From Cyanidioschyzon merolae (Eukaryota), in NCBI GenBank assembly GCA_000091205.1, contig AP006502.2: a stretch of DNA of 64,000 bases; one strand, given 5' to 3'. Positions within the stretch are counted from its first letter, which is position 1, and each line of letters starts with the position of its first letter. Positions 1-64,000 of this stretch are shown here, piece by piece. A model generated the notes under the pieces. The model did not search any database and was not told the DNA's origin. It was given only the letters and a program-made list of their open reading frames with translations. A program made the translations under genes and the position numbers.

Positions 1-349
1 TCGAACTTCACGATTTGGCCCAGATGGAAAGCACTGGGATTCCTCGTGACACCGTTCCGAAAATCGATTTGAAAGGCTTGCGTCGTTCGTTGGTATGCAA
101 AGCCCAATAGAGGCCAGCAACAGATGCGTCTGTGTCAATGTTAAACGGCTGTAAACCAGCCTTCGCCATATGCTTGCTCCTGCACATAACCAATTGCACC
201 AATATTCGAAGAATGCGCACTTCACCGCTGTAGCGCCGAAATGCGACTGTACCAGTCATCCGATGTGCGAGTCGAGGCTTTGGGGTAGCTTCGCTCGTGC
301 GTGCAAAGGCATGCGTCGAGACGATAGAGTGCGTATAACTAGTATGCCC

Positions 350-843
350 CTACTCACAGGCGCTTCCCAGCCTTTTTGATTGGCTCCCTGCTATCGTCTT
401 CAGTTTTTCCCTGTGCACTTCCAGCCTGAGAGGCTGTCCCACACATTTGGCTCGTGTCAACTCCGGGTGTGTCGTGTTCAGCACCGCACATATCCTTATA
501 ATGAAGACGGCGTTGGCGTCCCGGTTCTCGAACTCTATGAGTTTCTTGCCGATGCCTGTACGCACCCGTGCGAGGAGTCCTGGAGCTCGCGCCCTGTATA
601 CCATTTGCTGCTCAGTCAGCGCAATGTACTTTTCCATCTCCGAAGTGCTCCGCCGGATTTCCTCCATCGCGACCTTCTGAAGTGCGCAGCCCAGATCATA
701 GTGTATACATACGATGTTCGGATCTCATCTATCCGTACCGTTACGAAATGATGTGCGCACTCCTCGTTCAATCGCGTAGATGGAGCGAGCATGCTCCCTT
801 TTTTGGACGCCCGGCGTCTTGCTCCATCGACGAGAGCATACAA
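350..843 (-). pseudogene. TnpB/Fanzor-like 3' fragment (TSY block + RuvC-III + conserved right end). Left arm of a head-to-head pair.
   Basis: ORFs 616..843 ('RIDEIRTSYVYT') and 350..667 ('IEFENRDANAVFIIRIC...KLKTIAGSQSK'). 3' block 'AAAAAGGCTGGGAAGCGCCTGTGAG' at about 330-360. Confidence 0.6.
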
Positions 844-1254
844 GGAGTGCGCATATCACGTCAACGCGGTACCGATAGACGACTTCCGAACATCGTACGT
901 ATATACTATGATCTGGGCTGCGCACTTCAGAAGGTCGCGATGGAGGAAATCCGGCGGAGCACTTCGGAGATAGAAAAGTACATTGCGCTGACTGAGCAGC
1001 AAATGAAGAGGAGGGCGAAAACTCGGGGACTGCTTGTATTGGTGAGTACAAGCGGCGGCAAGAAACGCATGGAGTTTGTGAACCGAGACTTTAATGCTGT
1101 TATCAATACCAGAAGATGTGCGGTACTGGAGAAGAGACCCCCAGCGTTGACACGAGCCAAATTTGTGGGAGAACCTCTCAAGGTCGAATTCTACGAGAAG
1201 AAGTTGAAAACAGTCGTAGGTGGCCGGTCCAAATAGAAGCGGAGGCGTCCGCAC
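791..1254 (+). pseudogene. TnpB/Fanzor-like 3' fragment. Right arm of the head-to-head pair.
   Basis: 'VPIDDFRTSYVYT' (791..973 frame), then 'EEIRRSTSEIEKYIALTEQQMKRRAKTRGLLVLVSTSGGKKRMEFVNRDFNAVINTRRCAVL' (568..1236 frame). A hairpin GCGGA-GGCG-TCCGC lies 2 nt after the TAG stop (1239-1252). Confidence 0.6.
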
Positions 1255-1925
1255 GTTGGTGTATAGACACGTCGAGTCTACGGCGGACGGACGCGCGCTC
1301 TTCGCGAAGGCCTCCGATCAGCACACGCAATATGCCCTGCGCGTAGGGCTTGCTTGAGGTGCAGACGTCGTTTCGATACGCTCTCGCTTTCGTGAACAGG
1401 CGTTCCTGGTGACGTTCATCTGATAACTAGGGTCTTGCACAATGCACAAACCGGCTTTCCTACACATAGGTTCACTCAGCTTGAACTCGGGCACCAGTGT
1501 GCGCTGGTTAAGGCCGTGTGCGAAAACTCACGCGAGCTGTTGCCGAGTGCTTGTGACGCAGAACCCAGCGTTCCGTGTGGCGCGCACCGGGACGAGCAGC
1601 TCTCACCACTGCAGGCTACGGACTACGAAATCGAGACTTTTCATGGCTTCTGGGCAGGTAGGTATCTTTACGCCGGTCGTCATTGTTGCGCGGGCAATTC
1701 TAGGGAAACAACGCTTCGAGAAAATTCGAGGTAGGGGCATTGCGCTCCACTCGCAGGCTATCACGAACTTTTGTAAGTTTGCAGGTGTCGACAATAAAGT
1801 TCGCCAAGGTCTCATTCGCATGGCGAAAGCGAATGGTAGCAAACTGGGTTTCCTGTCATGAAATGCTCTCTTCATAGCGGGATGAGCGACTCGGCTGCTG
1901 CGCGTGAAGCGCAGCTTGTGGATCC

Positions 1926-2762
1926 CTAGGCGGACTCACGTGCCCACAAAGCGAGGCCGCCGCCGCGACCACGACCAGCAAGAATTCTTGAATCTACGAA
2001 GAAAAAAGTGAAGAACGGCAGACGACGTCGATCTTTCAAGTCAAGCGCTTCTAAAGATGTTGGCCACTTCTTGATGCGTATTCGGGGCAATGTCGCGCCC
2101 ATTAAATGCAAACGGAACTCGCAAAAGTCAAACATTAGGCGCCGCTGCTTCGGTTCGAACATCCATGGTCCAGCAAACTTGATGCCCGCGAGCCTGAACG
2201 GTAAGTGAGCCTCATTCGTAACGGCACGCGCTATGACGGACCCGTGGTTTTCAACGCTAAACTGTATCCTCGCTTCCAGTGGGAAATACAAGCCCGCCCT
2301 TAAGCTCGAAGGGAGTTCGCCTCGTCTCAGCCGCTCAGAGAGCGAGTTCTGTGCAGACTTTTGGATGCTATAGACCAGTCTCCAGCTTCCTTCGAGCTCC
2401 TTCTCTGTCCATAAGCCAGCAGGCTCTCCGCTCTGTCCCGACTTACCCGCTTTCACCCATCTCTCAAGAAAGAGAAGCGCTGTCCCGACTGAGGTGACGT
2501 CTGGAGCGGGCGCTCTGAAAACGGCGGGTGCTGCAGCCGACTCCGTGGTATTGTAGTGCAAGCTGCGAGAAAGCACAGAACCCGCTGCCGCGTGCAGTAC
2601 CTGCACAGCCTCTTTGGGTGCTTCAAAGCCAGCCCTTCTGGGACTTGCACGAACAGCCTTCCACGGCGTTCTTGAACTCGAACTCGCCCGCAGTAGCGCA
2701 ACGCTGAACATAGAGCCTAGCGAGATAGCGCTCGAACACGGGAACACAAGGCACAAACGCAC
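1926..2762 (-). CDS. Possible plastid-lipid-associated protein (PAP/fibrillin)-like ORF, 278 aa. Weak call.
   Basis: Long ORF with 'GLWTEKELEGSWRLVYS' (resembles the fibrillin 'G.W.L.Yt' block) and an S/R-rich N-terminus. Overlaps only the dubious 5' extension of the p44 ORF. Confidence 0.3.
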   Translation of the reverse strand: MRLCLVFPCSSAISLGSMFSVALLRASSSSRTPWKAVRASPRRAGFEAPKEAVQVLHAAAGSVLSRSLHYNTTESAAAPAVFRAPAPDVTSVGTALLFLERWVKAGKSGQSGEPAGLWTEKELEGSWRLVYSIQKSAQNSLSERLRRGELPSSLRAGLYFPLEARIQFSVENHGSVIARAVTNEAHLPFRLAGIKFAGPWMFEPKQRRLMFDFCEFRLHLMGATLPRIRIKKWPTSLEALDLKDRRRLPFFTFFFVDSRILAGRGRGGGLALWARESA

Positions 2763-4425
2763 ACCTGCCGCCTCAATGACGCAGCTGTGCGTCGAGCGTT
2801 CCGGGTCATGCCGCTTGCATCTGCAGCGCCCTGTTCAGCAGAGTGCACTCAGCGGCAGGCCTGAGGGCGTTAGACTCGAATGCACTTCTGCGTCTTTCAT
2901 CGTCAATGCACCGATGCACCTGCCATTTACACAGTTAGAAGAACCTGCACGAGACGCAAGCGAGCGATTACAGTGGGACGCCAGGGCGGCTGGTCTCCAG
3001 CCACGTGAACAAGTTGCACCCACATCGCGGCGAGAAGACGAAGCGAACTATGCCTGGGAGCGACGCTATGAACGTAGCTGGGAGGCCATAGGTGTCAGCG
3101 ATGCTGGCGGGGGTATCTTCCGTCGAGATGCTCTTGATCAACAGCGCCAACGGCACCGTGACTTGGAACGTGTTTTGCAGGACAGCGCTGCTTCCGCTGC
3201 ACGTCGCCGCGTTGGTCGTGCGCTAGGCCTCATTCGCTTTCTGGTGCTGGCGCTGGACCTCTCCGCTGCGGTGCGCTCGCGCTCGCGATCCAGCTTAAGT
3301 AGTAGTAGCCAAGACCTGAAACCTTCCCGCTGGTCGGCAATTCTGTCGGGCGCTCAGTATTTTGTTCAGGACTTTTTCAGCGAGAACGCCGTATCCCAGC
3401 TGGCGATTGTTATCCTCCAGGACGGCATTGCCGCGCAGGTAAGCGAGATGTCGGGTTCTGTGCGTCTGCATATTGATGCGCTGCGCAGTCTTCAGCGAGG
3501 CACAAACAAATTTCTCCACGACGGAGACGGCGGCCAGACCTCTCTCCAGAACTGTCTAGAGCTGGGGCTCCGGATTCATGCATCTGTCCCGAGATTCGGC
3601 ACCAGAGAGATGCTGATTGTCTACGGAGGGTTATCCACATGTGATCCAGGTGATATACATAAGACTATCCAGAACTGTGTCGACGCAAGTATTCGGGTGA
3701 GCGTGATCGGCTTAGGTGCCGAAGTTTACATCTTGCGGGCTACAGCGGAGCGAACACAGGGCACCTATCGTGTACCCATGGATAATGATCACTTCCATCA
3801 GCTGCTGCGACAACAGGTGCCACCACCGCCACCACCGCCTCAGGCTTCACGTTCCACGAAACACCTGGAACCATCCGAGGCACCGTGGACGGCCATGCAG
3901 ATGGTCATGGGCTTCCCCCCGAAACTCGCTAGAGATCGCGTAGTTGTCGCCATCGATACACGAAAGGCGTGCCGCCTCGGATTCGAATGCCCACGATGCC
4001 GGCAATGGCTGTCCGAAGTCCCCGGTAACTGCATCCTTTGCGGGCTCACGCTTACCAGCGTACTCCACCTGGCTCGCTCGTATCATCACATCTTTCCAGC
4101 ACCGCGTTTCGAGGAGCGTGAAGAGCCTTCCTCTTCGCGTGCGAGCGCGCTCATGAGCGATGAGGAAGGTTTCAGCGTATCTCCATCTTCGGTGCCTGAG
4201 CGTATGCCGGATGCGGCCGCACCACCCGTGAAATGGCAATGCAGCGGCTGTTCCCGCACTTTATCGACAAAGGATGATCTGCAGCTGCAGTGCACTGGTA
4301 TATGTCGACAGCTTTTTTGCATTGACTGCGATCAGCTCGTCCACGAGCGATTGCATACGTGCCCGGCCTGTCTGGCGATGAGCCTGAATATGCGGCAGCG
4401 CAGCATCCCGCGAACGATCACCTGA
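2614..4425 (+). CDS. GTF2H2: General transcription factor TFIIH subunit p44 (SSL1/GTF2H2 family: vWA-like domain + C-terminal C4 zinc finger). The true start is probably an internal Met (about 2776 or 2914). The first ~100 codons of the ORF look like 5' read-through.
   Basis: Motifs typical of p44: 'ANYAWERRYERSWEAI', 'REMLIVYGGLSTCDPGDIHKTIQNCVDASIRVSVIGLGAEVYILRATAERTQGTYRV', 'MGFP', 'CPRCRQWL..CILCGLTL..LARSYHHIFP', 'QLFCIDCDQLVHERLHTCPAC'. Recognised from memory of the family; no search run. Confidence 0.85.
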   Translation: MGASKPALLGLARTAFHGVLELELARSSATLNIEPSEIALEHGNTRHKRTPAASMTQLCVERSGSCRLHLQRPVQQSALSGRPEGVRLECTSASFIVNAPMHLPFTQLEEPARDASERLQWDARAAGLQPREQVAPTSRREDEANYAWERRYERSWEAIGVSDAGGGIFRRDALDQQRQRHRDLERVLQDSAASAARRRVGRALGLIRFLVLALDLSAAVRSRSRSSLSSSSQDLKPSRWSAILSGAQYFVQDFFSENAVSQLAIVILQDGIAAQVSEMSGSVRLHIDALRSLQRGTNKFLHDGDGGQTSLQNCLELGLRIHASVPRFGTREMLIVYGGLSTCDPGDIHKTIQNCVDASIRVSVIGLGAEVYILRATAERTQGTYRVPMDNDHFHQLLRQQVPPPPPPPQASRSTKHLEPSEAPWTAMQMVMGFPPKLARDRVVVAIDTRKACRLGFECPRCRQWLSEVPGNCILCGLTLTSVLHLARSYHHIFPAPRFEEREEPSSSRASALMSDEEGFSVSPSSVPERMPDAAAPPVKWQCSGCSRTLSTKDDLQLQCTGICRQLFCIDCDQLVHERLHTCPACLAMSLNMRQRSIPRTIT

Positions 4426-4453
4426 ATGGCAAAAGGAGCGCGTGCGTCACCGC

Positions 4454-5494
4454 TTATCGGAATTCATGAAAATCTGTATTGCTCTGCTCCGTAAGGATCG
4501 TTTTTCGCTCGAGTTCGCGAAACCTGGCAATCGACTGATCGCGTGCCTCATTTTCCATCATGTTTCCGAGCTCAGGTGGTGCATCATTTGGATCAATCTG
4601 CTGCTCGCGATTGAGCTCCTCCAGCACCGACTGCGCGACGTGTAGATCCCCGTAACCAAAGCACTGACTGCATCGCTCTTTGCGCAGTCCCCCGCAGAGC
4701 GGACATCGGAGCAAGTTCCCGTACGTCAAGCGTATGGGCAAGTAGACCATGATGCGATTGCTCTTAAAGTTCTGCTGGTACTCGCTCTCGTGTATGATGC
4801 CGCGGCCGCCGCAGTATTCACAGGTCTCCCAGCCGGAGCCATTACATGTGGGACAACAAGTTTTCTCCTCGAGCTCCTCTAAAGTTTGTTTCGTTTTCGG
4901 TGTTGACGAGTCCAGCTTGCGACTGAACAAGTTCTGCATGGCAAGCCGGAGCTGCTCTTCTATTTCACCGCTCGGCACCAGCGGGCTATTCTCATACGCC
5001 ACAAGACACCGTAGCACTCGCTCGGGCGCCTTCTTGACAACCGTATCGATTTCATTAATGCGACACTTTTGGCCGTTGAGCTCGCAGGCCGACCAATCCG
5101 GCTCGTCCGAAGGCGACGGGTCCGGCCCCGGCTCTACGATGCTACCGTGACGAAAAAACATGTCCAGCGTCGCCGGTGACAGCTGTTTCGACTGCGAGTT
5201 TCGACGTGCGACCAGGTCGGGGATAGTCTCAGCGTCTTCATACTTCGCCTTGCGGTTGGTCCTTTCGGTCGGTCTCGCATTCGAACGCTTCCGTGGCCGC
5301 GCGGCCTCGGGAGTTACACCTGACTGCGCAGGGTGCCGCGCACGGCGGACGTTTCTCACGTTCGCATCAGCGAGCTTCTTCTTCCCTGTCTGTGGTTTCG
5401 AAGCAGACGGCTCTGCGCAAGCTACCGCAAAGCAGCAAACACGAGTGCTTCCACGCCTGACATGGGGTTGGTATAACGCCAGTTCAGAAAACAT
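4454..5494 (-). CDS. DnaJ-type cysteine-rich (CxxCxGxG) zinc-finger domain protein without a J-domain. Basic, S/R-rich N-terminus (possible organellar targeting).
   Basis: Four CxxCxGxG-type repeats: 'CPTCNGSG', 'CEYCGGRG', 'CPLCGGLR', 'CSQCFGYG'. No HPD motif. 346-aa ORF. Confidence 0.5.
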   Translation of the reverse strand: MFSELALYQPHVRRGSTRVCCFAVACAEPSASKPQTGKKKLADANVRNVRRARHPAQSGVTPEAARPRKRSNARPTERTNRKAKYEDAETIPDLVARRNSQSKQLSPATLDMFFRHGSIVEPGPDPSPSDEPDWSACELNGQKCRINEIDTVVKKAPERVLRCLVAYENSPLVPSGEIEEQLRLAMQNLFSRKLDSSTPKTKQTLEELEEKTCCPTCNGSGWETCEYCGGRGIIHESEYQQNFKSNRIMVYLPIRLTYGNLLRCPLCGGLRKERCSQCFGYGDLHVAQSVLEELNREQQIDPNDAPPELGNMMENEARDQSIARFRELERKTILTEQSNTDFHEFR

Positions 5495-5559
5495 TGCACC
5501 ACGACCCCGACCACCACCACCACCTCCACCACCAACACCACCAAGAACAGAGACGAGTG

Positions 5560-6250
5560 ATTATGAAAACCGGAATAGGTGGTATGGATTCGGGTACGAA
5601 CGCGCTATGCGCGCTACGCCCGTGCGTAAGCTTGAATCCGAGTCCTGAGCGACTCGGTTTGCTCCGGTCTCCCCATGATTCATCGGTATTTCCATTCGAT
5701 TGTTTTCGATCTCCAAGTGCGTTGAATCAAATGCTTTTTCGTGGGTTGTAGCGGACGCGTTCGGAGTGCGTTCATTAGAAGAAATGAAAAATCAAAGGGA
5801 AAGGTACGGGCATGGAGGTCGCGGATGCTAGAGGGCGTTGATCGCCTGGTACCGAAAAGAAGAGGAAAAAATCCTCTGCTCGTCGACTGTCGCGCGATGA
5901 AGACCAAGTGACGAAGGCGAAGAAGAAGAGACAGAGAGGGAATCGTTTAGAAAACAGGTTTGTCTGACGGGATGATGGCGAGACTGTATTGGCACAGAGG
6001 GCACGAGTTCCAGCAATCCGTGCATTGGTGAGTTCCACTGGCGTCCATGCATGCAGGGTTCTCGTGAACGAAGACTTGAACGTCCGCATCCGTATCAGAC
6101 GATATCCGGTGCTGAAGAAAAGACCTGAGGAGACGATGCGATCCGAGTTCGTGGAGCAGCTTGTGACGCTTGTATTATGCAGGGAGAAATTGAAACCGAT
6201 AACAGTCTGCAGGTCGAAAAAGGCCGAGAAGCGCCTGCGAGGGGGTATCT
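5560..6250 (+). mobile_element. Short (~0.7 kb) internally deleted derivative of the TnpB-like family. It keeps 5'-end-like blocks and the RuvC-III remnant plus the 3' block.
   Basis: 'ctcgtgaacgaagacttgaacgtccgcatccgtatcagacg' (= FVNRDLNAAIHIRR, frameshifted). 3' block 'gaaattgaaaccgataacagtctgcaggtcgaaaaaggccgagaagcgcctgcgag'. Collinear with the 54040-54700 copy over its whole length. Carries the family-B-like 'ttttcgatct' and 'accggaat' blocks at its 5' side. Confidence 0.5.
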
Positions 6251-7698
6251 ATTTACCAACCACATTCGCACAGCGTTTTCCGTTTTATTCACGATATTCA
6301 TCGAACCTGCTTCACATGTACGGCCTCGAGATTCCAAGTGCACCAAATAGGGTTTACAGCTTCATACCGAGATCCTTGGTTCTCGGTCGTGTTTTTCGAG
6401 TGGCTTCTTCGAATCTCTGCATCTGGAATTCGTTGTGTTACTGGACTCAAGATGATTCGCGAAGCCCGCGAACAACCATTCGTAAAGCAACCGATATCAG
6501 TAAGCCATTGATCCATACAAACCTCCGGTCTGCTAATTTCCAAATGCAGAGCATTCTCGACTCATGCCTGCTTCGAGTTTTCGATGTTTATGGTTCAGGG
6601 CAACTCGTGAGCAAAGCGATTTGCGCCCTGGATTGACGACAAAAGCGGTCGACGTCATCCCGTGATGACTGGTTCACAAACTAGTATAGAGAGGTCACTG
6701 AAATTCTCCCGTCAAATAAACGATTCCGTTCGAAAGATGTATCCGCCTCTGTTTAGAGTATGGGCGCAACCGTTCTCAGATGCAGTTTGATATCTTTCAC
6801 GATGTATACTTCCCGTCGCACTTGTCTCTTGCGCTAGCAAGGAAACAGGTCCTGGACTCAGAATCGTAGTCGTCAGAGTGATCGCTTCCAGTGCAGACTG
6901 CGTCATTGTTTTGCGAGAAGAGCGCCTGGGCGGATTGAAGTTCCTTGCGTTGCTCTCCAGCCCAGATGCCCTTTCGGTGCTTGTTTCATCGTAAACAACA
7001 ACATGTTCCACGAAAACTCTGTCCTGTGGAACAGCGTGCGCTTGCTTACGCACCGGACAGGGTACTCGTCGAGTCGATGGATCGCAAGGAGTGCCTGGAC
7101 TTCAGGTACGGCACCGGGCCGCCGAAGCCGAGAAGGGCATCGACCGGAGCGTTCTGTCCTTGTTAAGAGTATGTACTCCGCGACGAAGCAAGTGTGCATG
7201 GGCCAAAGGTTTGCCTTCAGAAGAGCAGCAGGTATGGTGTACATTTTGGAATACCGGATCATAGCCGTGTCTCTCCGCTGCGAAGGGCGCATTGAACCTG
7301 CATACGCAGAAGATGAAAACGACAGGTAAAGCGTGGATCTCAAATAGCGGCTGCGGATGAAATGCGCCGACAGCTGCCGAATGCAGCTTGATCGGGACCC
7401 TAATGCTGCCGTCTGTATACCTCGGCTGCTTACAACGGCGCTCTACGAAATAGAGAGACCGGGATACTTCAGGCCGGAGATTAGAGAGAGCACAAAAGGA
7501 AGCAGCCATAGGAAACGCCCGCAATAGCTGGTGTTGATGAGACTGCACTGGGACCTAACCTATACTGTGTACGTCCGAGTTGGCGAACCGATTCCATTTC
7601 CGTCTGACATGGGTGTCGCGCATGCTTCACGCCGGCGATGAACATCTCCGACGTGCAATATCAGTACGTTTCAACAGCAGCTCCGAGTCGAGTACACT

Positions 7699-8994
7699 TT
7701 ACAATACAACGCTTCGAGATATTGAAGAATCTCGGTGGATAGACCAGATCTGTTCGCCCAGCAATGCGTCAATCGTGACGACGCGCAGCTGGGGAAACTG
7801 CTTCTCTCGAGGTACAGGTATGGTATCGGTCACGATGACTTCCTCGAAGAGACCCGGTTCGCTCAGACGCTCAATCGCAGGTCCACTGAAAACCGCATGC
7901 GTGGCCATCGCGAAAACACATGCTGCGCCTTTTTCGCGCAAGAGGCGCGCCGCCGCGCATATCGTGCCGGCGGTGTCGATCATGTCATCAACTAGGACTG
8001 CGATTTTCCCGTCTACCTCTCCGATCAGGTTCATCACTTCAGCGACATTGTGTCCGGATCGTCGCTTGTCGATAATCGCGAGCGGTGCATCACAAAGCGC
8101 CTTGGCAAAGGCCCGCGCGCGGGCAACACCGCCGACGTCAGGTGCGACAACAACAAGATCCGCGAGTTGTCGGGCTGCGCCATGATGATTCGTATCCGCC
8201 GAACTTTGCTCGATTCTCTCCATCAGGTACCTAACGAGTGCCGGTGACGCATACAGATGATCAACCGGAATGTCAAAGTAGCCGCAGGATTGCGGCGAAT
8301 GGATGTCGACCAGAATCATCCGATCCGCCCCGGCACGCGTAATCAAATTCGCCATGAGCTTCGACGAGAGCGCCTCGCGTTTCTCTACCAGCCGATCCGC
8401 TCGAGCATATCCGTAATAGGGTACGACGACGGTAACCTGAGCGGCGTGCGCCCTCTTGACTGCGTCGATTGTGATGAGCAGTTCCATGATAGAATCTGAG
8501 ATGCACGGCCCGCAGGTGCTGCAGATGAGAAACACATCACATCCTCGCACAGACTCGGGGAGTTTCACGTACAGTTCGCCGTCAGAAAAGCGCTTTCGAA
8601 TGATGCGATCGGTGCCTTCCTTGCCTAGATACCGCGCAACTCGGTCGGGCAGTTCTCCGGTGCTACTGCCGCCGAATATCCGCAAGCGCGACGTACCAAA
8701 GTTCAGTCCAGAACGAATAACCGTATCGGATTGCCGCACAAACGGTTCATAGACGGACACGTAAACGCCCTCTCCCCGACGCTCCTGCTTTTTCTCCGGT
8801 GGTTCTGCGATCGCCTCAGGGATACGGACTCGGGAGCAGCTGCCCGGTGCCCAGCTCGCTTCACGTCTTCTACGTCGGAAACCCGTGATCGACGGCCGCC
8901 ACCGCGAGCAGTTCTTCAGTGAAACACTTCTCTGCGGATGGCTCAGTGTCGGACGCAACGCAACGAACTGGGGGCAGGCGTGCATCGCGCGCAA
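7699..8994 (-). CDS. PRPS: Ribose-phosphate pyrophosphokinase (PRPP synthetase) with a ~95-aa R/S-rich N-terminal extension.
   Basis: 'LRIFGGSSTGELP', 'VVVPYYGYARADR', 'DLVVVAPDVGGVARARAFA', 'VLVDDMIDTAGTICAAARLL' are classic PRS motifs. Confidence 0.9.
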   Translation of the reverse strand: MRAMHACPQFVALRPTLSHPQRSVSLKNCSRWRPSITGFRRRRREASWAPGSCSRVRIPEAIAEPPEKKQERRGEGVYVSVYEPFVRQSDTVIRSGLNFGTSRLRIFGGSSTGELPDRVARYLGKEGTDRIIRKRFSDGELYVKLPESVRGCDVFLICSTCGPCISDSIMELLITIDAVKRAHAAQVTVVVPYYGYARADRLVEKREALSSKLMANLITRAGADRMILVDIHSPQSCGYFDIPVDHLYASPALVRYLMERIEQSSADTNHHGAARQLADLVVVAPDVGGVARARAFAKALCDAPLAIIDKRRSGHNVAEVMNLIGEVDGKIAVLVDDMIDTAGTICAAARLLREKGAACVFAMATHAVFSGPAIERLSEPGLFEEVIVTDTIPVPREKQFPQLRVVTIDALLGEQIWSIHRDSSISRSVVL

Positions 8995-9375
8995 AGAAGC
9001 ACAAAACTACCGAGCTTTCCGCACGCGTTTCGCGTTCTACAAAGCGGCTTCGGAACGAGTGATCCAACACCGCAAAAGTTGCTGTGTTATGCGTTGACGA
9101 AACCGAAGCAGGGTCGCAAGGCAGGGCCCAAAAGGCGCGACTCTATGGACAACGCTTCTAGGGTCCTCGAAAGGCACTAGAGGCGGTACACGCGCTCAAG
9201 CTGTTTCAACGTGTCCGGTACAGCACCGTGTCGTGCGTCAAGCGAGCACAGCACCGGCTACTAGACGGCATCGCGAACGCGGGTGGCGCGCAAAGCTGTT
9301 TCGCGATGCGCGGCGGCGGGACGACGGCGATCGCTGGGCCATTCAGCCGCGCAGGGACACAGGCACCAGCGCATT

Positions 9376-9680
9376 TTTTCATGGACAAAACGTTAACTGG
9401 GGCCAGCGCTCTCCGATTATGCGCATTTTTCTTTTCTTACTTTTTTTTTGTGTTTATTTTTCAGTGCACGGTAAAGTATTCATCAACTCCTACCTCCAAG
9501 TTACATTACCCAGACTTTTTTCTCGGATACGCTGGTCGTTTCATACGTCCTATCGTGTGAGCCTAGTACCTGCCGAAAGCGACCGCTATGGCGCCTATAG
9601 CGCCGGTGCGGTCGCTGCACGGAGACAGAACGGCGTTGCCGTAGCACACACAGAGGGCGTCGGCTCGAGGAGCAGCGCCT
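9376..9680 (+). repeat. Family C dispersed repeat (about 300 bp), copy 1.
   Basis: 'catggacaaaacgttaactggggccagcgctctccgattatgcgcatttttcttttcttactttttttttgtgtttatttttcag...' and 'cacggagacagaacggcgttgccgtagcacacacagagggcgtcggctcgag'. Confidence 0.6.
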
Positions 9681-10527
9681 GGACGCCGCGCACAAAGGTG
9701 CGCGGATCTCCACCAAATGAGCGCTCGGCATGCAACATGACGCAACTGCCTTGAACGAATGCCTCCACGGATCGATGAAAATCGTGTTATCTCTGCTTGA
9801 CGTGTACCATGGGCGTTGCACTCTGAGCGTTGCGGGATCGATCAAGCGTGTAGCGTTACGGGGAATACGGGTCCAGGGTTCAGATACGCAAAAACGTCTG
9901 GATGAGCGCATCGATTTCATTTCCGATTACCGATGGCAATCTGGTTCAGTACATCGACCATGTACCATAAAAGCAGGGTGCAATCGGGGTAGCGCTTCGT
10001 TGTGTGCGTCACGGCAATTCAATAGCTTTGCCAAGTCTTAGAGAAATATCTTGGGGTTGACGCGTTCGAGTCGCTTCGCCGAAGAGATGCGAGGCACCAC
10101 GGGTGCCGGCGTTAGAGCGCACCGCTTCGCCTGCTCCGAAACGGACCCGCATCGTCGCCTGGCCGTATTGAGGATGCCAATTCCCGGTACTGATGATACG
10201 GTCGAAGATGCTGGGGATTGCGTGACGGGCGCCTGCTACCTGTCGCATGTGCGGCCAAGTCTCTGTTGCACGCGGAGGCACCGCAGGAGCAGAGAGACTT
10301 CTCCAGTTCTGGAACTCGTCGCCCAGAGCGATGAACGCGCCTGCGAGGCTGCCGAATACCCAGTCCAATTTCGACTTGCGGAACGTACGCTGACTCCTCT
10401 TATTGTATGGATGCCGTTTCGTGAACAGCGGTTTATGCCAGCCGAGCGTTAGATTGGAATGGGATACTGCACTGCACGCGCTGGCCCTGCCTTTCGATTT
10501 TTTTCCCCGGCATTTTCCTAGATATAC

Positions 10528-11810
10528 GGTCTAGACACTCAAAGTGCAACAATCAGGGCTTGGGAATTCATGCGCAGTTTCCGGATTCCCGGTCCGCGTT
10601 ACTGCGTGCCACTTTCGACGCGTTGCCCCTGTAACTCGATACGTCACCGGGATCGAGATGCTTCTCGACGCCGCCAAACAAAGGTTTGTAAAATAGCCGA
10701 TTTTATGAACCAATTTGTAGGCACAAGCCTCTACCGCTATCGCGTTCCTTGTGTATAGCATGCGCAAATCATGCATGCTTCATGTTTTCGATCTTTCTGT
10801 TTCAAGGCAACCCGTGGGCACAGCAATGCTCGCCACTGGACTGGCGCGGCATGGAGCCCGACGTCGCTCCTTGACGACGTGTTCACACGCTCACGCCCAA
10901 GCCTCATCGTGCTTCTCGTATCAAATGATCGAATCCTTTCGAAAGACAAATCCTTGTGTCCCTGTGGTCATCCGCGAGACAGGGAATTCGACAGCTGCAT
11001 CGTACGTTACACGGGGATTCGCGCCCAGATGCACTCGCCTCTTCTGGTTGCATGGAATAAAGTCCCTGACTATAGTCGTCGCAGCGATCGCCTCTGGTGC
11101 AGACTGGATCACCGCTTCGCTGTAGAACAGCGTGGACGGATCGAAATCACTCGACTGGTTCTCCTATGGGCGTTATCATTCGCTCGATTGTTCCACCAAG
11201 GCCAATATCGCATTCCACGAATCCCTTCTCAAACGGGACAGCGTATGCTTGCTTTTGCACCATACAGCGCACTCGCAAAGGGAATCGCCCAGAAGAAGCC
11301 CGTCATCGTACGGTACGGCATTGGGCATGCAAACAAAGAATGGATTCGACGAGCGCCTTCTACGTCAGTCGCGGACATGCATCGAGCGCTGAAGTAAGCC
11401 TTCGCATGCCACCGAGCGGCGCTCGGTCCAGGAAGAGCTGCGGCAGACGCATATGCGAGCGTCTGATCAGAGTCCAGTCTCAGCGCTGCGGAAGACACAC
11501 CGAAGCTGTGTACACAGAAGACGAACATGGCGAACGACGTGCGGACCGCAACTTGCCCCTACGCGTGGGACGCGTTACCAAGAGCGGGAAGCGGCGAAGT
11601 CGGAACTTGAACGTTGCCATCGACATCTCTCGACTGCTTACACGGGAGCTTCAAGGACAAGACAGACCGGCATATGTACATTCGGAGCTAAGAGAGCGGC
11701 AAAGGAAGCAGTCGCAGAAAGAGCGTTCAAAAGCGAATGTCCATGACAGAGAGAAAACCGCGATTTTAACCTGTACGTTCGTGTCTGGGGACCTATTCTC
11801 TTCCATTACG
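10528..11810 (+). mobile_element. Family B dispersed element (about 1.25 kb), copy B1. Degenerate ORFs.
   Basis: 5' blocks 'ttcgacgcgttgcccctg...caccgggatcgagatgc' and 'ttttcgatctttctgtttcaaggcaacccgtggg'. Internal 'AQKKPVIVRYGIG'. 3' tail 'aaaggaagcagtcgcagaaag...ctattctcttccattacgac'. Confidence 0.6.
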
Positions 11811-12188
11811 ACTTGGTTGTAAGCGCAACATGCGAATGCTTGGAATCAGAGTTGACATTTCTCGTTCATAAGCATGGTCTGGCGTACGTGGAGGCCGATT
11901 GCCCGTATGCACAATACGCACATCGTGTGGCATTCATGAAGAATGTGCATGGCCCCTGTGAGCGAGCGGAAACTCCACATGTGCTACGAGCAGCGCGAGT
12001 CCACGGGAAGCAGCGTCGCGAAGCGCTCCATGAATAGCCTACCCTCGTACCCAGAAAAGGTGTTTTCTCCCCCCAGTACCTAATTCAAGGCATAACCAAA
12101 CGTGCTCGGGCACGCTCGCTCTAGACAGCGTTGCGAACAACCGCACCGAGTTTTGGGGGAGAACGCTCCCTGGTACCGCTCCGCGCGC

Positions 12189-12626
12189 TTAAAAACGCCG
12201 ATTATCAAACTCATCTGTGTCGGGCGTGGTGCCTTCCAGAGCTACAACTTCGATGCACTCTGGGATTCGGTCCCTAATAAACTTGTCCAGTCGTTGCAAA
12301 ACGACAACTCTCTGGTGCCAAAACTGGCCCTTTAGGGCTAACACAACGGTTGCACCGTCGATGCCTACCAAGGAAACCTCCCCGGTTATACCGACCTGAC
12401 GGTTTTCCTCACTCCCAAAGACAGTCGAGAACGTCTCCTTCGCCTCATGGAGAACAGCCTGGACGTTCTCTTCAGTGAGGACGCGTTGAAACTCGGCGCG
12501 AACAGCAAGGAGACCTGGTACCGGTCGTCGCATTTGCTTAGCATAACGACGACATTGGCACCGGCCAACTGTGTCTCGCCTTGGTCGTGAGAAATTTCTG
12601 GGCTCGAACACACTGATTAAAAACAT
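12189..12626 (-). CDS. Possible NFU/NifU-C-terminal-like domain protein. The CxxC is not conserved, as in the degenerate second NFU domain of plant NFU proteins.
   Basis: 'VQAVLHEAKETFSTVFGS..VGITGEVSLVGIDGATVVLALKGQ...IRDRIPECIEVVALEG' follows the NifU_C pattern. Weak. Confidence 0.3.
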   Translation of the reverse strand: MFLISVFEPRNFSRPRRDTVGRCQCRRYAKQMRRPVPGLLAVRAEFQRVLTEENVQAVLHEAKETFSTVFGSEENRQVGITGEVSLVGIDGATVVLALKGQFWHQRVVVLQRLDKFIRDRIPECIEVVALEGTTPDTDEFDNRRF

Positions 12627-12670
12627 GCGTGAGGTTTATGCGACCGTGCTTTCGAGCGGAAAACTCCAGT

Positions 12671-12726
12671 CAGCCAGCTAGCCAGCTAGCCAGCTAGCCA
12701 GCTAGCCAGCTAGCCAGCCAGCCAGG
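12671..12726. repeat. Microsatellite (CCAGCTAG)n, about 6 units.
   Basis: 'cagccagctagccagctagccagctagccagctagccagctagccagcc'. Confidence 0.95.
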
Positions 12727-12868
12727 GTTGCTTGTGCGCGCACGTGCACCAAGCCGTGGGGAGCGGCGCCGAAACAAAAACCTGCAGCCCCAGCGCGCTG
12801 CCTCGAGAATAAACCCGCGTACCCTGAAGACAACGCTGAGAACCCTAACGATGCCAATTAGAAAACGT

Positions 12869-13228
12869 TCAACCAACAAAGTTCACGGCTGTGAGAAACA
12901 GCACCAGGTGACCCAGAAGCCAGCCTACGTACGCACTCTCGAACGATCGGTGCTCCCAGCGGTTCAATTTGGTTCGGTTACGGGCGTTGATCTGCATCCG
13001 TAAACCGACGGTTAACACAGCGCTCCCGATGAGACAAAAAGCAGCCGCTAGTAACGAGTTGAACGGATAGGTGCCTACGACCGCTGCAAAACTCGTGATA
13101 ACACCCAGTACAACTGCTAGGAAAGCAACGTACGAATCAAGAAGTTGCAGCTCCGACGGAACCTTTGACCGATACCCTTCCTTGAGGGACCTCCAAACGC
13201 TGCGTATGGTCAGGTCCGTAGAAGCCAT
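12869..13228 (-). CDS. DAD1: DAD1/OST2 subunit of oligosaccharyltransferase (119 aa).
   Basis: 'FNSLLAAAFCLIGSAVLTVGLRMQINARN...LLGHLVLFLTAVNFVG' matches the DAD1 C-terminal consensus (FPFNSFLSGF..CLRIQIN...VMNFVG). Size is typical. Confidence 0.8.
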   Translation of the reverse strand: MASTDLTIRSVWRSLKEGYRSKVPSELQLLDSYVAFLAVVLGVITSFAAVVGTYPFNSLLAAAFCLIGSAVLTVGLRMQINARNRTKLNRWEHRSFESAYVGWLLGHLVLFLTAVNFVG

Positions 13229-13834
13229 ACCTGGATGATGACGTATAGCTGCGGAAGCGTTCGTAGGTGCAGCGTCATCTCCTGTACAGCGATCGTCGAG
13301 GGCGTGCGCGCTCCACCAGAGCGCGCTGTAAGCGGCGCTTCACTCGAGACGGTCGATTCGGGCGATGAGCGGCGCTTGCGCGTTCCACTGGTGCCCGCGA
13401 CAGATCGCAGACGGCTTTCTTTTTCGAGCTTGTGTCGTATCCGGACTACACATTTGAGGTGCTGGCTATGATAAGATTGCTCTTGATGACGCAAGTAATC
13501 GCAGGCATCCTGTTTGTGCTCATGGGTACACTGCAGCTCGTAGGCTGGGTTCGGGCGAAGCATCCGCAGTATCTGAAGGAATTCAGAACGCTATATCCCC
13601 GGGCGAGGAAATGCATGTTTCCTTTCATTTGATGAAAGCACGGAAGGCTCAGGAAATTTGTTTGCACGCCAATGGGCACATCCTGACTTGGATGTGCGAG
13701 GCCGGTGCGCATGTGACTTTTCGTCACTTTTGGATGATGGTGGATTCGATGATCGTTGCAACCGGTGCATCGTGGTCGTGCCGATGCTGCCGCCGCACAT
13801 GCCGTGGAGCGTGCTCAGAGTCGTGATGATGCTC

Positions 13835-14045
13835 GATATTCGAGCTAGAAAAGCGCACTCGGATTGTTTTCCCAGATTACCGTAGCGGCGACTTGTCATC
13901 ATCCTGCATCTGAACGTTTTGGGCATCGTCATGATGCTCGATATTCAATCGACAAAAGTGCTCTCGGATTGTTTTCCCAGAATACCGCAGCGGCGACTTG
14001 TCATCATCCTGAATCTGAATGTTTCGGGTACGTCTTAAGTTTACG
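13835..14045. repeat. Tandem duplication, 2 x about 105 bp, about 90% identical.
   Basis: 'tgatgctcgatattc...ggattgttttcccaga(t/a)taccg(t/c)agcggcgacttgtcatcatcctg(c/a)atctgaa(c/t)gtt' appears twice. Confidence 0.8.
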
Positions 14046-14246
14046 CACTAGGAAACCGTGGCTTCCCGTGCGGCTTTGTCAAGCACTGTTCGCGACCAGC
14101 ATGCCATCACCAGAGCACCTGGCGCCGGCCGGAGCCTTCAGCTTCTTTTACCGATCGTTTGATAGCGTCAGTCAAGATGGATCGGTTCTGGACTTCAGCT
14201 CCATCACGAGTGTTTTAGACAAAACGCCATCAGTATCAGATGATGT

Positions 14247-14440
14247 ATGGTGATGGAGGTGCGACCTGCGGAGCTGGTGCGATCCAACTTTGGGCGGCAG
14301 CCTGCGAGGCTAGAGATATGCAAGGAGAGGCTGAAACCGATCGCAGTCGGCAGGTCAAAACAGGCGGGGAGGCGTCTGCAATTGGGTATCCCTTTACCCT
14401 ACATGCGCATAGGACATTTCTCGGTTTCATTGAGTATAAA
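14247..14440 (+). pseudogene. TnpB-like 3'-terminal remnant (tail only).
   Basis: 'RLEICKERLKPIAVGRSKQAGRRLQLG' with 'gaggctgaaaccgatcgcagtcggcaggtcaaaacaggcggggaggcgtctgcaa'. Abuts an inverted family-B copy. Confidence 0.45.
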
Positions 14441-14469
14441 TCCGAACGAGCCCCTCTGTTCTAACTTTG

Positions 14470-15700
14470 GAGTATGCACTTAATAAAGTGCCTCCTCCAA
14501 ACCTCATCAACACCAGCCTTCTAAGGCATTTCTTTGACCGCTTCTTTTACGCTTTCGTTTTTGCGGCTTTCAATACGCCAGTCTCTCCTTTTACTCTAGC
14601 TTCTTCTTCAACTGACACAGGATGCGGATCGCCGTACTCAAGTCATGATTTCGCTGCATGGGTTGTTGCCGATGTAGTCCAGGCACAGGCGCAAGTTGCG
14701 ATCTACGCTTCGCTTGCCGTTTTCATCTACTGCATATATGGTATGCGTGCGCTCTTCGCGGCTGTGACGCTTGACTGTGATCAGGTGTTCCCGTGCGCCA
14801 ACAACATCTCCACTTCCGATAACCGCTCTATCGCACGTGAACGCTCGCCTCATCGCTCGGTATATGCTCTTGACGGGTAGAGAGGTTCCCGTCGGTACCC
14901 GCCTCCGTTTCCGCGCTCTTTGTCGTACCCTGCGATCACGGGCTTCTTCGAGACGATTCTTGTGACAAGTACCTTGTACGCGGCACACGCACATACAGGC
15001 TGTTCTATTCGACAGAGAATTCGTGGAATACGAGATTGTCCATAACAAAACAAGAATCGGAAGGAATACCTAGGCTGAAGAACAAGCCGAGAAATCTCGT
15101 TCAGTCAACGTTCCCTGTATACAAAAAAGTAACGGACTCTTTCCTTGAAGCGATCGTTGCGATGACGCGGACCCATGTTCCAGGCTGTATTCCTTGCTGA
15201 CAGAAGAGACGAGAGTATCTCAGAAAATGTCACGTGCGACGCATCGCGCTGCTGTCGAATGAGGTTTCGTCAATGGCCACGAAGGCAAAATAGTGTGTTT
15301 TTCGATTCGAATGTATGATTTGACTTGAGCGATTCAATCAAGTTTCGGGGTTAGCTCGTGAACCAATCGGCAAGAGTCGACGTCATGGCACATCGCTCAT
15401 CGCCATTTCCGTGTCGCGAATTGCTGCGCCCATGAGTCGCAAGGCAAAAAGGTCTAAAACATGAAAAACGCGTGCTTTGTGCACACTACAGCTGAAGAAA
15501 CGAGAAGCGTGGGGCTCGCACGCATGAATTTTCTCATGTTACCGATTTTTTTCCGAACCACAGTTCGATCATTCCGCGAATGACCTCGTTTCCAATGATG
15601 TTTCGAATTCCAGCGGCAAAGCGTCGAAGGAGCTACGCCCAAAACCACGATCGAGTATCCACAACCCACGTCCGACTTGGTACGTACATGTTGCTTGCAA
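14470..15700 (-). mobile_element. Family B copy B8, inverted. It directly abuts the TnpB-like remnant at 14247-14440.
   Basis: Minus-strand ORFs 14638..15048 and 14850..15053 are homologous to B1 ORFs ('KKPVIAGYD', 'HTIYAVDENGKRSVDRNL'). The reverse-complement of the block-A motif lies at about 15600-15640. Confidence 0.5.
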
Positions 15701-16137
15701 CAGAAATCTAAAGCCTGCACACCTAAAAATCTCGGATAATATCGCTAGCCCCGAACAGAGTAACCTGTTCAATGCTCTATGCTGATCTGATCCAATTTTT
15801 TCGTAAGCAGCAACGCGCCTCCCAAAATCGCCACCTTGTCACATGGCGCGGGATGCGCTGTACACAGAGGCGCACGACACCGCCTGTCCTCTGTCACGGG
15901 GCGCCGCACGAACAACAGCGCCTGCGCTTCGGCGCCGAAGGCGATGGACCGCCGCCCGCCCGACGCGAGATCGCAGGGCCGTCTACGTACGGGCCAAAAT
16001 GGGGTAACCGGAAAATCGATCGCACCGTGTTTCCTCTACACCATGTTCCTCTCCGTGTATCCAACCTGGCTTTGTGTTATCTCGGAAGAATCAGCAGAAA
16101 AGACACTTGAAACTGAGGATCATTTTTTTAAGAAGGA

Positions 16138-16758
16138 ATGGTAGTGGAGCACGCAACCCAGATCGAGGCCTGGGCCGCGTGTCACTCATCCTTTATGGTG
16201 GGCGTGACTGTTGGCCTCGTGCTTGCGAGCCTGTGCACGCCTTTCGTTGGGTTGACGAACACCCTGCGTATGGTTTTACAGGCGCAGATTGGAAGTTTGG
16301 CAATTGCGTCCGCTGGACAATTTTTTAGCCTGATTTCGGCTTATAACAACGGGGTGTTTCACCTGGACGCTGACGGTGGGTTGTGGGCGCTCGAGTCCGC
16401 GCTCGGCGCGGGGTGCTTCAGTGTTGGCAACCTTTTCGGGGCATCCTGCGGTGGTCTTCTGGGTACTTTTCTCTCGATACGGTTCGGGTTCATAATTGCG
16501 AGTGATATTGAAGAAGAGTGGACGCTGCTGTCTCGGTGTGCTATCGAGGGCATCCAGCGACTGGCGATCATCGGGAATCCGAGTGTACTGAAGCGCATTG
16601 TAGCCATACGGACTTCAGCGCTGGCGGTGAATGCGCAAACAAGAGTTCCAGGGGAGCACGAACAGGAGGTCTTTCTTATCCGTGGCCTCGTTTCGCGTGC
16701 GAACCGAGATGGCTCGTCGACGCTGTCAGTGCGGGGCGACCAACGGACGCTAGCGTGA
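16138..16758 (+). CDS. Possible Tim17/Tim22/OEP16 (PRAT)-family membrane protein. Very tentative.
   Basis: Glycine-zipper-rich hydrophobic ORF ('GAGCFSVGNLFGASCGGLLGTFLSIRFG'). No strong motif. Confidence 0.2.
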   Translation: MVVEHATQIEAWAACHSSFMVGVTVGLVLASLCTPFVGLTNTLRMVLQAQIGSLAIASAGQFFSLISAYNNGVFHLDADGGLWALESALGAGCFSVGNLFGASCGGLLGTFLSIRFGFIIASDIEEEWTLLSRCAIEGIQRLAIIGNPSVLKRIVAIRTSALAVNAQTRVPGEHEQEVFLIRGLVSRANRDGSSTLSVRGDQRTLA

Positions 16759-17869
16759 ACGAACGAGGCGCTCTGGTGCCGGCGCATACGCTCTGCACAG
16801 ACCGGTTCCAATATTTTGAAGCACCCAGTTATGACCGTGTTCAGAAGATCCAATTGCATTTTACCTCTATGCACAGAACGAAGTTTGAATAGTGATAGCA
16901 ACTGGAGGCTAATCCGCATCAAAGACTGACTCAGTGCGCATCGCACTGGAGGCACTGCCCAGGAGAACTGTGTGTGTGTGTGTAGTGCTTCGACAGTCAC
17001 CAGGGAGCAACCGGAGAGCTCATTCCGGCGCGCTGCATTGTAGCGCAGCGCGGCAACAGGGTTTCGCAGTAGTTTCGCCGACGAGATACGTCCAACGGTT
17101 CCAGTCGCACCATTGCGCACAATGCGAAACTCGAGTCGCAGAGGCGAACAACTTGCTCTTCACGCCATGGCCTCCGTGACTATGTTACAGAAGGAGACCG
17201 TGTTTCGATCATTGCACCCGAAAACCGCTTAAAAGGCCATGTTTCTGCCACTGCACTGGACACACGCACATACACACACCACGCCCGGCCTGCCGTGATT
17301 CAGACTGCGGATGCAGCGATGGAAGACCAGGTGGGTACGCCGTCGTCGCCCGAAGCGTTTGCGTCCTCAAACGATACGTTGAAATCCAGTTATCGAGCAC
17401 GCGCCCCTCGGAGGATCGCGAGATAATCTTATTTCCGAGTAACGCGCTTAGTAGGTCCATCAGGTGAAAGGTCGCTGCATCCATTGAGCTACAGTTGCAC
17501 AGTTGCATACTGGATACAAATTTAGCAGGTACATCACCCGAAAGGTCTCAGCTTGAATCGAGCTACAGCACTGGAAACGCACACTGGACTCGACGTGGTG
17601 GAATGCGGTAGTGTTCGCGGAAGCATAGCGTGCTGCGCCCTGCGTATCTGGTAGATAGCGAACTCGATTCGTTGAGGCTACGTCCTGAAAAACGTACCCC
17701 CTCGAGAGCTCGTGCTCCGGCGCAGAGGTCAATGCAACAAAGCGATCTACCTCTCCAACGATTCCCGGTTAGTCGTTTTCGATGGCGGTTCATGCGCGCC
17801 AGTGCTCCGTCGGCGTCGCTAATTCAGCAACCACTGAGCGCTGCTACCACATGAACATGCTTCCATCTA

Positions 17870-19666
17870 TTACGGAGCTCGATCGTATTCAGCTCCGTCA
17901 ATGCTGAATATTTCGATGCCCTCCGATACGGCAATGCGTATATCCTCTAGGGCGTCGGCTACCTCACGGGCAGTGGAATCGCTTTCCGTTTCCAGATTGC
18001 GTCCACAGAAACGCGAGCTATCTCGCTCCGAGACAGAAGACGTCGACGAACTCAGTTTCACTTGATGATCGATCGGAAAGCTGCTATCATGGCCTCCTCT
18101 GGTGCGCCAGGCCTGGAGATACTCTCCAAAAGCATGCAGTGCGTGAGGAGCGACATAGGTATACGCTACAAGGTGTGTATCGGGGGCGCCTTCAGCCGGC
18201 ATCCAGTGCGGTGAATGGGGCGACACACTCCAGCTGTCGTCTCGGTGCGCTGTCGATGCGCTGGGGCTACCCATTCTCGAGCCAGAGTCCACAACCGGCG
18301 TGATCGGCGGGCGCTCCAGTCGCTCGCGGATTCGTTTCCAGGAAATTCCGCGGAACCAGCGATGGTGCTGTAAGCAGAGCGCATGACGAAGCCTCTCCTC
18401 CGGAGAGCGGCAGATTAACTGACGCACCAGCGACTGCGCCTCGGTGGAAACGTACGAGGGAAATTTGATTTTCGCTTTCATAATTCGCTTGTACAGAGCC
18501 ACGCGCGAGTGAACATTCTCTGGAGGCGCTTTACCGCCAGTCTTGTTATCGGCGGCTGCCTGGGCTGCAACTTTTGCTCGCCTTCCACGATCGCGTTTTC
18601 CAACCAGGCCTTGTGCTCGGACGGAAAAAGGCGGCTCCCCGGTAAGCATCTCGTATATTAAACATCCAAACGACCAGTAATCCGCTGCGAAAGAATGTCC
18701 CTCACGAGCGAGGAGCTCCGGAGCCATATAGTGCTCTGTACCGCACCAGGAATGGGTGAGAGAGCCGCTATCGACGAGATCAGATGCGTCTATCGACTCG
18801 AGCTGCGTCTGCATCGCACTGTCGTTTGGCGCTGATACGGCGTCTGCGTGGGCGGCCCCTGCGGTTCCACCGTTCCCTGGTGCACGGCGGAGGGATGCGT
18901 CGGCGCTCTGCGCCATGCCTGCACCTGTCTCAGTATCTAGGCGGCCCATGCCGGCTTTGCTGAGTCCAAAGTCGGTTAAGGCTACGTGGCCTTCATGGTC
19001 CAGGAGGACGTTCTCGGGCTTCAGATCCCGATGAACAATGCCGATTGAATGCAGGTGCTGTAAAGCAATGTACATTTCAGCTGCGTAGAAACGAGCAACT
19101 TCTTCACTGAAGAGCGCCTCCTTACGCAAATAATCCATAAGCGGGCCTCCTTGCAGATAATCCATGACCAGAAAAACTCTTGAAGACGTTTGAAATGCGC
19201 AATGCAGCCGTACAATAAATGGATGCACCGCACGCTGTTCGTTCCTCATATTGTTGTTCGTTCTTGGTGATCTACCGAGTCCCGGATTCAGCTCATAGCC
19301 GTGGTCCATTAAAAGCGCAAGGATGTCGCGCTCTACTCGAGCCTGAGCAGTGCCCCCGAAGCGGAGAAGCGCCTCTTTTTTCATCGATTTGATGGCGAAC
19401 AAACCACCCGTGGGTCGATATCGCGCCAGATAGACCTTGCCAAAGGCACCCGTTCCCAAGACGCTTAGGATCTGGAACAGCTCAAGGCGATGATGGTACA
19501 CTGCGGGGCCCGCGGTCCTATTCGATAGATTCGAAACAGCAGCAGCCGGCAGGTCACTCGATGCGGTCGTCGTCATCTGCAGCAGTGCACCTGCTGGGAT
19601 GAAGGCTGGCTCCTCATCTTCGCCAGCCTCGTGACGCTGCAGTGTCGCAATGGTCATGTGTGACAA
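17870..19666 (-). CDS. AGC-family Ser/Thr protein kinase (S6K/PKB-like) with a long insert between DFG and the activation loop.
   Basis: 'LGTGAFGKVYLAR', 'AIKSMKK', 'HRDLKPENVLLD', 'TDFGLSK', 'CGTEHYMAPELL', 'DYWSFGCLIYEMLTGEPPF', then a C-terminal AGC tail. Confidence 0.85.
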   Translation of the reverse strand: MSHMTIATLQRHEAGEDEEPAFIPAGALLQMTTTASSDLPAAAVSNLSNRTAGPAVYHHRLELFQILSVLGTGAFGKVYLARYRPTGGLFAIKSMKKEALLRFGGTAQARVERDILALLMDHGYELNPGLGRSPRTNNNMRNEQRAVHPFIVRLHCAFQTSSRVFLVMDYLQGGPLMDYLRKEALFSEEVARFYAAEMYIALQHLHSIGIVHRDLKPENVLLDHEGHVALTDFGLSKAGMGRLDTETGAGMAQSADASLRRAPGNGGTAGAAHADAVSAPNDSAMQTQLESIDASDLVDSGSLTHSWCGTEHYMAPELLAREGHSFAADYWSFGCLIYEMLTGEPPFSVRAQGLVGKRDRGRRAKVAAQAAADNKTGGKAPPENVHSRVALYKRIMKAKIKFPSYVSTEAQSLVRQLICRSPEERLRHALCLQHHRWFRGISWKRIRERLERPPITPVVDSGSRMGSPSASTAHRDDSWSVSPHSPHWMPAEGAPDTHLVAYTYVAPHALHAFGEYLQAWRTRGGHDSSFPIDHQVKLSSSTSSVSERDSSRFCGRNLETESDSTAREVADALEDIRIAVSEGIEIFSIDGAEYDRAP

Positions 19667-19896
19667 CCTGGGAAGCGCCTTGGTGCGCGAAGCGGCAACA
19701 AATGGTACTCGAAGCCGTCAACAAGTCTCAGAGGATGCTCGGGCACCTCCTCAACAAATAGTGACGAGGTAACGATCAAAAGTCGGGTGTGGCGGGTATG
19801 CAATCGCTATGATGCTGCACAGCACGCGTCAAAGAACCAGCTGTCGAAAAACCGAAACCTACCCGACGACGATACGCGTTACTGCTCTCTTTATGA

Positions 19897-20070
19897 GCAC
19901 TTGTCACCGGTGAGCGCTGGCACCAAAGTCCTCTGCACAGCGCGCTCCTCACAGCACCAGCTTGTCGCGTTCTATCCTCTAGCACAAGAGCTTCCCGTCC
20001 GAGCACTTGTCACCGGCGAGCGCTGGCACCAAAGTCCTCTGCCCAGCGCGCTCCTCACAGCACCAGCTTA
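19897..20070. repeat. Direct repeat, 2 x about 66 bp separated by ~43 bp. Lies in the bidirectional region between the AGC kinase (-) and the DUG-fusion gene (+).
   Basis: 'cacttgtcaccgg(t/c)gagcgctggcaccaaagtcctctgc(a/c)cagcgcgctcctcacagcaccagctt' occurs twice. Confidence 0.8.
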
Positions 20071-20528
20071 CCGCGTACCGTATACCGTAGGTGTCGTGCT
20101 TTGACGTCAGTACGCTCAGCAGCTCCCGATTTTATCAGGTCCGGTCTGATCCAGGAAAACGAAAAGACTCTCCACCGACACGTGAAAAGGACGCTATGTC
20201 CAAAGCACCGGGTAACGCTCGCGGACGTCGAACACAAGAACGCCACCGGCCTGAGAGGGCGAGTTTCGAACCCGCACCACCACCGTTTGGCTTCGCCCCC
20301 TGGAGCGCAGCGCTCAACGGTGACGTCGCACCGCAGTCGGTATGCAGGGGTCGCGTCTTTACGCAGGGGACTTCGTTTAGCGACACTTGGAAAGGTACAC
20401 TGCTACACAGTGAAGAACCGTGCTTGCACTTGTGGCAGCGAGTCTCGTGACTGTGACCAGAAACTCTATCATCGAGCGATTTTGCATTAGCTGCGCACCG
20501 CTGCCTCTCAACCGCACCGTACTTCAAC

Positions 20529-23500
20529 ATGTGTCGCATGGTTGCGTACTTTGGGCCGGCAATTTTAGCAGCGGACGTTGTGACGAGGCCGTCGCGCTCG
20601 ATCATTCGCCAATCGTACGATGCACGGGAGCGTCTTTGTTCCGCAGGCGAGTATGTGCCTGCCTCGCTAAACGGAGACGGCTATGGTATTGGTTGGTATA
20701 GCGACGACGGCGTACCTTGCGTCTACAAGTCCATCAGACCCGCTTGGAACGACGCAAACCTGCACCACCTTGCGGAAAAAGGTATCCGTTCGCACTTGCT
20801 GTTCGCGCACGTTCGCGCTGCCACGGCGGGAACTTCCGTTACCGAGGAATCCTGCCATCCCTTCGCCTATGGACGCTATTTATTCCAGCACAATGGAACT
20901 ATTGCAGGCTGGCATGACGGTCGAGTGCGTCGTGCGCTTCTCAATCAGCTGAATGATGAACTGTACGGTTACGCTGTTCGAAACGGTGCAAGCGATAGCA
21001 TCGTGGCCTTCGCGCTCTTCCTGAACCAGATGGATCGCGGCACATCTGAGCGCTATAGCGCTGCAGAGCTGCAGGAAATGCTGCTTCACACCATTGCACT
21101 GATTGTAGAGACCACGACGACGTGCCTGTTGGGGACAAACTCTCCGTGTTCGGATAGAACGCCCGCAAATCGGAAAAGCATGCCACGTGATGACGTGTTT
21201 CTTTTGAATTTCCTGGTAACGGACGGTGAGACGCTACTGGCAACCAAGTATGTACGTGGACTCCGGGACCTGGATGCTCCGGCAGCTAGTCTGTATTTCG
21301 GAGCAGCGTCGTCGTACGGGCCAGTCACGCATCACGTTGGAACCGGTGCCGAAGACTATGCCTTCTCGTATCGAGCAGCAACCTGGGCGGGGGTCGTTGT
21401 TGTAGCCAGTGAGCCGCTGACGTCGAACCCGTGCGACTGGGTCCCGCTCCCTCGCAACTCGATACTGGTGGCTACCGCAGATCGACATTTGCTTGTGGAA
21501 AAGATGCCCGATCTACTGATGGGCCGCGAATCACCGCGAGCGGGTTCGCGTTTGTCGCCCAAGTTGCTGCCCCAGTCTAGTGCGCTTGTGCAAGCGTTGC
21601 ACGCTTTCGCAGGATCCACAGCGACGCGTTCCATTGCTGATCGCGGGGATCCGTTGCCGCCTATGAGGAGCGCAACTGCTGCGGCTCACGTCAGCTGGAG
21701 CCGACAACAGCAACACCAGGAGCAAGAGCGGCGCAAGAAACCTCTCTTACGGAGCAGTCAACAGGAACTAAGTAGCGCTGGAAGTGGCGCAATATCCACC
21801 GATTTGATTGAAATCGATGAATCAGATCGCTTGTTCACGATCCGTAGCAGCCGAGTGCTTTGCATGACGACAGTGCCTGTGCAGGAGGATGCACTGCCAC
21901 AAATAGCGCAGGAGCTGGAAACGATGCCATTATCTGCAGCGACGGCAACGAGTAATCGGTCTGGATGCACCGGGTCGCAACGTCAAGCCCTGCTCGTATG
22001 CGGTACTGGTGATGGTCATATGTATGCACTGCACCAGATATCGGGTCTGCTGGCGTCGGATAGTTTCGTCTCTGCGGATGGACGTGATATTCTGGGGATC
22101 GCTCGCTGGCAATGCAACAACCTCGCTGCGTACTTTGAGCAGAAGGGCATGCAACCGTCGGCAACGTTCACGGTCTGTGCGGCAGCAGATAACACCGTTC
22201 GCATGCATCGTTGGACTGTGGACGGTATAGAGGAGATTGCGAACTTTTTCTGCGGTACTGCAACGGGACACCCACTCTGTCTGGTCACCGATCAAAGTGC
22301 CGTGTATCTTGGGTTTCAAGACTGTTCGGTTCGTCGCCTCGATATGCAGGGACTCCTCGGCACGGTGAAAGTGGAACCAGAGGCTCGTCCGGAGGGAGCG
22401 GCTCACGTGCCTGTACTATCCGAACAGGCGCTTTTTCGCCGTCTGGGTCAGCGCGGAGAGCATAGCGACTTGGCACGCGCAAGTCAGCACTGTGGACCTG
22501 TTTACTGTTTGGCGCTTCACTCGAAAACTCGCCGACTCTTTTCTGGTTCCGGTGATGGAACCATTGCGGTCTGGAATACTGAAAGTGAAGAGCACGAAGC
22601 AACCCTGCGTGGCCATTGCGGCGCGGTACTTGCACTGAAACTCGACGAAAATGTGGATATCCTCTTCTCTGGGGCCAGGGATCGACGGATTCGTGTTTGG
22701 GATGTCGCTCGGAGTGCGAATTATGTCTGCCGACGAATTCTTCTCAGTTGGGACTATCACTGCGATGATATCTGTGCCCTAGAACTGTCCGAGTCATTCC
22801 TGTTTTCTGCATCCACCGACGGCGTCGTGGTGCTGTGGAGTCGCCCGGACCTCGCGGCGTTGGCACTGTTGCGTCTGCCGTCCGGAACGCTGTTGACGTC
22901 GCTGTGCGTCACACCGGACGCCTCAGCGATGCGTCCTGCAGCTACTTCGGATGCTATGAGCACGTCCGGTATGCTGTTTGCGGCGACCAGCGACGGCAGT
23001 GTCTACGGTTGGCATCTAGGCGCTTCGGGGTCATTGTACGGACGCATTTACGGGACGGATGCCGCTGACCTGGAAGGTACATCGCGGGTGCCTACGAAAA
23101 CGCTGCCCACAACAGCGGCATCATCTTGCGCTGGCTCTCTCGAAGCCGCAACACCGAATTCCATGCTGTTTTCGCTCAGCTCGCCACGTATTCGACTTGG
23201 AGATCCCGAATGGTCGAGTGTTGCGGCATTTGAGAGAGCCCTACGGACAGCGATTCGTTTTCGATCCATCGCTGTGGATACGAAGCAGTCCAACTTCCGT
23301 GAAGAGTCTTTTCATTGTGCGCGCTGGTTCTCGCGTCTTCTGGAGAACCTCGGAGCCGACCTGCGCATCGCACAACCAGTGGATGGAAAGAATCCCGTCA
23401 TACTCGCTCGTTTTGTCGATATCATTGGATGCAAGGGGCACGCGTGTCGCCCCGGGCCTCCCGCTTTCCCGTCGTCGCTGGCTCGAGCGCGTGTCCAGCA

Positions 23501-25103
23501 TCGCCATACCGTAGACGCAGCGCATGACGGTGAGCGTGAACATCAGGCACAGCAAGTGCGACGGCAGCATTTCCGTCAAACCGTTGTATTCTACGGGCAC
23601 TACGATGTCGTTCCCGCCCACCGGGAAGACGGCTGGTCTCACGATCCCTTTGATCTGCAGGTTTCGAATGGCTACTTTTATGGCAGGGGATGCACAGACA
23701 ACAAGGGCCCGATCCTTGCGATGATCTTCGCGATTGTTGATTTGCTCCAGGAGCAGCAACAGTGGCGGCATCAGCAGCGAAACATTCCAGCTGATCACGA
23801 GTTGGCGCCTCGCACAGCAGCAAACACGCTGACGAGTTCGACGAGGACTGTTCCGCCGCCTGCGGAGAGCGTGCATGCGGCAGTCTCGGCAGGTGCCTGC
23901 GACAACATCCATGGAGCATGTGACGATTTCGAACGCTCAACGAACGTGGTCCTCTTACTCGACGGTGAAGGCGAGGCCTCTAGTGCCGGCTTCCGTGAGA
24001 CCATCGCTCTGTTTAGAGACTGGATCGTGGGCAAGGATCTCGATCAGCGGCAAGCGGGCCAGCAGCTCGTTCCGAATGGCGACCCGCGTCCCGCACCGAA
24101 CGAGCCTGTTCCCCAGGTGGTTTGCGTCCTGCACGCGAACAGTCTCTGGGTTGATGATGTGCGTCCCTGTATCACGTACGGAATGCGGGGCCAGATCCTG
24201 CTCTCTGTGGAAATAACCGGTCCTTCGGGGAACTTGCATTCCGGCTTCGATGGTGGTGCTGTTCTGGAGCCAGCCGCTGACCTGTTGGCGATTCTGGCTA
24301 CACTGAGCGATGCCGGAGGCACCGCGCGTGTACCCGGCTTCTACGATGATGTGCGAGAGCTCACGCCCAGCGAGCGCTCCTGGTTGTCCGCAGTCCATTT
24401 CGATCGGCAAGCTTACCTCCAGCACTTGGGTGTTTCCCGTCTCGCAGCGGATAACGACTTGGATTTGCTGCAGAAACGCTGGTGTCAGCCGTGTCTCTCG
24501 ATCACAGAGCTGTCAACGAGCGCGAACGCAGTTGCAAATGGAGCTGCTTCGGCTGCGAGAAGCAGCACTGGTCGACTGGGTGCGATCTCTGCGCTCATAC
24601 CGCAGCGCGCGCAGGCAACGGTGGCGATTCGGACGGTCCCGAATCAGAGCCCGGAAAAGCTCCGAGCTGCAGTGGAGCAGCATCTGCACTTCGAGTTTGC
24701 GAAAAGACGCTCTCCGAACCAGCTGCGGATCACATGCACCAAACAGGGTGACTGGTGGCTCGGCGATATTCACGGGGAACGGTACCCGTCGTCGTCGTCG
24801 TCGTCGTCGAGGCAAGTCGAACAGCGTACCGGCTGTGAACAGCGCGCGCGACAGCGAGTCTTCGCCGTCTCTGAACGTGCCATCGAGCGCGTCTGGGGCG
24901 TGCAGCCGCTCTATGTTCGAGAGGGCGGCAGCATGCCGCTAACAGCGTGGCTAGAGCAGACACTAGAGGCGCCTGCGATCCACTTGCCTCTGGGGCAGTC
25001 CAGTGATGCACCGCACCTGCCGAACGAGCGCATCCGGGTGTTGAACTTGTTCCACGGTCGCATGATTCTCGGTGATATTGTTCGTTCGCTGGCGGTGCAA
25101 TGA
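20529..25103 (+). CDS. 1524-aa three-domain fusion. N-terminal class-II (Ntn, Cys2) glutamine amidotransferase of DUG3/YafJ type. Central WD40 repeats. C-terminal M20A (CNDP/DUG-like) metallopeptidase. This looks like a DUG3-DUG2 Rosetta-stone fusion of the glutathione-degradation complex.
   Basis: N-terminus 'MCRMVAYFG...GDGYGIGWY' (Cys2 nucleophile, GATase-2). WD40 units such as 'GSGDGTIAVWNTESEEHEATLRGHCGAVLALK...IRVWDV'. M20 hallmark 'VVFYGHYDVVPAHREDGWSHDPFDLQVSNGYFYGRGCTDNKGPILAMIFAI'. Single uninterrupted ORF. Confidence 0.8.
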   Translation: MCRMVAYFGPAILAADVVTRPSRSIIRQSYDARERLCSAGEYVPASLNGDGYGIGWYSDDGVPCVYKSIRPAWNDANLHHLAEKGIRSHLLFAHVRAATAGTSVTEESCHPFAYGRYLFQHNGTIAGWHDGRVRRALLNQLNDELYGYAVRNGASDSIVAFALFLNQMDRGTSERYSAAELQEMLLHTIALIVETTTTCLLGTNSPCSDRTPANRKSMPRDDVFLLNFLVTDGETLLATKYVRGLRDLDAPAASLYFGAASSYGPVTHHVGTGAEDYAFSYRAATWAGVVVVASEPLTSNPCDWVPLPRNSILVATADRHLLVEKMPDLLMGRESPRAGSRLSPKLLPQSSALVQALHAFAGSTATRSIADRGDPLPPMRSATAAAHVSWSRQQQHQEQERRKKPLLRSSQQELSSAGSGAISTDLIEIDESDRLFTIRSSRVLCMTTVPVQEDALPQIAQELETMPLSAATATSNRSGCTGSQRQALLVCGTGDGHMYALHQISGLLASDSFVSADGRDILGIARWQCNNLAAYFEQKGMQPSATFTVCAAADNTVRMHRWTVDGIEEIANFFCGTATGHPLCLVTDQSAVYLGFQDCSVRRLDMQGLLGTVKVEPEARPEGAAHVPVLSEQALFRRLGQRGEHSDLARASQHCGPVYCLALHSKTRRLFSGSGDGTIAVWNTESEEHEATLRGHCGAVLALKLDENVDILFSGARDRRIRVWDVARSANYVCRRILLSWDYHCDDICALELSESFLFSASTDGVVVLWSRPDLAALALLRLPSGTLLTSLCVTPDASAMRPAATSDAMSTSGMLFAATSDGSVYGWHLGASGSLYGRIYGTDAADLEGTSRVPTKTLPTTAASSCAGSLEAATPNSMLFSLSSPRIRLGDPEWSSVAAFERALRTAIRFRSIAVDTKQSNFREESFHCARWFSRLLENLGADLRIAQPVDGKNPVILARFVDIIGCKGHACRPGPPAFPSSLARARVQHRHTVDAAHDGEREHQAQQVRRQHFRQTVVFYGHYDVVPAHREDGWSHDPFDLQVSNGYFYGRGCTDNKGPILAMIFAIVDLLQEQQQWRHQQRNIPADHELAPRTAANTLTSSTRTVPPPAESVHAAVSAGACDNIHGACDDFERSTNVVLLLDGEGEASSAGFRETIALFRDWIVGKDLDQRQAGQQLVPNGDPRPAPNEPVPQVVCVLHANSLWVDDVRPCITYGMRGQILLSVEITGPSGNLHSGFDGGAVLEPAADLLAILATLSDAGGTARVPGFYDDVRELTPSERSWLSAVHFDRQAYLQHLGVSRLAADNDLDLLQKRWCQPCLSITELSTSANAVANGAASAARSSTGRLGAISALIPQRAQATVAIRTVPNQSPEKLRAAVEQHLHFEFAKRRSPNQLRITCTKQGDWWLGDIHGERYPSSSSSSSRQVEQRTGCEQRARQRVFAVSERAIERVWGVQPLYVREGGSMPLTAWLEQTLEAPAIHLPLGQSSDAPHLPNERIRVLNLFHGRMILGDIVRSLAVQ

Positions 25104-25354
25104 TTTGCAGCAGTTGTCGCAGCGAGCCGAAAATCGTTTGCGTTCCCTTGTCCGCGGAAGCCGCAACCACGAGTTGGCGTCACCAGCGTCGCTCTGAACG
25201 AGTCCTGCTTGCGCGTGCGTGCACTGGCCAGGGTAGAGCCCTTCGTGGACGTCACCTGCAATGGCACGAAGACGCTCTGGTCCGTGCGTCACAGAGTCGT
25301 GCATACCGCGGCTGGTGCACCGCGCCAACACAGGTGTCCTCGTTTGGGTTCTCT

Positions 25355-25650
25355 CATGGATAAAACGTTTTCTTAGACCAGCGTTTTCCGATTGTGTGCT
25401 TTTTCTTTTCCTACTTTTTTCGTGTTTTTTCAGTGTGCTTTGAAATATCCATCAAACCCGCTACCTCCGAGTTACATTACCTATACTTCTTCTCGGATAT
25501 TTTCGTCGTTTCATGTGTTCTATCGCACACCTTATGCCTGCCCTAATCATCCGCAATAGCGTCTTTACCTTTGGTCCAGTTGCATCACGGAGACAGAACG
25601 GCGTTGCCGTACCACAGAGGGCGTCGGCTCGAGCTCGGTTGGGTGCAGGT
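25355..25650 (+). repeat. Family C copy 2, immediately upstream of ORC4.
   Basis: The same blocks in the same order ('...cacggagacagaacggcgttgccgtaccacagagggcgtcggctcgag'). Confidence 0.6.
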
Positions 25651-25781
25651 ATGCCGCCTGTTGCTGCACTCGGAGGCGTTTCCGCGCGGGATGCAGCACA
25701 GCGCGCCGTATGCCTGTTGCCAGCACGACGGTTATGTCTCATATAATATAACAAAAGACGTAAAAGTATATAATTGTTCTG

Positions 25782-27518
25782 GTGCATGCGACGATGCCGG
25801 CGCTGCACCCTCGCGTCCAGTGGCGGGAACGGAGTTCCTGGCGTGATGCCCCGCCTTGCGCCTATGGCGACGCGCTTACCTGGGAGACTATGCACGGGCC
25901 GCGGCGTCCAGCTTCTGCAACCGCGAAAGCATCTGCCTGTGACGAGCGAAGCGCGGATGTCGGAGCCCACGACGAGAGCGCTGCGCGTCGAGCTCGTACC
26001 CTAATCACCGAGCATCTTACAGGCCCCGTTCTGGGGGAAGGACTCTCGTTTACGCCAGGTTTGGAGGCTGTGTGTGAAAAGTTGGTGGAGTTCCTGGTAG
26101 CAGCGCTGGCTCCGGACTCCGAACAGCGGCGGCGAGCAGTCAAATCGCTTCTCATCGCTGGTCCTCAAGGCAGTGGCAAGTCGAGTGTCGTTGAGACTGC
26201 GCTTGCACGATATCGAAAACGAACGCCGCGTGCCCGCCCTGCTATTTTCTATCTTGACGGAGAGATTTTCGCAGACGGCGATCTCAGCGCGTATCGGAGC
26301 TTTGTGGCGCAGCTACGACGCGAGTTACGATTGTATGACGGGCGTTTTCCATCGCGTTTTGCGGGCTGGGAGTCTCCGTTACCGGAGACGAGCTCGATGC
26401 CCGACGAGGAAGTGCCCGCGAATGACGTTCCGCATCAAGCGAGCGCTTGTATCGAAGCGATTGTGGAACACGTTCAAACGTTGCTGCGATGGACGCTCGA
26501 GAGCGCTGAGCGAAGCATGTCTGATGCCGGTGTACATCGGATTGCGGGTATCGTGCTGGTACTGGATAACATCGACTACTTTGCGCGGCGGATGCAGCAT
26601 GTCAGGCAGCACTTGCTGTATAGCTTGTTCAACATGCTGGGGTTCGATGATGCTTCGCCCTTCGTAATTATAGGACTCACTCGTCGGTATGACGCGATGG
26701 ATCTATTTGAAAAGCGCGTCCGCTCCAGATTTTCACAGACGGTACTTCACGTACCCTTACCGGAAAGCAGTGATGCAGTACGGACGCATCTAGCGTCGAA
26801 GCTTGAGGCGTTTTCGAAACCCGAGGTGGTATCGATTTGCCCGAGACTGGCAGCGAGCGCACGTGCTCTGCAGCAAGTGCTCCTCGAGGACCAGCGCCTA
26901 GCGCGCAGCATTGCGGATCTCTTTCGTCACTGTCGAGTTATGCGATTATACCAGGGGGCCTTGAGCCACGCACTCGTTGCGCTGACGTACGCTGCGATGA
27001 TGAATACGTGCGAGGCGACCGCTTGCCTCGAGCAACATCTGGTGTCGCATGTGGCCCACCGAGACATACGACAGAGATTGCTCGGCCTCACTTCTGCTGA
27101 ACTGGCATTGCTGGTCGCGCACAGCAGAGCAGCTCAACTTAATGAGAACCGGTTTGCTTCATTTCAGCAGGCCTTTGCAGAATATCAGCGGTTCGTCGGC
27201 AAAAGCGCCATGCTCACCACGCATCATTCGCAGCGTGCGACTGGCCTTGTTGCATGCAAAACGTTGTCTCAGGTAGAGGTGGACGGTCAGCGTATCGGAG
27301 GTATCTTTCAGTCCGAGGCTGTAGCGCTGCGCATTTTCGAGCAGCTGCTCGACCTCGAACTTCTTGTTGTTCCTGACGGGGCGCGCTATGCATGTCCAAG
27401 CAAACTGCAAATGCCGCTCGTGCCTACGTTTCCCGAAGTCGTCCTAGTAGACGTCGTCCAGGAACATCCCCACGCGAGCACCAGTCTCAGAATCTGGTGC
27501 AAATCATGGCTCGAATAG
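25782..27518 (+). CDS. ORC4: Origin recognition complex subunit 4 (ORC4, AAA+) with an N-terminal extension.
   Basis: Walker A 'IAGPQGSGKSS'. ORC4-specific block 'LLYSLFNMLGFDDASPFVIIGLTRRYDAMDLFEKRVRSRFSQTVLHV' (compare human '[46 protein letters not shown]'). Confidence 0.7.
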   Translation: MHATMPALHPRVQWRERSSWRDAPPCAYGDALTWETMHGPRRPASATAKASACDERSADVGAHDESAARRARTLITEHLTGPVLGEGLSFTPGLEAVCEKLVEFLVAALAPDSEQRRRAVKSLLIAGPQGSGKSSVVETALARYRKRTPRARPAIFYLDGEIFADGDLSAYRSFVAQLRRELRLYDGRFPSRFAGWESPLPETSSMPDEEVPANDVPHQASACIEAIVEHVQTLLRWTLESAERSMSDAGVHRIAGIVLVLDNIDYFARRMQHVRQHLLYSLFNMLGFDDASPFVIIGLTRRYDAMDLFEKRVRSRFSQTVLHVPLPESSDAVRTHLASKLEAFSKPEVVSICPRLAASARALQQVLLEDQRLARSIADLFRHCRVMRLYQGALSHALVALTYAAMMNTCEATACLEQHLVSHVAHRDIRQRLLGLTSAELALLVAHSRAAQLNENRFASFQQAFAEYQRFVGKSAMLTTHHSQRATGLVACKTLSQVEVDGQRIGGIFQSEAVALRIFEQLLDLELLVVPDGARYACPSKLQMPLVPTFPEVVLVDVVQEHPHASTSLRIWCKSWLE

Positions 27519-27693
27519 CGCAGGCATCGACCTCAGAATCCTCATCGCAGCACCAGTGCAGCATCAACGCTCGCGAGCGACGACTTGCGCGCATGCTGCG
27601 GCGCGTGCACTCGTGCGATAATCGTGTGAGGTCAACACGAAGCACTTAACAGCGCGCCCCGTTGCTGCTTAGAGACTCGTTTCCGAACCCTTT

Positions 27694-28955
27694 TGTAGAT
27701 GTACAGCGTCCGCATTCAGCGTGATGCAACAAAGGTGTATGGATTCATGTGCAGTTTTAGGGTTCTGGATCTCGTTTTCTGGGTGACGCCTTCGACGCCC
27801 TGCCGCTGGAATTCGTTACGCCACCGGAATCGAGAAATCTGGGACGCTCTTGAACAACGGTTCTTACATTAAGTGATATTTTTTTATCCAATGCATACAT
27901 GGATGCAACCACTCGTCTTCTATGCTTACGCGTAGTGCGCTAACATTACGCATGTTCCAAGTTTACGGTCTCTTTGTTTCAAGGCAACTCGTGGACGCAG
28001 TAATACGAACCGCTGGATTGGCGATAACGCAAAGCCGACATCAACCCGTGACGAATGATTCACGAACTGGTGCCGAAAGTTTGCCGCGCTGCTCACGTCA
28101 AATAATCGGTTCCTTTCGAAAGTCAATTCGCCTCGCTTTGTAACCGCTGATGAGCTTGCATGCGATACCGGCATGATCGCTGTCGGGTGATGTGCTCCTA
28201 GCGTCTACCGTCTCTGTTGCTTGTATGAAAAGAAGGGTCATGGACACGGTCTTGGTACGCCGCAGCGATCGTTCCCAGTGCAGCGTTTGTCACCGCTTTT
28301 GCGCGAAGGAAGCGACAGCGGATCGACATTTCTCGGCTTGTTCTATGGCCTGGATTTTGCTTTCACCGATTGTTTCATTATGGACAACGTCGCGTGCCGC
28401 AAATCTTTGACCGAATGGAAAAGCGTTCGCTTGCGCGTGCACCGGAGAGCGTGCTTGCTGAAGCCACTGTTCAGAAAGAGCCTGTGATCATAGTGTACGG
28501 TGCCGGACTCGAAAACGGACGGGGACATCAACACTAGCCTTCTGTGCCCGTCAAAGGCATGTAGAGTCCGATGGTGCAAGCGTCCACGAGCCACAGACCG
28601 ACGTTTAGAATTGGCGTTGTGGTGGACGTAGACGAGCGTTTGATCATTGTCAAGTGCCGCTGCTGCGAATCGCGTACTGAGGCAGTACGTGTATGAAATG
28701 AAAAAGGCAAACGGAGCGTAAATCGGATTTCCCGCCTGTGCATCGAATGCGCCAACAACTACCGGAAGTAGCGAAATCGAGCCTTGAACCCTGCCACCAA
28801 CACCCTTCTACTAATGACCACAGAGGCCGGGGGAACAGACGCTACCAGTGCATTGAAAGCGCGAGATAAACAAGAGGAACAAGAATCAATCGCAGAGCAA
28901 GCCCGAAAAGACTCGTGTTGATGATCGTGTGAAGAGCCACAAACTTTAGTGCTTA
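27694..28955 (+). mobile_element. Family B copy B2.
   Basis: 5' 'tttgtagatgtacagcgtccgcattcag'. Blocks 'ttcgacgccctgccgctggaattcgttacgccaccggaatcgaga' and 'gtttcaaggcaactcgtggacgc'. 3' 'aaactttagtgctt...cttgttctattctggtatcaca'. Confidence 0.6.
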
Positions 28956-29394
28956 TATCCGAATCAGCTCGGAGTGCTTGTTCTATTCTGGTATCACATG
29001 GGTGCACGGCCGCCGTGGCGAACGCACGCAGCCGGCACTCGACACCCAGAGCGTCTCACGAGCGAACCAGGACTGCCCCCGCCGAACAAAAAAACGGAAG
29101 TATGACTGGTGCTGGCTGGTGGAACCTGCAGCCCAGGCGCCGCATAATGGACGCTCTCCCGAACACTGATAAGCGCCCCGAGATCGGGCATCCCCTGGCT
29201 CGTGGTGTCGGGCTGGCACCTCCATAAAAAAATGGCGCTCATGCACCCAACGCGGTACCGCTGATGCATATGACTCGATCCGCGGAATCGTCTTCATCGA
29301 ACGCATCGCGACCGTATCCTTCAGAAATCGCTGCACGATCATCAACACAGAGCAGCAGACGCGAGCATCAGCAGCGTACGCAATGCACCGGACC

Positions 29395-30501
29395 TCAAGG
29401 TCGACGCCGTTCCGCCCGCTCGCGCTTCTTCGGAGAGCGTTCGCTTTTCTGTTCACGCTTCTGTCCGTTTGACGAGGTGCCAAGCGCTGACAGCCCTGCA
29501 ACGAGCGCCGTTGCTCCAGTGACACGGCCGCCGCGATCAGGCATCTCGCCGATGCGCAGGTGCTTTATGGGGGCTGCCCTAACACCCGGTGCCGATCGTG
29601 GCAAGATGGACCGGTTCTGCTCAGTGTCTGTGCGTATCGCACGCACGTCATAGATATGGAAGTATGGTTGTACGGTCTCGCGAAATCGCTGTGTGATGAG
29701 TTGACACCAAAGGGTCAACGCACTCGATCGCTTCGCGGCGAGAAACACCTCTAGAGTGAGCTCGAATCGTTCTAAAAGCAATGCTCGACGTGCGGTATAC
29801 TCTGTGAATAGGTCATCGAACAGCGTCTGCAGCCGTTCGGCGTCCAACGCCTCTACGGATGCCAGGTGCGCGTGGGATGCGAGCATTCGCTGGGCGGAGA
29901 GAATCGACGGGTGCTGATGACGAAGGAGCCGCAGCCGTCGCACCGCTTCTAGAAAGAGCATTTTTCGAAGGGATGCGCCCTCAAGCTCGTCCTCAGGCAC
30001 AGCAAGCCCCATTTCCCGCAGTGCCGTTGCGTCGGGCACTGCGCTCGGCGCGGGCAGTCCCAGCGCATGGAACAGGCGCCTCTGTGACTGAACCACCTCC
30101 AAGTCTCCAGTGTTGTGCAGCTCTAGTCGCGACGCTTCGGTACTATCGGTCAAAGCATCGTCCAAGGATCGCATCCGGACTCGTTTTCGCTGCAGAAGGT
30201 ATATAGTTTTAACGAGGGTAAGCAGGATGTCGGTTAGCGCTTTCGCAGACGTGTTTGTCAAGTCCCGATTGAGCAGTGCCCCCAGCAGGGTGCGTGTTCT
30301 GTGCAGCGTTACCGTCCACTCGGTTGCTGGCAGCAACCAAGGCCATTCCGAGGCATTCGCAAAAGCAGTTCCGCTGAAGATAACCGGAAAGAACGCCGAA
30401 GTCGAGAGCGCCCACAGCAGAGACTCCAAACCGTATCTCTCTTGTTGTGCTTCCATTCGCGTGGCGTGCTCCGCAAATTCTACCCGCTCCCTGTTGAACA
30501 A
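29395..30501 (-). CDS. Hypothetical protein (368 aa) with a basic K/R/E-rich C-terminal tail.
   Basis: Long ORF in host-like codon usage. No motif recognised. Confidence 0.4.
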   Translation of the reverse strand: MFNRERVEFAEHATRMEAQQERYGLESLLWALSTSAFFPVIFSGTAFANASEWPWLLPATEWTVTLHRTRTLLGALLNRDLTNTSAKALTDILLTLVKTIYLLQRKRVRMRSLDDALTDSTEASRLELHNTGDLEVVQSQRRLFHALGLPAPSAVPDATALREMGLAVPEDELEGASLRKMLFLEAVRRLRLLRHQHPSILSAQRMLASHAHLASVEALDAERLQTLFDDLFTEYTARRALLLERFELTLEVFLAAKRSSALTLWCQLITQRFRETVQPYFHIYDVRAIRTDTEQNRSILPRSAPGVRAAPIKHLRIGEMPDRGGRVTGATALVAGLSALGTSSNGQKREQKSERSPKKRERAERRRP

Positions 30502-30727
30502 GTTGCTGGTTCGAAACTATATTCGCGATCGGCCTATGTTTGACAGTAAAGCTGTGCTCGATACGTCGGCACGTTATCGCAAGCACGCAGCAACCGCGAA
30601 AACGTGTCTCGCCCTGCGTCGAGCACTCGTCGGACCCGTGTCGCGTTCGAGCGCTGCAATGCGAGTCCGGTTGCTGCCGAGCGATTTTCTTCTCTAACTT
30701 CTTGAAAGGGGTAAAGCCCCAGCATTC

Positions 30728-31975
30728 CGGGTACAGCACAGAGGGGTTTCCGGACTCATATGTCGTTGTAGGATTCGCGGTTATTCATACAGAGTGGTGC
30801 CTTAGACGCGTTGACACTGGATTCCGGTACGTCACCGAGAGCAAGAGGTTTCACGACGCTCTTGGGCACGGGTTCGTAGGATAATCGGTACCATGGCACA
30901 GTTCATTCGCAGAAAGCACCGCTCTTCTCCTTTCCTACCGTCTATCACGCTCAAATCACGCATGGCCCAAGTTTTCGATCTTTATGTTTCGTGGCAACTC
31001 GTGGGCGCAACAATGCACGCCGCTGCATGGACGACGAAAAAACTCCACATCGTCCGTTGACGACGTTATCACAAGCGTATGTCGAGAGCTTACAGAACTT
31101 GTCGCGTCAAATAATGGATTCATTCGAAAGACGAATCCTCTACTTTCATGGTTATCTCCGATACGACATTCGCCGCACCGTGGTATCTCCAACGGGTTGA
31201 AGCTCGCGGAGGCTGGTGCCTCATCTGTTTGCATGGAATCGGATCTTGAATTCGGAATGGAGCCATCGCAACGATCGCTTCCAATGGAGACTGCCGCAGC
31301 GCTTTGCGAGAAGGAACCGAAGAAAGACTGAATTCTCTCGTATTGATCTCTAGCACGGGGGTTAATCCCTGGGCGTGCCTCATCACGAACAGCATTGTAT
31401 TCCAAAACAACCGCTCTCGGTTGGGAAATCGTGGATTGCCTTGCACAGCGAGCAGCGTACTCGCCAAGCGTACTGCCCAGAACAGGCCTGTGATCGTCGG
31501 GAACGGCACCGAGAGCCGGATCCGGAAGAGGATCGTGCGGAGCCCTCAGTACCAGTTATGGGCACGTAATGAGCACCGAAAATGGTGCTCTTGTGCAGGG
31601 CGGCTGCGCTGAGCGCAAGCGGCGAGCTGCGCGTTCGAAAACACCTGACCACAGCGAAGTAGCAGCTCGTCTTACGGGTCACCGAGTCTGTTTCCAGGAG
31701 TGACGAGAATGGCAAGCGAACCGAAAACCGCGACTGCTGTCTGTGCATGAAATCGAGCGACAGCATTCTTGAGCTGCGAAACTGAGACTTTCACGCTGCT
31801 ATGAACAGTGCTCGAATGCGGACAACGGGGCTGGATGGAAAGGAGAGACTGGCGTAGTGTAAGCGAGAGACAAGCGTGTAGAAAAGGAAGCAGCCGCAGA
31901 TAACCCCTGCAAAAAAGCCGATGTTGAAGACAGCAGGAACATGGACCGAATCATTAGTGTCTGCGCCCGAGTTAG
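30728..31975 (+). mobile_element. Family B copy B3.
   Basis: 'ttttcgatctttatgtttcgtggcaactcgtgggcgc', 'AQNRPVIVGNGTE' (ORF 31304..31612). Tail '...aaaaggaagcagccgcagataacc...gaccagttctatttattctgacgagg'. Confidence 0.6.
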
Positions 31976-32642
31976 AGGACCAGTTCTATTTATTCTGACG
32001 AGGTGGTGTCCTCAGCGAGTGAACGAGGCCAACGCTTTTCAGGTATGGCAACTACGGATCTTTCGTGTTGCATCTTTGCCATCGAGTCAGGCGCCGGTCT
32101 CGAAAACGATGTAGCCGTCGTTTTTGCTTGGATACCAAGTGCTGGTACCGGGCCCTGTAGCTTTGCGATCGAGCGAGAAGCCAGTCTCGAACGCGTTGCT
32201 GCCGTCGCGAAAACGTGACTTGCTCGAAGGTTGTTCTCGGGCTGGCGTTTGCAAGGCCAGGTGCAAGCCGGCTTGTCTCCTTATGGCGGTTGAAAAGTCG
32301 CTGCACTTGTAATCCCGAAGTTGCTGGCGCATCTGACAAAGAAACGAAGCGCCCGGCGCTACTGACTCGAACCTACACAAGGTCATGCTCTGTTGGCTTG
32401 CCAGTTAGTGTCCGGAACAAGGACTCACAGCTCAGCTATCACGTGACGCTGTTGCCTAGCACCAGCTCCGATGCGATATTTCACTGCATACTCGAACGGA
32501 AGGCTCCGGCTTTGCTCGACAAGACTTGAACAAGTGAGCTTCGGCACCAGTGCGTGTATCTTCGGATCAGACGCCCCGCACATAATGCTGGACAGGGATT
32601 GCACACCTTCAGACGCCACTTCAGAGCGTGCACCTGCCGCCT

Positions 32643-32868
32643 GTTACGACGGATGCAGCGTGGACCCGAACACGCGTGCGCTCCGAACGTACACCTGATG
32701 CAAGTTATAGCGTGCTTCCGCCTCGGCGGTCGGTGCATCGCGGAACTACGACGGATGCAGCGTGGACCCGAACACGCGTGCGCTCCGAACGTACACCTGA
32801 TGCAAGTTATAGCGTGCTTCCGCCTCGGCGGTCGGTGCATCGCGGAACTCGGTGTAGTGCTCTGTGGC
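32643..32868. repeat. Perfect tandem duplication, 2 x about 113 bp.
   Basis: 'ctacgacggatgcagcgtggacccgaacacgcgtgcgctccgaacgtacacctgatgcaagttatagcgtgcttccgcctcggcggtcggtgcatcgcggaa' occurs twice in succession. Confidence 0.9.
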
Positions 32869-33486
32869 AGCGAGTCCATCGGCGGGGTGTCGTTCAGCAC
32901 TGCAGCCGCATCAGTATAGGCCGCGGAGAACGGTTCGGGTGCGATGAGCCTCGCGGGAGTCAACCAGGGGCTCGCTTGATCCAGCGACCCAACGGTTGCC
33001 GCACGTAGAACAGACAACAACAGCATGGCGCTGCGGGCTTCTTTGGAGGTCGCCATGCGACATGTCGCCAAGGCACCTGGTCGCCCGCGGGAGCGAATGC
33101 TGTAGCGCTCGAGAAGAAGTGATCGAGCGAATCGATCCGACCGACGATCCGACGGATTTGACTCGTAGAGAAAGACTGCAAACGAGCTCGAGAACCTCGC
33201 TATTGACCTCAGGAAAGTTACAAGACCCGATGTGCATACACCCTAGCCTCACAGGGCTGTGAGCGGCGCCGCGGGTACACGCGGTGCGCTCAGAGAAGCG
33301 CTTCAACAAAACTGCATCAACCGAGCAGTGCTCGAGTGCTTTGTTTACGTATTCGAGCGCAAGCTTTGGATGCTGTCCGTGAGCTGTGCTCCTTCGATAC
33401 CAAACGTTCCAGATCCAGCAACTGTACCTGAATTTGTCCTCGAAAGGCGCATCTCGTCATCGTCAGGAAAATCGCATGCGTGAATC

Positions 33487-34809
33487 CTACACCCCCAGCG
33501 AAACATCGCGATAGCCACTGAGGTATACGTTGTTGATGTCGTCTTCCATGCTGTGATCCCAGCGTCCACTATCCTGTTTCGGATCGAATGCTGCAAGGTT
33601 TTCCCGTAACTGCTCCATACTGGTCGCCCCGATGATCGTGCTTGCAGTGAACCAACGCGATCGAACAAAAGAGAGCGCTAGCTGAGACGGAGTTTTCTTG
33701 TATTTGCGGGCGATCTCCGTGTAGCGTTCCACGGCAGCCATACAGGTCGGCGTCTGATACCGCTGCATATACCGTTTGAACAAGGTAAATCGCGCTCGTT
33801 CTCGCTGGCTCGGATCGCTGGACGGGAGATACTTTCCACTGAGTGCACCGCCCGCCAGAGGCGAGTACGCCAGCAACGGCACGTCGCAGTACGTACTTGC
33901 CTCGGCATGGGCGCCTTCAAATTGGCGATGAAGCAGCGAGTAGGAATTCTGAATGGAAACAACTCTTGGCAGGCCTAGAGTGGAAGCGATACGGGTGAAC
34001 TCCATGATACCCACAGGTGTCTCGTTGCTGAGCCCAACATACCGTACCTTGCCCTGGCGAATAAGGGCGTCCATGGCACGTAACTGTTCCTCCAGGGAAC
34101 GAGTGATGTTGTTACGGTCCGCTGCACTCAGCGGGCCTGGATATGCATGGCTCCCGAAAAGCGGCACCGGTCGAGCGGGCCAGTGAATTTGGTAAAGATC
34201 GATGTAGTCCGTTTGCAGCCGAGTGAGCGACCCGTTGCATGCCTCGATGATGGAGTCGTAGTCGAGTTTCGGTCCTCCGCGGATCCAGGAGATATCGCGC
34301 CCCGGGCCGCACACTTTCGTTGCCACGTAGATCCGCTCCCGCACGCCTGGATTCTTCTTAAACCAGTTCCCAATGTAGGTCTCGGTACGACCCTGCGTTT
34401 CGGGGTTCAACGGAACGGGATAGTTTTCAGCGCAATCGATGATGTTGATGCCTGCCTCGTGGATTGCGTAGTCGAGCTGCGCGTGTGCCTCTTCTTCGGT
34501 GTTCTGCTCTCCCCAGGTCATGGTGCCCAGCGTGCACGTTGTAACGATGAGATCGCTCTGGCCCAGGCGTCGGTATCCGCCGGGAAAGGGCGCCATACCA
34601 TGCGTTGGCTTCAGTTCGGTTGGCGCAGCGGCGCCTGCGCCTGACTTTGTCTGCGTGGACATGCAAAGCAGCCCGACTTTGGGTCGTTGGAGAAACAATC
34701 CGGCGCACTGCTTATGTCGGTTTGACTGCGTAGTATTCTTTTGGTACCACTGCGGCCGCTTCCAGGCGCCAAAAATGCGACAGTTGTGTTGCACCAGGAG
34801 CACAAACAT
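33487..34809 (-). CDS. Aldo-keto reductase (NADP-dependent oxidoreductase). The true start is probably an internal Met ('MSTQTK...').
   Basis: 'DLIVTTCTLGTMTWGEQNTEEEAHAQLDYAIHEAGINIIDCAENYPVP', 'ETYIGNWFKKNP', 'IDLYQIHWPARP'. Confidence 0.85.
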   Translation of the reverse strand: MFVLLVQHNCRIFGAWKRPQWYQKNTTQSNRHKQCAGLFLQRPKVGLLCMSTQTKSGAGAAAPTELKPTHGMAPFPGGYRRLGQSDLIVTTCTLGTMTWGEQNTEEEAHAQLDYAIHEAGINIIDCAENYPVPLNPETQGRTETYIGNWFKKNPGVRERIYVATKVCGPGRDISWIRGGPKLDYDSIIEACNGSLTRLQTDYIDLYQIHWPARPVPLFGSHAYPGPLSAADRNNITRSLEEQLRAMDALIRQGKVRYVGLSNETPVGIMEFTRIASTLGLPRVVSIQNSYSLLHRQFEGAHAEASTYCDVPLLAYSPLAGGALSGKYLPSSDPSQRERARFTLFKRYMQRYQTPTCMAAVERYTEIARKYKKTPSQLALSFVRSRWFTASTIIGATSMEQLRENLAAFDPKQDSGRWDHSMEDDINNVYLSGYRDVSLGV

Positions 34810-35317
34810 GCGCTCAGTAACTACAACGAGTTGCGTGGTAGTGCGACCTTAAACTCGACTGGAGTGCGCTGGCACCACGTGCTCTAGAAATGCACGTTTC
34901 AGCCACAGAGACGCGTAGTGACGCCTCAGTAGCGCGTACTAAAACTCCGCGGCAGCTTGAGCCTATGCGTAGCCAAGAGAGTCGGCGTGAGCAGCTTTCT
35001 CGATGAAACCGCTCCTGCAAGATCGTGCTCGATTTTGATTGCAGTGCAAAGCAACCCTTTGAAAAGTTAGGGAATAAGTCGGAGTCTGTGGTGTTGCACT
35101 CCCCAGAACTAAGCGTTATCTCTTGGTGGTCCAGCGGGTAGGCAGCGTGATTAACGCATCGGCGCACGCCTCTGTAGGCTGGACCAAAGGCTCCGCGCCG
35201 CGGACGTCGCCGTGCTGCACAGATCCCGCTGATCGATCTGCTTGATGACGCTCGATCGCTACGAGGCCGTGCGTGATGCGGTTTTTTCGGATATTGCCTT
35301 GTAGGATCGATATTTCC

Positions 35318-35870
35318 GACCTGGAAGTATTACTGCTTGCATAAGTACAGCTTAAATATGATTTCTGTATAGATCCTATCATTGTAAAAGACGGATGCAT
35401 CTGACCTGAAAGCATGACTGCTTGCATAAATACAGCGTATACATGATTTCGTTATAAATCCTATCATTGTACAAGACAAATGCATCTGACCTGGAATCAT
35501 GACTGCTTGCATAAATACAGCGTATACATGATTTCGTTGTAAATCCTGTTATTGTACAAGACCAATGCATCTGACCTGGAATCATGACTGCTTGCATAAA
35601 TACAGCTTAAATATGATTTCTGTATAGATCCTATCATTGTAAAAGATTGATGCATCTGACCTGAAAGCATGACTGCTTGCATAAATACAGCGTATACATG
35701 ATTTCGTTGTAAATCCTGTTATTGTACAAGACCAATGCATCTGACCTGGAATCATGACTGCTTGCATAAATACAGCTCAAATATGATTTCTGTATAGATC
35801 CTATCATTGTAAAAGATTGATGCATCTGACCTGAAAGCATGACTGCTTGCATAAATACTGCTCATATTGC
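35318..35870. repeat. AT-rich tandem repeat, about 6.5 units of ~85 bp. Two alternating variants give a ~170-bp higher-order period. Lies in the divergent AKR/ASS intergenic region.
   Basis: Units such as 'gactgcttgcataaatacagcgtatacatgatttcgttgtaaatcctgttattgtacaagaccaatgcatctgacctggaatcat' repeat head-to-tail. Overlapping identical small ORFs in the track (MQAVM...) reflect the periodicity. Confidence 0.9.
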
Positions 35871-36074
35871 TGCAAATCCGTACAGGCCGGAAGCGTACTG
35901 CCGCCGTCGCCTCGACTGCGGCGGCGGCGGAACATCGCAGCCATCCGCTGCTGCTCGTCCACGAACGAACGTGCTGCATTGATCAGGCATCCGTTGACTA
36001 TCGGCGAGTCGAGCGTTGTATCGACGTCGTTGCATTGGGTCTCCTGAGAGGCAAGTCGGCGTGCCACAGCATCC

Positions 36075-37418
36075 TTGACGCTGTATTTCGAAAGGTTTGC
36101 GTATCGATTCTCAATCATCATGTCGAAAGGGAAAGTAATTCTAGCTTACTCGGGGGGCTTGGACACCTCCGTGATCCTCAAGTACCTTCAGAACGAAGGC
36201 TACGAGGTGATCTGTTTTTGCGCCAACGTTGGCCAAGACGAAGACTTTGAAGCAGCGAAGCAGAAGGCGCTCGCGCTCGGGGCGTCCAAAGTCTATGTCG
36301 AAGATCTACGGGAAGACTTCCTCGTAAACTACATCTTCACGGCGGTGAAGGCGAACGCGATCTACGAGTCTCGGTACCTGCTGGGCACTTCGCTGGCGCG
36401 GCCCTGCATCGCCAAGAGGCAAATCGAAGTCGCCCACCTCGAACAGGCAGCGTATGTAGCTCACGGTGCAACAGCGAAAGGAAATGATCAAGTGAGGTTC
36501 GGACTCTGCTACTACGCGCTTGACCCGAACATCCAAGAGATTGCGCCGTGGCGAGACCCGGCCTTCCTGGCTCGCTTCAAGGGTCGCCAGGACCTCCTGA
36601 AGTACGCACGCGAAAACGGCATTCCAGTGCCGAGCGGCCCGAAGCCTCCCTATTCTATGGATGATAACATGATGCATATCTCTTACGAATCGGGTGAACT
36701 CGAGGATCCCTCGGTGCCCGCTGATGAGAGCATCTATACGAAAACCGGTCCAATGGATAAGTGGCCTGATCGCCCCCAGGTCGTGCGAATCCACTTCAAG
36801 GATGGTGTTCCGATCAAGGTTGAGGACGCTGCAACGGGATCTGTCTATGACAGCCCAATGGCTTTATTCGAGTTCCTTACACAGGTCGGAAGGAAGCACG
36901 GGATCGGTCGGATCGATATCGTCGAGGACCGCTTTATAGGCCTCAAATCTCGTGGCGTCTACGAGACACCGGCTGTTACGATTCTGCGCTGCGCCCACAT
37001 CGATATTGAGGGCATTGCCATGGACCGCGAGGTGATGCGGCTGCGGGATATGCTTTCGCCAGAATTTAGCAAACTCGCGTACAACGGGTTCTGGTTCTCC
37101 CCCGAGATGGATTTCCTCGTCTCTGCGATCAACAAGAGTCAGGAGCTCATCGACGGCTGGGTCGACGTACAATGCTTCAAAGGCTCCTGTTTGGCGATCG
37201 CCCGACAGTCGCCCACTAGCTTGTACGATGAACGGCTGGCATCGATGAACGAGGTGGATGCGTTCACCCCGTCAGATGCCGGTGGCTTTATTCGTATCAA
37301 CGCGATTCGACTCAAGGCACATCGCCGGATTCTCGAGAAGGTCGGAACAGATCGTCTCGCAGACCTGAAGCCGACACCGACACCAACATACGCAGCGCTT
37401 GGTACGACGGATCCCTGA
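36075..37418 (+). CDS. ASS1: Argininosuccinate synthase. The likely true start is the Met of 'MSKGKVILAYSGGLDTS' near 36120.
   Basis: 'KVILAYSGGLDTSVILKYL', 'SRYLLGTSLARP', 'AHGATAKGNDQVRF', 'DDNMMHISYESGELEDP'. Full-length and collinear. Confidence 0.95.
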   Translation: MTLYFERFAYRFSIIMSKGKVILAYSGGLDTSVILKYLQNEGYEVICFCANVGQDEDFEAAKQKALALGASKVYVEDLREDFLVNYIFTAVKANAIYESRYLLGTSLARPCIAKRQIEVAHLEQAAYVAHGATAKGNDQVRFGLCYYALDPNIQEIAPWRDPAFLARFKGRQDLLKYARENGIPVPSGPKPPYSMDDNMMHISYESGELEDPSVPADESIYTKTGPMDKWPDRPQVVRIHFKDGVPIKVEDAATGSVYDSPMALFEFLTQVGRKHGIGRIDIVEDRFIGLKSRGVYETPAVTILRCAHIDIEGIAMDREVMRLRDMLSPEFSKLAYNGFWFSPEMDFLVSAINKSQELIDGWVDVQCFKGSCLAIARQSPTSLYDERLASMNEVDAFTPSDAGGFIRINAIRLKAHRRILEKVGTDRLADLKPTPTPTYAALGTTDP

Positions 37419-38059
37419 GCGCCAGCGAAAGAGACAAGGCACGAATTGCAGTAGAGACTGCTGCTAGCTCCATGGCGTGGCCTTGCTCGCGGAGTGAATT
37501 TAAAGTACCGTTTAAAATTGTTGAATTCTCAAACAGTTCTCGCTGTGTTGGCTGGGAAAGGACGCTGGTGACACCAGGGTGTCGCCCAGATGCTCATCCC
37601 CAAGAAAGCAACCTTTACAGTCGATGATCGTGTGCGAGCATCGCCTCGAATGCCGAGTTTTAACAGCGGGTCACGTCGAACGCTACCCGCAGCTGTGATG
37701 CGTATGACTTGCGCCCTCCTAGGCTGTGGTACTGCATTCTGTGAGGCCCGTTGTGGCGGTTAGAGTTAAGTCGTGTCCATGATTACCACCGGAAACATTG
37801 CTTCCGAGCAAACGCCAATTCGAGTCGATCAACCAGATGCAGGTCGGTCAGAGTGCTTCGAGTACCTGCTTTCGAGCGTCCTTCGAACAGGATTTGCATC
37901 AGCACCTGTGTTCCATATCAGAGGAAACGAATGGCCTTCCGAGGTCGTCACTCGTTGTTCTACCGTTGCTAGTCCGGCGGTAGGTAAACACGGGACCAGG
38001 AACTGCTCGCCCTGTTCCCGCTTTTCGATTTGCTTACGAACCTTTTTAAAATCGCAGTC

Positions 38060-39305
38060 TCAATATTCGAAGCACATCGGTAAGGGTTCTCGTGTTCGTA
38101 TGAAGGCTAAGAATTGTCGGTCGTTTTCTCATAGTGACTTTTTAGACGCTTTGTCGCTGGAACTCGCAAATTCACCGGAATCGAGATGCTTCGCGACGCA
38201 AACCGACACGTTTCCTAAACTAACCGATAACATGATCCGATTCATGAGTACAAGCCGCAAAGCTTCTCTGTTCCCGAAATTTAGCACCTTCGAATCACGT
38301 AAAGTTTTGGATCACCCTGTTTCAAGGTCAAAGGTGGCGCGCAGCAAAACGCGCTGCTCTCTCGACGAGGAGACAAGCTGAACGTCGTCTTTTGACGACT
38401 TTTTCGGAAGCCCGTGCTGAAAGTCCGATGAACTTTCACGTAAAAAAATCGATTGCTTTTGAAACGCAATTCTTCTGCTCTTTTTTGCGATCAATGGTAC
38501 AGTCTTCGACCACGGTACGATACCTCCGGCAGGGGGGGTACGCTCCCAGAGACTCGCGTCTCAACTGTTTGCGTGGAAAATGCTCCTGGATTCGGACTCT
38601 AGTCAATGCGACGACCGTGTCCAATGGAAATAGCGCCACTTGTTTGCATGAAGCGATCCTAGACAATTCGGAAACTCTCGGCTTCTTTTCCAGCGTGACT
38701 TTTCTTACCGATACTTGTAGCACCAGGGAAAACGACGGGTTCCACTGGTCCTTTTTCGAAAGGAGCGACGTTTGCGTACGTCCGCAGCGGACAGCGTACG
38801 CACAGAGGAAATCGCTTTGACCAAGCCCGTGATCGTTGGGTACTTCGCCGGCTACCGCAACCGGGTGAGGCATCCAAGGTAGCCTTGTGTGCCGGTCAAG
38901 GGCTTGTGCCAAACGATGAGGCACCATTCGCGCGTCACCGGTCGGTTTTCGGAGCAAGAGGCGTGCTGTACATGTGGAAGCACTCGACCACAGCCATATA
39001 TGTCAGCGCTGTGACGGGCGCACCAGGACTGTTTACAAAGAAGATTCGTAGATCGCAACATCCGTCTGTCCATGGGATGCGTAAATACCAGTGGGAAGCC
39101 GCAAAACGGGAATTGAACGCTTCCATGAACATCATCGGACTGCTGAACATGAAACTTGAGAAAGAGGAGAGATGGACGTATTGCAAGCCGGAGACGACAG
39201 AGAGGAGCAGAAAGCAGTCCCAGAAGAGCCCGCAAAGTCCAGTGCTGATAATAGCGGGAACAGGTCCGAGCTTCAGTGCGCACGCGAGTGATCGCGGACC
39301 TGTTC
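38060..39305 (+). mobile_element. Family B copy B4.
   Basis: 'ttagacgctttgtcgctggaactcgcaaattcaccggaatcgagatgcttcgcgacgc', 'ctgtttcaaggtcaaaggtgg'. Tail 'gagcagaaagcagtcccagaagagcccgcaaagtcc...ggacctgttctattctattctgacatgg'. Confidence 0.6.
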
Positions 39306-39480
39306 TATTCTATTCTGACATGGATTTCGTCGTGCTTTTCCACCCGTCCAGCGAGCCTTGATGCGTTTATGACGTCGTGTCTTGAGGCGCAGACAGGGCA
39401 TCTGACAGAGCGCGATCTACCACCAGGCATTCTAGACTCTTGACGCCCTATGCATCGCGTTGATCCCGAGGTCAATGCGC

Positions 39481-41802
39481 TCAAGCGAATGACATCGGCG
39501 GCTCCGCTGACTTGCTGTCCGGTGCCTCGCCGCGCTGTTCGCAGGACTGGAGCCAATTTACGAGAATTTCATTCACTTGCTCCGGGACTTCATCGTGTGG
39601 ACAATGGCCAGCACGGAGCTGCACAACCTGCACTTCCGGATGAATCGCCGCAATCTGCTCTGCCCGCTTACGGGCGTCATTCAGCGGATCCAGGATGCCC
39701 TGGATCAACAGCACCGGCACTGAATCAAGGGCACGCAGGAGCTCCGGTATCGGACGCGACGGGGGCAGGCGGAAGCCCGACGCGATCACACTGGAAGCAC
39801 CTGGATCCAGACTGTGGCGATATATGATCGACTCCATGTGCAGGGCAGCATCCGGTCGCACAGGGTACACTTTCAGCAGCGTGCTCCGGATACCAAACTG
39901 CAAGTATCGGAGTAGAACCTCACCAACAATGCGGGAGGCTAGTGGTTGGGCCAGCAACCGCCGTAACCTGGAATCGTTGGATGCACGGTCGGCGTTTTTA
40001 ACCGGCTCGAGTGGCCCCGCCGGGTTGATCAGGACGATGCCTTTGCAGAGCGTCGTTGGACGAGGCGAGGCCGAAGCCTGTACCAATTCCATCCGGTGAT
40101 CTGCGGCAAAACTGAGACTCACGTACGCTCCGATCGAGTTGCCGACAATGAACACAGGTCGACGCACAATCTGCAGCACAAAATCCCGGACCTGCCGCTC
40201 CCAGAGCTCCTGTGTGTAGCGCGTAATCGGTTTGGTGCTTCGTCCAAAACCAAGAAGGTCCAAACAGAACACCTGGTACCCTTGATCTGCGAGAAAAGAT
40301 ACATTTCGCTCCCAGTGCTCTATGGACGCTCCAAAACCATGAATAAACAGGACTGCGGGAGCATCCCGCGTGCTCGATCCGCTCTGTGAGAAACGCACCG
40401 GTAAGCCGTTCCATCGCCAATAGTGCCAGGGCCGCTGGCTCGCCTTGTCGTACTGCGACAGAAACAGGTGCCAGCTGAGACTACGGATAAGAGCGCGCGC
40501 CTCCCGGTGTCGCGGTGAGTCCGTCCAGAGCGCCAGCATCCGGCGCCGATACCGCCGCGCTGCATCAATTTCCGCCAGCACTTTTCGTGGAGAAACGCAG
40601 CCAAAATGCAGGGCATACGCAAAACTGCGAAGAAAATCGCTCTCCTGATGCGCGTCAGGGCCTCGTAGGTAACGCCGCAGGAAATCGATTGCAGCAGTTT
40701 CACCGCCAGCGTCCAGCGACGTCGCAACACACATTCGCTTATCCTCTTCGATGCGTTGCAGAAAAGGATAGTCAGCATATTCAAGCGGAAACCAGCTGGG
40801 ACTGGTTTCCCACAGGTGATCGCTCGGGGCATCGAGCTCGTAACTTGCGACGAATCTCGTCTCCGGTGCGTTCTCCCTCGCGCAGTCCCAAAGCGCTAAC
40901 AGATCATTTTCAGTGGGCCTGTGCATCATGGGGCGCCAATGCTCGCGCTGCAAAATGCTGAACGTATCTCGCCCGAGAAACGTAGATGTTGATGGCGATC
41001 GCGAGCCTCTTGTGTTTTCACGAGTGGTACGATGCGGGGCGCCTAGACTCCAGAAACGAAATCTAATACCCAAGCGTTCGCATTCTCGGAAGCATCGCTG
41101 ACTCGATATGCACCAGTCGTCTTCGACGAGTACTTGTGCATTCGCAAAGCGACCGCAGAGCACGGCGAGCTCCCGAGGCGCCGGACCGTTCAGGAGCAGC
41201 AGATCGGCCTGGCCTTGCGTCGCTGAGCGGATCGTCTCACGCAGCGCTGCAACGGATTCGCGGAGATATTTTTGCTCCTCTGGCGTGTACGTCTCGAGTT
41301 CGCGTTTGTCCATGATGTAAACGAACGCAATTCGCAACGAGTTTTCCATGCCATGTCTGTCGTCTGAGCGGCGTGCCGGTGCAGTTTTCTGGGAGGCGAT
41401 ATGCGTTCGCAGGTACTGCAACCCGGGGTGATCATGAACCCGAAGGTCTCTGCGAAACCATACAATCCAATTGACAGTCATTTCAGCAGCAATTGGACGC
41501 TTCTCGTCTTCGAGTGCATGGTCCGGAGCGAGTTGCTGGGGACGACTCCCGTGCCCGCGAGCTGGCGAATCTCCGAGCCCGTGCACGCACGACAACAAGT
41601 CAAGAAGTTTGGACTTTGGCCCGATAATGTTGCACGCTCGGGAGCAGTGCCAAGTCTTCCACGGTTTGTGAGCAAAGTGCGTTGGCGCAACCTGGCTACA
41701 ACGCTGTGTGCTCGCTGTGTGCGCTGGCGTCGCGTGCTGCCAAATTCTCGAACGCCCTAGGCTACAGCCTGCAAACATGCTTCCCGAAGCACACAGACCC
41801 AA
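39481..41802 (-). CDS. Photolyase/cryptochrome N-terminal (alpha/beta) domain plus a truncated FAD-binding region, fused to a C-terminal alpha/beta-hydrolase-fold domain (773 aa).
   Basis: 'NWIVWFRRDLRVHDHPGLQ' (photolyase N-terminal domain). 'GGETAAIDFLRRYL..FAYALHFGCVSPRKV' (start of the FAD domain). Then 'VLFIHGFGASIEHWERNV...VFCLDLLGFGRS...FIVGNSIGAYVSL' (GxSxG nucleophile elbow). Confidence 0.8.
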   Translation of the reverse strand: MGLCASGSMFAGCSLGRSRIWQHATPAHTASTQRCSQVAPTHFAHKPWKTWHCSRACNIIGPKSKLLDLLSCVHGLGDSPARGHGSRPQQLAPDHALEDEKRPIAAEMTVNWIVWFRRDLRVHDHPGLQYLRTHIASQKTAPARRSDDRHGMENSLRIAFVYIMDKRELETYTPEEQKYLRESVAALRETIRSATQGQADLLLLNGPAPRELAVLCGRFANAQVLVEDDWCISSQRCFRECERLGIRFRFWSLGAPHRTTRENTRGSRSPSTSTFLGRDTFSILQREHWRPMMHRPTENDLLALWDCARENAPETRFVASYELDAPSDHLWETSPSWFPLEYADYPFLQRIEEDKRMCVATSLDAGGETAAIDFLRRYLRGPDAHQESDFLRSFAYALHFGCVSPRKVLAEIDAARRYRRRMLALWTDSPRHREARALIRSLSWHLFLSQYDKASQRPWHYWRWNGLPVRFSQSGSSTRDAPAVLFIHGFGASIEHWERNVSFLADQGYQVFCLDLLGFGRSTKPITRYTQELWERQVRDFVLQIVRRPVFIVGNSIGAYVSLSFAADHRMELVQASASPRPTTLCKGIVLINPAGPLEPVKNADRASNDSRLRRLLAQPLASRIVGEVLLRYLQFGIRSTLLKVYPVRPDAALHMESIIYRHSLDPGASSVIASGFRLPPSRPIPELLRALDSVPVLLIQGILDPLNDARKRAEQIAAIHPEVQVVQLRAGHCPHDEVPEQVNEILVNWLQSCEQRGEAPDSKSAEPPMSFA

Positions 41803-41878
41803 GACTCGTACCCTCTTGTAAGCAAGCCGTTCTGTAAAGTTCCAGGTAGATGTTTCCTGGTTAGACCCTTCGAGTTAC

Positions 41879-43546
41879 GTGGGCTTAAGCAGTAACATGC
41901 GCAACCCACAGGCTTGCGCTTCCGCAGAGGCGACAACGGATCACTCTGTGCCGTTCGGTGGCATTTCATCGCGAAAGGAAGCGCGAATGTACGGTGCCTG
42001 CCGGTGGCACTGCTGCGTCGCTCACGCTGCGATTGTATTTCGAAGAATGTTTTCGAATTTCGGGATCGTGGCGCAGATATATTCGATTTCGGCTTCTGTT
42101 GTAGGGTGCCAGCGTGGCTATCCCATAGAGTCCTTCAGGGTGCGACGAACGATGACGGCTACTGGGGAGAGCCAGTTTGTCGCGGTATCTGAACTCGCTC
42201 AAGGCGATAATCCTGTTGTACACGTTGAATCACTTTGTTTGCGATGCGAGAAACAGGGCGAAACGCGGCTTCTCCTTGTGCGCATACCGCACTTTCGGGA
42301 AGTACTTGTGTCCTCTTTCAACTGTCCAAACTGTGGCTGGCGAGACAGCGGCGTTCAAGAAACTGCGGAAATAGGTGAAACTGGGGTTTGCTACGAACTG
42401 GCGGTACGGACGCCAGCTGATCTTCAACGAACAGTAGTGTTGTCGGCGTACGCTTCGGTGCGCGTGCCCGAACTGGAGCTCGAGGCACCAGCTAGCGGCC
42501 GTGGGCGTTTTACCACTGTCGAGGGCCTGGTTACCCAGATGGTAGACGATCTTAGAAGTTATGTGAACGAGTGTGACAAGTTAAGCGAGGACGAAGCAGG
42601 GAAACTCCGCGTCGTCGTTTCCAGACTTGAAGCGTTCGCCGTCGACGGCGAGGGTTTCCACATCATCGTCGACGACCCCGCAGGCAACTCGTTTTTGGAT
42701 ATTCTGGACGCAGATGGCAAACCCTGTAGCTCTGGGACTATGAGGCGGTACCCACGGACGCATGAAATGAATGTTCGTTTGGGTCTCAGTGTGGATGAGG
42801 ATGCTGAACTCAATGGACGGACCTCGCGCACCTTCGATCAAGCCAGCGCGGACGGCCAGCTCACGGCAGTGGACGATGCAGCAAGTACACGCGACGCCGC
42901 ACCTGATTTCTCTCGAAGAGAAGTGCTTCGAATCTCCACAGAATGTCCCGCTTGCGGAAAAATGGGAGAAAATCGCATTCACGAAACCAACATTCCACAT
43001 TTCCGCGATATTCTACTCATTGCATTTACCTGTGAGCACTGTGGGTTCAAATCTACAGAAGTGAAACCGAGCGGCCATTGTGCTGAAAAGGGTCAACGGA
43101 TCACGCTGCATGTGCAGAGTCGCGAGGACTTTTCGCGAGATCTCATCAAGTCAGACACGGCGCGACTGGTGATACCGCAAGTGCATCTCGAATTAGAGCC
43201 GGGCACACTGGGCTCCAAATTCACCACCGTAGAGGGCATTGTGCGAGACGCACGGGAGGCTCTCGGGGACTTGCGTCGATTTGTACAGAGCGAGGACTTC
43301 AAGCCCGACGAGGTTCGACAGCAGCAGGAGCGCTTCCAAGATTTTCTTCGTCAGCTTGATATGCTGCTCGACGCACCGAATCCTCAGTTCGATCTCATTT
43401 TAGACGATCCGCTCGGTAATAGTTACATTCAGAATCCTTGTGCTCCGAATGTTGATCCCCAGCTAGAAATCGAGGAGTATGAACGCACACCGGAGATGAA
43501 CGAGGCACTCGGGATTGTTGCTCCTGCCGAAGGAGCCGGCCGCTAA
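41879..43546 (+). CDS. ZPR1: Zinc-finger protein ZPR1 (two ZPR1-type zinc-finger/A-domain modules). The true start is likely the internal Met 'MTATGESQ' (~42150).
   Basis: 'ESLCLRCEKQGETRLLLVRIPHFREVLVSSFNCPNCGWRDSGVQ' and a second module 'STECPACGKMGENRIHETNIPHFRDILLIAFTCEHCGFKSTEVK'. 'TTVEGLV' and 'IIVDDPAGNSF' blocks. Confidence 0.9.
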   Translation: MGLSSNMRNPQACASAEATTDHSVPFGGISSRKEARMYGACRWHCCVAHAAIVFRRMFSNFGIVAQIYSISASVVGCQRGYPIESFRVRRTMTATGESQFVAVSELAQGDNPVVHVESLCLRCEKQGETRLLLVRIPHFREVLVSSFNCPNCGWRDSGVQETAEIGETGVCYELAVRTPADLQRTVVLSAYASVRVPELELEAPASGRGRFTTVEGLVTQMVDDLRSYVNECDKLSEDEAGKLRVVVSRLEAFAVDGEGFHIIVDDPAGNSFLDILDADGKPCSSGTMRRYPRTHEMNVRLGLSVDEDAELNGRTSRTFDQASADGQLTAVDDAASTRDAAPDFSRREVLRISTECPACGKMGENRIHETNIPHFRDILLIAFTCEHCGFKSTEVKPSGHCAEKGQRITLHVQSREDFSRDLIKSDTARLVIPQVHLELEPGTLGSKFTTVEGIVRDAREALGDLRRFVQSEDFKPDEVRQQQERFQDFLRQLDMLLDAPNPQFDLILDDPLGNSYIQNPCAPNVDPQLEIEEYERTPEMNEALGIVAPAEGAGR

Positions 43547-43837
43547 TGCACCCAGAGGTTTTGGTTTTCGATGGAGCATCGCAGGACATGGATGATCGTC
43601 TGAATCGAACAGTGCCTTTTGCGCCATCGAGAAGAATCATGGAACGCAGCCCACACGACCTTGATATCATAGAGTTCCCGCGCCCGATCAGTTCTCTGAA
43701 ATTGCCGCTGCCGCCGGGTTATGCGCGCGGCAGCAGTCAGCCGTTTTATTTGGTATACACGAAGGTGGGTCGATCCGGTGAGGCGCGAGCGCTTCCATCC
43801 AGCGTGTAGAGGCCTGGAGCTCGATACATGGATTGGA

Positions 43838-44985
43838 TGTCATATATAGAACTGGGGCAAACCTAGCTGCACCGCTGTCGGAATGAAGCGGAAAAGGCCT
43901 GTACAACAAGTGCGCAAACTAGTGTTCTGCACTGTGTTCCAATTATCATTTAAACCAGTCTTTACGGTTTGTGTTCCTTGGCTGGTTCCTTTTACACGCT
44001 CTCATCTCGGGGTTTAAAAATGATGGCATGCCCTTTCACATCAGATTCGTTGTCAATATTCGGAGGATAATGAAGGCAGCACTCAAGTCCCGATTTCCCT
44101 GTTTCCGGCAATTGCAAACGCGTTTCGTGTAAAGGCAAATGTTGCGATCTACGACTCTTTCTCGTATACAGCCTTGGTGCATCCTTTACAGCAGCGACAC
44201 TATGGCATGGTCAGGTGTTCCCGTATGTCCTTCAAACCTATTCCTCCGATCGCCGCCCGGTGGCGCGACAAACGCTTAGTTCGTCGCCCGGTACATGCGC
44301 TTAATGGACACAGCGGCTACCAAGATGCTCTCCTCTGTTTAAGCGCCCAGTGCCGCAGCCCACGATCACGGGCTCTTTCGGGGCCACGCACTCGGCGCGT
44401 ACGCTGTCCGCTACACACGCAAGCACACGTTGCTCCATTCGATAGAGATTTTCTGGAACGCGCTGCTGTCCATCATAGAGCAATGCTCGGAAGCGGAAAT
44501 CCACGCTGCATATCAAGTCGAGAAACGTCGTTCTGTCCAGGCTTGGCTCTGACAGAGCTCTGACGCAGTTGCCACCGAGAGCGATCGCTGCGGTGACGCA
44601 AGCCCCAGTACGAGACACGTTTCCACGCAAACGGAAGAGATGGAAGCCTCTGGCTGCATGCCCGGCAGGATGCATCAAGCTGATGTGGAATGCGGTCTCA
44701 CCGTGGGCCACACTGAGAATAGGATTTGCGTTTCGAACGGCTCGAGTATTTGAAGCGACAGTCTCAGTGACCTTGGGGCATGAGCTTGTGAACCAGTGGT
44801 TCAGAGACGACGTCGGGTATTTCTCCTGCTCAATACGACGCTGGCGATTGCTGGGCGCTCGAGCTGCCTTGAAACCGGAGATCGAAACGTGAAAAAAGCG
44901 TGATTGTAGCATGCTACGCGGGAAGAGAGAAGAAAAGCAGCGGCTTGGACGTGCGCATTGGACAATGATGCCAGATGGCTTAAAA
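43838..44985 (-). mobile_element. Family B copy B5 (inverted), with an intact 203/224-aa ORF (44301..44912).
   Basis: The ORF is near-identical to those at 59828..60502 and 62545..63219. The reverse-complement terminus 'tgtcatatatagaactgg' is at about 43838. Confidence 0.6.
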
Positions 44986-45245
44986 ACGTTTATATGAACT
45001 CGCCGAGAATCGCCTTGATTCCAGTGACGGGACGCTTTCCAGCTGCAAAGAATCGAAACAGCGACTTTTAAAAGATAACCGATAATTAAAAAGTTCCAAA
45101 CGGATGTGTAAACCCCTCATGTTGGAATTCGAATATCGAAAGTGCATATCTGACATCTCGTTCAGAAAAGCATCGAGAGACACCACCGCCTCTCGAAAGT
45201 CGAACGACGTCGCCGGCAGTGTACAGTAGTGGCAAGTGACCCGCC

Positions 45246-47383
45246 CTAGACGAAACGTCTCCGACTGACGTGCAGACGCCTGCCCGTCTTTTTGGACCGG
45301 CCATCTACTACTGCTTCCATCTTCTTCTCATATAATTCAACTTTGAGAGGTTGTCCAATAAAGTTTTCTCTTGTCAGCTCTGGAGGTCTCTTCTCCAGCA
45401 CCGCACATCTCCTTATATTGATTGCGGCGATAAAATCTCGGTTCACAAACTCCATACGTTTCTTGCCATCATTCCTTGTACTCACCAGTGCAAGCAATCC
45501 TCGAACATTCTCCCTCCTTTCCATTTCCTCTTCCGTCAGCGGCCCGTACTTTTTTATGTTCCCAGGGCTCTATTGGCAATTTTCTATCTCCACTCTCTGA
45601 AGTACGCACCCCAGTTCATGGTGTGTATACGAGGTTCGAAACTCATCAACAGGTATCGTGGCGAAACGCCTTGCGCATTCCCTGTACGTTCTTGTCGTTG
45701 GAGTTGGCGTACAACCTTTTTTAGGCGCCAAGCACCCTGCCCCGTACGCTACTACGAGCCTTTGAGTCTTGTCCTCTTTGACGGCACTCAACTAATTGAA
45801 AAAGTTGGCAAACGCCCGCTGCCTCCCACCGTATAGATTCATTCGCAAACGAGCCCACCAGGGCTTGGTATACTCCTCCCACAGCGCATCCCAATGGGCA
45901 ACACGAACTTGCATGAATTTCAGAAAAGCTTCAAAGTCCGCTCCGCGGCTCGTCACCTCGCTCAAAGCTTCCAGGTGATCCTTCATTCCTGCATTCCGTA
46001 TCTCAATTTTCTTCCTCGCATTCGTTATACCCGATTCTCGATAATATATCGCTCTCGAGAGCCTCATCAGACGCATGTCTTTCTGACGTAAGTTGCCGTC
46101 AGCACCATCTTCCGCACGCTTCGGTGCTGCGATGGTTATGATATTCGTATTCCCGGGGCCCGCGCCAACGACAAGGTCGTTATCCTGCACTTTCTGTGTA
46201 TCAGGGCCCGCCTTCTTGTTTTCTTCATGCTTCGCCGCGCCAACCATAAAGGCGTTATCCTGCACCTCCTGCATCACAGGATCCGCTTCCTTCCCATCTT
46301 CATCCTTCGTCACGTCAACGACAAGGTCGTTATCCGGCATCATCTGCGTCGCATGATCCTCCTCTTTGTTTTCTTCATGCTTCGCCGCGTCAACGACAAG
46401 GTCGTCATCCTGCACTTCCAGTGTGGCAGGTTCGGCGTCCTTCTCATCTTCATGCTTCGCCGAGGGCGGGACCAAACGATCTGCCTTCAATCGCCGATTG
46501 TGTGCACACAAGTCTACTCCATCGGTTTCGATCATCCCAGTGAATACATTTTGTTTGCTCTTTTTGAGACGTTTGAAATCGAAGATATTCTTCCAGTGCG
46601 TCTCCCGGTTTTCGCCAGTGAAGTCCTCCCTGCGAACATTGAACTCCGGACAGATCTCCCTCATGATGCCATGAGGGACGCCAGAGTCGATAGTCACAAA
46701 ATGTGACTTGGTGTTGCATAATGGAACAACGTCGAAGCGCTTCCCCATTAGGAGAGCCTTCCGTCTCTCCCATTCTTCATTTTTTCCTCACTCAGCTTTA
46801 TTTCCGCCTTGCGTTCGAGCTCTCGGTCCAGAAACGCGAACTAACATAGGATGAGGCGATAGTATCTTTCCTTACCTTTTTTCAACTTTGATATCTTGTC
46901 TGTTGGATTCACCAGCCCCATGACTGCACGGTCTTCTTGTATAAGCGCACGGATTACAGAAGCTTCATTCGTGCTCTCTTTTGACGCCTTCTTGTCGACA
47001 AATTCGACCTCATCTTCATGCTTGCGATCGTTCGTGATGCCATTGATAATCGCCCATTTTCCTTTGCAAGAGATGCCCGAGTAGAGTGCAAACACGGCGC
47101 GTATCATGAAACGTTCGAGGTTCATTGTCAAATAGTTCTTCAGATTCGTGAGGTACTTCATCGCCCCATAGTCGTAAATATCCCGGTCACACTTGTATCG
47201 AGTACCGTTGAAGCTGTAAAAGGGATGTTTTTCGTGCAAGGCATGCACTAGCACATTTTCCCCCTGCGCTTCCGCTGTACCAAGTATCAGGTGAGGAATA
47301 AAGGTCTTATCGAAAAACACGTCCGGAATCTCGACCGTTTCCATGTACGTCACGTCTTTGTAGATCTCCCTCGCCAAATGCAT
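45246..47383 (-). mobile_element. Near full-length TnpB/Fanzor-like (OMEGA-family RuvC nuclease) element. The coding region (~690 codons) is disrupted by one frameshift (about 46841/46748) and two in-frame TAG codons. Best treated as a recently inactivated copy, or an intron-containing one.
   Basis: Minus-strand reading 47383->45246 gives, in order: RuvC-I-like '[11 protein letters not shown]'; an acidic tandem-repeat insertion; RuvC-II-like 'LSEVTSRGA'; 'ALWEEY...LRMNLYGG...RLVVAYGAG'; 'IPVDEFRTSYTHHELGC' (TnpB 'VdpxyTSqxCsxCG' position, zinc finger degenerate); RuvC-III 'KKRMEFVNRDFIAAINI'. The whole region is AT-richer than the flanking host genes. Confidence 0.6.
46100..46450 (-). repeat. 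Coding tandem repeat (about 75-78 bp / 25 aa, about 4 units) inside the Fanzor-like ORF.
   Basis: Protein repeats '[21 protein letters not shown]', '[59 protein letters not shown]'. The + strand ORF track shows the same periodicity (HKGVILH... / NDKVVI...). Confidence 0.7.
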
Positions 47384-48829
47384 CAGTCCCGACGACGCCT
47401 TGACGATACTCTTAGAGTACGAGTCGACACGTTATTTTTATAGCATCTCGCAACTTTTCCCTGTAGGGATCCTTGATATGTTCAAGAAAACAGGTCTTCA
47501 CCACCATCTCGTCGTAGAGTTGTCTTCCCCGCGCAGCCTTCGACTTAGGGCATCCCCCTTTCGGTTCTTCTCCTCTTCCATTTCTTCTGGACTCGGCACT
47601 GTTCTTTGTTTATTTTTATGGCAGCTGGAGACCCTGAGCCTCCAAGATCGTGGACTTGCTTTTTCATAACTTTCCTTTTTTTAGTTTTTTTTTGAAAAAG
47701 AACACTCTTTGAACGCTTCTGTTATATTCTGCGAATAAACACTCGAGTGTTTTTACTTGAGGTTTGAAACACGACTGAGATGAAACAATATATTTTGTTA
47801 CGATTCCAATGCAAATACAAGTCTTACGTTAGAACAAAACGCTACTGATTACGATCGCGTTTCCCTTCAACGGCGACATGCGCGTCGCGTCAGTTGACTG
47901 CCTGATCTCCTTGGTGCGCTCACCGAGCGGGATGCAAACTAGTCACAAACTTTTTATCAAAGATCAACTATCTTAAAAGCCCCACACACCACGCCCGCCT
48001 AAGTGGTCCAATTTTTCCGGAGAAGCTCTGAAAGTGGGTTAACACGAATGTTTGGGCGACGAGGAAGGAAGCCCACTCCAGGGACCTTGACCGCAACGAA
48101 CGGAGGGGCAGAGGCAGTAGCAGAGAATGATGACGAGAATTCGAAGTAGTTATCCGCTGCTCTCGAAACAAGGCTGCAGGTTCGGGCGCAAATCCTGGAT
48201 CCATCCTTGAATTCGGGCTCAGTTTTATGGTCTATCTTGGTTTCTACCTCAACTTTGGAAACAATCTCGGCGGATACTTTGGAAGACGGCTGACAGCATG
48301 TTCGCCGTCGAAGCTGACATAAGCGACTTGCCCGCCTATGTGTTTGGGGAGCGGATACGAAACCGCTGAAAGGGTGGTTTGTAGACTGTTCCCAATGGTT
48401 TAGGGTGGCTTCACGCGTCCGGCAAGATAAAGGTCGCATTTGAATCGACCTTGACTAATGTACTTTTGATTCTATGCTAGCGCTGCGGCAGATACGCAAT
48501 GAACGACTGGAATGCAGGAGGCAATGGTGGCTTGTGCGCTCACATACCCCGTGGAGGGTGCATCTAAATCGACCTTCTAGTCGGAAGGTCCAGCGAATCG
48601 GATACGCACACTGGCACATTGCGCTTTCTGCGCTTACCCACTGTGGTGGGTGTCAAGCACAAACCCGCATTGCCAACCGACAACAACGCATTCCATGCAT
48701 GATCACGAAGGAGAGAGGCGGCTCCCAGAATGTATCCTAACAGCCAAGTTTCTCCAGCGTGTCGTGCAGCGAAGGCAAGCTTGCATCCGCAGACTGTCCA
48801 AGCACAAACTGACGACGAGATCCGATTCT

Positions 48830-49140
48830 ACGTCGGGTGAAGCACACCTCGAGCCGACGCCCTCTGTGGTATAGAAAAGCTGTTCCAGCTCCATGAACTA
48901 TCTGCTCCAGCATTTAAGGTGCAAAGGCGGACACGGAAAGGCAGGTAGTAGGCACACAAAATATGACGTGTGAAACGACCAGAATATCCGAGAATAAAGT
49001 CTGGGTAATGGAGCTTGGAGGCAGGGCGTTTGATGGATACTTTACAGTGCACTGAAAAAACACAAGAAAAGTAAGAAGAAAAATGTACATAATCGGAGAA
49101 CGCTGGCCTAAGTAAACGTTTTGTCGATGAAAAAAATACG
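48830..49140 (-). repeat. Family C copy 3 (inverted), just upstream of the 49203 gene.
   Basis: The reverse complement carries 'catcgacaaaacgtttacttaggccagcgttctccgattatgtacatttttcttcttac...' and 'ctataccacagagggcgtcggctcgag'. Confidence 0.55.
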
Positions 49141-49202
49141 ATACAACGCCAACTGGGCATACGGTTGTATCTCGGGGACGGAGACTTTCGGCGCAGATTC
49201 CC

Positions 49203-51428
49203 TTGCGAAAAAGCACCGCTCTCCGTACTTTTCCGGAAACTCTGGTTGGACAGATGATGAACGGGGCGTGGTGGCAAGAGGCTGTGCTGGACCATAACAG
49301 GGGAGCAGCCGCGCTTGAAGAGCTCTTCGATCGGGGCACCACAAGGACACCAGGGGTCGTGCTTGCGCATGAGCGTAGGCTTCGCGAGCTCAATAGCACC
49401 TTGCACACCTGTTTGCAAAAGTTGCACGCTTTTCGTAAGGCAGCAGAGCAGCTTCCCGCAGAAGAGAGGCGTCGCTTGCTGGTAACGCTTTGGCGACAAA
49501 CCTCAATCATCCACTTTAACCGAGCACTTTTAAGGCTGTTCAACGGGGACGTGTTCGAAAGTCGCCTCGAAGCGCAGACGTCCTTTCGTTGTGCGAGAAG
49601 CGCTGCAGAGCTCCGTCTGGTCGGAATGCTAGAACCGACACCGACCATCGAGATAGAGCAGCCGCATACTCGTTTTGGTGACGACGCCGACATGATGTTT
49701 TCAACAACTTTGCCGGCGGACCTTGGTTGGTCCACTGCAGATGCCGCCCTTGCCCTGGAGCCAGCACTTTTGTTGGTATCTTTATGGATGTGTTCTGGAA
49801 ACAGCGAGGATCTAGTATCTGCGGAGATGTACTGGGAATGCAATGTAGCGCCACTGGTGAGTCTGCTGCAGAAGGCAACACCCCTATCTGACGAGCAGCT
49901 CTCAGCCAAACTTGGGAAAGTCCAAATCCTCCAGACGTTGCTAGAGTGGCGCAGAGGTTGCCGCTCCGCAGAGCACTTCAAGAAACTCTCGGGATCTCCT
50001 CAGGCGGCATACTTGAAAATGATAGGCGCATTCTTGCTTGGTGATCGGCGTGTAGCCGCTTCCACAATTGAGACATACGGGTCTGGTTACCGCCACGAGG
50101 ACGCGCTGCGGCTCGCAGAACGTGTCGACACTCGATCGCACTGCGCGAGGACAGGGTACACACCCAGGAACGGTGCACCGCGAGGTGATGCCCACGTGCT
50201 CTACCAGTCAAAGGCATTGATGCAGCGAGGTGACTGGAATGCTGCCATTCGTCTACTGAGAGCCCTCAACGAGAAAATGCTGTCAACTGTGGGTCACGTG
50301 AACGCGTCACTGGCTAGCGATCGACATGCGAGGCGAGAAATATCAGTGACGTCTCCAGATGACCCCGAGGTGCGATCACGGGGTCTCGACGAGGTGCGCG
50401 CGTCGAGCAAACCCCTCGATGAGAGCGCGAACGAGAGGCTGCCCACTAATCGACATGAATTCGTCCAAACGACATGCACGGAAGCTCGAGCACCCTCGAG
50501 CTTGATAATGACAAAGCTGGGATTTACCCAAGGAGATCGTGGCGTGGTCTGGGCATGGAAAACAGCGCCCTCCGAGGCACGTGCTCTGCTCTGTGCATCT
50601 GCATTAGCGACTGCCCTAGCGTGTGTTCGTCGATGGGATGATTGTTGGTCGGTTTATCACGAATTTCGACGCCGCTGTGGATGGAATTTATGGGCCGACA
50701 CGAGTATCAGCTTCCTACGGGGACTGGTGGATGACTGGCGGCGTACACTGCAGACCGCTCACGCACAGATGCTGCTTAGCTACAGCGAAGCGCTGTTGCA
50801 TCTGGGATTTCGAGAGCAAGCTTTGAAAGTTCTTCGCAAGTTCTGGTCACAATACGGGGAAATCGATTGGGATCCAGCGGTGCACATGCACTTGCGAACA
50901 CGCCACGCCATTCTCCAGGCAGAGTGCGCTATTCACGGTGGTGAAGCGCCTGAGACGATACGCGCCTGCCTCACTGAAGCGCGAATGCATCTGGCTGCCG
51001 GTGCCGCATCGTTGCCAGCTGCGACGCAGGGTATGCATGAATACCTTGTAGGGATGATTACGAATGCGGAGGCCTTGATTGCACTCACCAGCGGCACCGC
51101 ATGCAGTCAGTCGATCCTGGGTCTGCTGGAGACGGCCGCCAAAAAGTCTCGTTATCATACTGCCGTGGTTTACAACTTGACGCTCTTTATTTGGGCAAGA
51201 ATGGGTCACATTACGCGAGCGCTACGCTTATGGCTCCATCACCGAGGTATCGATCCGGATCACCCCAATGCCGCAGACAACGACAAGCTCAGGGCGGACG
51301 CCGCTCCAGACGCGCAGCTGGAGCCCTTCGAAACACTGACACGAGCTTGCATCGCACTGCGACAGCAGCAAATCGCCGACGAGCAGGCGCTCCAGAATCT
51401 CGACTTCCTCGAACAGATCATCAACTGA
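49203..51428 (+). CDS. Hypothetical helical-repeat protein (741 aa), possibly PPR/TPR-like.
   Basis: Long ORF. Degenerate ~35-aa helical repeats (e.g. 'LYQSKALMQRGDWNAAIRLLRALNEKM', 'IWARMGHITRALRLW'). The antisense 355-aa ORF 48914..49981 is judged spurious. Confidence 0.45.
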   Translation: MRKSTALRTFPETLVGQMMNGAWWQEAVLDHNRGAAALEELFDRGTTRTPGVVLAHERRLRELNSTLHTCLQKLHAFRKAAEQLPAEERRRLLVTLWRQTSIIHFNRALLRLFNGDVFESRLEAQTSFRCARSAAELRLVGMLEPTPTIEIEQPHTRFGDDADMMFSTTLPADLGWSTADAALALEPALLLVSLWMCSGNSEDLVSAEMYWECNVAPLVSLLQKATPLSDEQLSAKLGKVQILQTLLEWRRGCRSAEHFKKLSGSPQAAYLKMIGAFLLGDRRVAASTIETYGSGYRHEDALRLAERVDTRSHCARTGYTPRNGAPRGDAHVLYQSKALMQRGDWNAAIRLLRALNEKMLSTVGHVNASLASDRHARREISVTSPDDPEVRSRGLDEVRASSKPLDESANERLPTNRHEFVQTTCTEARAPSSLIMTKLGFTQGDRGVVWAWKTAPSEARALLCASALATALACVRRWDDCWSVYHEFRRRCGWNLWADTSISFLRGLVDDWRRTLQTAHAQMLLSYSEALLHLGFREQALKVLRKFWSQYGEIDWDPAVHMHLRTRHAILQAECAIHGGEAPETIRACLTEARMHLAAGAASLPAATQGMHEYLVGMITNAEALIALTSGTACSQSILGLLETAAKKSRYHTAVVYNLTLFIWARMGHITRALRLWLHHRGIDPDHPNAADNDKLRADAAPDAQLEPFETLTRACIALRQQQIADEQALQNLDFLEQIIN

Positions 51429-51803
51429 TCGCAGCGAAATATCGACGTCGCCCTGCCCGGACAATGTGCTGTGTTTCCGAAAGGCATCCGAAACCGCGTC
51501 GTCGAAGTCGGCACAGCGTGTCGAGCCCGACGAGAGCATTCCCACGAGACAAGACCTGCGTGATATCTCCGCATCTAGACTAGGCAATACGGCAGACGTT
51601 GTTGAACGACAACTGCTGTGCTGAACGCGCGGCTCGATCGATCGGCGATTCGACTCGGGCACGCGTACGTCATGCCCCCCGCCGTGTTGACCCGCTCGCA
51701 TTTATATATGTACTTACATAGCGACAGCTCGCGGTTCGCTCGGCTCCTGGCGTCTGCCACGCAGACTTGTACACCGAGTCGTTCGGTGTGGCGGCAAAGG
51801 CAC

Positions 51804-53792
51804 TCAGAGCGCCGCGCGCAAATGCTCTTTGCGGGCCGCTCCCGCGGAAAGTTTCTCGGCAATATGGCTGAATTGTTTCGTGTTCTGCTCAATATACTTT
51901 CGGGTAACTTGTACGAGTTCCTCTAGCTTTTCTATCCGGGACTCGTCCATACTCAGCGGCGCTACATCGGGGTTCAGACGGAAATACATATCGCGTCCAT
52001 GCGTCAGATCCAGGATCGCGTGGTGCACAGCCTCGGTATCGGTCGCGCTGCTCAACAGGGTGCGCGCCAACTCAAAGATGCTATCACCACTGGAGCCGGC
52101 AGTGGCTACTCGCTGGTTTGGCTCGCTCACGAGACGCGGATCGCAACGCCCGGTTCCAACACTTACCAACACATCAATCGGTAGGTCTGGCCAGAGCAGC
52201 TTGGCCTCGTGGCACGCAATAGCCGTCGGGTTGTTCACCAGGATTGCTCCGTCACAGAACGTTTCGCTGCCGCAGCGGAAAGCGTCGAAGTAGGTCGGTG
52301 CTGCTGATGTCGCGCGCAAGGCCTCGTACACGCGATGGTGGGCTGCATATCGATACCTCGGCTTCGATTCGGGTGGCGGGGCGTAATTTGTATGAAGAAA
52401 CGGGGCCGCGGGATTCTCACTTACAATCGTCGAGACACAGAATACGCACGGCGGATCGTCAGCGATATGCGCTACTGCCCGCGAATCAATGAGGTTCATT
52501 TCACCGGCGAACGCTCGAAAGAAGCGCTCGAGCGCCGCGCTGTCGTAGTAGCCACGACTGAAAAGGAGGCGACCCATGCCCAACCAGCGAACAGCTCGAC
52601 TGGTGGGCGTGCTGAAAACCTTGCCACAAAACTCCCTGTAGAGAAGTTCGCACTCTGCGAGGGATTTGCGAGCGATGCAGAGGGCCACGGCCAAGATACC
52701 GCCGGCTGAGGTACCAGCAACGAGGTCGAATAGCTGGTGGATAGGTTGTCCGGTGCGTCGTTCCAGCTCTTTGAGGATTTCAATCGAGACAAGAGCTCGG
52801 GCGCCGCCGCCGTCCAGCGTGAGTATCCGGATACCGTGCGGGCGAGGTCGTCGGAACAAGTTCGGGAGCCTGCCGAAGATGCGCTCGCGCGCCGCTCGTC
52901 CATGATCACCGTAGCGACGCTCGAGGCCAAGTGCTGCTACCAGCCGTCGACAAGCAGCAGTTACACGATGTGCACCGAGCAACTTCAGTTTCGGTGTTGG
53001 CGCGTCCGTGCCCGATGCATTTCGATGCGCTGCCGTTGGCTTGACCAGGAACTCTTTTGACGGAGTTTCCTGAAGGATGCGATCCAAACGCTGAACAATA
53101 CCACTCGTTGCGACGATGAGCAACGCAAACTCTCGATCACATGCGGCAATCGTGCCGAGACAGAGGGCGCTGCTCTCGACGCAGTTTGCGTCAGCGGCAG
53201 CGGCGAATATCCTGCAGAACTGTTGGAGCAGGGCACTGCGACCCACCTGATGCAACGTATCCGATTGGCACCAGTTGAGAATCGTGTGCGCGTGGCTCAA
53301 AGCCGGCGCCAGGAGCCTTTCATGGATACGAGACTGGGTACCTCCAAGTGGTCGGCGTTCGTGGGTAAGGTTTGGAGGAATGCCGTCCCCCGCGTGTCCA
53401 ATAAGAGCAGAAAAGCAGCGATCAAGCAACGCGAAACCGCAAGAGCTGACGAAAGCAGCTAGTAAGCTCCTATCCCCGCCGACCACAAGCTGTGCCGTAT
53501 CCGAGAGCACTGTTAAAAACTGGCGAACTGTTTCTATATGCCACTCTGGTGTGTCGCGAAGTCGCGAGAGCTCCCGCCGCACACGCCTGCAATCGTTGCC
53601 CGGCATTTTCTGCCCGCAGAACGAGGAACTCACACGGCCTACTACCAGCTGCCGTTTACATAGCGCAACTGGTAACCCAGCAAAGGCTCTTGAGTGCAGT
53701 GGTCGACCAAACTGCGCAGTGTGCAAAAGTCTCAACAACCCGTTCAGCCAGTAAAACGGGTATGCTAATGTGCCGAAGCCAAACTTTCCCAA
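51804..53792 (-). CDS. Patatin-like phospholipase (iPLA2-like) with a ~290-aa helical N-terminal region.
   Basis: 'ILTLDGGGARALVSIEIL' (oxyanion GGGxR), 'VAGTSAGGILAVAL' (GxSxG), 'DGAILVNNP' (catalytic Asp). Confidence 0.85.
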   Translation of the reverse strand: MGKFGFGTLAYPFYWLNGLLRLLHTAQFGRPLHSRAFAGLPVALCKRQLVVGRVSSSFCGQKMPGNDCRRVRRELSRLRDTPEWHIETVRQFLTVLSDTAQLVVGGDRSLLAAFVSSCGFALLDRCFSALIGHAGDGIPPNLTHERRPLGGTQSRIHERLLAPALSHAHTILNWCQSDTLHQVGRSALLQQFCRIFAAAADANCVESSALCLGTIAACDREFALLIVATSGIVQRLDRILQETPSKEFLVKPTAAHRNASGTDAPTPKLKLLGAHRVTAACRRLVAALGLERRYGDHGRAARERIFGRLPNLFRRPRPHGIRILTLDGGGARALVSIEILKELERRTGQPIHQLFDLVAGTSAGGILAVALCIARKSLAECELLYREFCGKVFSTPTSRAVRWLGMGRLLFSRGYYDSAALERFFRAFAGEMNLIDSRAVAHIADDPPCVFCVSTIVSENPAAPFLHTNYAPPPESKPRYRYAAHHRVYEALRATSAAPTYFDAFRCGSETFCDGAILVNNPTAIACHEAKLLWPDLPIDVLVSVGTGRCDPRLVSEPNQRVATAGSSGDSIFELARTLLSSATDTEAVHHAILDLTHGRDMYFRLNPDVAPLSMDESRIEKLEELVQVTRKYIEQNTKQFSHIAEKLSAGAARKEHLRAAL

Positions 53793-53923
53793 GTGACGTT
53801 CGTGGATATATTCCCACTGGTAGCCGGTGGTCGACCACGCGCGCTAAACTTGGTACCCGAGGTCCTGTGGCGTTCCGAAGTACTCGCGTCGTCGTCGTCG
53901 TCAACGGAACCCAGTACACTTGT

Positions 53924-53992
53924 GCCTGCCTGCCTGCCTGCCTGCCTGCCTGCTTGCCTGCCTGCTTGCCTGCCTGCCTGCCTGCCTGCCTG
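53924..53992. repeat. Microsatellite (CCTG)n, about 16 units with two T variants.
   Basis: 'gcctgcctgcctgcctgcctgcctgcttgcctgcctgcttgcctgcctgcctgcctgcctg'. Sits just 3' of the patatin gene and just 5' of the short TnpB-like derivative. Confidence 0.95.
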
Positions 53993-54039
53993 TCGCAGTG
54001 CTTTCGATAGGATATTGCTGGCCGAAAAAGCGCCTCCGT

Positions 54040-54700
54040 TGCAGAAAATGTGCCATCCCGCGCAATCTCGCACCGGATCGCGCTCGATCGTTGAAGCATG
54101 CTGGTGATTCACGTCAATGATGTGCCACATTCAGGTGCATCTCATTGTATGCTTTTTCGCAACTTTTAGCAGATACGGTCAAAGTGCGTCCACTTGAAGC
54201 AATAAAAAATCCAAGGGAAAGGTATGGACATGCAATTCGAGGATCCTGGAGGCTCGGTGTCGCCGAGTACCGGAGAAGAAACGGAAAAAACGTCTTCTCG
54301 CTGATCATCGAGCGAAGAAGAGCAAGCGAAGAAGAAACGGGAGATAGGCGAGAAAAAATGCGTTTGCCCGACTGAACGATAATGAGACGCTAGTGGCACT
54401 GGGGACATGAGTCCGAGCAATACTTGCAATGGTGCGTTCCACCAGAGGCAACAAACGCATGGAATTCGTGAACCGAGACTTGAATGCCGCCATCCATATC
54501 AGACGAGGAGTGGTGCTGAAGACGAGACTCGCACAGCTGATGTAATCCAGCTCTGGGGCGCAGCTTCTCAGGCTCGAAGTGTGCCCGGATCAATCGAATC
54601 CGATCGCAGGCGACCAGTCAGAAAAGGCTGGGAGTCGTTTGTAAGTGGAAAAGTGTTTACCCTCCGTGATCGTGGGACGTTTTCCGTTCTACTGGCGATA
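54040..54700 (+). mobile_element. Second short deletion derivative of the TnpB-like family. It starts immediately after the (CCTG)n microsatellite.
   Basis: 'GAFHQRQQTHGIREPRLECRHPYQTRS' overlaps the frame encoding 'NKRMEFVNRDLNAAIHIRRGVVLKTRL' (54440-54540). 3' block '...aatcgaatccgatcgcaggcgaccagtcagaaaaggctgggagtcg'. Homologous to 5700-6250 throughout. Confidence 0.5.
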
Positions 54701-55837
54701 TGTGGCAGCTCTGACTGACATCTTCTTGACTCAAAAGGGTCTGTATGCGTTGATGGCGTTGGAGCAGGCGCGCTCGCCTGGTATTTGATATCCGGGGGAT
54801 CGAGTGACGAATATCTCTGGGGGGAAGCATGCCTGTTGGCTGGTGAGCCCCTTGAAGCGATGCTGCGGAACGACAGACGATCTCCCGGATGCCGATATCC
54901 AACGCGCAACTGGGCATCCCTTGTGGCTGTGAACGATTAAGCGCCCAAAAAATTTGAATGAATCCAGGATGCAATCTTTGATGCATGGGGTAGTGATATG
55001 GACGCTATGTACATCGGAGCTAGACCAAGGACTAGGGATTGTGCAGGTCGCGAAGATGCCTTGTAGAGCTGCTGAGTCGTTCCGGTGCTGGTGGTCTACA
55101 CAGAGATGCACGCCGTGCAGGACCTGAGCGCAAGCACCCGAAGCACATTTCTTCTACCTTATTAGTCGTATGGAACCTGCTTCCAATGGTGTTACGGAAT
55201 CCATGGACAGGACCTGTTCCCGGATGTGGCATTCGCCGGCTATTGGGAGAAGCGCTGCAGCGCTGCGCTTTGGGCGCGTTGCTGCGTTCTGCATCGTGCA
55301 GCGGCATTTGGGCGGGCTTCGAGCATGCTCCGACTTCCGCTGCACGAAACTCACTTGTCAAGGGTTGCCATAATTTTTTTAGTACTTCCTTGCATCTGTT
55401 ACGTCACGGTGAGTCTCGACGCAAACGTTGCCGGTGCGTCTTCCAGCCGTTGGAAGCGGCTTCGGGCTTGCCGATCGTCCGAAACGACTCCCGCCCGACA
55501 AGTCGTTTGAAGTTTTGCTCGCAAACCAATTCGCCAGAGCGATCCGTTGCTGGTTTCAGCTCGCAGAACGAGCCAGCGGATAGCGACTTGGTCGACAAGT
55601 GGCCTCGTTTTGAGCGTACCAGCGTTGGCTTTGACACACCCGTCCATGCACGTGCCATTCGCTTTCTCACGATGAAAATCTATGTACTCGTCGTTGACGC
55701 GGCCATAGACCATCATCTGGACTGCGCGTTGGTTCGGGCGTATCACTGTGGAGAAGCCTTCAAGATACACCCGATGGCGATTTTATTGCTTTTCCTACTT
55801 GGAAACTGCGAGACCAAGCGATACGACCTTTGTTCAT

Positions 55838-57007
55838 TTAGGTTTCAACCTCGACGGCCACCATGTTGTACGCCTCCTCACGTTGCTTGTCGAAGAGCGC
55901 CGAGGTCAAGTAGCGTTCACCGAACGATGGAATGATGACGACGATATTCTTGCCTTTCATCTCGGGTCGCCGACCAAGCTCGAGCGCCGCAACCACAGCA
56001 GCCCCACTGGAGATACCACACAGAAGACCTTCTTCAACTGCGAGACGTCGTGCCATTTCAATTGAATCCATGCTCGTAACCTGTTTCACCTCGTTGTATA
56101 TCTTGGTGTCCAAAATTCCTGGAACGAAACCAGCTCCAATGCCTTGTATTTTGTGCGGGCCCGGTCGGCCGCCACTGAGCACCGGTGACTCCGCCGGCTC
56201 TACCGCCATGATATAGACATGCGGGTTTTGCTCGCGCAGGTAACGGCCAGCACCAGTAACCGTGCCACCGGTCCCGACTCCAGCGACAAAAGCATCCACC
56301 TTGCCACCGGTTGCGGCCCATATCTCAGGCCCAGTTGTCTCGTAGTGCGCCTTCGGGTTATCCGGATTATTGAATTGTTGAAGCATGTACGCATTTGGAG
56401 TGGTGTGAAACAACTGCTCGGCTTTGGCAACAGCTCCTTTCATTCCTTTGGCGGCTGGCGTGAGTACCACTTCGGCGCCGAAAGCGCGCAGCACCATTCG
56501 CCGCTCTATGGACATAGAGTCTGGCATCGTCAGAATCAGACGGTAACCACGAGCTGCAGCGAGATATGCCAGGGCAATTCCCGTATTGCCTGATGTTGGT
56601 TCGATGAGCACCGTTTTTCCGGGCTGGATGTCGCCCCGCTTTTCAGCCTCGACGATCATGTACTTGCCGATCCGATCTTTTACGGACGAGCAGGGCTCCA
56701 TGGACTCCAGCTTACATAGTATATGCGCTTGGACCCCCTCCTCTTCCGGAATTTTCTTGAGCTCCACAATCGGTGTATTCCCGACTAGATCGGACACGTC
56801 GCGAGCCAACGCGACCGAGGGTGGCGCAGTCAAGGCCAGCTGCACGCGCTGGCGAGCACGCGGTGAACGACGAGCGTATCCGAGAATCCTGGTCTGCTCG
56901 GGCTTCGCCCGCACAAACGTACTATTCTTTTTTCGATTCCGGAGAGTAGCTTGCGCAGCTTTGAGTGAACACGGCACCAGAACGTACATTGCGTTAGACA
57001 CAAGCAT
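55838..57007 (-). CDS. OASTL: Cysteine synthase / O-acetylserine (thiol) lyase (PLP-dependent) with a ~60-aa N-terminal presequence.
   Basis: '[10 protein letters not shown]', PLP lysine in 'CSSVKDRIG', '[12 protein letters not shown]', '[15 protein letters not shown]', '[10 protein letters not shown]'. Confidence 0.95.
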
Positions 57008-57714
57008 ATAACACCCGGAAATCCATGGACGATGCGCGAGCCGAGATTCTCAACGAGAGCGCAGCTCGAGGGGTCGCCGCCTGCGCTCGAGCGAAGCGCT
57101 CAAAAAGCTGTACGCAAATACGCAGTTCATGAGGCGTTCTTTAGTGGGCCTTGATGCGGACTGTCAAGGTATTCGGTTCCCTATTTGTTTCGTGTGCAGG
57201 GCCAATGTACATGATTTTTTCTAAAACGACTGTTGCTCGCTTTTCTGGTCAGAGCTTCCATATGCTGCTTACACTGGAGAAGCGAGCACTTTTGTAACCA
57301 GGTTCAACTGGAGCGACCCGCTCGCCGTGAACCTGGAAATATCTCCAGCTTTAGCCTAGTACTTTTCGGCGGTTGAATGGCATGGTTTCTGTATACTTTC
57401 GCTGAAGTTAAAGAGGCGGACTGCTTACCCATGCTTTGTCTGCAATAACAAGTTGGATCTTTTCAGGAGTTTCGCGCTGGAATCCATCTGCTTCTTTCCG
57501 TATTCGGCATGCCGCCACATAACCGGAGGCAACGTCATGTCGACCGTTTTAGAGTTTGTGTAAAAGAAGTCGCATGAGATCGCAACCATGGATGTGGTTC
57601 CATTGGAACCGGCAGAGAAGATACCGAGGTGTCTCAGCGACGCGCATACGATCCACACGTCGATATCGTCGGTGAAACAAACAATGCCCCACGACCATGG
57701 AGGGTCAATATATG

Positions 57715-57830
57715 AACATTCACAGGCGCTTCCCAGCCTTTTTCACGGTTGGCCTGCTATCGGTTTCAATTTCTCACTGCGCACTTGGAGCTTGTGAGGC
57801 TGTACCACGAAGTTAGATCGCGTCGACTCC
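57715..57830 (-). ncRNA. Candidate right-end / omega-RNA-like scaffold of the TnpB-like family. Example copy; equivalents at about 325-440 (-), 1150-1262 (+), 6150-6250 (+), 14300-14400 (+), 45205-45330 (-).
   Basis: A conserved ~60-nt block overlaps the last codons and stop of every copy. A stem-loop differs in sequence between subfamilies but stays paired. Flanks diverge 10-25 nt downstream. Confidence 0.3.
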
Positions 57831-58075
57831 TCGAGTCTCGTCTTCAGCACCCTACATCTCCTGATTTTGATGGAAATGTTGAAGTCTCGGTTTTCGAACT
57901 CCAAGCTTGTCTTGCCGCTGGTTCTACTTGCCAATGCATGGTGTCCTCGAATACGTGCCCTCGGTGCCATTTGCTGTTCTGTCAGCTCTCCGTGCTTTTC
58001 TATCGTCGAAGCGCTCCGCTGCCTTCTCTTCTATCCCAAACCTCTGAAGTGTAAACCACAGCTCATCCCGTATTT
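57715..58075 (-). pseudogene. TnpB/Fanzor-like 3' fragment (about 360 bp), 5'-truncated.
   Basis: ORF 57743..57970 'LEFENRDFNISIKIRRCRVLKTRLEESTRSNFVVQPHKLQVRSEKLKPIAGQP*'. 3' block 'ccgtgaaaaaggctgggaagcgcctgtga' immediately after the TGA stop. Homology to the 350 copy ends about 10 nt later. Confidence 0.6.
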
Positions 58076-59579
58076 GTTTCTAAAATGAACCCACTTCCTA
58101 GTGCCCTTTGGTGTGGACCTTCCCTGAGGGGGACACGCTTGCGGCACAAAGGCGGAATAGACACCGTCCTGGTCGCGTGCCGAAAGCTTCTGTGAGTCGC
58201 CCAGTGGCGCGATCATTACGTTTCAGGATACAGAACGCTCCTTCGGTGACGTTGAACCACGGAGAGTATGGAGCAATGGAAAGCAACTCTACCTCCCAAT
58301 AGCATCGGCAAAAGCTTGCACGCAATAAAAATGGTGAAATGGCGCGTTGTCGTCTGGAAAGACGTCTCCAGACGTGGGGAGAAGGGTCTTCAATGATTCG
58401 GCAAAGTGGGTGTTGTTGTATGAGCCTTCCCTACGAGCGAAACTGAGGCCGTCAAATATATCCACTGCAGCTGGAGCCGATGATGATGCCTTAGCTCTTT
58501 TCGAGTTCGATCGTACATACAACGGACCCCCTGCTCCGCGAGTACCCATATACGCCCCGACCGTATCGCTCGGACGAAGTCTCACTGACTGGCAAAACAA
58601 ACTGACGTCACTTTGCTTCATATCGATCGTGACATTCCAGGAATTCTCCAGTCGTAATTTCGGTGGAAGATAGCCGTGATTGAACTAGGACGCTTTTGTG
58701 CCAGGCTCCTAGAGTTTACAGGTCCACACGGACAAGCGGTTGAATAACAGAGACGCCCATGATGGCTTCTATACTCGCTTCAGCTTTCCATAAGCTCATC
58801 AACGGTTCGTTTTCTATCATTGACCTCAATCGCGCTTTGAGAATATCGGTTTCTGGCGCGGAACGCATAGCCTTCTTCTTGTCGGTGTTCCTCGAGTATC
58901 TGATTACTATGGTATGACGGACCTGAAGCAGGAATGCAGTCCTCCTTCCATTGTCCAGTAAAGAGCAAATATCCAATAGGCAAGTGCTCTACGATCTATA
59001 CGATATACTGCTTTGTGATTTCGATCTCCTGCTGGAGACTGCGAAAAAGCATGTGATGCCATGCAGCGGGGCGACGGAACAGAGTTGAGTTGGAAGACTA
59101 TTCGATGGACGGGCGTTCAATCTCCAAAGGCTTTTTGCTGCATATCCCAGCAGCTAGCTCATAGACTTGGATCTGTATCGAAGTTTTGGAGGGTTTCACG
59201 GAGAACGCTTGAACGCTGCAGGCACAGAGCGGGCATAGAACTCCACGAGAGAGACTATCGAGACGAGGTGTGATAAATCGCGTAGCGCCGCTCTTCCACA
59301 ACATCGGCAATATCATTTTGCAACACAGCGAACGGCAATTGAGGCAGTTTTTTGTGTCAGTCGTGTATCTTCCATGTAAAGCCTTTGCAGGATATCGGTT
59401 TGCCATGAGTCGCTAGCACGGGGCGTTGTCCACGACGGCCGAGCTTGACTTGAGGCGCGCCGGCTCTCGTTTGCTGGCCCTTGATTAATACTGAAGCGCG
59501 GTCAACTCGCAATCATCGTGCAAGCATAAAATCCACCCGTGAATTGATAGCGCTGTTCCTGAATTGAGATATTTTCCGA

Positions 59580-60835
59580 ACGTTTCATAAAATGGACAGC
59601 GACGAATTCATGTTGCATCAATATGGGCTTACGGGTGAAAAAGATTTTTTAGGATTCTTTCTCGTCTCTTTGAGATATGGCGCCTTCGACGCTTTGCGGC
59701 TGGAATTCGTTCGGTCGTCGGAATCTGGATGATTTGCGACCTCATTGAGAGGATTCGTTAAGGAACCAAAATCATCATCCAATGCATACGTACAATCCTC
59801 TACTCTTCCTCTTTCGTACCGCGTAGCATGCTACAATCACGCTTTTTCCACGTTTCGATCTCCGGTTTCAAGGCAGCTCGAGCGCCCAGCAATCGCCAGC
59901 GTCGTATTGAGCAGGAGAAATACCCGACGTCGTCTCTGAACCACTGGTTCACAAGCTCATGCCCCAAGGTCACTGAGACTGTCGCTTCAAATACTCGAGC
60001 CGTTCGAAACGCAAATCCTATTCTCAGTGTGGCCCACGGTGAGACCGCATTCCACATCAGCTTGATGCATCCTGCCGGGCATGCAGCCAGAGGCTTCCAT
60101 CTCTTCCGTTTGCGTGGAAACGTGTCTCGTACTGGGGCTTGCGTCACCGCAGCGATCGCTCTCGGTGGCAACTGCGTCAGAGCTCTGCCAGAGCCAAGCC
60201 TGGACAGAACGACGTTTCTCGACTTGATATGCAGCGTGGATTTCCGCTTCCGAGCATTGCTCTATGATGGACAGCAGCGCGTTCCAGAAACTCTCTATCG
60301 AATGGAGCAACGTGTGCTTGCGTGTGTAGCGGACAGCGTACGCGCCGAGTGCGTGGCCCCGAAAGAGCCCGTGATCGTGGGCTGCGGCACTGGGCGCTTA
60401 AACAGAGGAGAGCATCATGGTAGCCGCTGTGTCCATCAAGCGCATGTACCGGGCGACGAACTAAGCGTTTGTCGCGCCACCGGGCGGCGATCGGAGGAAT
60501 AGGTTTGAAGGACATACGGGAACACCTGACCATGCCATAGTGTCGCTGCTGTAAAGGATGCACCAAGGCTGTATACGAGAAAGAGTCGTAGATCGCAACT
60601 TTTGCCTTTACACGAAACGCATTTGCAACAGCCGGAAACAGGGAAATCGGGACTTGAGTGCTGCCTTCATCCTCCTCCGAATACTGACAACGGCATTGGA
60701 GGAACTGAGAAGAGTGGCGAATTTACACCCGGAGATAAACGAGAGGAAAAGGAAGCAGCCGCAGAACAACCCGCAAAGTGTGATGTAATTGATAATGGGA
60801 AGAGGCCCAAACCTTAGATTGTGTATCAGTGTTTG
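59580..60835 (+). mobile_element. Family B copy B6 with an intact 224-aa ORF (59828..60502). Directly upstream (3' side) of the PMM gene.
   Basis: 'ccttcgacgctttgcggctggaattcgttcgg', 'tttcgatctccggtttcaaggcagctcgagcgcc'. Tail '...gaggaaaaggaagcagccgcagaacaacccgcaaagtg...aaaccttagattgtg...ggtccggttacttttctttctgacatgag'. Confidence 0.65.
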
Positions 60836-61337
60836 TGGTCCGGTTACTTTTCTTTCTGACATGAGCGTACACGGCCGGTCCGATGCGAGTATTCGATGCC
60901 TTCCAACGATCGAGTACAGCGATGTTGCGTTTCGGGATTCCAGCTGGGTAGCGCCGACGGCATGGCACTTCCGCATCGATGCACCATCTCGTGAAGCATC
61001 AAAGAACAGATGCCTCCTTGTTCGGACAGATCTCATCACTTATTCGTTCGCTTTGACGAACACCCTCAAGGAATATGGCGGATGCCCGTCACATGCCAAC
61101 AGCTCTTGGCAGACAACAAGTCGTAGATCACGGCGGAAGTGCAGAGCATCGGAATACCACGAGCAACGCCAGTTGCTATGGTACATTGCGGACTCGCACC
61201 TCCGCTACGACGTTGCCCTATGTGCGCCAATGCCGCTGATTCGCCTCGAGCACTGCTGATATGGAAGCCTGCTACATTGCTCAGCGAGTTACGCGACAAA
61301 ATCATATCGAAACACAAAGCGGAGCCAGAGGCGACGA

Positions 61338-62123
61338 TCACGCAGCCAGCACCGCCGGATCCAACAGAGTCTCTATCTGCGGAAAGAGCTTCCGCAACAC
61401 TACGATGGTTTCCCCTGGATTCTGAACAGCGTACCCCTCAACTCTTGGATGCGAGAATATTTCCCAGTCGTTGCCCCCCTCAAAGCACTTGTCACCGATG
61501 AAAACAATCCGAGAATATTCCTTTTCAGGTAGGAACCGCAGCGCGTACTCTTTGGTCCATCCCTGTGGCATCACATCAAATGATATCTGGCCACCTATCG
61601 AGTATACGAAATTCAAGTGCTTGAAACGCTCCCGAAGATGCTCGATCATCTGCTCTCGTATGTGGTGTTCTTTGTCGTAGGCCTCGAACTCGTCTCGTTC
61701 CGCCTGAGAACAGTTCCGTCCAATCGGGCTTATATTAAGCATCCCGGTACGAAACTCGATAAACGTGCCTCTTTTCTGTGGAATCTTCAAGTCAGCTATA
61801 TAGTGCAGGCAAAAGTTGATAAACTCTTGCAGCTTCGCCTCGCCCACGGCCTCAAGCAGCGACGTCGACGCTAACAGCTCTCCGTGTTGGAACGTTTTCA
61901 GCCCGTTTTCTGCAAAAACATAGTCCACTTCTTTAAGAATTTCAGCGCCCAACTGCTCTTCGATCAGCCCTATTCGAGAGCCGCCAATGAAACCTACCGC
62001 AACCACCTGCAACAGCGCTCGGAGCACTGCGAGCACTTTCGTCGTTACTCGGTTCCGCGGTTTCGTGAGCGTTCCATCCACGTCAAAGAGTACTATCGTT
62101 CGAGAATCTTTGACTGTGGACAT
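61338..62123 (-). CDS. PMM: Phosphomannomutase (eukaryotic PMM, HAD superfamily).
   Basis: 'LFDVDGTLT', 'GGSRIGLIEEQLG', 'KRGTFIEFRTGMLNISPIGR', 'SIGGQISFDV', 'GDKCFEGGNDWEIF'. Collinear with human PMM1/2. Confidence 0.95.
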   Translation of the reverse strand: MSTVKDSRTIVLFDVDGTLTKPRNRVTTKVLAVLRALLQVVAVGFIGGSRIGLIEEQLGAEILKEVDYVFAENGLKTFQHGELLASTSLLEAVGEAKLQEFINFCLHYIADLKIPQKRGTFIEFRTGMLNISPIGRNCSQAERDEFEAYDKEHHIREQMIEHLRERFKHLNFVYSIGGQISFDVMPQGWTKEYALRFLPEKEYSRIVFIGDKCFEGGNDWEIFSHPRVEGYAVQNPGETIVVLRKLFPQIETLLDPAVLAA

Positions 62124-62299
62124 TGGACTCTGATGACCTCGCGGTGCAACGGAGTTGTGTATAATGGTTTAAACAACTTGGTGCTAAAGACCAAGGTGAA
62201 TGGCTGAGCGCAATAGCCGGTGTCCTTCTAGGACCGTGCCGGATGAAAATGGAATAGTGAACTGCTGGTTCTAATCATGCATTTCAATTTTTCCGAAAT

Positions 62300-63565
62300 T
62301 TTTAGATGTACAGCCTGGGCATTCAAAGTTCAGCAATGAGTGCTTGAGGATTCATACGTCGATTTAGGTTTCTCGGTCGACTTCTTCAGGTGGCTGCTCT
62401 GATTCTTTGCCGCTGCGCTCTGTTGCGGCACTGCAGTCAAGATGATTCGATCCGCGCTTTAGAGGAAGGGTTCGTTAAATAACTGAAATCATCATCCAAT
62501 GCATACGTACAATCCTCTACTCTTCCTCTTTCGTACCGCGTAGCATGCTACAATCACGCTTTTTTCACGTTTCGATCTCCGGTTTCAAGGCAGCTCGAGC
62601 GCCCAGCAATCGCCAGCGTCGTATTGAGCAGGAGAAATACCCGACGTCGTCTCTGAACCACTGGTTCACAAGCTCATGCCCCAAGGTCACTGAGACTGTC
62701 GCTTCAAATACTCGAGCCGTTCGAAACGCAAATCCTATTCTCAGTGTGGCCCACGGTGAGACCGCATTCCACATCAGCTTGATGCATCCTGCCGGGCATG
62801 CAGCCAGAGGCTTCCATCTCTTCCGTTTGCGTGGAAACGTGTCTCGTACTGGGGCTTGCGTCACCGCAGCGATCGCTCTCGGTGGCAACTGCGTCAGAGC
62901 TCTGCCGGAGCCAAGCCTGGACAGAACGACGTTTCTCGACTTGATATGCAGCGTGGATTTCCGCTTCCGAGCATTGCTCCATGATCGACAGCAGCGCGTT
63001 CCAGAGAATCTCTATCGAATGGAGCAACGTGTGCTTGCGTGTGTAGCGGACAGCGTACGCGCCGAGTGCGTGGCCCCGAAAGAGCCCGTGATCGTGGGCT
63101 GCGGCACTGGGCGCTTAAACAGAGGAGAGCATCATGGTAGCCGCTGTGTCCATCAAGCGCATGTACCGGGCGACGAACTAAGCGTTTGTCGCGCCACCGG
63201 GCGGCGATCGGAGGAATAGGTTTGAAGGACATACGGGAACACCTGACCATGCCATAGTGTCGCTGCTGTAAAGGATGCACCAAGGCTGTATACGACACAG
63301 AGTCGTAGATGGCAACTTTTTCCTTTCGATCCTTAGCGTTGGCAAGAACCTGAAGTAGCTGAGTCTGCACTTGAACGCTGCCATCATTATCCTTCGACTG
63401 CTGCCTTCGGAAAATGAGGGAACAGAGAAACCAGCGGATTCAAACTCGGAGGTAAGAAAGAGGAATAGGAAGCAGACGCATAAAAATTCATCAATAGCCG
63501 GTATTTATGATAGTGGGAAGAGAGCCAAACTTTAGCATCTACCCGGGAGTTAGGTAAGTCGATCC
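62300..63565 (+). mobile_element. Family B copy B7, near-identical to B6, with an intact 224-aa ORF (62545..63219). Lies on the other side of the PMM gene.
   Basis: Same blocks as B6. Terminus 'gatccgttctattctattctggcacgag' at about 63545-63570. Confidence 0.65.
62545..63219 (+). CDS. Family-B element-encoded ORF (224 aa), function unknown. It contains a 'KEPVIVGCGTG' block that aligns with the TnpB RuvC-I 'vvGIDLG' position, but the catalytic Asp is missing.
   Basis: Intact in three copies (also 59828..60502 and 44301..44912). In degenerate copies the 'PVIV(G/R).G' block changes mostly at third codon positions (cccgtgatcgtg / cccgtcatcgta / cctgtgatcgtc). Confidence 0.4.
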   Translation: MLQSRFFHVSISGFKAARAPSNRQRRIEQEKYPTSSLNHWFTSSCPKVTETVASNTRAVRNANPILSVAHGETAFHISLMHPAGHAARGFHLFRLRGNVSRTGACVTAAIALGGNCVRALPEPSLDRTTFLDLICSVDFRFRALLHDRQQRVPENLYRMEQRVLACVADSVRAECVAPKEPVIVGCGTGRLNRGEHHGSRCVHQAHVPGDELSVCRATGRRSEE

Positions 63566-63697
63566 GTTCTATTCTATTCTGGCACGAGTGTCGATCTGGC
63601 TTAGCTGTGCGCAGAGCCGCTGGCAACGCCTGTGCGGACACGGCTGCTTTGCGCGACGGTCTACAGGGCAGGTGCTTGGCTTCGCGTTGCGTTCAAC

Positions 63698-64000
63698 AAT
63701 GGCACTCGTTGATCCCATTGTTTGGATTGACTGCGAAATGACAGGGCTAGACCCTGAGAAGGACGCCTTGCTAGAAGTTGCCTGCATAGTCACGTCGGGC
63801 GACCTGAACACGACTGTGATAGAGGGTCCGAGCTTCATCCTGCAAGCACCGGCTGCCGCTCTCGCCGGCATGAGCGACAAAGTTCGAGCGATGCATTCGA
63901 ACTCAGGATTAATTGACGAAGTATATCAGGCGACACTGTCAGCAGAAAGCGCCGAGTTAAAGATTTTGGAGTTCTTAGAGGCAGTAGGTGTCGGACCGCA
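63698..64000 (+). CDS. REXO2: Oligoribonuclease (REXO2/Orn, DEDDh 3'-5' exonuclease). 5' part only; runs off the window. Not in the ORF track because no stop lies inside the window.
   Basis: Starts 'MALVDPIVWIDCEMTGLDPEKDALLEVACIVTSGDLN...MSDKVRAMHSNSGL' (DEDD motif I 'WIDCEMTGL'; 'H.NSGL' block). Confidence 0.75.

Follow-up and report, generated by a model that had tools for sequence, protein, structure and literature searches.

On the minus strand, the interval 45187 to ~49136 of the 64,000-nucleotide stretch of Cyanidioschyzon merolae DNA analyzed here (contig AP006502.2, hereafter the window) is almost certainly a decayed copy of the transposon CMe-1A, one of about 150 old copies, and a neutral relic for which no function is expected. 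The original prediction, made from the letters of the sequence, had recognized at this nuclear locus a degraded RuvC nuclease of the TnpB/Fanzor type, and this is borne out both by profile matches to two solved Fanzor1 structures (9cf0 and 8gkh) and by 83–87% nucleotide identity to CMe-1A. It had also presented the locus as the candidate for an interesting new system, a claim that does not stand, since CMe-1A was described in 2013 as a Fanzor1 transposon of C. merolae (Bao and Jurka, 2013, Mob DNA 4:12; PMC3627910); the element family, its host, copy number, consensus and Fanzor1 affiliation are thus already published. The published consensus measures 3169 bp and encodes a single-exon protein of 734 aa, and the approximately 150 copies of the family are about 80% identical to it and lack terminal inverted repeats (TIRs) (PMC3627910).

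Identity and Layout of the Element

The ZPR1 ORF of the window is identical at 464 of 464 positions to that of C. merolae 10D (BAM83275.1/XP_005539311.1), and the ORFs adjoining the element are eukaryotic housekeeping genes. In blastn comparisons, positions 671–2196 of the CMe-1A consensus align to 47907–46385 of the window with 83% identity and positions 2117–3169 to 46239–45187 with 87%, while identity over consensus positions 650–3169 as a whole ranges from 79 to 87%. A consensus rebuilt from 50 copies is close to the published CMe-1 protein, with long identical stretches common to both. The window copy shares with CMe-1A the host, the right end, a 5′ module related to TE-N2_CMe, the absence of TIRs and the protein, and it differs from the consensus in being a pseudogene with four frameshifts, three stops and a D-to-G change in RuvC-I, in carrying four acidic repeats instead of about one, and in having some 640 bp, placed after the 5′ module and before the leader, that are missing from the published consensus. 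The features of the element are collected in Table 1.

Table 1. Features of the CMe-1A copy, listed from the 5′ to the 3′ end of the element.
Feature	Position	Strand	Evidence or remark
Whole CMe-1A-type element, ~3.95 kb	45187–49136	−	blastn to published consensus and metagenome copies
5′ module related to TE-N2_CMe, first ~635 bp of CMe-1A	48572–49136	−	Consensus and L001 alignment
Subfamily-specific segment, ~640 bp	47930–48571	−	Unaligned between the two consensus blocks
5′ leader, before the ATG	47668–47929	−	CMe-1A 650–908 alignment; conserved with L001
Degraded Fanzor1 ORF, ATG 47667 to TAG 45248–45246	45246–47667	−	Global alignment, translations
Frameshift, +2 nt, consensus codon 19	47612–47613	−	Consensus ORF alignment
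Frameshift, +2 nt, consensus codon 44	47533–47534	−	Consensus ORF alignment
Frameshift, +1 nt, consensus codon 77	47434	−	Consensus ORF alignment
Premature TAG for Tyr274 (TAT)	46841–46843	−	Consensus ORF alignment
Frameshift, −1 nt, consensus codon 293	46785–46787	−	The only one in the original prediction
Acidic 25-aa (75-bp) tandem repeat, 4.0 copies	46160–46462	−	Tandem Repeats Finder
RuvC-I strand GAGPGN (GADPGN in consensus and relatives)	46149–46166	−	Relatives, consensus alignment
Premature TAG for Gln553 (CAG)	45792–45794	−	Consensus ORF alignment
VDEFRTS block, Glu retained	45630–45650	−	Clade alignment, PpFz1/SpuFz1 alignment
Premature TAG for Arg627 (CGG)	45570–45572	−	Consensus ORF alignment
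RuvC-III block NRDFIAAINI	45414–45443	−	Translation, clade and consensus alignments
3′ untranslated tail, 59 bp, ends in terminal hairpin	45187–45245	−	

The right end is firm, as consensus position 3169 corresponds to window position 45187 and the homology to 24 other copies also ends within a few bases of it, and the left end is approximate, lying at about 49106–49137 without being set to the base. No inverted pair was found between 45187–45210 and the regions of 47930 or 49100, in agreement with the published description of the family as devoid of TIRs (PMC3627910). The alignment to the consensus falls into two large blocks (64–533 and 650–3169), split by the additional ~640 bp, in place of which the published consensus has only ~116 bp; contiguous homology runs through this segment in the metagenome loci L006, L017 and L046/47/49. 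In the 5′ module, positions 64–533 of CMe-1A are 64% identical to window 49043–48572, and the module is 87% identical to positions 4401–4962 of metagenome locus L001; solo copies of it occur elsewhere in the window, at 9374–9671 and 25354–25633. The leader (CMe-1A 650–908 against window 47929–47665) is 79% identical and is followed by a conserved start ATG, and the ORF as a whole is 86.7% identical to the consensus ORF in a global alignment. The earlier description of a segment of roughly 2.2 kb was therefore right in seeing a near full-length gene and too short at its limits, with respect both to the start of the ORF and to the extent of the element; the adjacent 47400–48450, which had been taken as AT-rich non-coding DNA, belongs in part to the N-terminal coding region and to the 5′ leader.

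At least five further relics of the family lie within the window, most of them 3′-end fragments, and a palindromic pair of 5′-truncated 3′-end fragments is found at 357–1285.

The 3′ End and the Question of a Guide RNA

At its 3′ terminus, at 45187–45209, the element carries a 10-bp hairpin, CGTCGTTCGA-CTT-TCGAGAGGCG. In most copies of the family, TT(T)G follows the right end. Given that the guide RNAs of Fanzors arise from the 3′ end, beside the right end of the element (PMC10530073), it may be asked whether, with the protein gene dead, the 3′ end with its hairpin still gives rise to an fRNA-like or regulatory RNA or acts as a site of recombination. The hairpin is nearly intact in the window copy, with two mismatches, it is paired in 87% of cells across copies compared with 30–57% in slid controls, and the prevalence of 3′-end fragments among the other relics of the window points the same way. 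Against this, covariation is no better than in shuffled alignments, as 49 of 500 shuffles reach the observed count of hairpin pairs changed on both sides, and RNAalifold on the last 300 nt gives a covariation term of +0.08, so that neither the pair count for the terminal hairpin nor RNAalifold yields significant covariation for an fRNA structure. Moreover, no part of the element is less conserved than the 3′ UTR (0.21 divergence), the window gave no match to Rfam, and with no intact partner protein an RNA of this kind would have nothing to guide. A surviving use of the 3′ end is accordingly improbable. A scan of the window for tRNAs was empty as well.

Lesions of the Coding Region

The original prediction, which counted one frameshift and two in-frame TAG codons, was correct as to the kinds of lesion and low in its totals, which are four frameshifts and three premature TAGs (Table 1). 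In addition, the catalytic Asp of RuvC-I is replaced by Gly (GADPG to GAGPG). Because of the four frameshifts, the three premature stops and this substitution, the window copy cannot encode a working nuclease, and it offers neither a continuous ORF nor a complete D/E/D triad. As had been claimed, no intact copy was found in the window; outside it, a set of 50 distinct related copies taken from metagenomes includes no intact one, and none of 80 metagenome loci holds a copy at least 97% identical to the window element. According to Bao and Jurka (2013), the family does include some intact copies.

Fanzor genes in some eukaryotes carry introns, and all three internal stops are TAG, which could suggest a live gene whose stops and frame breaks are removed by splicing or whose TAGs are read through. 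The possibility that the TAG codons are intronic, left open by the original prediction, is contradicted by the alignment, in which they stand, without gaps, where Tyr, Gln and Arg codons are conserved, by the size of the frame breaks, which are indels of 1–2 nt and not of intron size, and by the listing of the family protein as single-exon. C. merolae, besides, has very few introns. The consensus ORF, too, normally terminates at TAG, and the RuvC-I Asp is lost. A living gene at this locus is thus very improbable, and the copy is best regarded as dead.

Age of the Insertion and Past Selection

The GC content of the window between 45 and 48 kb (0.49, 0.50 and 0.45) is below the ~0.55 found over most of the window, as had been noticed from the letters. 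This difference is what favors a young or horizontally acquired insertion, the explanation offered for it originally. However, the family consensus itself has a GC content of 49.8% and the substitutions show no directional AT bias, so that low GC is a trait of the family itself. The window copy differs by 13% from the consensus ORF and by 16–17% from other copies; because of the former distance, the insertion is old, not young, and the approximately 150 old copies of the family in the genome and the further relics in the window argue in the same direction. A recent or foreign arrival is therefore regarded as highly improbable.

Decay driven by RIP-like mutation or deamination was also considered as an origin of the TAG codons and of the low GC, and was rejected on the balanced substitution spectrum and the GC of the consensus.

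Divergence from the consensus at the three codon positions of the C-terminal half is 0.085/0.063/0.167 and shows that the protein was under purifying selection before the copies died.

Homology to Fanzor1

No single-sequence search recognizes the protein, so its assignment to Fanzor1 depends on the profile of the family and the published consensus. The Pfam scan of the window translation gave no match even at E ≤ 10, phmmer against the PDB with the single window sequence returned only noise, and the family member P0001, to which the window copy is 75% identical, reached 12.1 bits in Pfam against a cut-off of 26.3, far under the gathering score. A profile of 24 close relatives, an alignment too shallow, also gave only noise against the PDB. 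The link emerged only when the profile was built from 50 diverse full-length family members; this profile matched PpFz1 of Parasitella parasitica (9cf0, E = 5.4e-19) and SpuFz1 of Spizellomyces punctatus (8gkh, E = 1.2e-11), with the RuvC-I, DEFRTS and RuvC-III blocks in register. Weak matches to PF07282 (TNB) were obtained for 20 of the 50 clade members (best E = 3.1e-5), the domain DUF8286 (PF26935) is precomputed on relatives, with no papers returned by a literature search, and the AlphaFold2 model of P0001, built from a shallow alignment, was unusable (pLDDT 31.7). That the motif series is a chance resemblance in an ORF of an unrelated family, as the lack of direct Pfam or PDB matches for the single sequence might suggest, has a practically negligible probability, given the profile matches to two solved Fanzor1 structures with the catalytic blocks aligned and the classification of the element as Fanzor1 in the literature.

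SpuFz1 and PpFz1 have in common with the CMe-1 family the blocks F..vP....fitiDt and TDG, as well as RuvC-I (iDPG), DE(F/Y)(R/K)TS and RuvC-III (nRD). In contrast to both, the CMe-1 clade has an acidic repeat linker before RuvC-I and lacks a CxxC...CxxC zinc ribbon in the interval from DEFRTS to NRD, where a single Cys (LLWC) is found. With TnpB (IS200/IS605, IS607) and Cas12f (PF07282/PF01385) the family shares the D...E...D RuvC arrangement, a TNB-type segment before RuvC-III, and carriage of the gene by a mobile element that lacks TIRs and has a hairpin at its end; it differs from these proteins in its much longer N-terminal half, its eukaryotic host, the lack of a TnpA partner and the absence of the canonical RuvC-II Glu.

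The Catalytic Site

All the motif strings listed in the original prediction are present, in the order given there, in the minus-strand translation of 45246–46850, including LYGG, VVAYGAG, IPVDEFRTSYTHHELGC and EFVNRDFIAAINI, and the RuvC-III block was read correctly. The first two catalytic positions, on the contrary, have to be reassigned. RuvC-I, placed previously at FVTIDSG, corresponds to the GAGPGN strand downstream of the acidic repeat; its Asp is present in the consensus and invariant in 50 clade members, and in the window copy, where the strand is present and this Asp is changed to Gly, the feature persists by descent only. The acidic 25-aa repeat itself is confirmed and precedes RuvC-I, instead of separating RuvC-I from RuvC-II as had been proposed; lying in the linker, it makes this copy 213 nt longer there than the published consensus, and its number varies among relatives.

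RuvC-II, placed previously at LSEVTSRGA, is not the catalytic site there. The canonical RuvC-II position is held by VVAYGAG, with Gly for Glu, and ~33 residues downstream follows the Glu of VDEFRTS, which is invariant in the family alignment and aligned with IDEFRTS of PpFz1 and LDEYKTS of SpuFz1. This is the rearranged site of Fanzors, in which the RuvC-II Glu is replaced by Gly or Pro and a conserved alternative Glu lies downstream (PMC10530073), and the Glu of VDEFRTS is likely the relocated catalytic RuvC-II glutamate, its putative role being deduced from this register. In the RuvC-III block, where R, N, A and N are invariant in the clade and D nearly so, the window copy keeps the Asp and has Ile for the Asn of the consensus (NRDFNAAINI).

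The zinc finger was rightly described as degenerate. Between [TS][TS] and RD, zero to three Cys occur across the clade and no CxxC pairs of a C4 zinc ribbon were found. Such a ribbon is part of the Fanzor1 motif, and CMe-1 was nevertheless classed as Fanzor1 (Bao and Jurka, 2013; PMC3627910). The missing ribbon is a clade-wide departure and, given the profile matches, no ground to exclude the clade from the family.

Proposed Action of the Intact Protein

From homology with characterized Fanzors, we infer RNA-guided cleavage for CMe-1. An intact element would encode a single-exon protein of ~734 aa, homologous to Fanzor1/TnpB, which would bind, as its guide (fRNA), an RNA transcribed from the element's 3′ end, and would cut DNA matching the guide by means of its RuvC site. 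In the predicted RuvC triad, GADPG and NRDFNAAINI would each contribute their Asp and VDEFRTS its relocated Glu.

Meaning for the Family

As a discovery, the element has little weight, the family having been published in 2013 and the copy being a dead relic. It is of use as a positive control, in that a reading of the raw sequence spotted a Fanzor/TnpB relic that Pfam misses, and the follow-up corrects the map of the catalytic site, with RuvC-I after the acidic repeat and the relocated glutamate in VDEFRTS. In public data, the CMe-1 clade resolves at 50% identity into 1482 clusters, among them the green-algal PNH08370.1 of Tetrabaena socialis. It is conceivable, though rather unlikely, that the clade is a distinct Fanzor1 branch without the C4 zinc ribbon, whose 5′-truncated 3′-end fragments act as stand-alone guide-RNA modules. 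Support for this idea is limited to the absent cysteines and the large number of fragments, such as the pair at 357–1285. The residual interest lies in a Fanzor1 clade without the zinc ribbon that was once counted in the defining motif.

Identity of the Element and Its Lesions

The element found on the minus strand at 45187 to ~49136 is a dead copy of CMe-1A, a transposon family reported from the C. merolae genome in 2013 (Bao and Jurka; PMC3627910). According to that report, CMe-1A is present in ~150 copies, each ~80% identical to a consensus of ~3 kb (3169 bp) without TIRs, whose first 635 bp are common to another repeat, TE-N2_CMe, and which encodes a single-exon Fanzor1 protein of 734 aa (supplementary table); TSDs were not determined, and intact ORFs were reported in some copies of the 10D genome (PMC3627910). 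The consensus, taken from the supplementary file of the same paper, aligns with the window as listed in the table. Its last base falls at 45187, and homology to 24 independent copies stops there as well, within a few bases, while no inverted repeat joining both ends of the window element was found. The stretch 47930-48571 measures ~640 bp vs. ~116 bp in the consensus, and this longer version also occurs in several metagenome copies.

All the peptide strings of the original prediction, in the same order, are contained in the minus-strand translation of 45246-46850, and the protein extends via an upstream frame to an ATG at 47667. The acidic 25-aa repeat (a 75-bp unit in 4.0 copies at 46160-46462, by Tandem Repeats Finder) and the low GC content (0.49, 0.50 and 0.45 in the 1-kb bins of 45-48 kb, ~0.55 elsewhere in the window) are equally real, so that the raw observation stands; its extent (45246-47383), its lesion count (one frameshift and two TAG codons) and its assignment of motifs to catalytic sites have to be corrected. 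Global alignment of the window ORF with the CMe-1A consensus ORF (86.7% identity) gave the lesions listed in the table. Introns, previously considered as the cause of the TAG codons, do not explain them, since the stops stand in place of sense codons with no gap in the alignment, and the indels that break the frame are of 1–2 nt only; the window ORF is a pseudogene.

Features of the window element and of related or other repeats in the window
Feature	Window position	Strand	Identity or remark
CMe-1A consensus 671-2196	47907-46385	minus	83%
CMe-1A consensus 2117-3169	46239-45187	minus	87%
CMe-1A consensus 650-908	47929-47665	minus	79%, more sensitive alignment
CMe-1A consensus 64-533	49043-48572	minus	64%, more sensitive alignment
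Frameshift, +2 nt	47613-47612	minus	global alignment to consensus ORF
Frameshift, +2 nt	47534-47533	minus	same alignment
Frameshift, +1 nt	47434	minus	same alignment
Frameshift, -1 nt	~46786	minus	same alignment
Premature TAG for Tyr274	46843-46841	minus	same alignment
Premature TAG for Gln553	45794-45792	minus	same alignment
Premature TAG for Arg627	45572-45570	minus	same alignment
Acidic repeat, +213 nt in frame		minus	same alignment
RuvC-I, GADPGN to GAGPGN	46166-46149	minus	same alignment
RuvC-III, NRDFNAAINI to NRDFIAAINI	45443-45414	minus	same alignment
VDEFRTS, unaltered	45650-45630	minus	same alignment
Fanzor1/CMe-1-like relics	54150-54647, 57707-58129, 5980-6237, 14226-14396		tblastn E 1e-7 to 1e-22
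Palindrome of CMe-1A 3′ fragments	357-1285		arms 374-789 and 818-1233
Solo TE-N2_CMe-like modules	9374-9671, 25354-25633		73-80%
1.1-kb dispersed repeat	43937-45065, 59685-60817, 62390-63535		91-92% between copies
Tandem array, 85-bp period	35315-35867		low-GC bin (0.455); self-comparison
Short duplications	32645-32849, 13821-14028, 19895-20076		self-comparison

The large ORFs of the window encode eukaryotic housekeeping proteins (TFIIH Ssl1, ORC4, ZPR1, a protein kinase and a patatin-like lipase) in long, uninterrupted reading frames. A search with the ZPR1 ORF led to a 99%-identical cluster including C. merolae 10D BAM83275.1/XP_005539311.1, and direct comparison with BAM83275.1 gave 464/464 identical residues. 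The window thus belongs to the nuclear genome of C. merolae 10D or of a strain that cannot be told apart from 10D.

Assignment to Fanzor1 and Catalytic Residues

The conceptual 807-aa translation gave no match in a Pfam scan or against PDB sequences. Its 24 close relatives (51-77% identity) all come from JGI metagenomes and share NRDFNAAINI as RuvC-III block; at the RuvC-I strand they have GADPG in place of the GAGPG of the window. With their profile, an exhaustive HMMER search retrieved 1482 cluster representatives at E ≤ 1e-3 (290 at E ≤ 1e-30), among which full-length clade members are typically of 600-700 aa and one is a hypothetical protein from a green alga, Tetrabaena socialis. The profile search proposed with the original prediction failed in Pfam for the single sequence but succeeded with a profile of 50 full-length members, which matches the solved Fanzor1 structures of Parasitella parasitica (9cf0, E = 5.4e-19) and Spizellomyces punctatus (8gkh, E = 1.2e-11), with the blocks ‘F..vP....fitiDt’, TDG, iDPG strand, DE(F/Y)(R/K)TS and nRD in register; 20 of the 50 members also show weak matches to PF07282 (Cas12f1-like TNB domain). 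These profile matches uphold the Fanzor-type call and place the family in Fanzor1. Many relatives (P0001, a member of the family, and others) carry the precomputed Pfam annotation PF26935 (DUF8286), for which no paper mentioning the domain was found; the entry apparently represents a region of CMe-1-clade Fanzor1, catalogued there under unknown function.

In the alignment of the 50 full-length proteins (A4), no variation is seen at the Asp of G-x-DPG or the Glu of VDEFRT, and almost none at the Asp of NRD-x-NAA-x-NI. In Fanzors, the canonical RuvC-II Glu is replaced by Gly or Pro and a conserved Glu ~45 residues away is used (Jiang et al., 2023; PMC10530073). Since the canonical position is occupied here by VVAYGAG, with a conserved Glu ~33 residues downstream in VDEFRTS, we infer that the latter would be the catalytic RuvC-II glutamate. 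By contrast, the string with ‘FVTIDSG’, formerly taken as RuvC-I, aligns with the fitiDt block in the N-terminal half of PpFz1 and SpuFz1, the counterpart of ‘LSEVTSRGA’, formerly RuvC-II, is a non-catalytic segment in the Fanzor1 profile alignment, and the linker immediately before RuvC-I, rather than the stretch between RuvC-I and RuvC-II, contains the acidic repeat. The description of a degenerate zinc finger was correct and holds for the entire CMe-1 clade, whose DEFRTS-to-NRD segment is without CxxC...CxxC, i.e., without a C4 zinc ribbon, its single conserved Cys being that of ‘GLLWC’ (A4, 50 members; window 45570-45650).

Right End and Terminal Hairpin

Characterised Fanzors bind RNA from the 3′ non-coding region abutting the right end (PMC10530073). 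In the window copy only 59 bp lie between the stop codon and the right end, and this tail ends in a 10-bp hairpin (consensus CGTCGTTCGA-CTT-TCGAACGGCG), present in the window at 45187-45209 with two mismatches. Pairing holds in 87% of cells over 24 copies, vs. 30-57% with a slid partner; double changes affect only 3 pairs, a count reached in 49/500 shuffles. RNAalifold found no covariation in the last 300 nt, and an Rfam scan gave no match. The hairpin is present at the right end of the element, and it may be part of an fRNA, of the transposition machinery, or of both. In most of the 24 copies, TT(T)G directly follows the terminal GGCG (alignment A5, columns 308-312), where the window has GTGG; these are either two or three further element bases or a target-site preference.

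Related Relics and Other Repeats

With the palindrome counted, at least six Fanzor1/CMe-1-like sites occur in the 64-kb window; those alignable to the consensus at nucleotide level are mostly 3′-end fragments, and greater divergence is seen in the relics at 5980 and 14226. The palindrome consists of two 5′-truncated CMe-1A 3′ fragments (consensus ~2613-3114) placed head-to-head, with arms 78% complementary, a 28-nt spacer and right ends outward. The TE-N2_CMe-like module, equivalent to the CMe-1A 5′ end, has the consensus orientation in the window element and other loci and is reversed in metagenome loci L003, L032/33, L035/36/78, L051 and L067, directly abutting the equivalent of window 47933, which points either to subfamilies in which the 5′ module is inverted or to repeated head-to-head insertion. 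Of the 1.1-kb repeat, one copy ends ~120 bp from the right end of CMe-1A, and the remaining two, in direct orientation, flank a HAD-type (phosphomannomutase-like) ORF (61338-62123).

Age, Decay and Selection

The 80 related metagenome loci were reduced to 50 distinct copies, the window copy included, and aligned. Their majority consensus, to which the window copy is 89% identical, has 49.8% GC, and no AT-directed bias was found among their substitutions, so that the low GC is a property of the family. RIP is ruled out as its source on both grounds, and the recent insertion first read from it gives way to an old copy. None of the 50 copies is without a stop or frameshift. At the first, second and third codon positions, the copies diverge from the consensus by 0.085/0.063/0.167 for the C-terminal half and by 0.106/0.091/0.135 for the N-terminal half, vs. 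0.18-0.21 in the UTRs, a pattern that shows purifying selection on the Fanzor1 protein as the family spread, the copies having decayed since. The original prediction had caught a real Fanzor1 relic, invisible to standard domain scans; the copy is dead and old rather than young, and its family has been known in the C. merolae genome since 2013.

Follow-up and report, generated by a model that had tools for sequence, protein, structure and literature searches.

Probable ectopic gene conversion among decayed transposon relics flanking the phosphomannomutase gene of Cyanidioschyzon merolae

Ectopic (interlocus) gene conversion and concerted evolution are known for the Ty elements of yeast and for duplicated genes and repeats of mammals. 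Non-allelic homologous recombination between inverted repeats gives rise to inversions, such as those involving int22h in the human F8 gene and those mediated by insertion sequences (IS) in bacteria. The genome of the red alga Cyanidioschyzon merolae is known for containing almost no mobile elements. It does harbour a “novel interspersed repetitive element”, or “WSV repeat”, with 253 copies and a mean length of 3.2 kb, which contains a truncated open reading frame (ORF) weakly similar to WSV486 of WSSV (Nozaki et al. 2007, PMC1955436; Mikulski et al. 2017, PMC5405695). Interspersed repeats of C. merolae are reported to be transcribed (Nozaki et al. 2007, PMC1955436), and the descriptions of these repeats make no mention of a Tc1/IS630 affinity (PMC1955436, PMC5405695).

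Here, we analyse a 64-kb stretch of the C. merolae 10D genome (hereafter, the window) in which the phosphomannomutase gene (PMM) is flanked by two members of a repeat family, designated family B. An earlier, sequence-only reading had placed PMM on the minus strand, bracketed by two plus-strand family-B copies, and this arrangement was borne out (Table 1). B6 and B7 lie one in each of the intergenic regions adjoining PMM, as direct repeats spaced 2717 bp apart; the 5' end of B7 is upstream of PMM, about 150 bp from its start codon. The encoded PMM protein is identical to BAM83279.1 of C. merolae 10D. The limits previously given for the two elements (59580-60835 and 62300-63565) agree with the family-level limits obtained from a nine-copy alignment. 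BLASTN detected three copies only, which raised the possibility that the earlier candidates B1-B5 were spurious; translated searches, which revealed six more diverged copies, led to the rejection of this idea. The window thus contains nine copies within 64 kb, and family B is accordingly abundant. Like the WSV repeat, it is dispersed and degenerate and carries truncated ORFs in the same genome; judged from the published description, the two differ in unit length (about 1.3 kb in family B as opposed to 3.2 kb).

Table 1. Features of the PMM locus and of the family-B elements around it (window coordinates)
Feature	Position	Strand	Remarks
Phosphomannomutase gene (PMM)	61338-62123	-	261 aa; single copy; Pfam PMM, E 5e-87
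B6, decayed ~1.3-kb family-B element, IS630/Tc1-mariner-type DDE_3 relic	59553-60870	+	limits from conservation profile of nine-copy alignment
B7, second family-B relic	62270-63590	+	limits from alignment to B6
Bx, third family-B relic, inverted relative to B6/B7	43870-45190	-	approximate family-level limits
Core of B6, putatively converted	59769-60593	+	99.0% identical to B7, 8 differences
Core of B7, putatively converted	62486-63310	+	counterpart of B6 core
ORF in B6, 224 codons	59828-60502	+	frame-shifted transposase remnant
ORF in B7, 224 codons	62545-63219	+	3 amino-acid differences from B6 ORF
ORF of Bx, shortened by stop codon	44301-44912	-	203 aa
Segment between Bx and B6, ~14.8 kb (cysteine synthase, patatin-like and other genes)	44970-59770	.	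appears inverted in related natural strains

The family-B consensus matches the DDE_3 transposase profile (PF13358, profile positions 3-117 of 146) with 36.3 bits against a gathering cut-off of 28.6 (E 6.1e-9). It was the only query to pass the threshold: B6 by itself has zero Pfam matches, and Pfam and NCBIfam searches with the 224-codon ORF (ORF224), a hand-repaired B6 protein and the raw frames of other copies produced nothing or sub-threshold DDE_3 matches (E 0.1-0.17). An exhaustive HMMER search recovered 33 distant relatives of family B and joined B6 to DDE_3-bearing members of this set at E values down to 1.5e-13. One relative, P0028, matches DDE_3 at E 3.6e-4, and two others, P0052 and P0055, carry a precomputed PF13358 annotation; the ORFs of the relatives use different frames of the same DNA. 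In protein searches, ORF224 hit one cluster only when a word index was used, and a six-member profile retrieved family members and nothing else. Neither a profile nor the consensus had a meaningful match among PDB sequences, and no match to the consensus was found among viral contigs. A lookup of a further ORF, at 45792-46748, returned nothing on record.

Several features of family B resemble those of the IS630/Tc1/mariner transposons, namely, a unit of about 1.3 kb with essentially one transposase gene; the motifs ..IDETAF.., ..MDNIAFHKS.. and ..YSP..P.., present in the expected order; and, in the relative P0055, an N-terminal helix-turn-helix-like region combined with DDE_3. What sets the window copies apart is their decay. 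Frameshifts and stop codons interrupt all nine; GETAF replaces the DETAF of the family in B6, B7 and Bx, with the presumable loss of the first catalytic aspartate, if catalytic residues are assigned, as we do here, after the familiar Tc1/IS630 motifs; and in B6, the motif around the second aspartate (MMDSSAFQK) lies in a different frame from ORF224 and is followed by stop codons. Terminal inverted repeats were not detected, the 5' ends compared with the reverse-complemented 3' ends being no better than shuffled sequences in 9 of 9 copies, an outcome expected of old relics and hence a weak negative; the sole trace is an 11/12 match between the ends of the consensus. No TA target duplication was recognisable at element ends that are too decayed for placement at the level of single bases. 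Taken together, these profile and motif matches identify family B as relics of an IS630/Tc1/mariner (DDE_3) transposon, inactive as judged by their sequence.

The similarity between B6 and B7 is unevenly distributed. BLASTN aligns a single segment of the two (59750-60817 with 62467-63535), at 92.2% identity, and near-identity is limited to a core of 825 bp with 8 substitutions. Outside the core, identity falls abruptly, to 61% at 59650-59770 and 64% at 60594-60820, so that the earlier statement that a mere handful of substitutions separates the copies is true of the core alone, the ends being 53-64% identical across the three related elements. Bx was identified here as a near-identical third partner, which the sequence-only reading had not linked to the pair: its positions 44048-44969 match 59771-60692 of B6 at 97.3% over 922 bp. 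The B6 core is 99% identical to Bx as well, but from 59819 onward, and B6/Bx identity of 89-93% persists up to 60692. All three elements share 99% identity at 59830-60590, compared with 53-61% in their 5' parts (59650-59770) and 58-64% in their 3' parts (60594-60820), values that equal the family-B background of 57-62%. Beyond the core, B6 and B7 are about 40% divergent on both sides while their alignment remains colinear with the family; the abrupt step from near-identity to paralogue background thus lies inside continuous homology. Beyond the elements themselves, identity is 35-47%. The tract ends vary with the pair compared, 59769 versus 59819 on the 5' side and 60593 versus 60692 on the 3' side. 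Among the six non-participating copies, core identity is 58%, as compared with 57-62% for the ends, and these copies thus show no extra conservation of the core.

The near-identity of B6 and B7 had been attributed to a very recent double insertion or a segmental duplication, and this profile bears on both proposals. If B6, B7 and Bx had arisen by recent insertion of a family-B element that was active and perhaps non-autonomous, the 99% identity of the three cores would be accounted for; family B is a DNA transposon family by the above assignment, and the sister genus, Cyanidiococcus, lacks the copies at the syntenic position. Young copies, however, should match to their termini, whereas here the terminal stretches of about 200 bp on both sides reach no more than 53-64% identity while remaining colinear with the family. 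Moreover, significant terminal inverted repeats were not found, the transposase is frame-shifted and carries GETAF for DETAF, and strains that have diverged from 10D by about 1% show tract edges at the same places. The diverged ends already largely refute this explanation, and we consider it very unlikely; the related suggestion that family B has been active or duplicating recently is not supported, the copies being dead transposase remnants with no detectable terminal inverted repeats. Duplication of a block containing PMM, either segmental or in tandem with subsequent decay, would yield direct repeats 2717 bp apart. Alignment of the flanks, a check proposed in the sequence-only reading, showed unrelated sequence outside the elements, with nothing duplicated there, and refutes this explanation; the ends of the elements have diverged to the family background level, and the same core is present in an inverted third copy 15 kb away. 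Such an origin is accordingly extremely improbable.

Another way to explain a conserved core is function, that is, purifying selection, with or without conversion, on a domesticated ORF224 or on a non-coding RNA or regulatory module. In this regard, the frame is open for 224 codons in B6 and B7 and for about 200 in every copy seen, and the core has boundaries near those of ORF224, extending about 60 bp 5' of its ATG and 91 bp 3' of its stop codon. The earlier reading had quoted the difference between the two translations exactly, ...LLYDGQQRVPETLYRMEQ in B6 versus ...LLHDRQQRVPENLYRMEQ in B7. The reported transcription of interspersed repeats in C. merolae, possibly of families other than B, would also be compatible with a function (PMC1955436). 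The pattern of variation argues against it: variable sites are distributed 7:5:5 over the three codon positions, 6 of 11 copies have a frameshifting 1-nt indel, and Bx has a stop codon. The codon score of ORF224, 0.026-0.033, is within the range of shadow ORFs, as compared with values of at least 0.09 (0.09-0.20) in real genes, and its final third is read in a different frame from the ancestral transposase. We conclude that ORF224 is a frame left open by accident over a frame-shifted transposase pseudogene, rather than a protein under constraint. Neither an Rfam match (gathering thresholds) nor a tRNA gene (ARAGORN) was found across the entire window, so the core does not correspond to any known RNA gene; because the six other copies show no extra conservation of this segment, the core block is not explained by selection. 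A functional core thus appears decidedly unlikely. Faulty assembly of the reference is likewise a highly unlikely origin of the repeat arrangement or of the near-identity. Mis-assembly classically arises at repeats such as these, 0.8 kb long and 99% identical, and none of the metagenome contigs runs through B6 or Bx as they are arranged in 10D; conversely, the order B7-PMM-B6, with the same copy-specific ends, recurs in four independent contigs (L002, L004, L006 and L012), the gene order in Cyanidiococcus is colinear with that of 10D, and the reference sequence has been finished (PMC1955436).

A sharp-edged block of 99% identity inside old, diverged elements points to ectopic gene conversion, and we regard it as probable that B6 and B7 are ancient, dead transposon relics homogenised in their cores by this process, together with Bx. 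Under this model, the three elements would already have been old, with the identity of about 60% that their ends retain, when non-reciprocal homologous recombination overwrote the internal 0.8-0.9 kb or so of B6 and B7 with the same sequence; Bx, the inverted relic 15 kb off, would have been overwritten likewise. The tract ends differ between the pairs, which implies more than one conversion event, presumably in layers. As in the yeast and mammalian cases, the block is sharp-edged within more diverged paralogues, the tract ends are specific to each pair, and the copies involved are linked, at distances of 2.7 and 15 kb. The contigs from related strains in which the core or its flanks are present, 35 in all, map solely to the B6, B7 and Bx loci. 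At sites 60020, 60123 and 60128, all three 10D copies have A, T and C, respectively, and most metagenome copies have C, G and T, a hint of concerted evolution across strains that may equally be an artefact of repeats collapsed in short-read assemblies.

One difference from the known systems is that the surrounding homology, at about 60%, is lower than is usual where recombination starts. Homologous recombination is difficult to initiate between sequences so diverged, and the first conversion would therefore require either an earlier, more similar state of the elements or a recombinant mobile master copy. In addition, conversion in situ is inferred, the donor may have been a fourth copy beyond the window, and the rough coincidence of the core with ORF224 is not predicted by a pure conversion model.

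Blocks of about 99% identity would also serve as substrates for crossing-over, which between the inverted Bx and B6 would invert the intervening segment of about 14.8 kb and between the direct repeats B6 and B7 would delete or duplicate PMM. We compared about 35 related metagenome contigs from strains about 99% identical to 10D. The hybrid junction 44047/E/59770 is present in two of these (L008 and L024) and the reciprocal junction 44970/E/60693 in three (L003, L005 and L009), with the ends of the contigs 100% of B6 type or Bx type; across the contigs, inversion junctions join Bx with B6 or B7. Given that both reciprocal junctions occur in several contigs, B6 and Bx are probably recombination substrates, and the hybrid contigs probably represent true inversions in wild relatives, as read from metagenome assemblies, in which repeats can cause mis-joins. 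The presence of both reciprocal junctions in related strains parallels the int22h and IS-mediated inversions; the Bx/B6 inversion differs from these in being known from metagenome assemblies alone. The proposal that the repeats are recombination substrates thus holds in principle and, through the Bx junctions, probably in fact; its extension to loss or amplification of PMM found no counterpart, as none of the contigs has a PMM deletion or tandem-duplication junction, additional PMM contigs being too short to carry junction information. At the syntenic 21-kb locus of Cyanidiococcus, the gene order is colinear with that of 10D, no family-B relic is present, and the intergenic spacers are short, at 210 and 956 bp.

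Both gene conversion and repeat-mediated recombination, as invoked here for B6, B7 and Bx, are already known phenomena. A more far-reaching possibility, which we hold to be very unlikely, is that the core, with its frame of about 200 codons, is a retained transposase-derived gene or RNA, or that Bx and B6 mediate a recurrent flip-flop of the 14.8-kb block with regulatory consequences; such a flip-flop in natural C. merolae populations would, if true, be the counterpart in a eukaryote of invertible segments mediated by repeats. The more immediate meaning of these findings is that the near-identity of B6 and B7 would reflect homologous recombination acting on old relics rather than recent transposon activity, that an abundant repeat family of C. 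merolae is assignable to the IS630/Tc1-mariner superfamily, and that wild relatives probably differ from the reference strain 10D by a repeat-mediated inversion of about 14.8 kb. The family assignment and the inversion should be relevant mainly to those who use C. merolae for studies of genome structure and for gene targeting.

The family-B copies B6 and B7 flank the phosphomannomutase (PMM) gene as direct repeats spaced 2717 bp apart and align at 92.2% identity over 1073 columns in BLASTN (59750-60817 versus 62467-63535). The sequence-only reading had recognized this direct repeat but described the copies as differing by a handful of substitutions, which holds solely for an internal block of 825 bp (59769-60593 in B6) with 8 differences; just outside it, the two copies differ at ~40% of positions. 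The difference quoted there between the two open reading frames (ORFs) is exact, and the element limits were close to the ~1.3-kb unit (about 59553-60870 in B6 coordinates) across which family-level conservation extends in an alignment of nine family-B copies. A third copy, Bx, matches B6 at 97.3% (44048-44969, minus strand, versus 59771-60692) and B7 at 97.0%. The region-by-region identities, taken from the nine-copy alignment, are tabulated below. The block edges are sharp and specific to the pair compared, at 59769 or 59819 on the 5' side and at 60593 or 60692 on the 3' side.

Repeats of the window and pairwise identities within B6, B7 and Bx
Feature	Coordinates	Strand	Details
Family-B copy	6398-7485	+	translated search
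Family-B copy	10760-11711	+	translated search
Family-B copy	14662-15478	-	translated search
Family-B copy	27909-28918	+	translated search
Family-B copy	30913-31893	+	translated search
Family-B copy	38341-39008	+	translated search
5' part of element	59650-59770 (B6)		B6/B7/Bx 53-61%; family background 59-62%
Core	59830-60590 (B6)		B6/B7/Bx 99%; family background 58-60%
3' part	60594-60820		B6/B7/Bx 58-64% (B6/Bx 89% to ~60700); family background 57-59%
Unrelated DNA outside element			B6/B7/Bx 35-47%; family background not applicable
Second dispersed family	354-1256, 5731-6118, 45268-45638, 54149-54528, 57720-58051		71-77% identical
Third, small family	9374-9669, 25354-25633, 48940-49135		76-84% identical
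Tandem array	35315-35864		~85-bp units; low-GC (45.5%) stretch, 35.3-35.9 kb
Tandem array	32645-32849		two 102-bp units, 100% identical
Tandem array	46160-46462		~75-bp units
Tandem arrays	13821-14034, 19895-20076		105-106-bp units

Recent double insertion and segmental duplication, the two origins proposed from the sequence alone, would each have left the element ends identical along with the core. The ends are diverged (53-64%), and flank comparison found no duplicated sequence outside the B6 and B7 elements; both origins are rejected. Because these ends are at family-background identity, B6, B7 and Bx are as old and diverged as any family members, the internal block excepted. Nor does selection on the core account for its identity, since the block is not more conserved than the rest in the six other copies. 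The core identity is best explained by gene conversion between dead relics of IS630/Tc1 type: at least two rounds of ectopic conversion would have homogenized the internal block of the three copies. The same copy-specific edges are found in strains ~1% diverged, so the conversion events are not very recent. Efficient homologous recombination in C. merolae is well established through routine gene targeting.

The 224-codon ORF in the core of B6 and B7 (ORF224) is not a constrained gene. Across 11 copies (3 from the window and 8 from related contigs), 17 substitutions fall 7:5:5 at codon positions 1, 2 and 3, and six of the 11 have one extra nucleotide at 60426; in Bx, the ORF is interrupted by a stop codon. 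Its codon score, 0.026-0.033 per codon, is in the shadow-ORF range and below those of all 14 real genes compared (0.09-0.20). B6 reads GETAF where the family has DETAF, and MMDSSAFQK, its second-D motif, is in a different frame, with stop codons after it. ORF224 has no Pfam match, and a word-indexed protein search yielded a single close cluster, whose protein differs from the 10D copies by a 1-nt frameshift. An exhaustive HMMER search retrieved 33 relatives from hot-spring metagenomes (30-49% identity), one of them adjoining a nucleoporin gene. The predicted relatives are different-frame readings of homologous DNA, as in B6 60280-60330, which can be read as '...RVPQILYRMEQRALACAADSV' and '...IAFHESPIEWNSVRLR'; family B is thus conserved as DNA, and its ORFs are accidental for the most part.

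With these relatives as queries, translated searches detected nine copies in the window, six of which, those besides B6, B7 and Bx, are strongly diverged and seen by this means only. A consensus formed as the majority of 12 frame-consistent segments matches the Pfam IS630/Tc1-mariner transposase domain DDE_3 (PF13358) at 36.3 bits (E 6.1e-9), exceeding the curated cut-off of 28.6, and single members match in the same register (P0028, E 3.6e-4; the copy at 14662, E 0.11). The consensus also retrieves two proteins with precomputed PF13358, P0052 and P0055, the latter of which, with the motifs ...IVAIDETGF..., ...LMDNIAFHKS... and ...PPYSPWFNPIK, resembles an almost intact transposase of IS630/Tc1 type. 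The ~1.3-kb unit is of the size expected of such an element; no significant terminal inverted repeats are left in the family-B copies. The density of about nine 1.3-kb relics per 64 kb is far above the expectation for C. merolae, whose transposon content is published as 0.7%.

For this alga, Nozaki et al. 2007 (PMC1955436) give 26 non-LTR retroelements, 8 class II elements akin to bacterial transposases, and a 'novel interspersed repetitive element' of 3.2 kb that is present in 253 copies and whose truncated ORF is WSV486-like; Mikulski et al. 2017 (PMC5405695) use the name 'WSV repeats' for this element. In a 2022 preprint, the 1755 annotated class II fragments are assigned to Mutator, Helitron or CACTA, or are left as unknown. 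None of the three mentions a Tc1/IS630 family. Two copies of the second dispersed family lie just upstream of family-B 5' ends (5731-6118 before 6398, and 45268-45638 beside Bx), so the two families may jointly belong to one larger, composite element, which could be the published repeat of 3.2 kb. In the spacer between PMM and cysteine synthase, two adjacent minus-strand ORFs at 58098-58621, with the motifs '..DDNAPFHH..' and '..PYSPWFN..', match DDE_3 weakly and colinearly (E 0.17 over profile positions 34-100 and E 0.098 over 109-135) and are another, distinct transposase relic; the nearby 57720-58051 is ~72% similar to 354-684 and 923-1138. A large imperfect palindrome lies at 427-1180, a region that aligns with its reverse complement at 79% across 765 bp. 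The 45000-48000 stretch has strong negative GC skew (-0.14 to -0.20), reduced GC content and two minus-strand ORFs (45792-46748 and 46841-47383) with gene-like codon scores of 0.19; look-up found no recorded gene with the exact product of the former. Several metagenome contigs stop at ~48.85 kb, beside the last copy of the third family.

The PMM ORF (61338-62123, minus strand; Pfam PMM, E 5e-87) and the cysteine synthase ORF (55838-57007, minus strand) exactly match the 10D proteins BAM83279.1 and BAM83278.1, respectively. Their accession numbers follow one another, and the protein collection lacks the 224-aa ORFs, which suggests that no protein is annotated between the two genes. In Cyanidiococcus yangmingshanensis, the syntenic locus (21 kb; VWRR01000001.1, 438372-459649) has the 10D gene order and orientations (RNase T, PMM, cysteine synthase, patatin, ZPR1, photolyase), with an RNase T-PMM spacer of 210 bp and a PMM-cysteine synthase spacer of 956 bp, versus 4.3 kb in 10D. 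This colinearity marks the 10D order as ancestral. Searches with 37 family proteins and the consensus found no family-B relics at this locus, which argues for gain of B6, B7 and Bx in the C. merolae lineage; three losses in Cyanidiococcus are the less parsimonious alternative.

Through PMM, ORF224 and cysteine synthase, we fetched ~35 related-strain contigs, 98-99.7% identical to 10D. Every core-containing contig maps to the B6, B7 or Bx locus, and most stop inside the core, as expected of short-read assemblies. The B7-PMM-B6 arrangement recurs in three (L004, L006 and L012), and L002 crosses B7 in the 10D configuration; none of the ~35 crosses B6 or Bx in that configuration. In L008 and in the 44-kb contig underlying L024, the flank of Bx on the ZPR1 side (...44047) is linked via an element to the B6 5' flank (59770 downward to 48848), and L003, L005 and L009 contain the reciprocal junction, from the Bx 5' flank (45921-44970) via an element to 60693 and PMM. 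L001 joins Bx to B7 (...44047, element, B7 5' flank and PMM). Compared with window segments 44048-44969, 59771-60692 and 62488-63397, the hybrid elements have ends that are 100% B6-, B7- or Bx-type, matching the junction prediction. Such hybrids could be assembly chimeras; since both reciprocal Bx/B6 junctions are present across six independent assemblies, a ~14.8-kb inversion (44970-59770) is likely real in natural strains ~99% identical to 10D.

The proposal that the repeats could mediate recombination is thus probably borne out, by inversion, and its specific form, deletion or amplification of PMM, is not: neither a junction of the B6 5' flank with the B7 3' flank, as a deletion would leave, nor a tandem-duplication junction occurs among the ~35 contigs, and PMM deletion would presumably be lethal in a haploid. 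The family-B relics would now act as recombination substrates, a role probably shown by the inversion rather than by change in PMM copy number. Gene conversion and repeat-mediated recombination are known kinds of events, found here in a new place.
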